The notes beneath the pieces are model-generated. The model was given only the letters and a program-made list of their open reading frames with translations. It was not told the origin of the DNA and ran no database searches. This document shows, piece after piece, positions 1 through 52,402 of a DNA stretch of 52,402 nt (position 1 is its first letter; every line of letters starts with the position of its first letter). The stretch comes from a virus (Duplodnaviria > Caudoviricetes). The DNA is taken from positions 1 to 52,402 of IMG/VR virus record IMGVR_UViG_3300029268_000024; one strand, written 5' to 3'. The translations under genes and the position numbers were made by a program.

Positions 1-212
1 CACGTAAATGCAGGTATTTCCCTCTGAATTAATCCAAAAACCTCTTCGTGAGTTATACCGTTTTTTTGACCCCATGTAGCAGAAATTTCAGGAGCCAATC
101 TAACACTATCAGATTTAAAATTATCGGTTCTCGTATATCCGAATATAGACCCCTTACCAAACCAATTATCGGAAGGCTTGGGAAAAGAATTACCTATCCT
201 ATATATCTTCAT
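1..212 (-). CDS. Hypothetical protein, truncated by window edge (not in ORF track); starts MKIYRIG
   Basis: ATG at 212-210 overlaps the stop of 209..670 (ATGA). The frame is open to the window start: MKIYRIGNSFPKPSDNWFGKG... Confidence 0.75.
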   Translation of the reverse strand, partial: MKIYRIGNSFPKPSDNWFGKGSIFGYTRTDNFKSDSVRLAPEISATWGQKNGITHEEVFGLIQREIPAFT

Positions 213-670
213 CTAATCTGTTCCAAATCAAAAGCATCAAGATTAACTATAATCAACTGTTTCCCACTAGGAATTCCGGGGCCACTATGTTTAATTAAAT
301 ACGCATCTGTATTAGGTATTGTTTTAATATAGTCTTCAACAGAATAAGGAAATCTTTGATAATTACTTCGGTTTACTTCTGGCACAACATAATATTTCAT
401 TTCTTTTTTAAGTTTTGACACATTCTTTTTAATGACCTCAATAATTCCATTAATGTGATATTCAGATGTTAAATCTTCTATATGACATCCGGATTTAGGA
501 TAAGCCATCCAAACATGCCTAGAATCTTTTGTATAATATTCTGACATTCCAAGATTAGTAACAGGAGAAAAATAATAACCCCATCCCGCTTCCCCCGTAG
601 CTTTAGTCAAACTTTCTGAGTTCTCTCCACGAATAAATGCGTTGGTAGCCCCTATCCTGTATATCTTCAC
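209..670 (-). CDS. Hypothetical protein, possibly ADP-ribosyltransferase-like
   Basis: 153 aa, GTGA-coupled to the upstream gene. FIRGE...GWGYYFS weakly resembles ART-like R and GxGxYF motifs. Confidence 0.55.
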   Translation of the reverse strand: MKIYRIGATNAFIRGENSESLTKATGEAGWGYYFSPVTNLGMSEYYTKDSRHVWMAYPKSGCHIEDLTSEYHINGIIEVIKKNVSKLKKEMKYYVVPEVNRSNYQRFPYSVEDYIKTIPNTDAYLIKHSGPGIPSGKQLIIVNLDAFDLEQIR

Positions 671-1176
671 GCTAATTGTCCTTGTGATAAAATTAAATTT
701 TCTATTGCCGATATGACTCCCGGATGAATATCTTCAGGAAGCCGATCCGCATCAAACCATCCCGCCTCCTCATTCTCCCAATTCAATTTCAATTTCTGAT
801 TAATCCATGCTTTTTGTTGAGGACTAACTACAGATAGAAATGTAGTATAATTGAAATTATTATCCGTGGTTGTATGACTTCCCTCTTCCCGATCATGCTT
901 CGGTAAATGCCCCATCTCCTGTTGAACCTCACTATATGCCGAATCTCTTAATTCATCTTCGGAAAACTCAGGAGATTCAACATCGTCATCGTAGTCGGCA
1001 TCCGTTCCCTTCATCGCCCCACCCGGTATACTCCAAATATCAGGATCTTCTACTTCTTGAGAACGCCTTAAAAGAAGAACCGTATTATCGTCAGGGCAAA
1101 AATACATAACACCAGAACCGGCTAAACCCCATCTGGCTTGCTTAATCAGGCTTGTAAAACGATAAATCTTCACCAT
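667..1176 (-). CDS. NUDIX hydrolase
   Basis: LLLRRS...WSIPGG followed by a divergent Nudix box (SAYSEVQQEMG) after an acidic insertion; C-terminal ENEEAGWF...LP..IHPG. Confidence 0.85.
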   Translation of the reverse strand: MVKIYRFTSLIKQARWGLAGSGVMYFCPDDNTVLLLRRSQEVEDPDIWSIPGGAMKGTDADYDDDVESPEFSEDELRDSAYSEVQQEMGHLPKHDREEGSHTTTDNNFNYTTFLSVVSPQQKAWINQKLKLNWENEEAGWFDADRLPEDIHPGVISAIENLILSQGQLA

Positions 1177-1219
1177 GTATCATTCAAAAAAATGAAAGAT
1201 AAATCCTGTAAATTGGACC

Positions 1220-1270
1220 AAAAAGAAGCCCTAGAGAAATCTAGAGCTTCTTTATATTCTAAGCTATACT
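1220..1270 (-). terminator. Intrinsic terminator (copy 2 of a duplicated 3' UTR)
   Basis: Minus strand GAAGCTCTAGA-TTTC-TCTAGGGCTTC followed by a T run; near-identical to 1527-1579. Confidence 0.75.
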
Positions 1271-1398
1271 TAATGAACTAAATCTTGAGTTACGTGAAGA
1301 CCCTGAGATCCTACATTAACATTTACCTTAAGAACTACCGCAGCAATAATAACCATTACAATAACAACTATAATCCATACCCATCTTGGCATATTCAT
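1270..1398 (-). CDS. Small single-pass membrane protein, 42 aa (not in ORF track)
   Basis: MNMPRWVWIIVVIVMVIIAAVVLKVNVNVGSQGLHVTQDLVH*, with a GGAGG RBS, a promoter-like motif at 1436-1461 and a terminator after the stop. Confidence 0.75.
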   Translation of the reverse strand: MNMPRWVWIIVVIVMVIIAAVVLKVNVNVGSQGLHVTQDLVH

Positions 1399-1526
1399 AA
1401 TATAACCTCCCGCTAGTGTTTAGATACACGATATAGTTCTATAATTTGGTAAAAATAGCCTATGGGGTATAACCCTACCTATGCCAACATCAGTCAACTT
1501 ATCAGCTTGTTCCCTTGTAAATTTAC

Positions 1527-1579
1527 AAAAAAAGAAGCCCTAGATCTCTCTAGGGCTTCCTTACATTCTAAGCTATACT
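1527..1579 (-). terminator. Intrinsic terminator of the capsid operon (copy 1 of the duplicated 3' UTR)
   Basis: GAAGCCCTAGA-GAGA-TCTAGGGCTTC plus a T run directly after the capsid stop. Confidence 0.85.
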
Positions 1580-1583
1580 ACTA

Positions 1584-2450
1584 TTAGCTACCAGCAGTTA
1601 CAGTAACCTTGGCTACTGCGTAACTGTTGATGATTACGATACCCACTTCTTCGTAGATCACCCAACCTAAGCGTAATTTTTTCGGATCATCAGCAGGAAG
1701 AACGGTGATATCCTGTCTGATTGGGAATGCGCCTACGTACTCAGCAGGGGCGAGTAGGAACACTGTATCCGTTGGGCACTTGGATGATACGTGAATATCA
1801 GCCGTAAATAGATGTCCAAACAAACCAGTTGTCAATACTTCCTTCTGCGTAGCTTCATCGTAAACGGTCTTACCGAAGTTACGAACGTCTGCATATCTCA
1901 AAGCGTGACATACGATCTTACCAACCGTCAAGTCGTGCTGTTCGATGGTAGCAAACGCTTGGTTCAACGCCTGTAGGGTCAACGTACCACCAGTAGAAAC
2001 TACTGTATGGGCCGCATCGACTGCTGCGTTAACTGCGTTGAAGATGTTTAGATCCTCTTCCTTCTGGATCGCTTCCTTAGCCTTGATCTGCGCTCTGTCA
2101 ACGATGTAGAAGCGACGGGCTTTTACTTCGGACAAACGGATTGTCGGGTTGGTTGCAATTTCAAAGGTAGGAACTAGAACTTCTTCACCTTCTGTGATCA
2201 TATCAGGTACAGCACCACGTCTTGAAATAACATGGGCCGTAGCTCTAACGTCTTTTTCGTATCTAGCATAAGCACCCTGAGGAAGTTCGTCTACCATAAG
2301 TAGCTTTCTTCCAACAGCCTGATACTCCAAAGCCCTACGAATAGGTTCAACCATTGCTTGAGCAAGGGCGACTCTACCCTGAGGGGTGTCTAGAGCTTGG
2401 GCGATTAGTGCTTCTCTTTCTGCATTTACTGCTCTTTTATCTATTGCCAT
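1584..2450 (-). CDS. Major capsid protein (HK97 fold)
   Basis: 288 aa. The sequence pattern (RKLLMVDELPQG, PTFEI, IQKEED, GWVIYEEVG) fits HK97/encapsulin-like capsids. Strong AAGGAG RBS; follows the protease and decoration genes. Confidence 0.85.
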   Translation of the reverse strand: MAIDKRAVNAEREALIAQALDTPQGRVALAQAMVEPIRRALEYQAVGRKLLMVDELPQGAYARYEKDVRATAHVISRRGAVPDMITEGEEVLVPTFEIATNPTIRLSEVKARRFYIVDRAQIKAKEAIQKEEDLNIFNAVNAAVDAAHTVVSTGGTLTLQALNQAFATIEQHDLTVGKIVCHALRYADVRNFGKTVYDEATQKEVLTTGLFGHLFTADIHVSSKCPTDTVFLLAPAEYVGAFPIRQDITVLPADDPKKLRLGWVIYEEVGIVIINSYAVAKVTVTAGS

Positions 2451-2514
2451 TTGTACTATCTCCTTTTAGTTGTTCTATAGGGCATTAGCCTATAAAATGA
2501 ACTGTTTTCTTTAA

Positions 2515-3060
2515 TTATATTGTGAGTTTGATTTCGATATACGTATTGTTATAGGCATTACCAGCAGCCGAAGGTACTTCTCCACCAAGAGCCTGATCGC
2601 CGTTAAGATCGACGCCGGGAACTCCAGACGGATAGATACCAGCCAAACGTGTTAGACGAGCAACCACAATACCCGTATTATAGGTATCGCTTGTTTCTAG
2701 AATACCAGCTACAGCATAGAGTGGGCAGAGGTATGTACCCGCTGCGCCAGCTACGTTTGCCGCAAACTGATCTGTTGCGAACTCACCACCACTGTGATAA
2801 ACTGTCATTTTGCCAGACGCCTTGGTCTCATCGAAGTAATCACTTACACGGTTCTGCCAACCAGCGGCAACACCGGGCATATACGAAGCACTCGTTTTCT
2901 TGGTATCCCCCGCAATTCCGTAAGGAATAGGGTGGGCTGTGGACTGGATTTCAACTTCTCCATCCTCATTAAGAGTAACGATTTGCCCTTCTTTGATTTC
3001 CTGAAGCGCAGCAACAGTTTGTTCAGCAGCTACTACATGGAATTTTTCTACTAAAGCCAT
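2515..3060 (-). CDS. Probable capsid decoration/cement protein
   Basis: 181 aa, Gly/Ala/Val-rich and beta-like (SGKMTVYHSGGEFATDQF), immediately upstream of the capsid gene. Confidence 0.65.
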   Translation of the reverse strand: MALVEKFHVVAAEQTVAALQEIKEGQIVTLNEDGEVEIQSTAHPIPYGIAGDTKKTSASYMPGVAAGWQNRVSDYFDETKASGKMTVYHSGGEFATDQFAANVAGAAGTYLCPLYAVAGILETSDTYNTGIVVARLTRLAGIYPSGVPGVDLNGDQALGGEVPSAAGNAYNNTYIEIKLTI

Positions 3061-3275
3061 ATTTAATCTCCTTATTATTTTGTTTAACTGTTCTTTTCCA
3101 CAATTGGCAGGAATTATTCCAACTTGATAAAATCGTTCTCTTATTCTTTGGTTTCAACTTTTATATTTTCGTATTTATACTCTCGATAAATCTACAGTGC
3201 CTTAAGCCAACTTCAGTATGTGATTCTATAAAAATATAAAAACTCCTTCATTTATTACACTTTTTTTATAGACAA

Positions 3276-3311
3276 AAAAGAACCCGTAATTTTTGATTAC
3301 GGGTTCTTTTG
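3276..3311 (-). terminator. Intrinsic terminator (potentially bidirectional)
   Basis: AAAAGAACCCGTAAT-TTTTG-ATTACGGGTTCTTTT inverted repeat after the 1882-aa gene. Confidence 0.85.
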
Positions 3312-3328
3312 TTTTTCTTTTTTATCAA

Positions 3329-6300
3329 TTACTTTGTATGGTCTGTGAATTGAGATATGATTCTACTAACTAGATCATCTCCCTCTTGGGTCGCTTTAGA
3401 TTCAAGAACAATAGCGGGAACCTGATGTCCCGAAGCTTCTACTGACTTCGCAGGCTCTTTGGAAGCGATTTTAATTGTTCTTTCGGGGAACAAGCTTTCT
3501 GCCATTGTAGGAATCTGATCAATTTCAAATGCTGTTAACGCTTTAACTACTGCATTAAACGTGCTTCTATCTGAAGCGATTCTCTGATTTGCCGCTAACC
3601 AAGCCGTTGTTTTAATGGCTTCGGTTTCTCTGGCCTTAGAGATTCTTTCCAGTTGTTGTTCACGTTTCTGTTGAACGTTCTTGAGCATTTCGCTATTAAT
3701 TCCGGGCATATCTTTTTGAACTTCTTTCTCATGCCCCATATAAGCCGAATCTATGGGAACATCGGGACCTTTTAGTGTCTCGTTGATTAGAGAATCAGCT
3801 TCTCTTTCTTTGCCCATATAGGCTTCGCTTCTAGGAACATCAGGGCCTTTATTCGGCTTATTGATTGCTGAATCGGCTTTGCTTTCTTCTCCCATCTTAG
3901 CATCGGCTCTAGGAACCTTAGCTTCAACATCTTTCTCAACGGTTTCTACTTCTGTCATCTGCTTAGCTTCCTTAACCTGTTTGGCATCTGAAGCGATAAC
4001 TGTACCCTTGATTTCGTTGTTGATAGCAGGCATTCCTTTTTGAACTTCCTGCTCATGTCCCATATATGCGCTATCTACAGCAACATCAGGGAGTTTCAAT
4101 TCTTTATTAATCAAAGAATCAGCTTCTTTTTCTTTACCCATATAGGCATCGGCTCTAGGAACATTAGGTTTAGCGAGTGTCTTATTAATCAAAGAATCTG
4201 CATCCTTTTCGCTCCCCATATAAGCTTCCTTACGAGGGACACCTGCTTCTACGTCCTTTTCGATGTGCTCTATCTTCGTAGGCATACCCGCCATTTTTAA
4301 TGTTGCCATATCCAAAACCTCCTCATTTGTTTTTCTAACTCTCTGACCATTCATTTGCATAGCCTGTTTGACTTCATCCTCGTTGGAAGATGTCTTTATA
4401 TCTTTTTCAGTTGCCGCACTAGTTTCACCTTTGCTAGTTTCTTTGCTAGTTTCACCCTTGCTAGTATCACCTTTGTCGCATTTGCAGAAGTTTAAAGGCT
4501 TCTTGCATTTATCGCAGCATTTTCCAGCTTCTTTAACTACAGGAGCTTCAACTTTAGCTTCTTTGGCGACAGGAGCTTCAACTTTAGCTTCTTTAGCAAC
4601 AGGAGTTTCGGCCTTTACTTCGGGCTTAACTTCCTTGACCAGTTCCAGATCAACCTCTATTTCTTTAGCAGGAGGAAGACTGGAACTAATATCTTTATCT
4701 AGCTCAGCTTCAACTTTTAATCCGGCATCGATAGCCGCTTGTTTCTTTTGCTCTTCTTCGAGATCATATAGGGCTTCGAGTTCTTTTTCTGTCCATCCCT
4801 CGTCCTTACCCTGTTTGATATCTTTTCCGAATGCCTGAGCGTATACGTTTAGCATCCACTTAGAGGCAAAACGCTCTTTGACACAACCACATAGTTCTTC
4901 GGCTTCTTTCGCAGGGAGCTTCTGAACTTGTGTTTGCTCTTCTACGCACTCATCAAACGGATCTTTTTCCATAGAAATAGCAGCAAACTTATTTAAATGA
5001 CGAACCTTTCTGAACCCCAACTTCTGAAGTTCTTTGCAGGCGCATTCAGCTAACATTTTACCCTTGCAAGGTCCGAAAGTAGCTACCGTATTTCCACCAT
5101 ACTGTCTAGCCAATCTTTCAATACAACTCTGCATCGGGAATTTATCAGCCTGTTCCTTAGCCGTCTTCAATAGTTTTTCAACCTTAATGGAAGCAGCAAA
5201 CTTAGAAACTTCTTCTTCGCACCCCTTGCAATTTCCAATATCGGGAGAAATATCCCATGATACTCTTAAGTAACCGATATCAGGATTACTTGCGCTAACC
5301 ATAACGTTCTTTTCTACTTCGGTTCCGCAAGCATCGCACTTAAATTCGGAATGACCATCTTGTTCCTTAGAAGCCTTGCAGTTCTTTTGTCCGCAAGCAG
5401 GGCAAACATGTCCGTGCTTTTTCTTATTTTCTGCAATACGAATAATGGTTCCCTTATCAATTCTCGTCTGAGCGGCAACAGGTAGCGCAGGAACTTCAGG
5501 AGCTTCAGGGGCTTCCGGAGTTTCGGCACCTTCTTCGCCAGAACTCTTGGTAGGTTTAATAATTTTGAATTCCACTATCTTCTTAATTAATGCTTCATAT
5601 TCGGCAGAGCAAGAATTACATTTTCCATGGATATCACCCGCTTCGTTGGAAACATCAACGTCATTACTTCCGCATTCAGGGCAAGTAGATAACATAGGCT
5701 GTTTCTTACCGGCAGTAGGGATATCAATATCTGTCTCATCACCCGGCTTTCCAGTGGTCAATGCCTGAATAGGATCAGCAGCAGGAGCAGGAGATGGAAG
5801 ACCTTGTTCAGATGCTCCCGGTGTAACTCCACCCGCACCTGTCATTGCCCCACCCATAGGAGACTGAGCCGTTTTGGTCATTTTTTTGCTAGAGGCCAAA
5901 GCGGGAGCAGCCATAGAAGCAGGAGCAGCAGAAGCACCGGCAGAAGCACCAGCAGGAGGCATTGTATTACCAAGGCCTTCTCCAGTCATATCTCCTTCGG
6001 GCATGGTTTCAGCACCAGCGGGAGCTTCGGTGCTTCCTACTGGAATATTCGTTGTTCCATCTCCGGTATCAATATTAACTGCGTTTTCTTCCGTATCTGT
6101 CTGAACCGCTATTTGAATTGTATCTCCGCTGATTGTTACATTCGTGATTGAAGCTAGTTTCAAATTCTGAGATGCTAACGCTCCTTTTGTGAAAGCTACA
6201 ATATCCTTACGAAAAGAAGGATTGTCTTTCTGGCATCCCAGCTCCTTAAAATTTGTTTCAATTACCGTATCAGAATTCTTGAGAGCCTGTTTGTTAAGAA

Positions 6301-8977
6301 TTTTTTCCCAGTTTTTTCTTTCAGTCTCACGAATCATTTTCTCATCTTTCTCAACCGTAGCTAAAATTTGAGATCGCTCGGAATCCCTTGCTACCTTCTC
6401 GTCAACCTTGGGCTTCAAAGCTTCTCTCAAAGCCGCCTTCCTATTGACAACTGCTTTCTCTACGCTAGCAGATTCGGCCAACTTAGCTTCGATCTTAGCT
6501 GTAACGCTAGCAATACCGTCTTGTCCTTCCGATACAACATCTATAGCATCAATAAGAACATCTGGATTGATAGTTTTATCAGAAGCAATTTTCCTTAAGC
6601 CATCCACGATCTGTTGAGCAATTTCTTTCTTTCCCGTACTAGCAACCTTGAGATTTTTATTAGACCAGAAAGCAACTCTCTTGGCATAATCAATATCTTC
6701 GCCGCTCTTAGAATCTTCCATAATTGAAACCGCCAAACTATAACGATTCTTGGTAGAGTCCACTAGAGAGGCCGCTACTTCGCAAGCTTCCTGAGGAGTA
6801 CAACCAGAAGAAATAACCGTATTAGCCATTACATCAACGGCAGCATTCATATGATCAGATGCGCTCTTAAACAAGGCAGGATTTCTATCTGCAACTCTAG
6901 CCCAAGGAGCCTGTACATTATCAAGCTGTCTTTCTGTAATTTGATCTTTCTCTCCATCCGTTCTTTGTGCGTCTAGCTGTTTCTGAGTAATTACGTGTTT
7001 CTCATCTTCGGTTCTATTATCACCCTTCATCTGGGCTTCCTGAACAACATCAGGAGTATTATCGGTTCTAGGATTCAGTTTGAGTTCGGTATCGTTCAAT
7101 TGTTTTTCTGTGATATAATCTTTTTCGCCCTTACGCTTTTCGTCCAACTGTTTTTGCGTAACGACATTCTTTTCGTCTCCGGTTCTGCTGTGATAGAGAC
7201 CCTTCTGCTCTAACTGTTTTTCCTGAACAACATCTGGAGTTGCGTTTACACTACTTGCCCCAGCTTGCTTATTAATGTCTGTCATTATACTTTCTCCTTC
7301 TTTTTGGTTATTAAATTTTGTAGCAAATGTTTCCAATAACTTAACTGCTGCATCTTTAGGCGATTCCTTAATTAGCTCTCGTTGTTCCTCCGATAAATCA
7401 TCATACGTCCATACAAAAGAAATATCGGGCTTTTCCTTTTTCTCAGCCACGATAATAAAAGAATCATCCCTTTGTTTTACAGAAAGGCGATTCTCGTTAT
7501 TCTGTATAGATGGCACTTGTTTAATATACTTAGAAAACTCTTGTTTTTCCTGCCACAAGTTTGATAAAACTTCAGTGGCTAGCTTAATCTGCTCAATTTT
7601 CTCAGAAATAGTGCGTCTTTTTCCCATCTCTAGTTCTCCTGTTTTTTCTAATTTTTCACGTAAAGTTGCCGATTTTCTGACAAGTTCAGATCCCGTATTA
7701 ATTCTTATGTCCTCGGATACCTGTTTTGGCTCTAACACAAAATCAGCTATTCTCTGAATTGATCTACTATCTACCACATCAGAAAGTTTCGGTTTTGCAG
7801 GGGTAGTAATTGGAGTTCTAGGTGCTGAAACCAGAGGCTTAGTAGGTGAGCCGGATATTTTTCCTGCACCCAAATTTCCAGTCATACTAGCGGGATTCAC
7901 AGAAGGGGCTCCTCCAATAGGTGCGTTTGCAATAGGGGCACCAGCAGCAGGGGCACCGGGAGCAGCAGCCGCAGGAGCACCTTCTTCTGCATTACCAATT
8001 GTTCCGGGAACCTCACCTTGAACGTTTCCATATCCAGCACCGATAAGTTCTTCTAGCCATGTTTGTAGTTGAGACATTATATCTACTAGATCGCTTGAAA
8101 ATTCCATCTCAACCTGTTTCCTGTTTTTGATTAGGTTGATGGCGATACCTTCCAATGTTTCCAATACTTGTTGAATCTGATCTAATTCTTCCTGACTAGC
8201 TTTCTTTTCAATGGCTGAAGTTTTGATAAACATCAATTCGTTTTCCATCTTAGCAACTTTACTCAGATAGACATCGTTACTCACAATTCCATCAATTCTG
8301 CAAGTAGGACAAGCAGGATCTACTACCGCACTTAGCTCAATAAACTTAAGACCATAATTATATTCAAATACGATCTGATCTTTGAAATCCTTCATCTCGC
8401 CAGTAATTACGTTTCTGGCTCTACCTGTAAATTTTCTACCTTTTCTATTACGGATATGGGTGCAATAATCTTCTGTTTTTTCGGCTCTATTTCCGCAAAT
8501 ATTACAAACGGAATATTCTACGCTACATCCCATCGAAACGCCGGTCACATATTCTTCTTCAATACTTCTGCAAATATGAGGATAGGCATCTCGATCAACA
8601 AAAGCTAAAGTATAAACTGTTTTTTCTTCTGGAACCCATTCGGCATAAATAACCTTACCACGGGCATTTTCCACGTTTTGATTATCATGATTGGTAAAAA
8701 ATGGAACCCCCTCAAATGTTTTGTAGGCCTTGGAAAGTTCTTCTAGAGAAAAATAATCACCATTAGAATTGGAGACATCAGCTTCAATAGCTTTGGCTCT
8801 AAAGAATAGGGCATTGGGGTGCTTGGAAATTTCCGATTTTACTACTCGGTCTTGTTCCGTCCCCGGTTCTATAATAAATTTCCCAGCAGCGGTACGGACA
8901 ATTTTTCCGCTTGCTTCTTGTTCAAAAGTTAACGGATTAATATTAAGAAACGTAAACGAAGCTATTTTTGCTAACAT
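3329..8977 (-). CDS. Prohead maturation protease fused to a very long scaffold/core-like region
   Basis: The N-terminal ~230 aa has head-protease-like motifs (NSNGDYF, TNHD, GVSMG, FIELSAVVDPA) with a CxxC..CxH insert. The rest contains ExQL repeats, CxxC ribbons and C-terminal repeats. It lies between portal and capsid genes. Confidence 0.7.
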   Translation of the reverse strand: MLAKIASFTFLNINPLTFEQEASGKIVRTAAGKFIIEPGTEQDRVVKSEISKHPNALFFRAKAIEADVSNSNGDYFSLEELSKAYKTFEGVPFFTNHDNQNVENARGKVIYAEWVPEEKTVYTLAFVDRDAYPHICRSIEEEYVTGVSMGCSVEYSVCNICGNRAEKTEDYCTHIRNRKGRKFTGRARNVITGEMKDFKDQIVFEYNYGLKFIELSAVVDPACPTCRIDGIVSNDVYLSKVAKMENELMFIKTSAIEKKASQEELDQIQQVLETLEGIAINLIKNRKQVEMEFSSDLVDIMSQLQTWLEELIGAGYGNVQGEVPGTIGNAEEGAPAAAAPGAPAAGAPIANAPIGGAPSVNPASMTGNLGAGKISGSPTKPLVSAPRTPITTPAKPKLSDVVDSRSIQRIADFVLEPKQVSEDIRINTGSELVRKSATLREKLEKTGELEMGKRRTISEKIEQIKLATEVLSNLWQEKQEFSKYIKQVPSIQNNENRLSVKQRDDSFIIVAEKKEKPDISFVWTYDDLSEEQRELIKESPKDAAVKLLETFATKFNNQKEGESIMTDINKQAGASSVNATPDVVQEKQLEQKGLYHSRTGDEKNVVTQKQLDEKRKGEKDYITEKQLNDTELKLNPRTDNTPDVVQEAQMKGDNRTEDEKHVITQKQLDAQRTDGEKDQITERQLDNVQAPWARVADRNPALFKSASDHMNAAVDVMANTVISSGCTPQEACEVAASLVDSTKNRYSLAVSIMEDSKSGEDIDYAKRVAFWSNKNLKVASTGKKEIAQQIVDGLRKIASDKTINPDVLIDAIDVVSEGQDGIASVTAKIEAKLAESASVEKAVVNRKAALREALKPKVDEKVARDSERSQILATVEKDEKMIRETERKNWEKILNKQALKNSDTVIETNFKELGCQKDNPSFRKDIVAFTKGALASQNLKLASITNVTISGDTIQIAVQTDTEENAVNIDTGDGTTNIPVGSTEAPAGAETMPEGDMTGEGLGNTMPPAGASAGASAAPASMAAPALASSKKMTKTAQSPMGGAMTGAGGVTPGASEQGLPSPAPAADPIQALTTGKPGDETDIDIPTAGKKQPMLSTCPECGSNDVDVSNEAGDIHGKCNSCSAEYEALIKKIVEFKIIKPTKSSGEEGAETPEAPEAPEVPALPVAAQTRIDKGTIIRIAENKKKHGHVCPACGQKNCKASKEQDGHSEFKCDACGTEVEKNVMVSASNPDIGYLRVSWDISPDIGNCKGCEEEVSKFAASIKVEKLLKTAKEQADKFPMQSCIERLARQYGGNTVATFGPCKGKMLAECACKELQKLGFRKVRHLNKFAAISMEKDPFDECVEEQTQVQKLPAKEAEELCGCVKERFASKWMLNVYAQAFGKDIKQGKDEGWTEKELEALYDLEEEQKKQAAIDAGLKVEAELDKDISSSLPPAKEIEVDLELVKEVKPEVKAETPVAKEAKVEAPVAKEAKVEAPVVKEAGKCCDKCKKPLNFCKCDKGDTSKGETSKETSKGETSAATEKDIKTSSNEDEVKQAMQMNGQRVRKTNEEVLDMATLKMAGMPTKIEHIEKDVEAGVPRKEAYMGSEKDADSLINKTLAKPNVPRADAYMGKEKEADSLINKELKLPDVAVDSAYMGHEQEVQKGMPAINNEIKGTVIASDAKQVKEAKQMTEVETVEKDVEAKVPRADAKMGEESKADSAINKPNKGPDVPRSEAYMGKEREADSLINETLKGPDVPIDSAYMGHEKEVQKDMPGINSEMLKNVQQKREQQLERISKARETEAIKTTAWLAANQRIASDRSTFNAVVKALTAFEIDQIPTMAESLFPERTIKIASKEPAKSVEASGHQVPAIVLESKATQEGDDLVSRIISQFTDHTK
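4523..4612. repeat. 30-bp coding tandem repeat (about 3 copies, KEAKVEAPVA)
   Basis: Repeated acaggagcttcaactttagcttctt inside the 1882-aa ORF. Confidence 0.8.
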
Positions 8978-10848
8978 TATTTTATCCTCTCTTGATATTT
9001 TCTAATAACCTTATGAACACTTTCGGAAGCTTCCAATTTACCCTCTTCGTCTAATTCTTTCGCAATATGGACAAGCGATAAAAGGGCATTGGTCATAACT
9101 TTTTTTATCCTACTTCTATTAACATCTGTACCCTCTGCTTCTTCGGTTACAGGTAAAGGTTTCGGAACTTTTTTACTCGGAGTAGTTTTTGGAGGAACTA
9201 AAACATCTGGCACTAATGGTTTTTGAGGTGGCACTTTCTTTTGTCCCGGTATAACCTCTTCCCCCATTCCTTTTTCCTCTACTACTCCTTCATCCTCAAC
9301 ACTTTCTTCTGTAGGTACTTCTATATCTTCCTCCGAAATTCCTTCTAACTGTTCACTTCTTTGTTGTCTCCATTCCGTCAACTGTGTCCTAGTAATATTG
9401 GGAGTACCTTCGGGGAGAGAAAAGGTAGGTATAACAAAAGAAAGCTGTGCGCCTTCTGGTTTCTTACTTCTGGTTGATTTTGAAGGCTTTGCGGGTTTTC
9501 CTTTAGGTTCAAAACTAATCATTTTAGCCCTTGTATTAGGATCAATAAATTCAGGTGGAACTTCTGCAAAAAACAGAGAACTCATAAACATACAGGTTTC
9601 AGGATCATCAAATCCTTCTTCTTTTTTACTTCTATTTTCAAATAATTGCTCGATTTCCTTACTCGTTTCGCCCAATAATTCACTATCGGATTTTCTTCTG
9701 CTAAACCTTCCTCTCGCATCTTTAACACTTCTAGTTCTGTTTATTTCATTAAGCCAGTAATTAACAATTTGCGGAGTGAATTGCCCCTTTGCCTTAAGAG
9801 ACTTTATTCGGTCTTGAGATCTCTTTAAATTTAAAAACTCGGATAGTTTTACGGGGTCAGATATTTTAGAAGTAACCATGGCTTCTAATATTTCTTTTCT
9901 TAAATCCAGAACGGAAAACTGGATAGGTCTGGTTTTAAGGGCATCGGTTCTTTGAGATCCAATGGTAGGCTTTTTCATTACATAAAAATCAGGAATAACT
10001 TTTATCTGTTCCGCAGCAGGGCCACCCATTTGTTTGGCTTTCAATTGAATGTCCTTAAAAATTTCAAATACTTTACCCACAAAAGCTTCATCGGTTTGCA
10101 GCATTTTGACGGCTTCAATTTCAGGTATTCCACTTTCTTTTGCAACCCTTCTAATAGAATCTTTTAGGGCGGCATCCATATTCCCCTCTTTACTAGCCTT
10201 GATTAACATTTTATAAATACCTTTTGCATTGGGGAAGAAATAACTTCCTTTGCCAAAAATGGGAGCCTCTTGATATAGTTTTTTTCCTTCGGGGGTATTA
10301 GGATCTGCCGACTTATATTCTGTATGTTTTTTTGACCATTGTTTTGTACCACGCCGTTCCTTCATTTCACTTAATGCCACAACTTTAAAGTCATCTGGAC
10401 CCAAGATACTAGAAAAATCAGAAAAATTTTTATTTAACATATCATGAAAAGCTCTAGTAGTTTCATCTGGATTTGCTTTTTGAAATCGTCTTATAAAATA
10501 CGCATACTTATTTTGTTGATCAGAAGGTTTGCTTCCGACATAAGGGCCAATGAAATTCATATAAGCACCATAACCCGGATGATAACCCACAAAAACAAAG
10601 AAAATATTCTTCATTTGTTCGTTGGTTACTCCGTATCGATGCCTGAAAACTTCTTCATATTTTTGTTTTTCATGAGTTACTTCGTTTAAAACACCCTCTA
10701 ATGAAGGCGTAGTTTTGACAGTATTATTCCAGTCTTGATTTTGACCATTAACAATTTCATCGTATTTCCACCATTGCCATCCGGTTTGACGATAAACCTG
10801 CCAGTCCCATCCAATAGCTTCTTTTTTAAGATTATATATTGTGCTCAT
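8977..10848 (-). CDS. Hypothetical protein
   Basis: 623 aa; stop overlaps the protease start by 1 nt; N-terminus MSTIYNLKKEA. Confidence 0.8.
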   Translation of the reverse strand: MSTIYNLKKEAIGWDWQVYRQTGWQWWKYDEIVNGQNQDWNNTVKTTPSLEGVLNEVTHEKQKYEEVFRHRYGVTNEQMKNIFFVFVGYHPGYGAYMNFIGPYVGSKPSDQQNKYAYFIRRFQKANPDETTRAFHDMLNKNFSDFSSILGPDDFKVVALSEMKERRGTKQWSKKHTEYKSADPNTPEGKKLYQEAPIFGKGSYFFPNAKGIYKMLIKASKEGNMDAALKDSIRRVAKESGIPEIEAVKMLQTDEAFVGKVFEIFKDIQLKAKQMGGPAAEQIKVIPDFYVMKKPTIGSQRTDALKTRPIQFSVLDLRKEILEAMVTSKISDPVKLSEFLNLKRSQDRIKSLKAKGQFTPQIVNYWLNEINRTRSVKDARGRFSRRKSDSELLGETSKEIEQLFENRSKKEEGFDDPETCMFMSSLFFAEVPPEFIDPNTRAKMISFEPKGKPAKPSKSTRSKKPEGAQLSFVIPTFSLPEGTPNITRTQLTEWRQQRSEQLEGISEEDIEVPTEESVEDEGVVEEKGMGEEVIPGQKKVPPQKPLVPDVLVPPKTTPSKKVPKPLPVTEEAEGTDVNRSRIKKVMTNALLSLVHIAKELDEEGKLEASESVHKVIRKYQERIK

Positions 10849-10851
10849 GAA

Positions 10852-11274
10852 CTAATCCTTTTCTTCTTTCTTATCCTCTTCATTATGTTCACGCCATACA
10901 TTGACTTTGGCCCCTATTCCCATTAACTGTTTAGAAGTATAAGGTTTAAGTGCTTTTGGAGGATTAACACCCCATGTCTCTCTCGCATATTCTGCAGCAG
11001 AAGACATACTATCAAAATACTTACCGCCTGCCGAATAAGTAGCAGGAAGTTTTCTTACACCGGCGAAAAACTTAGCTCTAGGCTCATGAACTTTCGCAGG
11101 GCCAATAATACAATAATATCTATCACCATCCGGAGCCCCACCTTCAAATCTAAAATAACTACCGGGACCAATAACATCTTCAAACATTCTTTTGAGAAAA
11201 GAAGTTTTTTCCGTGTAAACCTCACCCCAATCGATATGTTTTTCAACTAATTTTTCTCTGGAAAATTTATCCAT
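10852..11274 (-). CDS. Hypothetical protein
   Basis: 140 aa, tightly packed in the operon. Confidence 0.75.
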   Translation of the reverse strand: MDKFSREKLVEKHIDWGEVYTEKTSFLKRMFEDVIGPGSYFRFEGGAPDGDRYYCIIGPAKVHEPRAKFFAGVRKLPATYSAGGKYFDSMSSAAEYARETWGVNPPKALKPYTSKQLMGIGAKVNVWREHNEEDKKEEKD

Positions 11275-11277
11275 TAT

Positions 11278-11589
11278 TTATACTGCAATGGCTTGTCCGC
11301 CAGTTTCTTTAGCAGATAACCAATCGTTTACAGCTTTATTAATTTGGTCTGGTGACATACCCGGTACTTCCCTCATCAGAAGATTGACTATTTCTTTTCT
11401 AATCGAAGGGCGACTATATTTATTAAAACGACCCATGCTTCCGCTACCCGTTTGATACCAATTTTCAAGCTTACTTACCACATCTTGCCCCATTTGTCCC
11501 ATAGGCGATGGATTAACATCTGCTGTTTTCGTCCACCCAGCTTTCTTTCCCATCTCTTCCCACTGAGTTTTGCTTAGTTTAATTTTCAT
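11278..11589 (-). CDS. Hypothetical protein with MKIKLSKxQWEEMGKKAGW leader
   Basis: AAGGAG RBS; 19-aa leader shared with three other ORFs. Confidence 0.8.
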   Translation of the reverse strand: MKIKLSKTQWEEMGKKAGWTKTADVNPSPMGQMGQDVVSKLENWYQTGSGSMGRFNKYSRPSIRKEIVNLLMREVPGMSPDQINKAVNDWLSAKETGGQAIAV

Positions 11590-11613
11590 GTTCTCCTTAT
11601 ATTTTTAAACCAC

Positions 11614-11913
11614 TTAGAAGTTTTCAACAACTTCCATGCCAGTTAATCTAGCATTTAATCTGGCATAAATATCTTTAATAAACGGCCCAAAAGCATCCCT
11701 TATTTCATCGGGAGAGGCTTTCCAAACATAAGGTACGTTTTCTAGGCGTCTAACAAGATCTTCGAGCATTTTATCCGGAGTTCCCCAATCTGGAATAATG
11801 TCCTCAATATTTTGTTTTAATGGTGGGATATTGCGATCAGTTTGTCCTGTGCGACTCCACCCAGCTTTCTTTCCCATCTCTTCCCACTGAGTTTTGCTTA
11901 GTTTAATTTTCAT
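11614..11913 (-). CDS. Hypothetical protein with MKIKLSKxQWEEMGKKAGW leader
   Basis: AAGGAG RBS; first 58 bp identical to 11532-11589. Confidence 0.8.
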   Translation of the reverse strand: MKIKLSKTQWEEMGKKAGWSRTGQTDRNIPPLKQNIEDIIPDWGTPDKMLEDLVRRLENVPYVWKASPDEIRDAFGPFIKDIYARLNARLTGMEVVENF

Positions 11914-11933
11914 AAATTCTCCTTAATATCAAC

Positions 11934-11970
11934 AAAAAAATAGCCACTACTATTTTCTATAGTAATGGCT
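11934..11970 (-). terminator. Intrinsic terminator after portal, overlapping a promoter-like motif
   Basis: Minus strand AGCCATTACTAT-AGAAA-ATAGTAGTGGCT followed by A and a T run. Confidence 0.65.
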
Positions 11971-11993
11971 GAAAAACCTTTAATGAAACGCAA

Positions 11994-14900
11994 TTATTGA
12001 GGTTGAACATTTGGAGCTTCGGGCGTATCAAATGTTTTCTGGTCTTGAGCCTGTCCCGCCTGCTGCTGCAAAGATAATTTCTTCCTCATAATACTTTGAA
12101 TAACAGTACGAATTACCTGTTCCAGTTTATTATCTATCTCTACATCGGTAAACCTGAGAATCGTCCATCCTTGCTGAGCTAACTTCATATCCCTTTCTTT
12201 GTCATGAGTAATCTGTTTGCCCGAACTATGGAATATTTCACCATCAGCTTCAATACCTATTTTGATATCCGGTATCCCGAAATCAATAGAATACTCTTCA
12301 GCACCTACCCTAACCCTATATTGCGGAATTATGGTGCTCTCTATCAAACCTTCCTGTTGAGCCTTCATAAGTCGTGGAATAAGAGCCCTTTCGCATTTGG
12401 TAAAAATAACACGCCCCTTTTCATCTCTGGTTTGCCCCTGAGCATCTTTACCACCCACCCCATGAACTTCCTGCTGTTGGAAAATTTTCTTCTGCTCTGC
12501 TGCTAATCTCTCACGAGTTTTCTTCTTCAAAACTCTACCACCAAATTGATTGGGATCAGCAACTTCGGCAGTCATACTAGAAGCCTTTGCCATCGGAGGC
12601 CCACCTACTCCACCACCCACAGGAGAAGGCCCACCTCCCGGCGCACCTCCCGCACCACCCATCTCTCCCGGAGCCCCAATAGGCGGTGCTCCACCTCCAC
12701 CTAAAGGAGGTAATCCCCCGCCACCACCTCCACCACCCCCACCAAATCCACCACCTGCTGCTCCACCCTGTTGCTGACCAAATCCTTGTCCCAAAGCCAT
12801 CATTTGTAGCGCATCATATCTCTTTCTTTCTATTTCCTGATCGGGGTCTAAGTCGAAAGATTCCAATAACGTTTGAGCACTAATAACACCCTTATCATAT
12901 AACTGAATCATGAAGGTTCTATATTGCTGCTGATCACGCAGATGCATCGAACCCCACTTAATCTTTGGAATCAAATATTCTTCTTCGCCTGTTTCGGGAT
13001 TCTTATCTATAAACCCCTGTCTCTTGGATTCGGGAAGATAAATAGATTGCTCGATCCATTGGGAAATTTCCTGTCTGAAAGTTTCCAATCTCTGAATCAT
13101 GGCTTCAATACCTACAGCGGCGGAACTGAAGTTAGGCCCTTCACCGTTGAGAAGCGCATTATTAATCATCATACCGTCAAGAACTTCCTGATTAATAAAT
13201 TCAAATTCATTAGACAAAGTTAATACTCTTCCCGCAGCACCTACAAAGTCTAACTCGAAAGCATGATGGGTAATAATAGTTAAATTAGGATCTTGTGCGG
13301 TCATTGCCAATTGTGCCTGAACATCGGCTATATCGGCAGGACCAGCGGGACGTTCATCGCTACCTACTTTAACAATCTTAATAGGAACAATTAATCTTTC
13401 GGCTACAATCCACTGAGCCACCATTAATTTTGTTTTGTAAGAAAGAATCGGGAACAATCTTCTTACCATTCCAATACCGTACTTCGTATATCCACACTCC
13501 CCATATTTTAAATGGGTTACATTGCGATTATCTAAACGAATAGGTTGTCCCGAAGAAATAAGCTTAATCACTTCGGGAGATAATCTTTCGTAACCCGGAG
13601 TCTTTCTTTGAACCATATTAATCAATTCTTCATCAGGTCTAAGAGCAATAATGGCATCGGGATTAACCGGAGAAGTATAAACCTCAACATAGTCGGGATT
13701 CAATATAACCATTCTTCTTATCGTTCCGCCCTCATGATCGCAAATTTCATCTCCCAATTTTCCCGAACCTTGACAATGAGGACATTCTATCTCTAAAAAT
13801 GGGAAACAATCTCCAAGCAAATGAACCTCATGGCTGATCAATCTGCACCACTTGGGAAGCTTGAGACGTTTTTTAAATCTATCAAAATAAAGTTTAACAT
13901 CCCGGTTTCTACATTCGTGCTCCCAATCGCTCATCGGAAAATCGGAATAGAAATCAATGGCAGAAGCTACTTTGGGTTCATTAGAATTATGAACAACACA
14001 TCCATTAATGCAATATGTATGATTATTTTCTATTTCAAGATCGTAAACTTTTCCACAGTAATGTTTGTGTTGAATGTCGATAATTTTTCGATACATTTTG
14101 TTTTTTAATGCAATATATTCTCTAATTTTATGATGATGTGCCGGAGTTATATGGCTATACTTTTCACAAATACCATTGAGTTTTTCACAAGCCATCCTCC
14201 CTATTCTTATATTGCAGCTTGGAGATTCGTTTAAGATGTTCGTTTTACATATTCTGGTTTTTTGAGTGCTCCAACTAACCGAATGAGACAAATTAAGTTT
14301 TGTACAAATTACTCTTAACTGAGACGCCAAAGGTTGAGAAGATATCCTTATTTGATCTCCGAAAGTATTGGAAACACATCCGTCTCCATCCGAAATTCCA
14401 GCTATAAAGTTTAACAATTGTGATTCAGAAGCATTATTTATAAACTCGGAACATAGTTTTTTGCCAAGACAGCCATCACCAATAATAGAATAAAACAATT
14501 TTGCAATTACCACATTATGTAAAACAATATCGTAGCACTTGCCATGTCCATTTTTGTATTCTTTTGTTTTAAATCCTAATTCATCTTCAATAATTTTTCT
14601 TGCTTTTTCCCCAATCGTATTTTTCTCGTCATTAGACAATGTTATGCGTATACCCTTAGGATATTTTCTTTCATTTTTATAGTTGTACCAGTAATATGAT
14701 CCATCTGCCGCAAAAAGACCAAGAAGCCAACATACCCTATCCGAAAACATATCCGGCATAAATTTACTAGTTGGTTTTAATTCAGGAGAGATAACGCAAT
14801 CACCAATTTTGATATTTCCCACTTCGTTCCATGACTCAGTAATATCAACCTTACCAAACTTTTTAATCCTTTCTTGCTTGCGTCTTTCTGAATGAACTGT

Positions 14901-15455
14901 TTGATAGGATTTTTCCCACTCTTCTTTTTTAACAACTTTTATTTCATGCGAATTTGTAATGGAAATCTTGGTATTGCTTCCGCCAATCTTTAATTCCGAA
15001 ATATCTTCATCAATATCACGAGTATGAACCCTCATAACCCTTTGTATATTACCGTTTTCATCAATAATTCTATCTCCAACAACAATATCGCATATTTTCT
15101 TCTCTGTCCCATCCGACATAAGTACTTGGTTATCAGGGGTTAAGCAATAAAAAAATCTACTCCATTGATATTCTTCGAGCCTCTTACTTGGGATTTGCCA
15201 ATTGATCGGGGTATGAACCGGAGAAAAGAATGCAGGCTGACCGTAAACTACTCCTGCACTAGAAGCAAAGCGTGACATTCCAGAACCCCAAGAGCCCGTA
15301 TTTACAGCAGCAGTAGGGGAATAATTATGTCGGGGAACTCTTTTATAATCCGGATGTTCTTCAATGATTTGCTTACTTATTTTACTGGGATCACGGCTAC
15401 GTAGTGCTTGAAAAGTCCTAGCTAGATCAGATGTTTGAATTACGGGCTCAGCCAT
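11994..15455 (-). CDS. Portal protein with intein, Gly/Pro linker and C-terminal DUF559/Vsr-like endonuclease domain
   Basis: Portal-like extein (EPKVASAIDFYSDFP, ILNPDYVEV, VTHLK..YGIG, PIKIVKVG, LLNGEGPNFSSA). The C-terminus has IDFGIP..KIGIEADG..FH...DKERD..L...GWTILRF. Confidence 0.8.
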   Translation of the reverse strand: MAEPVIQTSDLARTFQALRSRDPSKISKQIIEEHPDYKRVPRHNYSPTAAVNTGSWGSGMSRFASSAGVVYGQPAFFSPVHTPINWQIPSKRLEEYQWSRFFYCLTPDNQVLMSDGTEKKICDIVVGDRIIDENGNIQRVMRVHTRDIDEDISELKIGGSNTKISITNSHEIKVVKKEEWEKSYQTVHSERRKQERIKKFGKVDITESWNEVGNIKIGDCVISPELKPTSKFMPDMFSDRVCWLLGLFAADGSYYWYNYKNERKYPKGIRITLSNDEKNTIGEKARKIIEDELGFKTKEYKNGHGKCYDIVLHNVVIAKLFYSIIGDGCLGKKLCSEFINNASESQLLNFIAGISDGDGCVSNTFGDQIRISSQPLASQLRVICTKLNLSHSVSWSTQKTRICKTNILNESPSCNIRIGRMACEKLNGICEKYSHITPAHHHKIREYIALKNKMYRKIIDIQHKHYCGKVYDLEIENNHTYCINGCVVHNSNEPKVASAIDFYSDFPMSDWEHECRNRDVKLYFDRFKKRLKLPKWCRLISHEVHLLGDCFPFLEIECPHCQGSGKLGDEICDHEGGTIRRMVILNPDYVEVYTSPVNPDAIIALRPDEELINMVQRKTPGYERLSPEVIKLISSGQPIRLDNRNVTHLKYGECGYTKYGIGMVRRLFPILSYKTKLMVAQWIVAERLIVPIKIVKVGSDERPAGPADIADVQAQLAMTAQDPNLTIITHHAFELDFVGAAGRVLTLSNEFEFINQEVLDGMMINNALLNGEGPNFSSAAVGIEAMIQRLETFRQEISQWIEQSIYLPESKRQGFIDKNPETGEEEYLIPKIKWGSMHLRDQQQYRTFMIQLYDKGVISAQTLLESFDLDPDQEIERKRYDALQMMALGQGFGQQQGGAAGGGFGGGGGGGGGGLPPLGGGGAPPIGAPGEMGGAGGAPGGGPSPVGGGVGGPPMAKASSMTAEVADPNQFGGRVLKKKTRERLAAEQKKIFQQQEVHGVGGKDAQGQTRDEKGRVIFTKCERALIPRLMKAQQEGLIESTIIPQYRVRVGAEEYSIDFGIPDIKIGIEADGEIFHSSGKQITHDKERDMKLAQQGWTILRFTDVEIDNKLEQVIRTVIQSIMRKKLSLQQQAGQAQDQKTFDTPEAPNVQPQ
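13986..15146 (-). mobile_element. Intein with LAGLIDADG homing endonuclease (387 aa) in the portal gene
   Basis: Starts FFY|CLTPDNQVLMSDG and ends VYDLEIENNHTYCINGCVVHN|S; internal LLGLFAADG and FIAGISDGDG motifs. Confidence 0.93.
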
Positions 15456-15497
15456 TTTACACTCCTATACATACACCCATTATACAAGAAAGTGAAA

Positions 15498-16925
15498 TTA
15501 TTGTAAAGGAGTTTCCGCTGTAACTGGTGTAGCGTCAGTTATATTAAATCCCTGTTCTTCTGGTGATTGTAAAGCGGCTCCTGCTTTTGGACCCGCAACT
15601 TGTTCAACGGCTTCTTTAACCCCTTTAATTTGATCGTCCTCCAACCCTAAATCAATGGCGGCAGAACGAAACTCATCCGATACTCTTGCAGGTGTATTAG
15701 TATCTGAAAACATAAATTTTTCGTTGGCTACTCCGATTGCCGTAGAACTTTTAGCTACCACAAATCCGTCTCCATCAAATCGAAATTCCGTACCTCCGGG
15801 AACATTGACTACCTGTTTAGTATCGGCACTTATAACTTGGGCTCCATCCTTGGGTATAGTAACATTCTTCCCAACAAGATTTTGCGGATCTCTTAAAAGC
15901 TGTCCTATAGTAACCAATCCATCAGTATTATCGGCCTGAGTAACATGATAAGCAACTTTCTGATGTTTTTTAACCATATCCTGACCGAACTTATCAATCT
16001 GCGCAACCCCCAGAACCGAAGCTTCATAATGATCAGCAACCGCATTCAGCATGGTCTTATAATCAATTCCTGCTTCTCTCATTTCCAATGTGTCTTTCAG
16101 GATGTTATAGACTCTATCATCCTTTCTTTCGGGATCAAGTGTAGAAGCAATCTTTACTATTCTTTCAAATCCGGTAGAGGCAGCAACTTCCAGATCGTAA
16201 GTTTCATTACCCCTAGCTTCCTCTAAACGTCTTTCGGTAGAATATTGATGTGGTCTTGGTTTACGGGTTCTTTCCCCATTAGCTAGTTCCATTGAATTTC
16301 CACCAAATCTATCGGTATCGGGAACAGCGGGAGTACCGGCAGTTGGAAATCTATGGAATCGGTCATTGATATAACCGCCTACAACTTTACCATCTTTATC
16401 TTGATAGTCGGCATAAAATTTATCCATGATATACATACGCCAGAGAGCTTCTCCGCTATAGACTCTGGTAGGATCTTCGTCAAATGAAATAGCATCGGTA
16501 TAGTAATGGGTAAAATTGAAGAACTTATTTCTATCGGTTCTCCAAGGTGTCCCCTCATTGAACCCATCTACAATACGGTTCCACTTATTACGCATACCTC
16601 TGACCCATCCATTTCTTTGTCTGGATTGGGAAGGCATATCTTGAGCTTGTTTTTGCATTTTTACCCCTTCTGATTTATCTGTCTTTTTGTTCAAATTACC
16701 CGCTAATCTATGACTCGCTAGAATTCCCAGAAGAGCTTTTGGAGCCTCTTCGTTTTCAGGATGTTCAATTATTGCTTTACACGTTTCTGAAATGCTATCT
16801 TCTTGAGGAACCGTATTGGATGCTTTTTGAATAATATCCATTAACTCCTTAGTGGCAAGAGCAGCGGTTCCTTTAGAAGCAACCCATCTTTTAATATCTT
16901 CTGCGTTTTGCCAATAAGCGGCCAT
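15498..16925 (-). CDS. Hypothetical protein (probably head-associated)
   Basis: 475 aa with GGAG RBS; internal MQKQAQ and IVKIAS linker motifs. Confidence 0.75.
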   Translation of the reverse strand: MAAYWQNAEDIKRWVASKGTAALATKELMDIIQKASNTVPQEDSISETCKAIIEHPENEEAPKALLGILASHRLAGNLNKKTDKSEGVKMQKQAQDMPSQSRQRNGWVRGMRNKWNRIVDGFNEGTPWRTDRNKFFNFTHYYTDAISFDEDPTRVYSGEALWRMYIMDKFYADYQDKDGKVVGGYINDRFHRFPTAGTPAVPDTDRFGGNSMELANGERTRKPRPHQYSTERRLEEARGNETYDLEVAASTGFERIVKIASTLDPERKDDRVYNILKDTLEMREAGIDYKTMLNAVADHYEASVLGVAQIDKFGQDMVKKHQKVAYHVTQADNTDGLVTIGQLLRDPQNLVGKNVTIPKDGAQVISADTKQVVNVPGGTEFRFDGDGFVVAKSSTAIGVANEKFMFSDTNTPARVSDEFRSAAIDLGLEDDQIKGVKEAVEQVAGPKAGAALQSPEEQGFNITDATPVTAETPLQ

Positions 16926-16935
16926 GTTTTACTCC

Positions 16936-17265
16936 TTAAACTGTTGGTTGAGTTGTGGCTGCGGGTTGAGCCGGTTGTTCCTTCTTTCCATCATATATAT
17001 CTGCCCTGTCACGCATTTTTTTAATAGTATTAGATATCCACCCTGAATCCATTCCCTGAATCCACCTTATCATAAAAGCTTCCCCGCCCCTACGACTATT
17101 AAATATTTCTACCATATTTGCAATGCCATCTTTTAAATCCTCTATTCCTTTCTTCACAATAGGATCTTCATAAATACTGGAAGGCTGTGGAACCCTTAAG
17201 CTAGTAACCCATCCAGCTTTCTTTCCCATCTCTTCCCATTGAGATTTGCTTAGTTTAATCTTCAT
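16936..17265 (-). CDS. Hypothetical protein with MKIKLSKxQWEEMGKKAGW leader
   Basis: Leader differs at 4 of 57 nt from the copies starting at 11589 and 11913; the body is unrelated. Confidence 0.8.
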   Translation of the reverse strand: MKIKLSKSQWEEMGKKAGWVTSLRVPQPSSIYEDPIVKKGIEDLKDGIANMVEIFNSRRGGEAFMIRWIQGMDSGWISNTIKKMRDRADIYDGKKEQPAQPAATTQPTV

Positions 17266-17274
17266 TTCTACTTC

Positions 17275-18294
17275 TTATTTCTTTAAGAGGGTTTCTATTT
17301 CGGCACCGAAATCATCCGAAATAGAACGACTAGCTGCTTTATTAGCTTTTTGCCAATCTACCTGTTCCTTGGGCCTCTGAATAGATTTCTTGTATTCCGC
17401 ATTCTTTTCAGATATCATTTCGCCAGCCGTTTTTTCAGGAATACTATCAATATCAAACTTCCCATAAACTCCACTAGATGCAGAAGGAGAACCAAGTCCC
17501 GGCTGAGCATTCATAACCTCTGTTGGGAAAACTAATCCTTTAGCTACAATATCATTCTGCTCCATGGCCTTAATCTGATCTTTTTCCCATTCTTTGTGGC
17601 TAGCTACCTTGGCCGCTTCTTTCTCCGCTTTCTCTCTTCTTAATCTTTGTCCTGAATCTTCGGTTGTGCTTTCCGCCAGTTTCTCAATTACATCAGGGGC
17701 CATAATGCTATTTTGATTCTTGGGAAGACTTGAAAGCGAATTCATAAAATAATCTTCTCCACCACGAATAGGAACAATTCCAGAATTCATTGTTGGTTCC
17801 AAGGCAAGTTTCCCTTCCGCTGTTACTTGCTGCCAATTTGCTTTCTTGATATGATCGGTATTAGATCTTGATTCAATATGGAACGGATCGCCCATAACAT
17901 TCTTTAAGGCTTCGGTTGCAGGATCTTCTTGAACAGCCGTTTGAGCGGAGGCCGTTTTAACTACCGGAGAGCTTTTTGATTCTACGGAAATGGAAGGATC
18001 AAATACTTTGAACTTTTCCAATTCCATTCCGCTAGCCAAAGCAAATTCCTTAAGATGGCTAACTACTGTTTTATCCCAAGCAGAGTTGTAATGATAAATC
18101 TTACCGTTAGAAGCGCATTCCTCTATTCTATCACATTCTTTAGCCAAAACTTCTTCTGTTACATCGGTAGAAAGATTAACTTCAGCTTCGGATTGGATAG
18201 AGGATTTTTCTTCAGGAGCCCCAGAATTCTTAGTATCCTCTACAGCATACCAAGTAGGTGCTATTTTTTCATCTGCCACTTTAAATATCTTCAT
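17275..18294 (-). CDS. Hypothetical protein
   Basis: 339 aa; N-terminus MKIFKVA; internal VVKTAS. Confidence 0.75.
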   Translation of the reverse strand: MKIFKVADEKIAPTWYAVEDTKNSGAPEEKSSIQSEAEVNLSTDVTEEVLAKECDRIEECASNGKIYHYNSAWDKTVVSHLKEFALASGMELEKFKVFDPSISVESKSSPVVKTASAQTAVQEDPATEALKNVMGDPFHIESRSNTDHIKKANWQQVTAEGKLALEPTMNSGIVPIRGGEDYFMNSLSSLPKNQNSIMAPDVIEKLAESTTEDSGQRLRREKAEKEAAKVASHKEWEKDQIKAMEQNDIVAKGLVFPTEVMNAQPGLGSPSASSGVYGKFDIDSIPEKTAGEMISEKNAEYKKSIQRPKEQVDWQKANKAASRSISDDFGAEIETLLKK

Positions 18295-18387
18295 ATCATA
18301 TCCTTATTTATTGATTCTGTTACAACTCTACAATTCTTTCCATATATTTGCGTATTATCCTTCTATATTCCTTCTTTTTTTAAACAA

Positions 18388-18425
18388 CAAAAAAACCCGC
18401 ATTAAATTGCTTCAATGCAGGTTTC
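18388..18425 (-). terminator. Probable intrinsic terminator
   Basis: Imperfect hairpin ACCTGCATTGAA..TTTAATGCGGGT plus a T run after pth2. Confidence 0.6.
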
Positions 18426-18444
18426 CTCAAATTATGTCTATCAA

Positions 18445-18873
18445 TTACAGCAGCGGTAATTCTCCAGTTATCTTATCTATCTCATCGGAATAAGCAGGCC
18501 CAATAGCACAACAGGTTCTAGTTTTTACCCCTTTAAACTCCGTAAGTCCGGCATCCTCTATTAAAGCAACAGGAAGATTGGCATCCTTGGCTTTCTGATA
18601 AACGTCCATAAGTTCTTCTTCGGACTTGACATAGACGCATATCTTTGTAAAAAGACCACTAATCCAATCTTGTTCTGCCTGAGAAAGATTTTGAATTATA
18701 TAACTAGTAGGAGGAGTATAAAAATAACCTTTATCCAATAATACCTTCATAGAAGCATGGCAACATTGGGCTATTAATTTGCCTTGCCTTAAACCCATAG
18801 TCCCGCCTTTACCATCAGGATATTTGGTTCTAGCAACAATGACTTGTTTAACTGGTCTTACTTCATCAGGCAT
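18445..18873 (-). CDS. pth2: Peptidyl-tRNA hydrolase, Pth2 family
   Basis: KQVIVAR, GKLIAQCCHA, KICVYV..EEEL, IEDAGLTEF, TCCAIGP, IDKITGELPLL are Pth2 motifs. Confidence 0.92.
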   Translation of the reverse strand: MPDEVRPVKQVIVARTKYPDGKGGTMGLRQGKLIAQCCHASMKVLLDKGYFYTPPTSYIIQNLSQAEQDWISGLFTKICVYVKSEEELMDVYQKAKDANLPVALIEDAGLTEFKGVKTRTCCAIGPAYSDEIDKITGELPLL

Positions 18874-19085
18874 TTTATGGGGAACCTTTCTTCAACTAAT
18901 TCTCTACTCGAATACCTGTTTGCGTATCTATACATTTTTGAGTAGCAATAAGGATATCTAATTGTATCTAGAGAACGACAGTAAGCAATCCTTTCTTCAA
19001 ATATTCTAGTTTTTATAGTGAATAAAACTAGAAGGCGATTTTTGGGATCACTCTTACGAGTAACTATTGAACCTTTTTGAATCAT
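18858..19085 (-). CDS. Small hypothetical protein (tandem paralog A)
   Basis: MIQKGSIVT...ELVEERFPIKCLMK. Confidence 0.6.
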   Translation of the reverse strand: MIQKGSIVTRKSDPKNRLLVLFTIKTRIFEERIAYCRSLDTIRYPYCYSKMYRYANRYSSRELVEERFPIKCLMK

Positions 19086-19088
19086 TTG

Positions 19089-19319
19089 TCACTTCATCAG
19101 GCATTTTATGGGAAACCTTTCTTCAACTAATTCACAATATGGATCGTATGGGAAAACTCTATCTAGATATGCCCTATTGAGATATCTACAAAAGGCTATT
19201 TTATGTACTTCTTTGCCGTTGATAAAAACATTTCTAGGAAAAGCATATCCTGTTTTAATCACAATAAGGCGACTCTTAGGATCATACTTATGAGTAACCA
19301 TTGAGCCTTTTTGAATCAC
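19089..19319 (-). CDS. Small hypothetical protein (tandem paralog B)
   Basis: MIQKGSMVT...ELVEERFPIKCLMK; GTGA overlap with the AAA gene stop. Confidence 0.6.
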   Translation of the reverse strand: MIQKGSMVTHKYDPKSRLIVIKTGYAFPRNVFINGKEVHKIAFCRYLNRAYLDRVFPYDPYCELVEERFPIKCLMK

Positions 19320-21379
19320 TTACATTCCTTAAAACCTTTGGCATTCTTGAAATCATCAGGATTATATTGTCCTTCTAATCCTTCAACTTTCTTTTCTTCC
19401 TTTTTAACGCCTCTTCTATTGAGAATAACGTATCGATCACCCAAGGCTAACTCCCCAGTAGTTTCATCTCTCATTGATCCCTGACTTTGTTCCAAAACTT
19501 CCACAAAGTTTTTAGAATCCCAAAGAAGTCCTTCCTGCCCTAGTTTCTTATAGTAATCGTGAGCCGCCATTTCAGAGATGAGCATTTCTACATCTCGAAC
19601 CGTAAATCCTTTCATGGTGCAAAGTTCTGAAATATTATCCAAGTCCAAAGAATCAATAGCTCTTTGAAGTTCTTCGGGTTTCTTAAATCCAAGAACTTTA
19701 ACTCCACGATTATCCATTCTTCTAGCAGTAGTTTTGAGAGTGGTCTTCATACTCTCAGCATCAAAGTTATCAATATCAATTACCAAGTCTGCTCTTCCTG
19801 AACGAAGCAAAGGCCCAGTAATATTCTCCTTATGATTGGTTGTTAATACCACGAAGATATTTTTTTTAGCAAATAGTTTTTCTTCTTGGGCATTCTGCAA
19901 CCATCCCATAAATTCTGATTCAACCTGTTTGTGGGCTTCGTGCATACCTTGACCCGTATCATTAGTAGCACCAATACCTCTATCATATTCATCTACTCGA
20001 ACAATGACATGAGAGGTTCCCATAATAGATTTAATAGCTTCTCTTGCCTGTCTTGGCCCTTCTCCTACCCACATACTATGAACGGCATTAATATTAAAAT
20101 CCCATACGTCGAAATCCAATAATCCTGCCAAATGAATTGGAAATGCGCTTTTCCCAACGCCGCCCTTACCATGTAGGACAAATACGTGCGGCATTCGGTT
20201 ATGAACACATTCAATTTGGTCTAGAAGTTCGCTTTCGTCTTGACCGCTTTTGACGGTTTGTTCAACCAAAGAACGAAGTCTTTTAACCTCATTGAAATCC
20301 CGCATGAGTTTTTGAACATCGAAAGTAAAATTACTAGATTCAGGGCAAATATAATCTTCCCAAGGCCTAGGTGTAAGCTGAGTTAAACCAAAGCCCTTTT
20401 CCATAAAACTACGATTGATAGCTTGTCTTAGCAATCGCATCACCCTCATACAGTCAATCTTTTTGGATTGCGGAGGATTCTCGGAACGTGAAATAGCAGC
20501 AGCCAGAGCATCTCCTGCCTCAGTATAAGTCAAGCCTGTCAATTTTCTTGAAATCTGTTCCTTCTGCCCCTTAGACAATCGGACATCGTATTTCCCATTC
20601 CTATATAGATCAACGAAACTGTCGATAATGTGGGTAGCTTCAAACTCATCTACCGGATTAATTTCAACGGTTCTAACCTTAAATGGAAGATCTAATTTCT
20701 TATTCGTTATGAGTAGCAAACGACAACCCTTTTTTGTGGTAGGATTGCGGAAGTTATCAAAAATATAAAGTGCTCTTGGATCAACTTCGCCGGGTTTTTC
20801 CTTGCAAAAATCCAAGCTATAGTCAACATTTTTAATCACCAAAAGCTTATCCTTGAATTGGGCCTTTAGAACCTCCCTACGATTAACAAAACCATCGGGC
20901 TTCCTTTTTCTTTTGCCTGTTTGCGGATCGGTTTTAAATACAGGTATTCCAAGTCCTTGATCGTCATCTTCAACTTCAAAACGGCCATAAATCAATTCAT
21001 CAATAAATTGAGTGCTATGACCTTTGCCGGGGGAGCCTTTTTGCAATTCAACAGCATCTATATCAATCGTATTATTGTATAAATCCTGCATTTTGAAACA
21101 ATCTTTAAGAAAGCCATCAACAAGGCAAGGGTCTTCGTGATTGACAACGAAATTGGTTATCCCCGTAAGAGAAAGCTTAATGGCTATAACCAGTTCTTCC
21201 TTAAGTTTCTGAAAGGTTACGCTCTGTTGAACTAAAGACTTGAAATTAATGTCGCTTGCACTATTGCCCTTATCCTGATCCTGAGGAATAGGGTTTGATA
21301 CAGGGGCAGAAACGTTATCTTGTCCCGTAATCGTAGTATTTGTATTTGCCATTATGTTTCCCCTTTGTTTAGAATTCAA
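19316..21379 (-). CDS. AAA+ ATPase, Ycf46-like (true start possibly the ATG at 21352)
   Basis: Walker A HGKGGVGKS, Walker B VRVDE, sensor TTN, arginine-finger LLRSGRAD; LTGLTYTEA helix of the Ycf46 type. Confidence 0.8.
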   Translation of the reverse strand: MNSKQRGNIMANTNTTITGQDNVSAPVSNPIPQDQDKGNSASDINFKSLVQQSVTFQKLKEELVIAIKLSLTGITNFVVNHEDPCLVDGFLKDCFKMQDLYNNTIDIDAVELQKGSPGKGHSTQFIDELIYGRFEVEDDDQGLGIPVFKTDPQTGKRKRKPDGFVNRREVLKAQFKDKLLVIKNVDYSLDFCKEKPGEVDPRALYIFDNFRNPTTKKGCRLLLITNKKLDLPFKVRTVEINPVDEFEATHIIDSFVDLYRNGKYDVRLSKGQKEQISRKLTGLTYTEAGDALAAAISRSENPPQSKKIDCMRVMRLLRQAINRSFMEKGFGLTQLTPRPWEDYICPESSNFTFDVQKLMRDFNEVKRLRSLVEQTVKSGQDESELLDQIECVHNRMPHVFVLHGKGGVGKSAFPIHLAGLLDFDVWDFNINAVHSMWVGEGPRQAREAIKSIMGTSHVIVRVDEYDRGIGATNDTGQGMHEAHKQVESEFMGWLQNAQEEKLFAKKNIFVVLTTNHKENITGPLLRSGRADLVIDIDNFDAESMKTTLKTTARRMDNRGVKVLGFKKPEELQRAIDSLDLDNISELCTMKGFTVRDVEMLISEMAAHDYYKKLGQEGLLWDSKNFVEVLEQSQGSMRDETTGELALGDRYVILNRRGVKKEEKKVEGLEGQYNPDDFKNAKGFKECK

Positions 21380-21383
21380 AGAT

Positions 21384-21411
21384 ATTATACATCAATTAAG
21401 AATGATTTCAA
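21384..21411 (-). promoter_or_regulatory. Sigma70-like promoter
   Basis: Minus strand TTGAAA-N16-TATAAT upstream of the AAA ATPase. Confidence 0.55.
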
Positions 21412-21422
21412 GTATTTTCGGC

Positions 21423-21463
21423 AAAAAAAAGAAAAGAATCGGGCTTTTGACTCGATTCTTTTC
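21423..21463 (-). terminator. Intrinsic terminator
   Basis: AAAAGAATCGGG-CTTTTGA-CTCGATTCTTTT hairpin with a T tract on the minus strand. Confidence 0.7.
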
Positions 21464-21481
21464 TAGATCTCTATGATTTAC

Positions 21482-22360
21482 TTACTTATTGTCAGCAAAC
21501 CAAATCTTGCAATATTCCGGATCGTACTTTAGTTTCTCTTTCCAGAATGTCATCAATTTGGTACGAGTGCTAGGGCTGAGCTTGCTAGTCTTAACCATAT
21601 CGTCAATTGAAGCTTCCTTATTCAGGTCGCTCTTGATAGAAGCAGCGCAAGCACCACAACTATCTCCCAAGCTGGTTTGGATAATATCTTCGCCACCAAC
21701 ATCGGGCTTTTCGCCTTCTAGTTCAACTTCAAACTCCGCTTCTTCTGGGACTCCTCCAATTCCGCCAACTCCACCATCAACAGGAATTTCGGGTGCAGGG
21801 CCAGCTTCGGGAGCCATAGGAGCTTCTATTGCACCAGAGGTTTCTCCAACAGCGGCCTTGACTTCTTCAACCGCCTGTTCAACCTTTCCCATTGCCTTAT
21901 CAACTTTCTCAACAATATCCTTGGACTTTTCAACTTTTTCCATTAGGACTTCTACGGCCTTACTTACGCCGATATCTCCGCTTGTTCCGATATCTTTGCT
22001 TGAGCCGATATCTTTGCTTGAGCCGATATCTTTGCTTGAACCGATATCTTTGCTTGAACCGATATCTTTGCTTGAGCCTGCTGAAGTTCCGCTAGTTTCT
22101 CCGCTTACTTCTGCTGAGGTTCCTGCTGAGGTTTCTGCTGAAGCTCCGCTAGTTTCGCCTTTGCTTACTTCGCTTTTGCTAGCTCCTGCCGATGTTTCAT
22201 CTTTGCTAAATTGAGCAAGAACTGTTTTGGCTGCTTCATAAAGAGCATCCTTATCGGTTTTCTGTTCCTTGGGTTCGGTAGAAGCGGTTTTGACCATTTC
22301 TACGCTTTCCTTGGGACTCCAATCAAAATCTAATTTACCTACGGGTGTTATAACTGCCAT
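21482..22360 (-). CDS. Low-complexity acidic hypothetical protein (possible head core protein)
   Basis: 292 aa with AAGGAG RBS; GETS and SSKDIG repeats; MVKTAS and LNKEAS motifs. Confidence 0.75.
   Translation of the reverse strand: MAVITPVGKLDFDWSPKESVEMVKTASTEPKEQKTDKDALYEAAKTVLAQFSKDETSAGASKSEVSKGETSGASAETSAGTSAEVSGETSGTSAGSSKDIGSSKDIGSSKDIGSSKDIGSSKDIGTSGDIGVSKAVEVLMEKVEKSKDIVEKVDKAMGKVEQAVEEVKAAVGETSGAIEAPMAPEAGPAPEIPVDGGVGGIGGVPEEAEFEVELEGEKPDVGGEDIIQTSLGDSCGACAASIKSDLNKEASIDDMVKTSKLSPSTRTKLMTFWKEKLKYDPEYCKIWFADNK
21969..22076. repeat. 18-bp coding tandem repeat, 6 copies (SSKDIG)
   Basis: ccgatatctttgcttga(g/a) contiguous with no spacers; the first unit is divergent. Confidence 0.9.
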
Positions 22361-22466
22361 TTTCGTTCTCCTTTTTTACTTGTTAGTTTTGTTACATTAC
22401 CTTGGCTGTAACGATCCAAAAAACTCTTATATCTTAATACAAATCTCTAGGCTTCTTTTCCTTCAA

Positions 22467-22688
22467 TTATTTTTGTGTACCTGCATATTTCAGAGACCAA
22501 TTTCCTCCTGCTAGAGTTTGATATTCCTCCATACATCCGAAGATAGCTGCTTGAGGCTGCATACCACCATCTACTTTTGACTTATAACAATTCATCCATG
22601 ACCGGGACATCGTTTGCGACAATCCTTTCCCATCCTCATAATATGCTTTCTTTAAAAATCTCTTTAAATTGAACACTGCTTTTTTCAT
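22467..22688 (-). CDS. Small hypothetical protein
   Basis: 73 aa, AGGTG RBS, promoter-like motif upstream; leader VFNLKRFLKKA. Confidence 0.7.
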   Translation of the reverse strand: MKKAVFNLKRFLKKAYYEDGKGLSQTMSRSWMNCYKSKVDGGMQPQAAIFGCMEEYQTLAGGNWSLKYAGTQK

Positions 22689-22732
22689 ATGACACCTACT
22701 TCTTATTGTAAAACCAAATTTCCTTCAATCAT

Positions 22733-23671
22733 TTATATTTTTCTACGTGGCATTCCTATACCTTTATTCTCTGGGGTTTTGGGTTTTCCTTTAATCGCTT
22801 TGGGTTTCTGAGACAAATCGCCCTCTAATATTTCCAAGCTCATAATTCCGCTAAAAAGCCAATTTTTAATAGTGTTTCCGGGGATATCATAACCTTTCCC
22901 TCTTATAGTCGGGGAAACATCAAAACCAACAAAATATTCTCCGTTGAGTCCATTTCTGATAGGATAACCTTCTCTTGGGACAGGATACAATTTTCTTGGA
23001 GGAAGACTTTTGCCGCTTTCACTTACATAAATTATTTCTAGAGGCAACTTATTCTGATCCGCATACTTTATTTTCTCCCTCGAATTCATGAGCAATTTAA
23101 CATCAGGCGGGACTTGTTCGGGAGTTTGTGGGGCTGCTTCTTCGGGCATTGGTTGAGTTTCTTCTGGCGGGATAGGTGGTTGTCCTTCGGGTTGACCTTC
23201 GGGTTGCCCTAATGGAGGAACATCTTTCGTTCTACCTTTGGGCCTGTCTTTTGGCTTATCCTTTAATTTGTGCTTGATTTTATCTTCGCCTTTAGGTTTT
23301 TCTACTTTTGCTTCCCTGATTGTATTACCAAATCGAGTATCAATTCCTTCGCCTGCAATTACATCTCCAACCTTGATACTATTTTTCTTAAACCAACCGT
23401 GATTGACTTCTAAGGCCATTCGACAATAATAATTGCTATCAACGGTTCTGGTGCTCCTAGGATACATCTCTTCTATTTGAAGTATGGTTCCATCATCATC
23501 TACAAAAGCTATATCTAATGGAATATAGGTGTCTTTCATCCAGAAGCGAAGTCCTTGAGGGTATGGAAATTTAAAAAGCATCCCTTCGTTTTCGGATAGG
23601 ACTTTTCTTTTCATCAAGCCTGTTTCTCTTTTTGAAGGAGTATCGGCTATTTCTATAAGTAAGTGTTTCAT
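22733..23671 (-). CDS. DUF192-family protein with Pro-rich linker and WYL-like C-terminal domain
   Basis: EIADTPSKRETGLM..GMLF..FWMKDTYIPLDIAF..ALEVN is the DUF192 signature. The C-terminal IIYVSESG...RKLYP is only tentatively WYL-like. Confidence 0.85.
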   Translation of the reverse strand: MKHLLIEIADTPSKRETGLMKRKVLSENEGMLFKFPYPQGLRFWMKDTYIPLDIAFVDDDGTILQIEEMYPRSTRTVDSNYYCRMALEVNHGWFKKNSIKVGDVIAGEGIDTRFGNTIREAKVEKPKGEDKIKHKLKDKPKDRPKGRTKDVPPLGQPEGQPEGQPPIPPEETQPMPEEAAPQTPEQVPPDVKLLMNSREKIKYADQNKLPLEIIYVSESGKSLPPRKLYPVPREGYPIRNGLNGEYFVGFDVSPTIRGKGYDIPGNTIKNWLFSGIMSLEILEGDLSQKPKAIKGKPKTPENKGIGMPRRKI

Positions 23672-23674
23672 GAA

Positions 23675-24169
23675 TTAATATTGAGGCGTTTGTCTATCTG
23701 GGCCATATTTATCGGAATGTCCTAGGGCTTGGTCATCGAACATTCCCATATCTCTTTGTTCAATGGCTTTTTCCTCATCATACATTTCATTACTCTGTCT
23801 GATAGCATCCCAAAAAGCTTCTGCATTTGGGAAAACTATTTTTGCAAGCTCTTCGGCTGTCATTTTTTGTCCACTTCTCACATTGGAAGCAGAAAAATTA
23901 CCCGCTGCAAACAGTTGAACATAATATTTCAAACCATTTCCATATAATGATCTTAAAGAAGTTAACAAATCTTGGTCGTTCAAAGTTCCATCATTGTAAG
24001 TTACGAGCCATGCGTTACTATTTTTTAAAGCGTCATAGTCTAAGGGCTCAATAAACTCAAATGAATCAAAATCTATAATTGCATCTCTAGAGCCAACCAG
24101 TGCAGTTTTCATCCATCCAGCTTGCTTCCCCATACTTTCCCACTGAGATTTACTGATTTTTATCTTCAT
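23675..24169 (-). CDS. Hypothetical protein with MKIKISKSQWESMGKQAGW leader
   Basis: Fourth, more divergent leader copy, followed by MKTA; GGAGG RBS. Confidence 0.8.
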   Translation of the reverse strand: MKIKISKSQWESMGKQAGWMKTALVGSRDAIIDFDSFEFIEPLDYDALKNSNAWLVTYNDGTLNDQDLLTSLRSLYGNGLKYYVQLFAAGNFSASNVRSGQKMTAEELAKIVFPNAEAFWDAIRQSNEMYDEEKAIEQRDMGMFDDQALGHSDKYGPDRQTPQY

Positions 24170-24519
24170 ACGTTAATTTCCTCCACCTCAAAATCTTCTT
24201 GCCAAGGAATTCCGCTGACATCCAATCCTTCTACCAATTCCTTCGCTACCACTAAATCCTCACAATGAAAAGTTAAAACTCTTGATCCCGCCCTATTACT
24301 CATTGTTACACCATTAGGAACTTCTAGTATAGCCTCTCCATTCTTAACCATATTGTATTGGTTATGGCTAAGAACCGCAGAAACATAAACTTCGCCTTCG
24401 TTATTTATCTTTTCCTGTTCCATTTCTTCCTTTGTCATTTTTTTTGTTTTTAAAGAAATACTAACAGGCATCGAATCCAACCGCCCCTGTTTACTTGATA
24501 TATTGATAAGTTTTGCCAT
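24166..24519 (-). CDS. Hypothetical protein
   Basis: 117 aa, coupled to neighbouring genes. Confidence 0.7.
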   Translation of the reverse strand: MAKLINISSKQGRLDSMPVSISLKTKKMTKEEMEQEKINNEGEVYVSAVLSHNQYNMVKNGEAILEVPNGVTMSNRAGSRVLTFHCEDLVVAKELVEGLDVSGIPWQEDFEVEEINV

Positions 24520-24520
24520 A

Positions 24521-24994
24521 TTAAGAGGTCTTTAAATTCAACAAGTGGGAATCGGCTGCAAATTTAGGAATTCTATACCCCGTTTTTCCTCTCTTATCAT
24601 TACTAGCTAGGATATCAGAATAACTCTTTTGTTTCTTTTCACCAAGAAACTTATTGTTTTCTGCTAGCGCCATCGTACTGACAACAACTTTTCCTTTGGG
24701 CGTCATTTTTACTTCATCTATCTTTCCTGTTAATAGGCCTTTGGTTTTTAGTCGCATAACATCGCTACTGGTTATTTCAAGTTCGGGTGTTATTTTAAAT
24801 GTATCTTTACCGATTTGATCCGCTTTAAGCCAAATCTTCATTAAGACACCCGCATCATTGTCAGAAGCCGTAATAATTTCTTTAGATGATTCTTTTTCTA
24901 TTTCCGGAAGATAAGTTGCAAGAAAAGAAATATCAATAACCGAATCTCTTTTGTCATAAACCGATCTCCCCGCTGGATTTATAGGAACTGGCAT
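24521..24994 (-). CDS. Hypothetical protein, possible winged helix
   Basis: GGAGG RBS; VMRLKTKGLL...VKMTPKGK resembles a winged-helix wing. Confidence 0.6.
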   Translation of the reverse strand: MPVPINPAGRSVYDKRDSVIDISFLATYLPEIEKESSKEIITASDNDAGVLMKIWLKADQIGKDTFKITPELEITSSDVMRLKTKGLLTGKIDEVKMTPKGKVVVSTMALAENNKFLGEKKQKSYSDILASNDKRGKTGYRIPKFAADSHLLNLKTS

Positions 24995-25002
24995 AACCCT
25001 CC

Positions 25003-27516
25003 TTATTTCACATCTTTTATCTTTTCTATTCGATACTGTTCAAAAAGTGCATCTGCCTCTTTACTTCCTTCAACTCTTACACTTTCCCTTGCAAAAATTA
25101 GCTGAGATCTAGTAAGCTTGCCACCAAATAACAACTCGGCATTTATTAAAATAGCCTTTTGTAAATCTTCCGATAGCTCCATATCATAGCGCAGTTTCAA
25201 TTTAAGGGCTCTAAGCATGATAATTGGATTCTCTTTAATAGAAACATTAGGATCTATAAATGTTTCAACTTTGTTATCTTCCATAGCCTTACCCGCAACC
25301 TTGAACGGATCTTCAACTTTATTTGTAGCAATATTAAACGCAAACATATTAATAGTAAAATCACGATTAGCCAAATCTATCAGCAATGGAGAATCGCAAC
25401 GAACCCCTTTCTTCCTAATCTCATTCATCATATCGTGTAAATCGTTTTTACCAGAAAAGTCAACTCGAATTCCCTTATGAACAAAAGAAAATACAAAGCT
25501 CTTATTGGCAAGAACATGGGCCGCATTTAGTTTTTTAGCTACCAATTGTCCTACTTTAAGGGATTTGTCTGCTGAGTTAGAAGTAAAATCCAATTGTTCA
25601 ACATCTGGCTGATCATTTCCCATCATTCTTTCTCTGGAATAAACACCGACTATGTAAATATCATCTATACCCGTAGATTTACAAACCTCCTTGGCCGCAT
25701 TTACAATTTCGCTTACCGCATTCATTCTAACATAACTGGTTCCCAATAGATCTTCTGCCATATCGGAAACTTCGCTTGACAAATCTTTGTTTTGGAATCT
25801 AGCTTCTGCACGACTAACAGACTCTTCCTCTACATCGACATCAAAGATCCAAATGGCATATATTTTTTCTCCATTTTCGGTCTCCCCAAACCTAAAGCCC
25901 TTAAATTTAATTCCATCTATGCCAAGAACCTTCTTAACTATGGGAACAATATCTTCTGTAACTATCAATCGTGTTGCCCTGATATTACCGCTTAAAATTT
26001 TATCCTTGATGGTTGCCAAAATATTTAGAATTTCTACCAGACTGGGATCTAATGTTCCCGCAAATCTTTTAGCAGGATGGGTATTAACCAAATCCTGAGT
26101 CATATCGTCCCATAATTGCGGTTTAAATCTAGGTTCAATCCATCGATAATAAAATCCCTTCAAATCATAGGTTGGATTATATCTTGGCTGTTTACTTACC
26201 CAATCATCATCTCTGGCAAAATCTTCATCCCTATCTTCCCATGCCATAACCCTATCACCAAGACCGGGTATTGTTGATCCATCAGAAATAGAAAGATTGT
26301 TATACCACCCAAATAAAGTAGCCGTTTTTATAAAGTTATTAGAGGCTTTTTTTTCTGTCCTTTTCGGCTCTGATTTCTTATAAGGTAATAAAAGTGGTTG
26401 TGGCCTTGTCTCTTCTAAAAGCGTTTCTAGAGCTTTATATCCACGATCATCTTTGTGATCTCTTTGTAGCAATTCCTCATGAATTAAATGTGGATCGGGT
26501 TTGGTGTCTCCAGCAAATTGTTTTCTTAGTTGTTCCTCGATAGTATTATGCTCTTGAGAAAGTCCTTTTGCTAAAGGTGCCATAAATTCTCGACTCAATC
26601 TTTTTTCTATGGGAGTACCTTGATGCCTCTGAAATAACATGGCCCAATCTCCCATAGCATCACTCTGATTAGCTGACCCTTTCCCCGATCTACCATCCAA
26701 ATCTGATCCTCTAGGCTTTCCATCGGTAAAATTAGAAGGGAGATAACTTGTATATTGGGCTCTTTTATACCAGTTGTTTCCATCGGCGTGTCTGGTTTGA
26801 CCTGTAAATTGAATAGGAGCAAAAGTATCTCCCAATCCTTTACCCTCAAGTTCCTGTTTATATTTCGTGTTTACTTGATCAATAGCCCATGCTGCAAATT
26901 TATTCTCTTCTCCTTGGGCTCCACCTTCATCGGCTCCTTTGGAATGTGCAGCTTCATGAATAATAGTAGCAGCAACACTTAAAACAGCTAACATTTGCCA
27001 TAAAAGTTCTGGATCGGCAACAGTTCCACCATTATTTTTTGCATCGTTTTGGATTTGGTTTGCGTTTTCCGTTGCTGCCGCCAAAGAAGCATTCATATTA
27101 ACGCCAAGAACGTGACCACCGGAAGACTCAATTTGATCCCATAGGTTTTTAATCTCTTTCTGAATTTCCTCGTTAGATTTGTTATCTTTTACGGGATAAG
27201 CGGTAAGCATTCCATTTTCATCAACCACTTTGTATCCTCTTTGTTGCTCTAGCATTTTTCTAAGTACTTCGGTTCTTTGGGCTCTTTCCAATTTGGGAAT
27301 ATAAACGCCATAAGAGCCGCTTTTAGAGTAGTTAAAAATATAGTTAATATCCTGAAGAGCCCCTCCGGGATAGGATTGTGCCAACTGAATAGCATCATTT
27401 GCTCGATTAAAAGCCGATTGAATCTCTGAAGTATTGAGTGAGGGAGTATTAAGTTTCTCAACATTGCCGGTAAAATACCCATCAAAATCCTGCTGTGCTA
27501 GTCTAATAATCTTCAT
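25003..27516 (-). CDS. Multidomain protein: N-terminal HExxH domain plus C-terminal CCA-adding/poly(A) polymerase-like nucleotidyltransferase
   Basis: IIHEAAH near aa 187. The C-terminal IYIVG..R, RVDF, DLANRDFTINM, VEDPF, ENPIIMLRA follow class II NTase motif order. Confidence 0.8.
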   Translation of the reverse strand: MKIIRLAQQDFDGYFTGNVEKLNTPSLNTSEIQSAFNRANDAIQLAQSYPGGALQDINYIFNYSKSGSYGVYIPKLERAQRTEVLRKMLEQQRGYKVVDENGMLTAYPVKDNKSNEEIQKEIKNLWDQIESSGGHVLGVNMNASLAAATENANQIQNDAKNNGGTVADPELLWQMLAVLSVAATIIHEAAHSKGADEGGAQGEENKFAAWAIDQVNTKYKQELEGKGLGDTFAPIQFTGQTRHADGNNWYKRAQYTSYLPSNFTDGKPRGSDLDGRSGKGSANQSDAMGDWAMLFQRHQGTPIEKRLSREFMAPLAKGLSQEHNTIEEQLRKQFAGDTKPDPHLIHEELLQRDHKDDRGYKALETLLEETRPQPLLLPYKKSEPKRTEKKASNNFIKTATLFGWYNNLSISDGSTIPGLGDRVMAWEDRDEDFARDDDWVSKQPRYNPTYDLKGFYYRWIEPRFKPQLWDDMTQDLVNTHPAKRFAGTLDPSLVEILNILATIKDKILSGNIRATRLIVTEDIVPIVKKVLGIDGIKFKGFRFGETENGEKIYAIWIFDVDVEEESVSRAEARFQNKDLSSEVSDMAEDLLGTSYVRMNAVSEIVNAAKEVCKSTGIDDIYIVGVYSRERMMGNDQPDVEQLDFTSNSADKSLKVGQLVAKKLNAAHVLANKSFVFSFVHKGIRVDFSGKNDLHDMMNEIRKKGVRCDSPLLIDLANRDFTINMFAFNIATNKVEDPFKVAGKAMEDNKVETFIDPNVSIKENPIIMLRALKLKLRYDMELSEDLQKAILINAELLFGGKLTRSQLIFARESVRVEGSKEADALFEQYRIEKIKDVK

Positions 27517-27560
27517 ACTATATGTTTCGCTGTAAATCCTTAAAACCCTTGAACAAAAAC

Positions 27561-27597
27561 AAAAAAGGCAATGCGAGAAAACGCATTGCCTTTTTCA
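27561..27597 (-). terminator. Intrinsic terminator (bidirectional)
   Basis: AAAAAGGCAATGCG-AGAAAA-CGCATTGCCTTTTT. Confidence 0.85.
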
Positions 27598-27620
27598 AAA
27601 AAATGGTTATAAAACAAAGA

Positions 27621-27938
27621 TTAGACACCAAATCCGCCAGCGTCTACTTTTTTACCTTGTTTTTTCCCGCCACCACCATCGTCATCATCGTCCCCATACG
27701 GATGATACTTTTGAGGCTTTTGACGATCAACTTTCTCTTCAAAAAATTCCTTTGTTTTTCCAGAATCTTCAGGTTTTACTAATTGTCCAAATTCGGGAAT
27801 CTCTGCTTCAAGGAGATCTTTGATGATATCTTCGTCCAAATCATCTGAGCAACTAGCACCCCCTTCATGACTTAGGACTCTGGCATCATAAGCTCCGGTT
27901 TTCTTATTCACAGTAATTCTAACAATAACATCACCCAT
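27621..27938 (-). CDS. DUF2997-like protein
   Basis: Short beta-rich N-terminus (IVRITVNKKTG...GGASC) directly after a DUF1257-like gene; GGAGG RBS. Confidence 0.55.
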   Translation of the reverse strand: MGDVIVRITVNKKTGAYDARVLSHEGGASCSDDLDEDIIKDLLEAEIPEFGQLVKPEDSGKTKEFFEEKVDRQKPQKYHPYGDDDDDGGGGKKQGKKVDAGGFGV

Positions 27939-27952
27939 CGTAGCCTCCTTCT

Positions 27953-28387
27953 TTAGGTATGCAACAATTCTTTTGCCTTATCCGAATCGACTCTTATATC
28001 AGTAACCATCTCATCGCCATCGTCTTCATTACGAATAATTTCATATCCCCGAAGCTTGGCAATAGCAATAGCTTTCATTCGCATCACTTCACTGGTTAAC
28101 TTGGTTTTGAGCGAGTCAATACTATAATCTCCTCCAAGACTCCAAGAACCATCGGCTTCTTTAACGATCCCAATATCACTATAAAGATTGGCAATACCGC
28201 CTTTACTTCCGGGAATTACCAATTGATATTTTTGACTAACGGGGCCACCATGAAAAGCAGCCGTAAGATTCCCTGTATCATCAATTACGATATGCTTTTC
28301 CCAAGCAGGCATAATGTTAATAAGGGCTTTCTTGAGAATATTCAGACTACATTTGAGATCTAATTTACCTGTCTGCCAATGACTCAT
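27953..28387 (-). CDS. DUF1257/Ycf35-like protein
   Basis: MSH start, LKKAL, DIGIVKEADGSWSLGGD, AKLRGYEI. Confidence 0.7.
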   Translation of the reverse strand: MSHWQTGKLDLKCSLNILKKALINIMPAWEKHIVIDDTGNLTAAFHGGPVSQKYQLVIPGSKGGIANLYSDIGIVKEADGSWSLGGDYSIDSLKTKLTSEVMRMKAIAIAKLRGYEIIRNEDDGDEMVTDIRVDSDKAKELLHT

Positions 28388-28409
28388 TTTTTTCTCCTTG
28401 TTTGCGACT

Positions 28410-29459
28410 TTATAATCTTACATTGTTTATTATACAAAATTTTTGAATGTATGATGCTGGCAATCCGATATTTAATCCATAGTCTCCGCTTTTCGTTACA
28501 ATGGCAGTTAACATTCCAACAACCTTACTATTGTTGGTTTTCACAATAGGGCCACCGCTATTACCTGAAAAAACCGCCGAATCTACAAACATATACTTGG
28601 CCGCTCCTTCTCTAGGATAGATGGTTCTATTGATTGATCCCACATTACCAAATGAAACATTATTTTCAAATCCTAACGGGCTTCCTATCGTCATTACATC
28701 GTCTCCCGCATCCACAGTTAAATCCAATTCAAATGGAACCGCATCAACCTCTGCCTTCAAAATGGCAACATCCAGAACTGTATCTGCGGCAAAAATCTTA
28801 GCAGGATATTTATTGCCTGCCTGTAATAGATTTACGGTAATTGTATTAGAATATGAAAATAAATCAAGAACTTTTTCTTTAATTCCAACGACATGCGCAC
28901 AAGTGATAAAAATTCCATTACCAACACAAAAAGCGGAACCAATTTCTCTTGTCCCCTCAGTTAAACTAATAGTTTCTACTTTAAATGTCTTTTGGATGGA
29001 ACCAGTAACCAATTCCACTTTATCAATGGGTTGAGCTTGGGCCTGCTTGGTTCTTGCCATCCATTTAGATTTTATACCCTTCTCTTTAAGTTTTCTTTTA
29101 TGTTGTTGCGCCAATTCAAAAGAAGGAAATACCCTAGTTCCACCGGGGGATCTAACTGTCCATTCTTCTTGAACGCTGTTGTGGGGCGACATCATATTGT
29201 TCATGATATCAAGATCACGCTCTTGTCTTTTGTATCTATCCCCTTCGTCCTTATAAGAAGTAAGAGTATCGTCTCCCCATCCATCGCTCCAGTCTCCTCC
29301 ACCACTAGGAATCTTATATTGTTTATCCCCTTGTAAAATATCTTGAATAGTGATTACATTATTAAAGGGAACCACTGACTTTGGGGTAACGGGTGAAAGG
29401 CCTGTTCCGGGGGCTAGGATCTCAGGCATGAAAGTTCTGGCTTGAATGATTTTGCTCAT
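28410..29459 (-). CDS. Trypsin-like (S1C/HtrA-type, no PDZ) serine protease with N-terminal extension
   Basis: Catalytic triad motifs ITCAHVV, DVAILK and GNSGGP. Confidence 0.92.
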   Translation of the reverse strand: MSKIIQARTFMPEILAPGTGLSPVTPKSVVPFNNVITIQDILQGDKQYKIPSGGGDWSDGWGDDTLTSYKDEGDRYKRQERDLDIMNNMMSPHNSVQEEWTVRSPGGTRVFPSFELAQQHKRKLKEKGIKSKWMARTKQAQAQPIDKVELVTGSIQKTFKVETISLTEGTREIGSAFCVGNGIFITCAHVVGIKEKVLDLFSYSNTITVNLLQAGNKYPAKIFAADTVLDVAILKAEVDAVPFELDLTVDAGDDVMTIGSPLGFENNVSFGNVGSINRTIYPREGAAKYMFVDSAVFSGNSGGPIVKTNNSKVVGMLTAIVTKSGDYGLNIGLPASYIQKFCIINNVRL

Positions 29460-29500
29460 ATCATAACATTATTTCAAGATATTGAGCGAAAAATCCTTTT

Positions 29501-30304
29501 TTATATCTCTAAATCGTCATCGCCTTCTTCGTTCTCTTCTTCGTCAAGGAAAGCATCTGCGCTCTTATCTTCGGATTGATCTAGTGGAATAAATTTTTCA
29601 GCCTTTTTAATAGCTTCGGCTTCGGGTAGAATGGAATTTTTCATAGCAATTTTTGTAGCTTTTCTATCACCCGTAGCAACAACCGCTTCTCCACCAGTTT
29701 TTTCAGAAGCATCTAATTTAGACTGATCTTCAACAACCTCTTCCCTCTCTCTATCGGCCTTTTCTTCGGCCTCTATATCTTTCAAGGCCTGTAAAGATGC
29801 TTGGGTTGCATCGCTATCAGGCATATCACCCGTAACAGATTTAACCATATGTCCATCCACAGGGCCACCCGATGTCATAACGACTACCTTCCCCTCCATT
29901 TCCTCTGGATTTGAACCCGATGAAACTTTAACAGGGGCTAATTTCTTAATGGGGGTAACAGCCGTTTTGATAGGCTTTTTGGCAGGCTTTGCTTTGTTTT
30001 TAGAACCTTTGGGTCTCCCTCCCTTAAAGGTTTTAGGTTTATCTTCTACAGGTGTTGGATTAGGAGTAGTTGTGGGGGATGGAATGACAGGCTGAGTCTT
30101 GGGAACAATAATTGGATTAGAAATAATCACAGGCTCTTCTCTAATTATCTCAATTAATCCAGCGTTACTAAGAGAATTGACTTCTCTAATTTGTGCGTCG
30201 TTTTTAAGGTCAATACTTCTGGCTTCTATATTGCCCCTTAAAACAATACCCAAAGTGTTAAACGAAATGGTTGATGCCGTAAGGCCTTTAATAGTTACTC
30301 TCAT
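29501..30304 (-). CDS. Hypothetical protein with Pro/Lys-rich linker and AT-hook-like GRP motif
   Basis: 267 aa, AAGGAG RBS, TATAAT upstream, KGGRPKGSKNK. Confidence 0.7.
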   Translation of the reverse strand: MRVTIKGLTASTISFNTLGIVLRGNIEARSIDLKNDAQIREVNSLSNAGLIEIIREEPVIISNPIIVPKTQPVIPSPTTTPNPTPVEDKPKTFKGGRPKGSKNKAKPAKKPIKTAVTPIKKLAPVKVSSGSNPEEMEGKVVVMTSGGPVDGHMVKSVTGDMPDSDATQASLQALKDIEAEEKADREREEVVEDQSKLDASEKTGGEAVVATGDRKATKIAMKNSILPEAEAIKKAEKFIPLDQSEDKSADAFLDEEENEEGDDDLEI

Positions 30305-30347
30305 GGTTCTCTCCTTTTTTCATATTATACAACAACGTATGGAATTT

Positions 30348-30557
30348 CTAAGAGCTTTCTATAGCATCAAGAGTTATATGGTGCCTCGAAAGTTCTTTTT
30401 TAATATTAGCCATAAAACGAATACGTTCGGCATTATTAAAATGGGCAATAGAAATAAGGTCTTGAATTTCCCGGTTAGCGGCTTCTAGATTGTCTTCGTC
30501 TTTATGAAAAACTTCTAAAAAAGACTGCGTAGCCTTATTAACCCTATCGAGATCTAA
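30348..30557 (-). CDS. Putative -1 frameshift extension (69 aa) of 30554..31912
   Basis: The -1 frame after the A10 run is open (LDLDRVNKATQSFLEVFHKDEDNLEAANREIQDL...DAIESS*) and has no start or RBS of its own. Confidence 0.65.
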   Translation of the reverse strand, partial: LDLDRVNKATQSFLEVFHKDEDNLEAANREIQDLISIAHFNNAERIRFMANIKKELSRHHITLDAIESS

Positions 30558-31912
30558 TTTTTTTTTTCGTCTTCGCTTTGGCCCAAGACGGTAATTGAAA
30601 AATCAGTACTTGCCATGGTGGGTGCTTCCGGTGCCGTTGTAGGAGCGGGAGTAGGAGCCATTTGAGCCGCTTGGGGCAGAGGTTGAACTTTGCGTGGGCG
30701 ACCTTTTTTGGCAGGCATAGCATCCAATTCTTCTTCGCTCATAATGGGTTTAGTTCCCACAAAGCTAACCTGACCATCTAACAGCTTCGAAAAATCTAGG
30801 GCATCAGGCTGAACCGTTACTTTTTGGCTAGCAAGCTGTGGTTGAGATTCCAAGAAATCGATAAGATCTTTGTTAAGAGTTTCATCATCCATTTCTTTAA
30901 TAGCCTCTACATCAACACTAACGGTTCCAATAAAAAGCTTATCGTTCCCAACTTCTGCTTCTTGAACATCGTCTAAAGAAAATACTTCAGATGCGTTTTC
31001 TTGCGGTTTTAAATATTCTTCGCCAATTAATCTAGCCGACACCCATCCATTCTTGATGGTAAAATTATCAGGAGAAAAATCAGTATCTTCTAGGTGGGGC
31101 ATGCGTTGAACCGCCACATTATAAGCCTGTTCTTTAACAGCATTCTCGTCTGCCGTAGTTTCGCCCAATTCAAAAGAAAGATACAGTCCTTTCGTTCCCG
31201 CTACATCAATCGGTTTTTCTTTTATCTCTAGGAACGGTACTGGCTCCTTGTCTTCAGCCATAGGGTCAGGACCTATTTTGGATTTGCCGAACCAATCACG
31301 TGACTGAGTAGGATCAATAATTTGTGCTTCTTCGGCAATGTCAGGAGCAAGACCCTCTTCTTCCGACATCGTTTCTGGAATTCTGGCAAATGAAGAAGAT
31401 GGATCTGAAAAATCCAGTTCCTCTTCTGCTTCGGGATCAACTATTTTTGGACGATGGGATCTAGCTGTAATAGTTTTTTTTTCAGACATCGCTTCTTTCG
31501 CTGGCAATAGGTTCTCCCACCATTTCTGCTGTTTTGCCTTTGTTTCCCCAGCCATCTCATACTTCTCATCTTCTGTTTTTTTACCCGACAATCTTTTTTC
31601 TTCTAGCTTGTTGATTTTACCCTCATAGGTATCTGAATTGCGGTATTTAATATCTAGTTCGGATGTTGAAGTATTAAGATTTCTTTCTATAATCTTATCA
31701 GCAGATCCAGTTCTTTTTTCTTCCAGAAGTTTTTCCATAACCACGGGCTCGTTTTCAACCCTATCTTTGTTGAGTTGAACTTCTGTAATTTGAAATTGAT
31801 CTTCGCCGGTTCGGTCTTCTTCTAGACGAACATTAATGTGCTTATCGTCTAGATTGTCCTTTTTAGCTGTTTTTGACAAATTAAATTTACTCATCTTTTT
31901 CTCCTGTTTCAA
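30554..31912 (-). CDS. Acidic hypothetical protein (likely start MSKFNLSKTA at 31894); ends at an A10 slippery site
   Basis: AGGAG RBS before the ATG at 31894; ExQL-like repeats; ends GAA AAA AAA AAT TAG. Confidence 0.75.
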   Translation of the reverse strand: MKQEKKMSKFNLSKTAKKDNLDDKHINVRLEEDRTGEDQFQITEVQLNKDRVENEPVVMEKLLEEKRTGSADKIIERNLNTSTSELDIKYRNSDTYEGKINKLEEKRLSGKKTEDEKYEMAGETKAKQQKWWENLLPAKEAMSEKKTITARSHRPKIVDPEAEEELDFSDPSSSFARIPETMSEEEGLAPDIAEEAQIIDPTQSRDWFGKSKIGPDPMAEDKEPVPFLEIKEKPIDVAGTKGLYLSFELGETTADENAVKEQAYNVAVQRMPHLEDTDFSPDNFTIKNGWVSARLIGEEYLKPQENASEVFSLDDVQEAEVGNDKLFIGTVSVDVEAIKEMDDETLNKDLIDFLESQPQLASQKVTVQPDALDFSKLLDGQVSFVGTKPIMSEEELDAMPAKKGRPRKVQPLPQAAQMAPTPAPTTAPEAPTMASTDFSITVLGQSEDEKKN

Positions 31913-31977
31913 TCTACGCCAAACGTGAATATCTTATGTTATATTTTCTGAATTTAAGGTTTAAAATCCTTCTTATA

Positions 31978-33768
31978 TTAATATGACCATCCTGTTCTTA
32001 CCACTACCGGCTGCGGAAGGCCCATCCTAAATGTCTCATTGGCCGATGAAACCGCTCCTGAGAGACAATCTGCTAAGTCATCTGTATCCACATCACCATG
32101 TTTATCAGGGACAATAGAAAACCCCCTTGAAAGTTCCTTAAATCTTAATGCCTTGAGTTCTGCAATTAAAAGAGCCGATTCGCCACCATCATTGTATAAG
32201 TAGATCTCTGGCTCCGGTTGATAGGCCATCATCATTTTAAGATTCTGATAAATTTTCTGTTTAACCACTCTATTAAAACTCATTTGAACTGCATTGATAC
32301 CATGACTCTTAAGCAATTGAACGCTGGAGGTAGAATGATAATCGTCAAAGGTAACTGTCATAGGGTGGAATCTTGCACAAATACTTATAATATCTTGGTC
32401 AATTTGATGATATAGCAACCCTGTGCCGGGAACAGGTCTCCAAATCCATACTCCCGCCAGAAAACATCGATTCCTTTTCTTCCCTAAATAATTTGTATAT
32501 CTTTGTTTGGCCACTAAAACAGCCCCATAATTATTACCGCCTTTAGATGGATCAACATGAAGATAATAACTGAATCCGGGTTGTGGCCGAGTATGTTTTG
32601 CCAAATCGCCCCGCAAACATCTAACAATTAACCCTTCGTCAAAGAAATTACCATAGCTACCGCCTTCCGCCCATTGTGCTCCATATTCAACAGCAAACGT
32701 ATCAATGTTAGATTTTCTATCGCTGATAAATTCATCATTATTATATGGAAGACCGGGATTTGTTTTCCACGTAGGGAGATGGAAAGACAAAATTCTAGGA
32801 TCGCTTTCAGCCTGCTTATAGATTTCATAAAAGATTCCGTTGCGAGTATTGGGCGATGAAATTTCCACCAATCGTCCTTCGCCAAATTGATAAAAATGCG
32901 ATAAGGATGGTTTCAAACGATTATAAAAATATTTTCCAGTAACCTTCCCTGTTTCATCATAAAAGGCTAACTCGTCAAAAAGAATCAAAATGGCATTAAA
33001 TCCTGCTAACGAATCTGGATTACTATGTCCACAAAGAACTAAAATAGAACCGGGAACTTCCAAAGTAGCACCTTTTGATTTTTTTTCAAGATCTTTTTTG
33101 GTATAAAGTCTAATTTCAGAAGTCGTTTCTTTTGCAATACGTCCCCTGAAAAATGGCGAATTTCTTATTCTAGCCTGAATCATTCCAAATAATCTTTCTG
33201 CCTGTTTTTGAGAAAGAGCCACATTAATGATCGCTATTTCATCATCGCTAGGAAGTTTGTAATACGAATGTGGGTCTCCATTATTAATGACCAAAAGCTT
33301 ATAAACTTCGTAGGCCGTTATTACAGACGAGATAATCGTTTTACTGGCTCTTCTACCCAGAACCAATTGCAACTCATTAAAATTGGGTGGTTTTTCGCCC
33401 TCAGAAATCTTTTCTTTAGCCATTATTTTCTTGACGACATCCTTCATATTGGTTTTATAAGTTATCTCGTCCAGCGTTTCTTCTTTCTGACATTCATAAA
33501 GCCATTCCCATTCCTCTTGAGAAAGGGTTAGGTTTTCGTTTCCCCTCGATCCCATGTAGAAACACTTTAAGATAACTCGCTGAGACATCCACAAATTAAA
33601 TCCGTTATTGGGAAGATTAAGAAACCTAGGATCATTACAAAAAGTAATAATATCAACCATCTTGTACAAATCATCATCTTTTCTTAAGCTAGGATTATCG
33701 TTTTCTATTTGCCGTATAGCTGTTGATAAAGGACTTGATGCTTTCCTGTCTTCTGTTTTCTTTCTCAC
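31978..33768 (-). CDS. terL: Terminase large subunit
   Basis: Walker A-like LGRRASKT, Walker B LILFDELA, motif III ISSP, nuclease LHVDPS...FDDY...DDLAD. Confidence 0.9.
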   Translation of the reverse strand: MRKKTEDRKASSPLSTAIRQIENDNPSLRKDDDLYKMVDIITFCNDPRFLNLPNNGFNLWMSQRVILKCFYMGSRGNENLTLSQEEWEWLYECQKEETLDEITYKTNMKDVVKKIMAKEKISEGEKPPNFNELQLVLGRRASKTIISSVITAYEVYKLLVINNGDPHSYYKLPSDDEIAIINVALSQKQAERLFGMIQARIRNSPFFRGRIAKETTSEIRLYTKKDLEKKSKGATLEVPGSILVLCGHSNPDSLAGFNAILILFDELAFYDETGKVTGKYFYNRLKPSLSHFYQFGEGRLVEISSPNTRNGIFYEIYKQAESDPRILSFHLPTWKTNPGLPYNNDEFISDRKSNIDTFAVEYGAQWAEGGSYGNFFDEGLIVRCLRGDLAKHTRPQPGFSYYLHVDPSKGGNNYGAVLVAKQRYTNYLGKKRNRCFLAGVWIWRPVPGTGLLYHQIDQDIISICARFHPMTVTFDDYHSTSSVQLLKSHGINAVQMSFNRVVKQKIYQNLKMMMAYQPEPEIYLYNDGGESALLIAELKALRFKELSRGFSIVPDKHGDVDTDDLADCLSGAVSSANETFRMGLPQPVVVRTGWSY

Positions 33769-34613
33769 TTGACCACCTCTAAAATAAGTAATCCATTCTT
33801 GCCCTCTGTTAAATCAATAATGTTTTCAGACTCATAAACAATCATGCCATTTTTATTTGATATGGGGAAAGATTTAATAGAGTTCCCATCTAACACATAA
33901 ATAATATTATCTTGCAAAGTCATCCTCCTAGGTTGTACATCCTTTCTAGATGGATTCCCACAAAATAATGAAACCCCCTTACTACTTATTCTTCTAATGC
34001 AAAAATTTTCAAAATCAGCAACAAAAACATCGTTGTTGAATGTCATGATATCTGATGGACTATTAAGAGAGCATTCCGCTAAAGAATTAGACACCGAATA
34101 CCTACCTCTTCCATCTCCTATTAAAATTGATACCCTAGAATCCGAATAAGCTAAACATCGATGAATGTCGGGTGCTGTCCAAATAATACCATAGGGACTT
34201 CTAAAAGCTATCTTGGCATCTCCGCTTGGCACTACCTTCGAAAAAAGAACCCCCATAACCTTTTCATCTTCGCCTTTGAGTAAATTAGAACCAACCGATA
34301 AATTCTCCAAAACTCTTATTTTAATACCGCACTTCTCCAAAACATAAAGTTGTCGGGTAAAGGGATTATAGGCCAAAGCACATGGATCATCAAAATGAGA
34401 TTCGTAAAACTCCTGACGTTTTATCCCTTCTTCTCCCCTCCAAGGAACCACTGGATTTCCTTCTGGCGGTATTAAGCCTATACATTGATCATATACGAAA
34501 AGAATTCCCAATCCGTCAATATAACAAAAGTCTCTGATGGTAGGGGATTCTATTTCTACTATCGGTGTTGTTTTTTTAACTCCGGTAGGCTTTTCTATGA
34601 TTCTATACCTCAT
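33765..34613 (-). CDS. NHL-repeat/beta-propeller protein
   Basis: FDDPCALAY and LNSPSDI...VFVADFENFCIRRI. Confidence 0.7.
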   Translation of the reverse strand: MRYRIIEKPTGVKKTTPIVEIESPTIRDFCYIDGLGILFVYDQCIGLIPPEGNPVVPWRGEEGIKRQEFYESHFDDPCALAYNPFTRQLYVLEKCGIKIRVLENLSVGSNLLKGEDEKVMGVLFSKVVPSGDAKIAFRSPYGIIWTAPDIHRCLAYSDSRVSILIGDGRGRYSVSNSLAECSLNSPSDIMTFNNDVFVADFENFCIRRISSKGVSLFCGNPSRKDVQPRRMTLQDNIIYVLDGNSIKSFPISNKNGMIVYESENIIDLTEGKNGLLILEVVK

Positions 34614-37143
34614 TCACTATTTCCACTTGGTCTCTAGATAGCCAAACTCTTTTTCTGCCAAAATCTATATAAAGTTCAAAACCAATACCGTTAGGGATCT
34701 CATATATTTCTTGCACCATTCCAACCTTATTCAATAAACTTACAATCTTGTTATCAATACATCTAACCCTTGCCGGTTGAGATTTTAAAAACTCCATTTC
34801 GTCGTTCACAGCAGACATCTTTACTATCGAATCTTTAGCGTTGGCAAAAACCCATGTTGGATCTTCTCCTCCGAAAGATAATTCGATGGGCCTTTCTTTA
34901 ACATTAGCCACATCCCATCCCTTCATTTTACACTTAGATGGAAATTGATTGGGCATATCGGGAAGGGAAGAAATTTTAGGAGATATCAAAACCCCAAGTT
35001 CCTTCAAAAAGATATGTCCCAAAGATTCTACTATCGGTTTCCAATAACGCTGATAAAAATGAACAGAGCTTAATGGATACAAACTGGATAAATCTCCATC
35101 GGGAAAAATATCACTTACATTTAAACTATCATCCATTTCAATTCTTAGAATAGCCTTTTCGTCATCTTCTACTCGAACTATCTTAATGGCTTTGTTTTTA
35201 GGATCGCTCTTGTAAATTACATCTGGATGATGTTTGGCAACAGCAGAACAGGCTTGCTCCCCATAATGATCCATGATTTCCGAAACATCCTGCTCAGAAA
35301 ATGGATCTTCTTCTTTGGTAAACGATGCGGTAGCTTGTATTGGAGCAGGAGGCGCAACAGGTGGTTGAGAGGTTCCTGCTTCAGGCCCTATAGGAGGTGG
35401 TTGAGAGGTTCCTGCCAACATCCCACTCAATTCGTTAGGTTGGGCCTCCATTTCTTTTTTCTCTTTTTCTTTTTTGGCCTTATCTTTTGAGAGCATTTCG
35501 GGAAAATGTTCATTGGCGATTCCTCTGAACTTATTAATAATGGCATCGACTTTATCTTTGTATTCGTCTTTTTTAATGTTCTCTTTAAACGTTAATAGTT
35601 CGCCCACTATTTTTTTGATTTGTTCATAAACCATTTTTCTTTCTTTGGGGAGGTTGTCTTCAATTCCCTTGCATTGTTGGCCTATACTAACCATCACGTT
35701 TTCATATTGTTCGATTAATTGGGCCTCTGGGGTTTCGTCTATAGGAACCGGTTTGATAAAGTCTTCGGCTGCTTCTTTTTTCATAAACCACTTTTTTGCG
35801 GAAACCAATCCTTTTAGTTGCTCAAGGCTGTCATCTTTTTGTTCTGGTATTTCTTCTATTTTGTGCTTTAATGGATCTTCTGTTGCTATTTTACCATTAT
35901 CTTTCATCCATTTTATTTTTGCATCTATGGGGCAATTTGGATTTTGTGCCGCATTTTCAGAAATATTATATGCCGAATTTTGAAGAAAAACATTTTCTTC
36001 TTCTTCTTCTTTATTTCTTACTCTTTCCAGCACTTCTACCAACACTTCTGGTGGGCAATTTGGATTCGCTGCCGCATTTTGAGAAATCCAATCATCATTT
36101 CCCCTTCTTAAAATTTCCGCTAACATTTCTGGTGGACAATTTGGATTTCGTACTGCGTAATAAGCAACATTATCATGTCTTAGTCTCAAAATTTCCGTTA
36201 ACATTTCAGGTGGACAATTTTTATTTTGTGCTGCCAAATCAGAAACCCAATCGTTTTTTCCTCTTCTCAAAATTTCCGCTAACATTTCTGGCGGACAATT
36301 TTTATTTCCTGCCGCATTTTGAGAAACAGGATCATCCTTTCCCTCTCTTAGTATTTCTGTTAATATTTTTGGATCTTTGGTACTGTATGCTATATCACTT
36401 GTATATAAATCTTTGTCCCTTGCCGCTTTATACATTTTGAAATTTTTCCCTACCAGTTCTTTCAATTTCCTTAAATCTTCATCATCTTTTTGTTCTGCTA
36501 CTTCTTCTATGATGTGCCTAGTAGGATCTTCTTTGTCTATTCTCCCAGTATCTCTCATCCATTTTATTTTAGCATCTATAGGACAATTTTGATTTTTTGC
36601 TGCCTGCCAAGAAACATTATTGTATTTTCCTCTTTTCAAAACTTCTGCTAATATTTCTGGTGGACAATTTGTATTTCTTGCCGCAGCCCAAGAAACATTA
36701 TCGTTACTTCCTCTTCTTAAAATTTCTATTAGCATTTCAGGTGGACAACTTGGATTTTGCGCTGCTGCTTGAGAAACATCATCATCATTTCCTCTTTTCA
36801 AAACCTCTTCTAATATTTCTGGCGGACAATTTGGATTCGCTGCTGCATTTTTAGAAGACCAATCCTCATTTCCCCTTCTTAAAATTTCTGTTAATATTTT
36901 TGGATCTGTGGTTTCTTCTGACAACCAATAATTTTCGGCAACAGCAAAAGTTTCTAGTTTATACTTATCCCTTTCTTTAAATAGTTTTTTAGCATCCCGA
37001 TAAGCTTTCCAAGCATATTCGTAAGTTGGACGGACAAAATCAACAGAAGCATGATGTTGAAGAGAAGAGAAGCCTCCCACTTCAAATGAATATCTACCAT
37101 TTACATTGTAGAGTTTAAGATGCATATCACCAATATTATACAC
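34603..37143 (-). CDS. Multidomain protein with two blocks of LRV/HEAT-like 26-aa repeats
   Basis: Repeated AAxNxNCPPExLxExLxRG units; both blocks end in NCPIDAKIKWM.D.G.I..EDP..H.IEE. Confidence 0.85.
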   Translation of the reverse strand: MYNIGDMHLKLYNVNGRYSFEVGGFSSLQHHASVDFVRPTYEYAWKAYRDAKKLFKERDKYKLETFAVAENYWLSEETTDPKILTEILRRGNEDWSSKNAAANPNCPPEILEEVLKRGNDDDVSQAAAQNPSCPPEMLIEILRRGSNDNVSWAAARNTNCPPEILAEVLKRGKYNNVSWQAAKNQNCPIDAKIKWMRDTGRIDKEDPTRHIIEEVAEQKDDEDLRKLKELVGKNFKMYKAARDKDLYTSDIAYSTKDPKILTEILREGKDDPVSQNAAGNKNCPPEMLAEILRRGKNDWVSDLAAQNKNCPPEMLTEILRLRHDNVAYYAVRNPNCPPEMLAEILRRGNDDWISQNAAANPNCPPEVLVEVLERVRNKEEEEENVFLQNSAYNISENAAQNPNCPIDAKIKWMKDNGKIATEDPLKHKIEEIPEQKDDSLEQLKGLVSAKKWFMKKEAAEDFIKPVPIDETPEAQLIEQYENVMVSIGQQCKGIEDNLPKERKMVYEQIKKIVGELLTFKENIKKDEYKDKVDAIINKFRGIANEHFPEMLSKDKAKKEKEKKEMEAQPNELSGMLAGTSQPPPIGPEAGTSQPPVAPPAPIQATASFTKEEDPFSEQDVSEIMDHYGEQACSAVAKHHPDVIYKSDPKNKAIKIVRVEDDEKAILRIEMDDSLNVSDIFPDGDLSSLYPLSSVHFYQRYWKPIVESLGHIFLKELGVLISPKISSLPDMPNQFPSKCKMKGWDVANVKERPIELSFGGEDPTWVFANAKDSIVKMSAVNDEMEFLKSQPARVRCIDNKIVSLLNKVGMVQEIYEIPNGIGFELYIDFGRKRVWLSRDQVEIVNEV
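35810..36915. repeat. ~78-bp coding repeats in two duplicated modules
   Basis: Recurring tttctgg(c/t)ggacaattt motif with about 78-nt spacing. Confidence 0.8.
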
Positions 37144-37154
37144 AATATTCCTAT

Positions 37155-37192
37155 AAAAAAAGCCTGTCTATTCTTTCTCAATAGACAGGCTT
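37155..37192 (-). terminator. Intrinsic terminator after RNR, overlapping a promoter-like motif
   Basis: AGCCTGTCTATT...AATAGACAGGCT followed by a T run on the minus strand. Confidence 0.8.
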
Positions 37193-37215
37193 CAATCCTT
37201 TGATTATCGTTATTA

Positions 37216-38919
37216 TTAACTACAAACAGAATAGGAGCAGGAAGAGCAGGAAACACAACCGTCATGATAAATGAGTTCGCAACCGCATTGTGGACAAACT
37301 CTACCCGTTACCTTTTGTCCGTCCTTAATATATTTCTTCAAAACCCTAATAATAGCCGAAGGAAGAGAAAATACATCATCACTACCTTTTTGCAATTGTT
37401 CAACCACAAAGATAATAGGGATACCATGACGAAGCATCAAGGACAAGGATCTAAACAAAACTTTTTCTGTCGGAGTAAATTGCTGGGAGAAATCTTCTAT
37501 GTATATGTCGCCAATTTCCAGCGCATACTTTCCTCTTGAAATTTTAGTAATTTTCCCCAAGATATGTTTGTGTTCTATTTTGAGCCTAAGTCCATTCATT
37601 TTTCCGCCGAATATTTCATAGGGGGTTCCATTTTGCAGTCCAACAGCCACTATATATTTTTCCTTATTAACAACAATGGAATATATTTCGGCGTCCAAAG
37701 TTTCTTGCCTTTTGGGGGCTTGTGCGGTTTGAAGGACAATATCTTCTTCGGAAATATTCAGTTCCTTTAATTCATCTTTGGAAAAGTTTTGAGGATGGAT
37801 AGTTACACCCTCTCCTCTTAAACCTACTGCTAAATCTTTAAAGGGAACAAAAGAGATTATCCCATACATTTTTTTATCTGGGAAAACAGAAATGCTCTTG
37901 ATCTCTTTTTCGTGAGCCGCAACGATAAAATTATAAACATCTTTCCATGTGGAATCTTCAGGCAGCATGTAAGTAACGGAGATGGAAGAATCAATCCATG
38001 TCATAATTTTTGCCATTAATTCCAGTTTATCCATTGGGTCTATTTCTGTTGCGCTTTTAAAACTAAGACCAATTTTATCTTTGTTCTCTTCGATATATTT
38101 ACTGATAACTTTACCTTTAGTTCCGCACCAGTCGTCTTCTATCGTATCGCTCTTCATGGGAATTTCATATCCTTTCTCTTTAAACTTTTCTCTAACTATT
38201 CGTGGAACATTAAAATAATAGTTATATCTTCCCTTCATTCTCGTTCGTTTCCAATAGTATATACCGAAAGGCGGCTCTACCCCATAACTCATAACCAAAT
38301 CTCTAAACATTAAAGATAGTGTTCCGGTAGGAGCCAAAGTAATTACGGTAATATTTCTAAGCGTATCAAACTCCAGTCCCAATTTTTCCATACGCTTGAT
38401 AAAAGGAGATTGCCTGAGCTTTTCTTTGTTAAAAAGGGTAAAAGATCCTTTCTCTTTTCCAAGGGCGATTGAAGACTCATAAAGATGATAAGTAAATCGC
38501 TGAGTAAATTTTCCAATCAGATCTTGCGATTCTTTGCTTCCGTATGACACATTCGCTTTAAATAGCCATCCAGAAATATTGGTCATTCCAGCACCTGTTC
38601 TCCTGAGTTTTTCTATGGCAACTTTTTCATGCGGGGTAGCAAACGTTTCATATCGTATTTCGCACTCGTTTACATTATCTAAAAATCTATTAATAGAATG
38701 CGCAATAATTTTTAATTCTGAATCGAACTGATCGGGGTTAGTAGAAAACCTACCGCAATTCATTGAAGACAAAATACAAACGCTCTCACGGGAAAGATAC
38801 TGCTCAGAATTTTTAACAACTATTCCATCATTAACTATAAAATTATGATTATCGGAAACCTCAATATCGTATAATGGTTTAGTTTCTGAGTTTATCTTTA
38901 TTTTTATAAGCTTACCCAT
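37216..38919 (-). CDS. nrdJ: Class II (B12-dependent) ribonucleotide reductase, C-terminal half, preceded by a 37-aa C-intein
   Basis: SEQ..CILSSMN, RRTGAG, TLAPTGTLS, GVEP, IDSSISVT and a Cys-rich C-terminus. The N-terminus LYDIEVSDNHNFIVNDGIVVKN|S matches intein blocks F/G. Confidence 0.88.
   Translation of the reverse strand: MGKLIKIKINSETKPLYDIEVSDNHNFIVNDGIVVKNSEQYLSRESVCILSSMNCGRFSTNPDQFDSELKIIAHSINRFLDNVNECEIRYETFATPHEKVAIEKLRRTGAGMTNISGWLFKANVSYGSKESQDLIGKFTQRFTYHLYESSIALGKEKGSFTLFNKEKLRQSPFIKRMEKLGLEFDTLRNITVITLAPTGTLSLMFRDLVMSYGVEPPFGIYYWKRTRMKGRYNYYFNVPRIVREKFKEKGYEIPMKSDTIEDDWCGTKGKVISKYIEENKDKIGLSFKSATEIDPMDKLELMAKIMTWIDSSISVTYMLPEDSTWKDVYNFIVAAHEKEIKSISVFPDKKMYGIISFVPFKDLAVGLRGEGVTIHPQNFSKDELKELNISEEDIVLQTAQAPKRQETLDAEIYSIVVNKEKYIVAVGLQNGTPYEIFGGKMNGLRLKIEHKHILGKITKISRGKYALEIGDIYIEDFSQQFTPTEKVLFRSLSLMLRHGIPIIFVVEQLQKGSDDVFSLPSAIIRVLKKYIKDGQKVTGRVCPQCGCELIYHDGCVSCSSCSYSVCS
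38809..38919 (-). mobile_element. Split intein C-fragment (IntC, 37 aa)
   Basis: MGKLIKIK...YDIEV..NHNF...VVKN then Ser+1; basic N-terminus typical of IntC. Confidence 0.9.
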
Positions 38920-39907
38920 TTTTAATTTCTCCTATCAAGTTATTAATCGAACCAAAATATTTGCCTATAACATCTACGGACATGGAAAAATTTTTTGGGA
39001 TAATTCCATCTATTTTTGCTTTTTGAATTTTGGTTTGTAAATTACTTTCGTCTATATTAGAGCCCCAAATTTTTTTTGCATAATTTAACATTTTTGTTTT
39101 ATAAGATTTTTTACCATCGCCCCTATATTTCATTATTCCAATTTCCCAATTGTATTTTTGAGAGCATCCGCCAGTACACGTCTTTTTTTTGCCAAGCTTT
39201 CTGTCAACGAAAACGCCCCCGCAACAAACACATTTTTTATTAATGAATGGATTAATATCGTTTATTCTTTGATCTCTTATTGTTTTTTCCGCTCGTCTTA
39301 ATTTTCTATATTTTTCTTTGGTTTCTAACGCAGCATCGGAACTCCAAAAACTTTTTATCGAACTAGAATGTTTTCGTTTAACGTCGGGATCTTGCATGTA
39401 TTCTTTTGTTCTTTTTCCTATAAGCCTTTTTGTTTTTTTACTATGTTTCATTCCCCACATAGGATTATTTTCCCCAGAAACAGATAGCCGATCATACGTT
39501 TTTTCAAAGTTTTCTATCCATTCTTTTATTTTGTTTTCTAAAACTAAATCCTTGGAAATTTTTCTAAATTCCCACACAACTTCGTATTTTATCTTAATGC
39601 CTTTAAAGAATTCGCTAAAAAAATTTATGTAATTCATAGCCTTCTTTTTTGTGTCTTTTACCTCTATTATTTTGGTAAGATTTTTATAAGTATCATCATA
39701 AATAAAAAAATCAGGCTTATACATTCTTCCAGATATATCAAAGGTTGATTTCTCTGTCAAAAAATGAACCCCATTTGAATCTAAGTAATTTGCATAAATA
39801 AACTCTTTTGTTGATCTAAGAAACATCCTTTTCCCATCTTTATTAATATACCATCCACAATATCCCTGTCCATTTTTATATCCACATCTTTTAACTTTAC
39901 CGCCCAT
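38912..39907 (-). CDS. Free-standing putative homing endonuclease (PD-(D/E)xK-like domain plus NUMOD3-like DNA-binding motif)
   Basis: RSTKE..YANYLD, YKPDF, IIEVK; GENNPMWGMKHSKKTK; CVCC...CTGGC. Sits between the two nrdJ halves. Confidence 0.75.
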   Translation of the reverse strand: MGGKVKRCGYKNGQGYCGWYINKDGKRMFLRSTKEFIYANYLDSNGVHFLTEKSTFDISGRMYKPDFFIYDDTYKNLTKIIEVKDTKKKAMNYINFFSEFFKGIKIKYEVVWEFRKISKDLVLENKIKEWIENFEKTYDRLSVSGENNPMWGMKHSKKTKRLIGKRTKEYMQDPDVKRKHSSSIKSFWSSDAALETKEKYRKLRRAEKTIRDQRINDINPFINKKCVCCGGVFVDRKLGKKKTCTGGCSQKYNWEIGIMKYRGDGKKSYKTKMLNYAKKIWGSNIDESNLQTKIQKAKIDGIIPKNFSMSVDVIGKYFGSINNLIGEIKNG

Positions 39908-39970
39908 AATGATTTCCCCCCCAAATATAGTCCGCCAATAAGATAGTTCTATGTTTTTGCGAATAATCCT

Positions 39971-40285
39971 TTATGTAAAAATCATTATGTCATCGTCTTC
40001 GGTTAAGCTTGATGCAGCAACGTATCCTCTATTTCTTGTTGCGATAGGATGATCGGCAGAACATTCTATTTTATACATTTTATCGTTTTCTTCTATTTCA
40101 AGTTCTACGGTCTTATCGTTTCTTTGTTGCCATACGTTAACAATCGGCTTCATTTCGTAATTGTCTTCCTTAACATTGTAAGATAGGGCCATTAAATCGG
40201 TAAAACCAGAAGTGTATAGTGTATACATTTCTTTAATAGTTTTCCAACCCTTATTAGTTAATATTTTTGATTCGCCAACAATACA
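39971..40285 (-). mobile_element. Split intein N-fragment (IntN, 104 aa)
   Basis: NAC|CIVGESKILT (block A), IECSADHPIAT (block B), acidic end LTEDDDIMIFT*. Confidence 0.9.
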
Positions 40286-41350
40286 GCAAGCATTAGTCCC
40301 AATAATTCTACTATCATACTCATCTTTAGAATCATAAACATAATCAGAATTTGAATACTTTCTTGCGATATCAATATTTTGTATACCGGGCTCAGCATTT
40401 GCAAACATATTTTTAGCAATGAGTTCCATTAGCTGTTTGGCCCGAACGGTTTTTTTAATAAGCTCTTTCTTGTGGTCTTTATGGGCTAAATAATACCATC
40501 CTTTTTCATCTTTTTTACATTCCATCGTTGTAGAATGGACATCCACATAAACCTTCTGTCCTGTTTTTGTTTCTGGAATTTCAAAACAAAGATCCCAGTC
40601 CTTATCGTCTTTAACCGCCTTATAAAAATCATCCGTGCATTGAACCGATATGTTTGCGTTTTGTATTTTTGTTCTATCTGACTTAACTTTTATGAACTCT
40701 TCAACATCTGGATGCTTACAGGATAGGGAAAATAACAAGGCTGGAATTCTGCCTTTTTGCCCAACAAAATAGCCAATCTGATCTATAAATTGCATCCAAT
40801 GAATAGAGCCTGTAGATTCTCTAGCGGAGTTTTGAACCACAGCACCATTGGGACGCAAGCGAGAAAAATCAACCCCTACACCCTGTCTATAAGCGGCTGA
40901 TTTTGCAACGGTATAAGCGGTATTTTTAATAATGGCTTCCAGCGAATCCCATTCTTCGCCTTCGAGACCAACACCTAAAGAGACCGTATTACAATTCGCC
41001 AAACTTATTTTTCTACCGCTTCCAGCACCTTGCATGATGCTCCCCGCAGGATGCCACCAATCATTGAAAATTTCATGGAACCATCTATCTGACCAGTACT
41101 CTCTTAGCTTATCCGTTTTTTCCACAGAAGCGACATAATCACAAACTCTTTTTATCGCTTGAACGTAAGTTTCGTCTGGCTTATTGATCAAAGAATATTT
41201 AGATTTAAACGCATCTATACTAAATTGATTGCCGCCAAAATAATCCTCGGTAGTTAAGTTTTTAACATCTTCAAACTTAGTGGGAGTTCCGCCGCCAGCA
41301 ACCTCTTCTTGATTTTCTAATTGTTTTGTTATATGAGTTGTAGTTGACAC
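39971..41350 (-). CDS. nrdJ: Class II ribonucleotide reductase, N-terminal half, fused to an N-intein
   Basis: PAGSI, SLANC, GVGVDFSRLRP, HPDVEEFI..K, NANISV, AEPG, TNAC. Confidence 0.88.
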   Translation of the reverse strand: MSTTTHITKQLENQEEVAGGGTPTKFEDVKNLTTEDYFGGNQFSIDAFKSKYSLINKPDETYVQAIKRVCDYVASVEKTDKLREYWSDRWFHEIFNDWWHPAGSIMQGAGSGRKISLANCNTVSLGVGLEGEEWDSLEAIIKNTAYTVAKSAAYRQGVGVDFSRLRPNGAVVQNSARESTGSIHWMQFIDQIGYFVGQKGRIPALLFSLSCKHPDVEEFIKVKSDRTKIQNANISVQCTDDFYKAVKDDKDWDLCFEIPETKTGQKVYVDVHSTTMECKKDEKGWYYLAHKDHKKELIKKTVRAKQLMELIAKNMFANAEPGIQNIDIARKYSNSDYVYDSKDEYDSRIIGTNACCIVGESKILTNKGWKTIKEMYTLYTSGFTDLMALSYNVKEDNYEMKPIVNVWQQRNDKTVELEIEENDKMYKIECSADHPIATRNRGYVAASSLTEDDDIMIFT

Positions 41351-41382
41351 GTTAATACCTCTTGTTAATCTTGTTAATTTTT

Positions 41383-42549
41383 TTAGCTGTTATGTTTTTC
41401 AACCATTATATCAATTACGAATTTGTCCGCAACATCCTTCAAAAATTTTTTCAGACGCATTTTGAATTGCGCTAAGTCATTGATATCAGCATAACATAGG
41501 TCGATAATTTTTTTACCCTCAATAACCAGATCGTCGCTTAAATGATCTTTTTCCTCTCTATCTATTTTTAAAATGGCATCTTCCACTTCATCAATCGCAT
41601 AAAATCTCCAAGGCTCTCTGGTCATCATGGGATCGGTTTTCATTTTTCTAAGGTCATAAATGCTTGACCTTTTTCCAAAATCTTTAAGCATTCGATAGCT
41701 ATGTGTTGTCGAAAAAATCTGACTATTTGGAAAACATTTTCTCATGGATTCTATTAAAGAAATGTGTCGCTTCAATTCTACATGCATTTCAATGTTGTCC
41801 ACTGCAATGACTTGCGGCTCAAACTCAATATTCAAAAGCGTAGAAAAAGACTTGATGATTTTCTTTTCGCCATCACTACATTCCTTATGATGAATGATTT
41901 CCCTAGGCTTATGAACCCAGAAACCCAAAACATATTTCTCCATCATTTTTGCTTGAGCAGGATCTTCGCTGGCTTGAAAAATATCAGTTATTTCTTCCAC
42001 TTCATACCCTGTAACTGCCCCAAATAAATCCTTGAATATAGGCCATTTTTCCCTGATTAATTGAAATTGGTTAAGCTCTTGATCAAATCGTGTTAAATAA
42101 CAAAGACGATATACAATAAGCTTTATTTTCTCCGGATGATCTTTGACGAAACCATTCTTATTGATCTGAATACTATAATCGCCTATCGAAGAATGAATGT
42201 CTGCTTCAATCAAAAAATCATCTTCGCCATATACTCCTGATAGGGTTTTGCCGGTATGTCGAACTGCTTTCCCCAACATTGTTTTTAAACGCTCGGCATC
42301 ATATCCCTCAAAGCGAGTAAAAATAGTTTGAATACAATTAAGGGCTGTGGATTTACCGGCACCGTTAGGCCCCATAAAGCAAATGAAATTTTTTGGGATA
42401 TGGTTGTCCGTAAAATCAAAAGTATAATCTTCAAACGCCTTGAGATTCTTAATTCGAAGATTTTTTATTTTGATTACCGGAACTTCTTCAAGAGTAAAAT
42501 CAGGAAGATCTACCCCTGAATATATTTGCGAGTCTGCCATAAGTTCCAC
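41383..42549 (-). CDS. ABC/SMC-like (AAA_21/OLD-type) ATPase
   Basis: IKNLKAF, Walker A GPNGAGKS, signature CSDGEK, Walker B VDNIEMH, H-loop TTHS. Confidence 0.82.
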   Translation of the reverse strand: MELMADSQIYSGVDLPDFTLEEVPVIKIKNLRIKNLKAFEDYTFDFTDNHIPKNFICFMGPNGAGKSTALNCIQTIFTRFEGYDAERLKTMLGKAVRHTGKTLSGVYGEDDFLIEADIHSSIGDYSIQINKNGFVKDHPEKIKLIVYRLCYLTRFDQELNQFQLIREKWPIFKDLFGAVTGYEVEEITDIFQASEDPAQAKMMEKYVLGFWVHKPREIIHHKECSDGEKKIIKSFSTLLNIEFEPQVIAVDNIEMHVELKRHISLIESMRKCFPNSQIFSTTHSYRMLKDFGKRSSIYDLRKMKTDPMMTREPWRFYAIDEVEDAILKIDREEKDHLSDDLVIEGKKIIDLCYADINDLAQFKMRLKKFLKDVADKFVIDIMVEKHNS

Positions 42550-42703
42550 CCACTACTTGTTTGACTTTTCCCAAATCAAACGTTTTCATTCTATTTTCGT
42601 ATTCTGGTTTCGGAGGTTTACTTTCTTTATTTTCCACGTTGATTTTTGCGCCGGGTGGAATATAGACTAATACCTTCTCTTCTTTCTCTATTTCTTCTGT
42701 CAT
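42500..42703 (-). CDS. Small hypothetical protein
   Basis: ATGA coupling with the upstream gene; overlaps the ATPase 5' end by 50 nt. Confidence 0.5.
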   Translation of the reverse strand: MTEEIEKEEKVLVYIPPGAKINVENKESKPPKPEYENRMKTFDLGKVKQVVGGTYGRLANIFRGRSS

Positions 42704-43134
42704 ATGTATTTGAAATTCTCTGTCAAAATATTTCGCAACAAACTGATATGAAATGTAAAGATGAATTTCCCTTGCTTACTTTCCATCCCAATATGACCAT
42801 GCTCTTCTTCAGAAATCGCAGTCATGTAATCGTTAACATCCAACTCTTTCAACTTATCGGCAAAAACGGATATGTTCTCCCGCAAGATAAGTTCTCCCAA
42901 GGCGTCAATGATGAAATAAGAAAAAATTTCATTGATATACATAGAGTAATCCGTATCCGTAAGTCCCATATCCTTAGCCCTAACAGAAAAAGTTATGAAT
43001 CCATTATCATCCCATTCTCCTATCTCTCGAATAGAAGGAGCCGCACGAACCAGCAAGGATAAAAGCTTCCTGTATTTGGAAGTCTTACTAACAGAAATTT
43101 TTTCCTGTACATCTTTCAATGAAGTTTCTCCCAT
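42700..43134 (-). CDS. Hypothetical protein
   Basis: 144 aa with AGGAGG RBS. Confidence 0.75.
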   Translation of the reverse strand: MGETSLKDVQEKISVSKTSKYRKLLSLLVRAAPSIREIGEWDDNGFITFSVRAKDMGLTDTDYSMYINEIFSYFIIDALGELILRENISVFADKLKELDVNDYMTAISEEEHGHIGMESKQGKFIFTFHISLLRNILTENFKYI

Positions 43135-43209
43135 AATCCCTCCTAGCTATTGTTTTTTGACATTATACAGCAGGAGTTTGAATTCTTATATCGTTTTTAT
43201 TATCCACAA

Positions 43210-43242
43210 AGGTATCTTTCAACGTTTTACGAAATAAATCCT
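43210..43242. promoter_or_regulatory. Overlapping bidirectional AGG-N17/18-GAAA promoter-like pair at a strand switch
   Basis: Plus strand AGGT(43210)-N17-GAAA; minus strand AGGA(43242)-N18-GAAA. Confidence 0.55.
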
Positions 43243-43952
43243 TGAAAAACATGCACAATTGGTATAAATTAGCTAAACTAGAGCAACACCTAAGAGCCGA
43301 AGCAGGTTTTAAACAGGATTTAACCAAAATCCTGTCCACTTCTGTTCTCAGTGCTTTAATGCTCATCTTTGAAGTAGGAGCCATCAATAGAAAAACCATT
43401 GACGAAGTGGCCAAAAAATCTAATCTTAACGATCAAGAAAAGAGACAACTAGAGCAAATTGTCCAAAATCCAGCCCTTATGAATAAAACCCAAGAATTTC
43501 TATACCCTCAACAAAATCAAGAAAATCCAACATCCCCTCAACAATCTACGCAGGTCTCTACAGCTTCTATAATTAACGTAGGAAAAGAATTAATTGATAG
43601 AGGGTTCAAGGTAGGCTATCATCCTAATTTTTCTTATACAGAAGGTTTTGACGAGGAAGGTAAACAACGTGTAGGTGGACATTCCAAAAACAGTTACCAT
43701 TACCGAAATCAAGCTTTTGACATTAGCGGAGCAAGTTCTGAGTCCATGAAAACTTTATTTGACGAATTATATTCCAAAAGAAGCGAATTAGGATTGACAG
43801 AACTTATTTATGACCATCGAGGACATTGGTTTTCTAAAACAGATAAACTTAGTTATAAACCTTTTGGTGGACATGGAAATCATATCCATGTAGCTTTTAA
43901 TACTCCGGGGATTATTAAAGAGTATCAAGAAAACGAAGTTGCTAGATTGTAA
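43242..43952 (+). CDS. M15/LAS-type zinc peptidase (cell-wall hydrolase-like); likely start at ATG 43251
   Basis: SYHYRNQAFD (Hx6D) and HIHV (HxH); leader MHNWYKLA. Confidence 0.72.
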   Translation: MKNMHNWYKLAKLEQHLRAEAGFKQDLTKILSTSVLSALMLIFEVGAINRKTIDEVAKKSNLNDQEKRQLEQIVQNPALMNKTQEFLYPQQNQENPTSPQQSTQVSTASIINVGKELIDRGFKVGYHPNFSYTEGFDEEGKQRVGGHSKNSYHYRNQAFDISGASSESMKTLFDELYSKRSELGLTELIYDHRGHWFSKTDKLSYKPFGGHGNHIHVAFNTPGIIKEYQENEVARL

Positions 43953-44312
43953 TAAAAATCTAAAAATTTTCCCTATTGAATAAATTATGATATTATTAGT
44001 GGTCCAGTTGAGTATTATGATAGGACCTACCGAACACCTTCCGTTAACAACTGGTTTGCAGCAGGTTATAGACATTTTCCACTAAAATTATTCAGTAATA
44101 ATTACTCAGAGACAAAGCGTTTTTGGCTGTTTTTGGCAAAAGTTTGAGTAAAAATTACTGCCCTAAAAACGGTAAAAATCGGGTCTAAAAAAATATTTTT
44201 CTTTTTTGAAGGAAACTTTCTAAAACATTTGTATAATATCGGCGTAACTATAAAATGTAGTTGCCCCTGCCTCATAGGGTTTATGAGAGAGCGAGTAAGT
44301 AAAGGAGAAAGT

Positions 44313-45287
44313 ATGTCAAACAAAACTCAGTCCAGTACCGTCATTCCAACTAGTTCAAATCAATCCGAACCTGATACTTGGGAAAACCGCATTAAGCAAG
44401 CAGCAGTTTTTCTAGGATCAACATCAGATGAGGTTGAAACTATCCTCAAAGAATATGGGGTAGAAAAACTTCCTGCCGGAACACAAATGCTCAGCGACGA
44501 AAAGATAACTCCATTCGGGGATCTTCGTGCAGCATTTTGTGAAAAGCATGGAGTCCCTGTTCCTAAACTTCGTATGGCTATGACCTACCTTAGAGGACCA
44601 ACCAGTAGCGGCAAAACCGATACCATTGATCCTGTAATGTATGATCTACAACAGAAGTACGGCATTAAAACCCGATTAGAAGATTTGGGAATTGCCGAAC
44701 TTCTTCCTTATTATAATCCTAAAAAGCAAAACAGAATCTTCAAAGTCCTTCAGGATATGTTTGGAGATAAAGCCGTTATTGCTTTTAAGCCCGATAGTAA
44801 GGAAATAGCTATAGAGGAAACATCCAACTATATCACTGACGTTCAAGATGGTCTTCCCGAAGAAGATGCTATTGATGTTGATGGAGAGTTGGTTAAGTTA
44901 TTCCCTATTGGTAGAATGCCCGACGAAGTAGTTGATGAAGATCCTCTATTTCCGGGACAACCACTCAAAAGAGATCGTTCTATTATTAACAGGATTAATT
45001 GGAGCGGTATCAGTAAAGATGTCAGACAATTCGTTAGACTCCTTGTTGATAGTAAAGAAATTGATCCGAATGATCGTTTGGCCGTTCGTCAACTCATTAA
45101 GATAGACGTTGCGGAAGGGAAATGCCACGTTATACATGGTATAGAAATATTCAAGGATATATTCCCCGAAATCTACATGAAGTATAAAGAACTAAAGAAG
45201 AAGGACGAGTTGCCCAAATTGCAGCTTAGTCTTGACGATGTAAACGGTAAGTTACAAAACCCGTTCAGTGTCAATCGCAGCTACTAA
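44313..45287 (+). CDS. Hypothetical protein (start revised to ATG 44313)
   Basis: AAGGAG RBS at 44302; TATAAT at 44232 upstream. Confidence 0.75.
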   Translation: MSNKTQSSTVIPTSSNQSEPDTWENRIKQAAVFLGSTSDEVETILKEYGVEKLPAGTQMLSDEKITPFGDLRAAFCEKHGVPVPKLRMAMTYLRGPTSSGKTDTIDPVMYDLQQKYGIKTRLEDLGIAELLPYYNPKKQNRIFKVLQDMFGDKAVIAFKPDSKEIAIEETSNYITDVQDGLPEEDAIDVDGELVKLFPIGRMPDEVVDEDPLFPGQPLKRDRSIINRINWSGISKDVRQFVRLLVDSKEIDPNDRLAVRQLIKIDVAEGKCHVIHGIEIFKDIFPEIYMKYKELKKKDELPKLQLSLDDVNGKLQNPFSVNRSY

Positions 45288-45294
45288 CAATAAC

Positions 45295-45325
45295 GTGCGC
45301 CTTAGATTTAATGTCTAAGGCGCAC
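45295..45325. other. Intergenic hairpin without a U tract
   Basis: GTGCGCCTTAGA-TTTAATG-TCTAAGGCGCAC; possibly an RNA processing/stability or attenuation element. Confidence 0.6.
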
Positions 45326-45345
45326 TAACCTAAAGGAAATATATC

Positions 45346-46620
45346 ATGCCTAAAACACTCAAATTCGATACGCCATGGGATTCTGATTATTGGATGGAAT
45401 CAAATGGATTTTATTGCGGCTTTAATATGCCCAAAGCACTAGCTAGTTCAAAAGATAATAAAGGGGAAGAACTTCAACATAATTTGCCAGAATATAATTG
45501 GAGAAAATCTTATTTGGTTGATGAATACCCTGCTTGCCCTACAACATGGATGAAGAGCGAAGGAAAATTAGCCAGCTATTTTGTCCCCATTAAGGAAGGA
45601 TCGGGTATGTGGTTGGATTTTAACAAGAACCAAAATCATACTCATCATTTGGCCGTTGTAGTTTCTATTCAAGGAGTCAACGCTATTACGGGATTAGCTT
45701 GCGAAAATCCTAATCTAGAACAATATATTGAATATTGTCCTAAACATAATAAAAAGTTTGGCCCCAATAGATTCTGCGAAGAGTGCGGATTCAAATGGCC
45801 CAAGCAAAACTATCTATGTACTACTTCAACTCCGACAGGTTATCTTTGGCTAGATGGATTTCGAGCAGCTAATGGGGCTGTTTGTCAATACATCCTGACT
45901 GAAAAAACTATGAAAGGAGTTGCTTCAAACATTATTGGAAACAAAAGAGTCTATGCTATCGGTATTAGTTTCTTTTTGTCAAAGAATGTTAAACAAATTC
46001 CGGTGAGAGTAAATGATTATCTTGACGCAAATTCGTTTAATGCCCCCGATTTGGTTATGGGAGATTGGAACCGTTGTGCTTACACTGTAGAACCTGTAGG
46101 CGATCAACTATTAGGCGCATCAATAGATATGGACATAGTAATTAATGATAATACCAACAATGCTCCTTCTGCTTCTTTTATTAGCAGTTCAAGTAGTTCT
46201 AGCAGTTCGTCCCCATCCAAGTCTACTCCTATGGATTTTTCCAATAGAGTTAGTGGTAGTTCTTTGGGGGAAGACAGCATTGAAGTAACGCAAAATCAAA
46301 TTAAATCATATGCCAAAGACCCAAGAGCAACATGCAAAAATATATCTAGACGAGGTGCAATTCCCAATGTGACTCCCGTTAGAACCAAAAATATTGAAAT
46401 TGGTGCTGGAGCGAGTATAAGACAAGTTGTTTATGATGATCCTGAACCTCTTGACTTTTGGAGAGAACAACCCGAAGCCATCCTGACGATTAACTATTGT
46501 CTCGAAGAAGAAGCGGGGAAAATTATAGCAAAGGGTAAAATAAGTAAGGCGGGAGATCCAAAAGGTTTTCTCAAAGATGTCCCAACAGGTAATATAGTAA
46601 AAGAAACAGTAACAGCATAA
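45346..46620 (+). CDS. Hypothetical protein with Cys motifs and Ser-rich linker
   Basis: 424 aa, AAGGA RBS, CPKH...CEEC. Confidence 0.75.
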   Translation: MPKTLKFDTPWDSDYWMESNGFYCGFNMPKALASSKDNKGEELQHNLPEYNWRKSYLVDEYPACPTTWMKSEGKLASYFVPIKEGSGMWLDFNKNQNHTHHLAVVVSIQGVNAITGLACENPNLEQYIEYCPKHNKKFGPNRFCEECGFKWPKQNYLCTTSTPTGYLWLDGFRAANGAVCQYILTEKTMKGVASNIIGNKRVYAIGISFFLSKNVKQIPVRVNDYLDANSFNAPDLVMGDWNRCAYTVEPVGDQLLGASIDMDIVINDNTNNAPSASFISSSSSSSSSSPSKSTPMDFSNRVSGSSLGEDSIEVTQNQIKSYAKDPRATCKNISRRGAIPNVTPVRTKNIEIGAGASIRQVVYDDPEPLDFWREQPEAILTINYCLEEEAGKIIAKGKISKAGDPKGFLKDVPTGNIVKETVTA

Positions 46621-46630
46621 GGAGAAAAAA

Positions 46631-47404
46631 ATGAGTAAAAAAAATTATACACATATCGGAGTAGTTCTAGATCGGTCAGGTTCAATGTCAAGTATGAAAA
46701 ATGACGTTATTGGTGGTTTCAATAACTTCATCAAGGAACAAAAGAAAGTCGAGGGCGAAGCTACTATGACATTAGCCCAATTTGATACGGAATATGATCT
46801 ATTACAGGACTTCAAGGTTTTAGGAGAAGTTCCTGATTTGACAGATGCTATATTCCAACCTAGAGGAAGTACAGCATTACTAGACGCCATGGGAAAGACC
46901 TTAACCGATGTAAGGGGAAAAGTCAAAGGAATGAACGAAGAAGAAAGACCTGAGAAGGTAATCTTCGTATTCATAACAGATGGAGAAGAAAATGCTTCTC
47001 ACACCTATAGCAAGGATAGGGTTTTCAAAATGATAGAAGATCTTAAAAACGAAGAAGACATAAATTGGGAGTTTGTGTTTATCGGGGCCAATCAGGATGC
47101 TATTCATGAAGGTAGTAATTTGGGAATTAGAGCCAGTGCATCTTTGACCTATGACGCTTCTAGTTTGGGGGCAACTAGAGCCTTCAGTTCTCTATCTAAA
47201 GGAATGACCTCTTATCGTACCGCTGATGCTGCCGCCTGTTACGCATTTTCCGATTCAGACAGGGACGATCAAAAAGACCTTATGGATGACAAAGACAAGG
47301 TTGACAAGGTTGATACATTTGGCAAAGCTATCCCATCCAAGCTAAGCGATTTGTACAGTTTAACTACTGGGAGTTATAGGAAATCCAAAAAAAATAAAAA
47401 ATAA
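46631..47404 (+). CDS. von Willebrand factor A domain protein
   Basis: MIDAS motif LDRSGSM, PRGSTALLDA, ITDGEEN. Confidence 0.92.
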   Translation: MSKKNYTHIGVVLDRSGSMSSMKNDVIGGFNNFIKEQKKVEGEATMTLAQFDTEYDLLQDFKVLGEVPDLTDAIFQPRGSTALLDAMGKTLTDVRGKVKGMNEEERPEKVIFVFITDGEENASHTYSKDRVFKMIEDLKNEEDINWEFVFIGANQDAIHEGSNLGIRASASLTYDASSLGATRAFSSLSKGMTSYRTADAAACYAFSDSDRDDQKDLMDDKDKVDKVDTFGKAIPSKLSDLYSLTTGSYRKSKKNKK

Positions 47405-47419
47405 ATATAAGTCCTAAAA

Positions 47420-47458
47420 AGAAGAGCCAATTATTAAAAAACAATAATTGGCTCTTTC
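47420..47458 (+). terminator. Hairpin/terminator between vWA and clpP
   Basis: AAGAGCCAATTATT-AAAAAAC-AATAATTGGCTCTT, followed by TATAAT at 47461. Confidence 0.6.
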
Positions 47459-47487
47459 TGTATAATATAGAAAACAAAGGAGCAATC

Positions 47488-48060
47488 ATGGCAGACACCA
47501 AAACTACGGGGAATGTTTTAGATGATAATCGCATCATTTACATGAGTGGTGAGTTTAACGAGGCTACCGCTAAAGATGTCATAACCCACCTAATAACTCT
47601 TGAAAATAAAGATCCTAGTAAAGACATTCTTATGTACATAGATTCTTACGGGGGACAAGTTCATAGTTTTCTAGCCATGCACGATATTATAAAAATGCTT
47701 CGATGTAATGTTGCCACAGTAGCTATCGGGAAAACCATGTCTTGCGGACAAATGTTACTTATTTCAGGAACAAAAGGTAAACGTTTTGTTACCCCCAATG
47801 CCAGAGTTTTAATGCATGAAATTTCTAATGCAACATGGGGAAAGCTAAGCGATTTGGAAGTAGATATTAACGAAACCAAAGAGCTAAGAAAAATATTGGA
47901 AGATATGATTGTTAAATATACCAAAATTAAGAAATCTGAACTTAAAAAAATTATGGTGAGAGACTCTTATTTTTCGGCCCAAGAAGCGTTAAAACTTGGA
48001 GTTGTTGACCACATTATTTATCATCCTAAAGATCTCTATAAAAGAATAAACCTTAGTTAA
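47488..48060 (+). CDS. clpP: ATP-dependent Clp protease proteolytic subunit
   Basis: RIIYMSG, YIDSYGG, catalytic MSCG, LMHE, RDSYFSAQEALKLGVVD. Confidence 0.92.
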   Translation: MADTKTTGNVLDDNRIIYMSGEFNEATAKDVITHLITLENKDPSKDILMYIDSYGGQVHSFLAMHDIIKMLRCNVATVAIGKTMSCGQMLLISGTKGKRFVTPNARVLMHEISNATWGKLSDLEVDINETKELRKILEDMIVKYTKIKKSELKKIMVRDSYFSAQEALKLGVVDHIIYHPKDLYKRINLS

Positions 48061-48071
48061 TCTTTGTGATA

Positions 48072-48311
48072 TTAAATTTTAAACATATCTAATTTAGCTT
48101 GTACAGCATCTAAAGCCGTTTGCAAAGAAGCTATTTGTGCATCCGCTTTAGTTTGTATGTCATCTATATGAGCTTGATAAGCCGCTTTTTGCTCTTCTAG
48201 TTGTTCTTTGGTAACAACAGTTTTATATTGGGTTGTTATCTCAATACTAGTAGCATCAACTAAAGCTACGCTAATTTCTGGTGCTATATCTATTGGTCTT
48301 ACTATTGGCAT
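48072..48311 (-). CDS. Small coiled-coil protein
   Basis: GAGG RBS; heptad-like C-terminal half. Confidence 0.65.
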   Translation of the reverse strand: MPIVRPIDIAPEISVALVDATSIEITTQYKTVVTKEQLEEQKAAYQAHIDDIQTKADAQIASLQTALDAVQAKLDMFKI

Positions 48312-48327
48312 TTTACTATCCTCCTCT

Positions 48328-49204
48328 TTAACTAATTATTCCATTTTTCTCTGTACCGATATTATCCTCTTCTGTTCCTAAAGTGGTATTGTAAAGTTCC
48401 GTTATTTCGGTTTGGGTTAAAGCACGATTGTAAATACGGAAATCGTCTAAAGTATAACCTACATACCCACCCCATGCTGGAGCACCAATTCGCCAAGGAT
48501 AAGAAGGTATAGGCAAAGACATGCTTGCGTCCCCAGTATAAGAGCCATTAAGATAAAATTTTCTGGCAGACCCATTATCTGTTACTGTAACAAAATTCCA
48601 AACTCCATCAACAACAGGTATATAACCATAAGAGTTATTGCTACCATCATAAGTTTGAACAAGCAAGCCGTTTCCAGTTTGATATACGATGCTTAATTGG
48701 TCAGTTCCGTTTATTCTCATTATGTTCTTTTCGGGAGAAATCCAATTTGCAGCATAAGCCCAAAAAGAAATAGAAAAATTAGTAAGAGAAGGTATCGTTG
48801 CGGTATCTATACGGTCATTAGTCGCTGTAAAACTCAAAGCACCATTTATTTTACCTGCTACTGAATTGTCTAAAGTATGAAATGTAGCTGTTCCGTCATA
48901 GCCTCCGATATTATCATCTACTACATGAGAACTAGCGATACAATCATTCATTTTATAATGAGCAACCAGTCCATTACCCAATCCATAAAGTTGAACAATT
49001 TCGGCGGCGGTTAAAGCACGGTTGTAGATACGGATGTCATCAAGAGAACCTGTAAACTGGTCAGACATATATTGCTTTATCAACCCAAGATACAATCTGT
49101 TAACATTTGCAATATCTGCGAACCAGAAACCTTGCGTTCCCCCAGTAGAAGATAATGTCTCTTGGACACCATTTACCCAAAGTTGATATGCAGAGCCAGT
49201 AGAA
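48328..49204 (-). pseudogene. 3' fragment of the multi-LamG (concanavalin A-like) gene, downstream of the IS insertion
   Basis: LDDIRIYNRALT and LVAHYKMN motifs; continues in frame with 50598..52282 when the IS is removed. Confidence 0.8.
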
Positions 49205-50597
49205 ATCAACTACCCAGTGACTAAAGATCACTGGGTTTGAGAGACCTTATCTCACAATTGGCTAGTTGATGTAGCCTGCCCACTAGGTTTAATTTACCGT
49301 CAATAGGCAAACTAAACGAAACGGGGAGTTCTATGCCTTTAACCGCTTTTCTCATGGCATAGCGTTTGGCAATATTAATTGATGCATTCCAATCTGCATC
49401 AAAAACCTTGCCGTCTGCGGTATAATATCTACATCCCTGTCTCTTTCCTCTTTCAACGTCTCTATAGTCATTTTTGGAGGTATAGGCAGGGTCAACTGTT
49501 ACCACTATTTTACCCTGTAGTGGTGCCTTGTAGGTTAGTATTCTTCTTAAATCAAAATATGGAATTTGTGCCTGTTTATTGTTAAATTTCTTACCTCTAT
49601 GGTGTTGTTTAATCCCGCTTAAGTCTTCCATAACAATAACATTAGATTTAGTATTTAAAATTTTATTAGCAATAAGATGTGATTGATTTCTATTTTTATT
49701 GAATTCTTTTTTCTTTAGGCTCTTCAGTTTTCTTTGAGCAGACCTAGAGAAGGTAGACTTACTTTTTGATTGTAGTATTCTCTTGAGATATCTAAGTTTG
49801 CGTTTATCCCTAAGAAATATTTTATCAGTAATAGCTAGCCCTTCTGAGGTAGTAGCAAGTCTTTTAATTCCTAGGTCTACTCCGATGCAAGAATTTTCAA
49901 TAAGCGTGGGAGCCGGAACCTCAAATGATATTGATAACCAAATATCATTATCTCTTAAGAATAATGCAGGGTCGCAAACAGAATACTTGGCAAACATATC
50001 CGAGAATTTGTCATAAGGAGTATAGTTACAGACAATCCTTTTTCCGGTAGTAGTTAACTTAATTCTGTTATTATCGAGAAAGGTATAAATTCGTTTATCA
50101 AGTCTAATGGATAAGTTCTCTTGTTTAGCTGATTCTTCTATTTTCTGGTGATTAGACTGTATGGTTTTATAGGTAGCATAGACGGAATCCTTCGCCCTAA
50201 TGATAACCTGAGACGGACAGTTTGGGAACAGCTTTCTGCATTGATGGTAGTTTTTGTCGTGGAGCAGTTTTTTATCTATCTTCTTTGATTTGAAGGCATA
50301 TTCTGACATATAATTCCATACCTTTTGATGTTCCAAGAGTAAATCAACAAGAGAAGTCTTATCTTCTTGACTCTGAAACTCTAACTTTATATTATACGTC
50401 AAAATGTTCATATTTATGTTCTTCTATAATTATTTAGTGTTTTCCTGCTTATTTCTTTGATTATCTTTCTTCTTGTATTCAGAAAGTAATAATGTATAAT
50501 AGTAGAAAGTTAAAGAAAGGAGAGTAGCGGATATAGTAACTCGCTTACCTCCCCGACACTAAAGATGTCGGGGTTTCCGCTCGTGTAATAATGCAAA
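49205..50597 (-). mobile_element. IS200/IS605-family element, tnpB only (IS1341-like), ~1393 bp
   Basis: Subterminal hairpins at 50551-50573 and 49213-49235 share the TCTTTAG centre. No tnpA. Removal restores the LamG frame; ends are uncertain by up to 4 nt (ATTT microhomology). Confidence 0.85.
49221..50411 (-). CDS. tnpB: RNA-guided endonuclease TnpB
   Basis: RuvC I IGVDLG, RuvC II IVMEDL, RuvC III DADWNASINI; VDPAYTSK. Confidence 0.92.
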   Translation of the reverse strand: MNILTYNIKLEFQSQEDKTSLVDLLLEHQKVWNYMSEYAFKSKKIDKKLLHDKNYHQCRKLFPNCPSQVIIRAKDSVYATYKTIQSNHQKIEESAKQENLSIRLDKRIYTFLDNNRIKLTTTGKRIVCNYTPYDKFSDMFAKYSVCDPALFLRDNDIWLSISFEVPAPTLIENSCIGVDLGIKRLATTSEGLAITDKIFLRDKRKLRYLKRILQSKSKSTFSRSAQRKLKSLKKKEFNKNRNQSHLIANKILNTKSNVIVMEDLSGIKQHHRGKKFNNKQAQIPYFDLRRILTYKAPLQGKIVVTVDPAYTSKNDYRDVERGKRQGCRYYTADGKVFDADWNASINIAKRYAMRKAVKGIELPVSFSLPIDGKLNLVGRLHQLANCEIRSLKPSDL

Positions 50598-52282
50598 ATG
50601 AAAACCAAGTTAGTCCATACTCCAGTTCCAATCGCAGTTGTGCCGCTTGCCGTTCCAGCACCTCCACTTTGTTGAGAATAGATTTTAAGTGTATTATTTG
50701 AATTAAAACCCAAAACAATCCACGGGTCAGTTACACCAGAACCTTCTACATCTACAATAGTTTGCGTACCAGATGCTCCTCTATTTACCCACATTGAAAC
50801 CGTTCCCTGATTAGTAGCAATAGCCGAAACGTCATCCACCTGAACAACATCCGTACTTCCATTAAAGCTCAAAGCAGTTCCTGTATTAGTAGAAACTCCT
50901 GCTACACTCATATCATCCGTTGTATTAACCGCAGAACTTCCAGTATAACCACTTATATTTTCAGCTACATCATAGTTGGCAGCATTATCATTCATTTTAT
51001 AATGAGCAACTAAGCCGTCACCTAAAGTATTATTTTCATCACATTCAGTTCCGTTGGTTTGGTTATAAAGAGTTTGAATAGCAGCAGGAGATAAGACTTT
51101 ATTGTAGATACGAACATCATCTATGGAACCTGTTACGCTATTCCCGCCACTTGCTCTTTTACCAATTGTTGCAGCCAATCCGGAATCTATATCGCTAGAC
51201 GGAGTAAAAGTGACGATTGTATTTGTTAAAGTTTCTTCGCTACCATCAAGATATAATTTCATGCCCGATATAATTCCTGTTCCATTGTATGTCCATACCA
51301 CATGATGCCACTGGCCGTCTCTCAAGCTCGATGTTGTACTTTCTGCCCATAAAGTATTGCTTGCCCAACTATTATTTAATCCAAATCCCATCCTACCTCC
51401 AGTACCAATTTCAATTTCATAACCTTTATAACCATTGGCGGCATCAAATGTAGAAAAAAGAGTTGAGTCAGATGCACCAGTTAAATTAAACCATAATCCA
51501 ATAGTCCAACTATCTGTTGACGAAAAATCAAATGCAGTACTTCCAACATCCACAAAATCCGTACTTCCATTAAAAGTCAAAGCCTTATCAATTTTACCTG
51601 CTACGGACATGGCGGCTGTGGTATGAGCAAAAGAAGTTCCATGATAAGCACCTGTATTATCTACCACTACATAATCCGCTTTATTATCATTCATTTTATA
51701 ATGAGCAACTAAGCCATCTGATAAATCTATCCATGTATGAGATTCTGTACCATTACCAGCATTATAGAGCAAAATAACATCGGCAGGAGATAAGGCATAG
51801 TTAAAAATACGAACATCATCCATAGAACCATTAAGTGCCCAAGTATCCCAAGCACCCATTCTGATATCTGTAGTATCGGCAATATTAAGACTAGCCCATG
51901 TAGCAGAATCAATATATGTGTTATCAACATACAAAGTTACGAGCCTAGCCGTTGTTACCGTAGCTACTATATGGTGCCACAGATTATCGCTGTAACCACC
52001 TGTGCTTCCTAATTGTGCTCCATAAGTAGAAACTGCTCCGGGGCCTACTATTATGCAACTCCATGATGCCCACGATCCCATTTTGAAGAAGCCATTATTA
52101 GCACCACCATCCACGGTCTTAAACCATGCGGATATGGATAAAGGAGATGTCCCTGTTACGCCATGATAACCTGTTGTGGTAATATAGTCTGAGGCGGTTG
52201 TGGAAGCAATAGCCGTATTGATTCTTCCATCAACTGTTTTAGTATTGGTATTAAAATTTGCCGTACCATTATGTGTACCCAT
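50598..52282 (-). pseudogene. Upstream portion of a multi-LamG protein (probable virion/adhesion protein), interrupted by the IS
   Basis: Repeated LVAHYKMND...WHH...DDVRI(F/Y)N LamG units; the ORF-track tail after VWTNLVFI reads into the IS. Confidence 0.8.
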
Positions 52283-52290
52283 ATAACCTC

Positions 52291-52401
52291 CTAAAAACTA
52301 TCTACCACTATTGTATTGGCGGCATTATCATTCATTTGCCAGTTAGCGACAGTTGGAACTTCTGGATAAGTAGGTGGCGGCTGGTGGGAGGGGGGGTGTT
52401 C
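52291..52401 (-). CDS. Partial upstream frame encoding the start of the first LamG domain
   Basis: ...PEVPTVANWQMNDNAANTIVVDSF* matches the other repeats (VAHYKMNDNAANY) but is out of frame with the ATG at 52282. Confidence 0.6.
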   Translation of the reverse strand, partial: EHPPSHQPPPTYPEVPTVANWQMNDNAANTIVVDSF

Positions 52402-52402
52402 G

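Follow-up and report, generated by a model that had tools for sequence, protein, structure and literature searches.

A portable N-terminal leader peptide on unrelated proteins of a phage G relative: a possible capsid-targeting signal

Four open reading frames (ORFs) on the minus strand of one viral genome begin with the same 19 codons, MKIKLSK[TS]QWEEMGKKAGW or a close variant, and then continue into different bodies. This raises the question of what a short shared leader does at the start of such proteins, and whether it is kept as a peptide or as a piece of DNA. The window analyzed here is the whole of IMG/VR record IMGVR_UViG_3300029268_000024, a stretch of 52,402 nt (Table 1). On sequence grounds, its source is assigned as an uncultured relative of Bacillus phage G, and its capsid protein is akin to the phage G one. 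The four leader ORFs lie among the head genes (those for the portal, protease-bearing, decoration-like, and capsid proteins) and run in the same direction as these. A scan for sigma-70 promoters near the leader ORFs gave no signal (41 matches vs. 35.8 ± 6.2 in shuffles).

Table 1. Features of the 52,402-nt window (positions in nt from its first letter).
Feature	Position	Strand	Remarks
Second-type tagged ORF	3..212	-	Starts MKIYRIG..; one of three ORFs directly downstream of the capsid gene
Second-type tagged ORF	209..670	-	Starts MKIYRIG..; same group of three
Second-type tagged ORF (NUDIX)	667..1176	-	Starts MVKIYRF..; same group of three
Major capsid protein, 288 aa	1584..2450	-	phrog_2522, E = 1.7e-72; 55% identical to Bacillus phage G gp27
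181-aa protein	2515..3060	-	Placed like gp26 (capsid decoration) in the phage G annotation, on synteny only; no match in family searches
1882-aa head protein	3329..8977	-	N-terminal 31 residues disordered; protease domain at about residues 33-234 (nt 8276-8881)
Leader ORF1, 103 aa	11278..11589	-	Codons 1-19 at 11533-11589, then T-K-T-A (codons 20-23, 11521-11532)
Leader ORF2, 99 aa	11614..11913	-	Leader at 11857-11913, then S-R-T-G
Terminator-like hairpin	11942..11970	-	Between the portal gene and leader ORF2; consensus scan only
Portal protein with intein and C-terminal DUF559-like domain	11994..15455	-	phrog_16240, E = 1.8e-39; between leader ORF3 and ORF2
Leader ORF3, 109 aa	16936..17265	-	Leader at 17209-17265; canonical K-x-A absent after the Trp
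339-aa acidic protein	17275..18294	-	Tag MKIFKVAD; internal V-V-K-T-A-S
Leader ORF4, 164 aa	23675..24169	-	Diverged leader MKIKISKSQWESMGKQAGW at 24113-24169, then M-K-T-A (24101-24112)
837-aa protein	25003..27516	-	PolyA_pol/CCA-adding head domain; tag MKIIRLAQ; internal F-I-K-T-A-T
236-aa ORF	43242..43952	+	Third-type tag near the start (..NWYKLAK..)
ClpP-family protease	47488..48060	+	Pfam CLP_protease, E = 3.5e-48; bears on the degradation-signal alternative only

The nucleotide relations among the copies agree with those given in an earlier note on this DNA: on the minus strand, the first 58 nt counted from the ATG are the same in 11532-11589 and 11856-11913; the copy in ORF3 differs from both at 4 of 57 nt; and the copy in ORF4 is more diverged, with mismatches at 12 of 57. 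A 19-residue profile run against the full 52,402-bp record translated in all six frames recovers these four copies (E = 2e-14 to 8e-13), with the next-best match at E = 2.7, and a loose 21-nt degenerate pattern gives 4 matches against 0.78 expected. The similarity had been said to stop at or just after the Trp codon. This stands for the nucleotides, where identity between copies 1 and 2 falls from 100% to background past nt 58, but not for the protein, where a semi-conserved [V/M/I]-K-[K/E/T]-A-[Q] lies downstream of the Trp in an alignment of 119 carriers, 65 of which have K or R at +2 and A or S at +4. The KTA into which two copies had been seen to run directly belongs to this post-Trp motif. 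Across the 119 carriers, the leader is Lys-rich and has two invariant Trp residues. In an AF2 model of ORF4, it forms a short low-confidence helix (residues 7-16), residues 18-23, M-K-T-A included, are disordered, and the body is folded; the leader is modeled here as a separate module, a short helix on a flexible linker ahead of the accessory-protein body. The ORF4 fold had no Foldseek match in the PDB at E ≤ 0.001, and its ESM Atlas matches, with scores below 0.8, serve as leads only.

The leader is found well beyond this genome. The profile matches 119 proteins, at residue 1 in 110 of them, and in a search of 1.84 billion proteins the leader was present on 1316 representatives of 50%-identity clusters (E ≤ 0.001). 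The earlier note had proposed counting the distinct bodies, and 118 of the 119 carriers (one protein was dropped by the regular expression) resolve into 74 BLAST clusters, 54 of them singletons. These counts bear out its view of the leader as a portable module on unrelated bodies, with carriers including an AAA ATPase (P0122), zinc-ribbon proteins, and many unrelated small proteins. Internal copies that lack the Met, some of them repeated, occur in longer proteins, and some leader proteins are two-module chains; the module is not strictly one that supplies a start, as the note had proposed. The five homologs identified for the ORF4 body all carry the leader, as does the one protein found by a word-indexed search. 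In the data analyzed, the ORF1-3 bodies match nothing but their own database entries, and a tblastn search of ORF3 against 50,697 phage records returned chance-level matches (E ≥ 0.6).

The leader does not correspond to a known small domain in Pfam, PHROGs, NCBIfam, or the PDB. Residues 1-25 were unmatched in Pfam (E ≤ 1), PHROGs, and NCBIfam, ORF1 as a whole had no significant match in the same three collections, the best match of the leader profile among PDB sequences had E = 0.76, and no Pfam family covered the leader region across 150 carriers. A Sec or Tat signal peptide was rejected on direct reading of the leader, which is charged or polar throughout and without a hydrophobic core. Classical Tat-like starts, unlike the leader, are present on ORFs of a related locus (L002).

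This lineage has at least three interchangeable N-terminal tags, among them the leader and the MKIYRLAQ-like and MNWYKKAQ-like types. The body of the window ORF at 3-212 reappears in a relative (L012) under an MNWYKRAQ tag (E = 8e-30), and a ‘DDGIADGG’ body carries the leader in P0043 and an MKIFKLG tag elsewhere (E = 3.5e-12). Likewise, an ‘NPWAVC’ body has the leader in P0070 and P0106, has MKILKTA or MRILKTA tags elsewhere (E about 1e-12), and also forms part of the giant head protein in L054 and L056. Genes with the other two types of tag are grouped directly downstream of the capsid gene in relatives, whose tagged proteins include ART-PolyVal ADP-ribosyltransferases, a P-loop kinase, and a 2H/Acb1-like phosphoesterase. 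The tagged enzymes in the window are a NUDIX protein and a CCA-adding-like enzyme.

All three tag types contain or end in a hydrophobic-K/R-x-A/S motif. As hydrophobic-[KR]-[KTELI]-[AS]-x, a regular expression written once the tags and three internal sites were already known, it occurs 37 times in the window proteome (16.5 ± 4.2 in shuffles), 9 times in the first 30 residues of window proteins (1.1 expected), and 11 times in the 1882-aa head protein (2.3 ± 1.5 in shuffles of the same protein). The form hydrophobic-[KR]-T-A-[STA] is found 127 times in 73 orthologs of that protein against 4.1 expected, with 59 of the 73 above their own expectation, the orthologs being related and hence non-independent. 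In these sequences, the K and A of the motif stand as conserved islands amid variable, gap-rich stretches. One site ends the disordered residues 1-31, just ahead of the protease fold, and another lies just past the fold. Two other measures gave less: a position-weight matrix built from the five post-leader residues was not significant in the window’s 1882-aa protein (10 matches vs. 7.3 ± 2.5), and the strict KTA tripeptide is weakly enriched in this genome (10 vs. 5.4, with 18 of 300 shuffles reaching 10).

The 1882-aa protein matches a head maturation protease family (phrog_18299, E = 2e-16) and has a long extension past its protease domain with repeated hydrophobic-K/R-x-A/S sites. An AF2 model of the domain has pLDDT above 90 over most of residues 40-220. 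Its top Foldseek matches are herpesvirus assemblins (probability 0.96-0.99) and T4 gp21 (0.99, TM 0.52 by target), at E = 7e-3 to 2.4e-2 and with 10-16% identity to the solved proteases; a sequence search of the PDB found no match. From this model, the N-terminal domain is assigned the assemblin/T4 gp21 prohead-protease fold, and H97 and S148, invariant in 20 orthologs, are its candidate catalytic His and Ser. The portal protein, another member of the head-gene module, has Pfam matches to Intein_splicing, LAGLIDADG_3, and DUF559.

A targeting role for the peptide is the best reading of the leader. More specifically, we put at about one in two the chance that it is a propeptide that directs proteins to the capsid and is cleaved off by the prohead protease, by analogy with the T4 capsid targeting sequence (CTS). 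The leader would dock unrelated accessory proteins into the assembling prohead, and in copies that run directly into hydrophobic-K-x-A it would be cut off by the assemblin-type protease domain of the 1882-aa protein, leaving the trimmed cargo free in the capsid to exit with the DNA. We infer from the sequences that the tag binds in the prohead, that the motif is the cleavage site, with the cut after Ala, and that the cargo enters the capsid and is later injected. A wider version, which we offer tentatively as possible rather than probable, is that phages with phage G-type capsids use at least three interchangeable tags, each ending in an assemblin-type cut site, to load more than 1000 unrelated proteins into the prohead, with the tags doubling as a recombination handle for cargo swaps. 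The cargo of this wider version would comprise ADP-ribosyltransferases, phosphoesterases, kinases, ATPases, and many orphans, delivered with the DNA.

The T4 internal proteins are diverse and share a 10-19-residue N-terminal propeptide that directs them to the core and is cut away by gp21 (PMC9026906, PMC3012670). Their CTS ends at the prohead-protease cleavage motif, which is also cut at many sites in core proteins, and the cargo, which includes an ADP-ribosyltransferase, is packaged and injected; reviewers have suggested that the CTS is an evolutionary device to load varied proteins (PMC9026906, PMC3012670). Like the CTS of IPI-III and Alt, the leader is a short N-terminal peptide on unrelated, fast-evolving accessory proteins. 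It differs in its motif (hydrophobic-K-x-A here, L/I-x-E in T4), in its extra 19-residue helix, in standing on more than 1000 distinct proteins, in being sometimes internal, and in belonging to at least three interchangeable tag types. The likeness is proposed as analogy rather than homology, no kinship in sequence being expected, and packaging and cleavage are here predictions. For the cut after Ala there is a parallel in the assemblin of PrV, which cleaves YLQA-T and VQA-S, and assemblins are fused N-terminally to the scaffold (PMC4498786). The candidate sites resemble those of PrV in having Ala followed by Ser, Ala, or Gln and a hydrophobic residue three before the Ala, and the 1882-aa protein resembles herpesvirus pUL26 in carrying its protease at the N-terminus of a longer head protein. 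Compared with the herpesvirus assemblin-scaffold fusion and T4 gp21, it differs in its extension of about 1650 residues with about ten candidate sites, and its cleavage specificity is a prediction.

Counting against cleavage are the S-R-T-G of ORF2, the missing site in ORF3, and the presence of K/R-x-A/S in only 65 of the 119 leaders. If the cut falls only past the leader, internal leader copies would remain on the upstream piece. Also against the capsid reading, the window codes for ClpP, a trypsin-like protease, and an AAA ATPase, each of which could be the factor that recognizes the tags. Co-folding of the capsid protein (24-row alignment) with ORF4 residues 1-40 (6-row alignment) scored 0.00 in both runs, which were made without controls, and is evidence neither way.

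The leader might instead be a retained docking motif for a common partner outside the prohead, for example a host machine, the phage DNA, or a compartment for replication or assembly, in which case hydrophobic-K-x-A would be a binding motif rather than a cleavage site. The tag is very constant over more than 1000 proteins, as a fit to one conserved partner would predict, it is rich in Lys with two invariant Trp residues, longer proteins have internal, repeated copies, K/R-x-A/S is missing from about 45% of copies, and the tagged NUDIX, CCA-adding-like, AAA, and kinase proteins could work in the cytoplasm. We nonetheless regard this explanation as unlikely: the protease-bearing head protein is where the motif common to all three tags is concentrated, in variable linkers and where domains meet, the tagged genes lie within the late head-gene module, and no candidate partner outside the head was identified.

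It is less probable still that the tags are N-terminal degradation or unfolding signals for a Clp-type or AAA machine, timing or limiting the life of accessory proteins. They are N-terminal, basic, and hydrophobic, and some N-terminal signals recognized by ClpX resemble them in this. The window encodes ClpP and an AAA ATPase, and both ClpP and ClpX are reported in phage G virion preparations (10.1101/2024.12.16.628780). The proposed reader is either the 687-aa AAA protein or the phage ClpP working with an unfoldase of host or phage origin. Such a role fits poorly with a leader on an AAA ATPase itself (P0122), with internal leader copies, and with motif enrichment in a head protein that bears its own protease domain, and the window encodes no recognizable ClpX.

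We consider it very improbable that the four ORFs are ordinary paralogs whose bodies have diverged past recognition while gene conversion homogenized their 5' ends. Copies 1 and 2 are adjacent as well as identical over 58 nt, and the ORF1-ORF2 bodies are borderline (p = 0.048 before correction for six tests) in Smith-Waterman comparisons against 1000 shuffles. The other five of the six body pairs show no similarity (p = 0.21-0.86), and BLASTP among the four bodies, as a four-sequence database, gave a best E of 0.1, upholding the earlier observation that the downstream bodies have no evident similarity; homology among them finds no significant support in sequence. The range of carriers, from an AAA ATPase and zinc-ribbon proteins to many unrelated small proteins, also speaks against common descent, as does the occurrence of the same body under different tags. 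In the 8 nearest relatives, moreover, the homolog of a 140-aa gene comes right after the portal gene and the slot for ORF1 and ORF2 is empty, which also supports the portability of the leader. This slot measures only 117-213 bp in the relatives L004-L006 and L008.

Least credible is a role of the conserved 57 nt as DNA or RNA (a translation enhancer, a translational-repressor operator, or a recombination site) with an incidental peptide: although the stretch begins at the ATG with AT-rich codons 2-4 and the copies of this genome share high nucleotide identity, of the codon differences among nine DNA copies 43 are synonymous and 12 non-synonymous, both AGY and TCN codons are used for Ser, internal copies lie within long ORFs, and upstream of the ATG nothing is conserved except a purine-rich, Shine-Dalgarno-like run, so that the codon pattern largely refutes it. 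Conservation in these nine copies extends from the ATG to about codon 20, which, together with the mostly synonymous differences, argues for selection on the peptide. The leader is read as an old, widespread peptide under purifying selection at the amino-acid level and not, as first proposed, a recently spreading DNA cassette, a claim at odds with its wide distribution, its codon differences, and the unconserved upstream sequence. A recent event inside this genome, either duplication or gene conversion, is pointed to solely by the 58-nt identity of copies 1 and 2. The constant tag sequence probably also acts as a short homology patch for recombination, which would explain that identity between adjacent copies.

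In phage G itself, analogous K-R-L-x-K-K starts, of the K-R-L-I-K-K-A type, are scattered from 16 kb to 447 kb, beyond the head region, which counts against the capsid reading. The phage G papers examined contain no statement on N-terminal processing, and a full-text search with five tag strings found no paper containing them. Among 185,579 species genomes scanned for the leader, the first pattern had 0 matches and the second had one, on a 2.5-kb contig of a Bacillota metagenome-assembled genome, which is a weak hint of the host at best.

Other systems offer partial likenesses. Encapsulin cargo-loading peptides are short and portable and dock unrelated cargo inside an HK97-fold shell; they are usually C-terminal and uncleaved and serve non-viral compartments. 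The leader shares their portability on unrelated cargo, its docking to the capsid being only proposed. Polyvalent proteins and MuF-type head-packaging domains present arrays of conflict-related enzyme domains that are delivered with the DNA, and a likeness exists in the tagged ART-PolyVal domains of relatives and in the two-module leader proteins. Most cargo here, in contrast, would consist of small proteins that stand alone and carry one tag apiece, and a MuF domain was not found. In Staphylococcus phage 80alpha, one short N-terminal motif on the scaffold and capsid proteins is removed by the prohead protease; that motif is on two structural proteins only, whereas the tags here are on many candidate cargo proteins.

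If the tags are capsid-loading signals, they would provide a sequence rule for recognizing the virion-carried, injected proteins of large uncultured phages. Such a rule would find first-strike anti-defense and takeover factors that metagenomes do not otherwise reveal. Bacillus phage G, which is cultured and has analogous N-terminal starts, offers a test of the idea. If it is true, foreign proteins could be packaged in HK97-type capsids with these tags as candidate handles, and phage prohead proteases would be tied to the Ala-directed specificity of the herpesvirus assemblins.

Four ORFs of the window share their first 19 codons, which encode the peptide here called the leader. Counted from the ATG, copies 1 and 2 are identical over 58 nt, while 4 of 57 nt differ in copy 3 and 12 of 57 in copy 4. 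A profile of the leader peptide, run against the six-frame translation of the record, recovered exactly these four (E 2e-14 to 8e-13), the next-best match lying at E = 2.7. Direct reading, nucleotide comparison and profile search thus agree with the earlier note that one leader heads four ORFs. The bodies behind it were said to lack evident similarity, and this also held: shuffle tests gave p values of 0.21-0.86 for five of the six pairs and an uncorrected p = 0.048 for ORF1 against ORF2, and BLASTP among the four bodies likewise detected no similarity.

The window, with a G+C content of 38%, is the entire record of 52,402 bp and a piece of a tailed-phage genome; since its proteins are also present on a 112,693-bp contig, that genome probably exceeds the window. 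The closest cultured relative of its capsid protein is Bacillus phage G gp27 (55% identity), and relatives are encoded on 168 IMG/VR stretches, from contigs of 4 to 548 kb.

Features of the window, from low to high coordinates (the reverse of the minus-strand gene order)
Feature	Position	Strand	Size or basis
ORFs with MKI-type tag	3-212, 209-670, 667-1176, 17275-18294, 25003-27516		five ORFs
Capsid protein	1584-2450	minus	phrog_2522, E 1.7e-72
181-aa protein, position of phage G decoration protein	2515-3060	minus	synteny
1882-aa protein with head-maturation protease domain	3329-8977	minus	phrog_18299, E 2e-16
623-aa and 140-aa proteins	8977-11274	minus	no family match
Leader ORF1 and ORF2	11278-11913	minus	present finding
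Leader ORF1	11278-11589	minus	103 aa
Leader ORF2	11614-11913	minus	99 aa
Portal with intein	11994-15455	minus	phrog_16240, E 1.8e-39
475-aa protein	15498-16925	minus	no family match
Leader ORF3	16936-17265	minus	109 aa; present finding
PTH2, AAA ATPase, DUF192 protein	within 17275-23671	minus	Pfam
339-aa acidic protein, 292-aa acidic repeat protein	within 17275-23671	minus	no family match
Leader ORF4	23675-24169	minus	164 aa; present finding
837-aa CCA-adding-like protein	25003-27516	minus	Pfam, PHROGs
Large terminase	31978-33768	minus	PHROGs
ORF with M[N/S]WY-type tag near start	43242-43952	plus	one ORF

The portal intein (about residues 104-490) carries a LAGLIDADG domain, and the portal also has a long Gly-rich run and a C-terminal DUF559/MTES_1575 endonuclease-like domain. 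In the 292-aa acidic protein (21482-22360), possibly a scaffold or internal protein, five G-[S/T]-S-K-D-I units and a diverged sixth stand in tandem, accompanied by Ser/Gly/Glu/Thr-rich runs; M-V-K-T-A-S occurs close to the start and M-V-K-T-S-K close to the end. Adjacent minus-strand ORFs of 75 and 76 aa at 18858-19319 share the start MIQKGS.VT.K.DPK and their last 14 residues (..ELVEERFPIKCLMK) and differ in the middle. The large subunit of ribonucleotide reductase (37216-41350, minus) is split over two ORFs: the profile's middle is matched by 39971-41350 and its end by 37216-38919, with a 331-aa ORF (38912-39907) in between. The start of the second piece looks like an intein end. This arrangement resembles a "fractured gene", in which a split intein is accompanied by a free-standing endonuclease. 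A plus-strand block (43242-48060) holds an ORF with an NWYKLAK start, unassigned 352-aa and 424-aa proteins, a vWA protein and ClpP.

The leader is a peptide, not a DNA element. In nine DNA copies (the four of the window and five from IMG/VR loci), the conserved part opens with the ATG and fades past codon 20, codon differences comprise 43 synonymous and 12 non-synonymous changes, and only a purine-rich ribosome-binding run lies 5' of the ATG. Of the recently spreading DNA cassette that had been proposed, the portable module stands, but the DNA element does not. A word-indexed search found 119 leader proteins, in 110 of which the leader starts at residue 1, and a profile run exhaustively over 1.84 billion cluster representatives found 1316 carriers at E <= 0.001. 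Each contig of relatives holds one to five copies. Distinct bodies are numerous (118 form 74 BLAST clusters, 54 of them singletons), and Pfam put a name to almost none of the 150 longest of 238 carriers, the exceptions being an AAA ATPase, two zinc-ribbon matches and isolated weak matches. The leader is not a known domain: Pfam, PHROGs, NCBIfam and PDB sequences gave no match over it. An AF2 model of ORF4 predicts a short, low-confidence leader helix (residues 7-16), disorder at residues 18-23 and an independently folding body, as for a separate module. The leader is not strictly N-terminal: a few longer carriers have a second, internal copy without Met ahead of a second body, and in one of them an AAA ATPase lies between the two copies.

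ORF1 and ORF2 together form an insertion. A homolog of the 140-aa gene directly follows the portal gene in the eight nearest relatives, and the slot measures 117-213 bp in four related loci (L004-L006 and L008) versus 811-874 bp in the window; a terminator-like hairpin lies ahead of ORF2. The identity of copies 1 and 2 over 58 nt is remarkable because copies of other genomes differ at many synonymous sites, and it suggests that the leader alone was recently duplicated or gene-converted.

The leader is one of several interchangeable tags. Two further start patterns, MKI[Y/F/I/W][R/K][I/L/V][A/S].. and M[N/S]WY[K/R]K[A/S]Q, occur on many unrelated ORFs of the window and its relatives; among ORFs of at least 40 aa from 84 sources (1.47 Mb in total), regular expressions counted 30 MKI-type and 23 M[N/S]WY-type starts. 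MNWYK, MKIIK, MKIYR and MKIKL rank with the most frequent five-residue starts in a set of 1304 called genes. The same body can carry different tags: window ORF 3-212 (MKIYRIG) matches 12904-13236 of locus L012 (MNWYKRAQ) at E 8e-30, the leader carrier P0043 matches 13142-13438 of L014 (MKIFKLG) at E 3.5e-12, and carriers P0070 and P0106 match ORFs of L032 and L031 (MKILKTA, MRILKTA) at E about 1e-12, and this last body is also embedded in the giant head protein in both L054 and L056. In relatives, tags are carried by ART-PolyVal ADP-ribosyltransferases as well as by an AAA_33 kinase and a 2H/Acb1-like phosphoesterase. Tags can also be stacked, as in L005 (12057-12605), P0144 and P0215, where an MKIT[K/R]TA-type start is followed within a few residues by a degenerate leader and then a further K-T-A. 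On the 47,174-bp IMG/VR contig L002, three small ORFs with Tat-like starts (MNRRSF[I/L]K.., MKRRSFFK..; 444-1582) adjoin ORFs with the leader and with the MNWYKKAQ tag. Many head-region ORFs of phage G (NC_023719.1, 3304-44131) begin in a comparable way, with M-K-R-L-I-K-K-A-type peptides that may be what corresponds to the tags in a cultured phage; gp13, gp17, gp20, gp38, gp53, gp56 and gp57 are examples, some annotated with TTG starts. K-R-L-x-K-K occurs 10 times on the phage G forward strand versus 2 for the control.

Similarity had been said to end at or just after the final Trp, two copies continuing into KTA; the KTA is present, but as part of a semi-conserved [V/M/I]-K-[K/E/T]-A-[Q], with K/R at +2 and A/S at +4 in 65 of 119 copies. 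The two shorter tags are built on the same pattern. For the broader motif hydrophobic-[KR]-[KTELI]-[AS]-x, written after the tags and three internal sites were known, the window proteome has 37 occurrences where shuffles have 16.5 +/- 4.2; within the first 30 residues the count is 9 versus 1.1, and the 1882-aa protein has 11 where its own shuffles give 2.3 +/- 1.5. In 73 orthologs of that protein, the strong counts, which rest on proteins related to each other, are 482 versus 136 expected for this class, 169 versus 18 for hydrophobic-[KR]-T-A and 127 versus 4.1 for hydrophobic-[KR]-T-A-[STA]. A matrix from post-leader residues only gave a non-significant 10 hits versus 7.3 +/- 2.5 in the window 1882-aa protein, and KTA alone occurs 10 times in the window versus 5.4, a count reached by 18 of 300 shuffles. 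Across 1141 genes of at least 80 aa, orthologs counted repeatedly, the motif class starts within residues 1-10 in 74 genes versus 6-20 per bin at residues 41 to 70. When 20 orthologs of the 1882-aa protein are aligned, the motif K and A form conserved islands in variable, gap-rich surroundings (near residues 27, 251-262, 1270, 1560 and 1835 of the window protein), and the protein itself begins like a tag, as with M-I-L-K-K-A-S in the L004 ortholog. In a model of residues 1-260, residues 1-31 are disordered and a domain spanning about 33-234 is predicted with confidence; Foldseek matched it best to herpesvirus assemblins (probability 0.96-0.99, E 7e-3 to 2.4e-2) and to T4 gp21 (probability 0.99). 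H97 and S148 are invariant in the 20 orthologs.

Capsid targeting sequences with a protease motif are a kind of system already known. Assemblins are described as lying at the N-terminus of the scaffold protein, releasing themselves and cutting after Ala, with pseudorabies sites YLQA-T and VQA-S (PMC4498786). The 1882-aa protein resembles this system in architecture and motif form, having an N-terminal assemblin-type domain, then a long extension with repeated candidate sites: a hydrophobic residue, two positions, Ala, then Ser/Ala/Gln. In T4, an N-terminal propeptide of 10-19 residues is reported to be all that the diverse internal proteins have in common; it is cleaved off at the gp21 motif, at which core proteins too are cut many times (PMC9026906, PMC3012670). 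The best-supported reading is that the leader is a portable capsid-targeting propeptide, to which we assign a probability of about 0.5; among the weak points of this reading, the canonical post-leader site is absent from ORF2 and ORF3. An uncleaved docking motif with a partner outside the head is a good deal less probable. That the leader is a degron, a degradation or unfolding signal, was considered because ClpP, a trypsin-like protease and an AAA ATPase are all encoded in the window, and because ClpP and ClpX are reported in phage G virion preparations (10.1101/2024.12.16.628780), and we regard it as unlikely. Paralogy of the leader ORFs with gene conversion is very improbable beside bodies so dissimilar, and a nucleic-acid-level element, beside the predominance of synonymous change, is the least probable of all.

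A full-text literature search for five tag strings returned none, and the phage G papers covered here are silent on N-terminal processing. Neither family libraries nor papers yielded the leader peptide, its companion tags, their interchangeability, their scale of more than 1300 distinct carriers, or their tie to a giant head protein with a fused assemblin-like protease. If the leader is a capsid-targeting propeptide, its helix would dock cargo in the prohead, the hydrophobic-K-x-A site after it would be cut by the assemblin-type protease, and the cargo, by analogy with T4, would be packaged and then delivered with the DNA.
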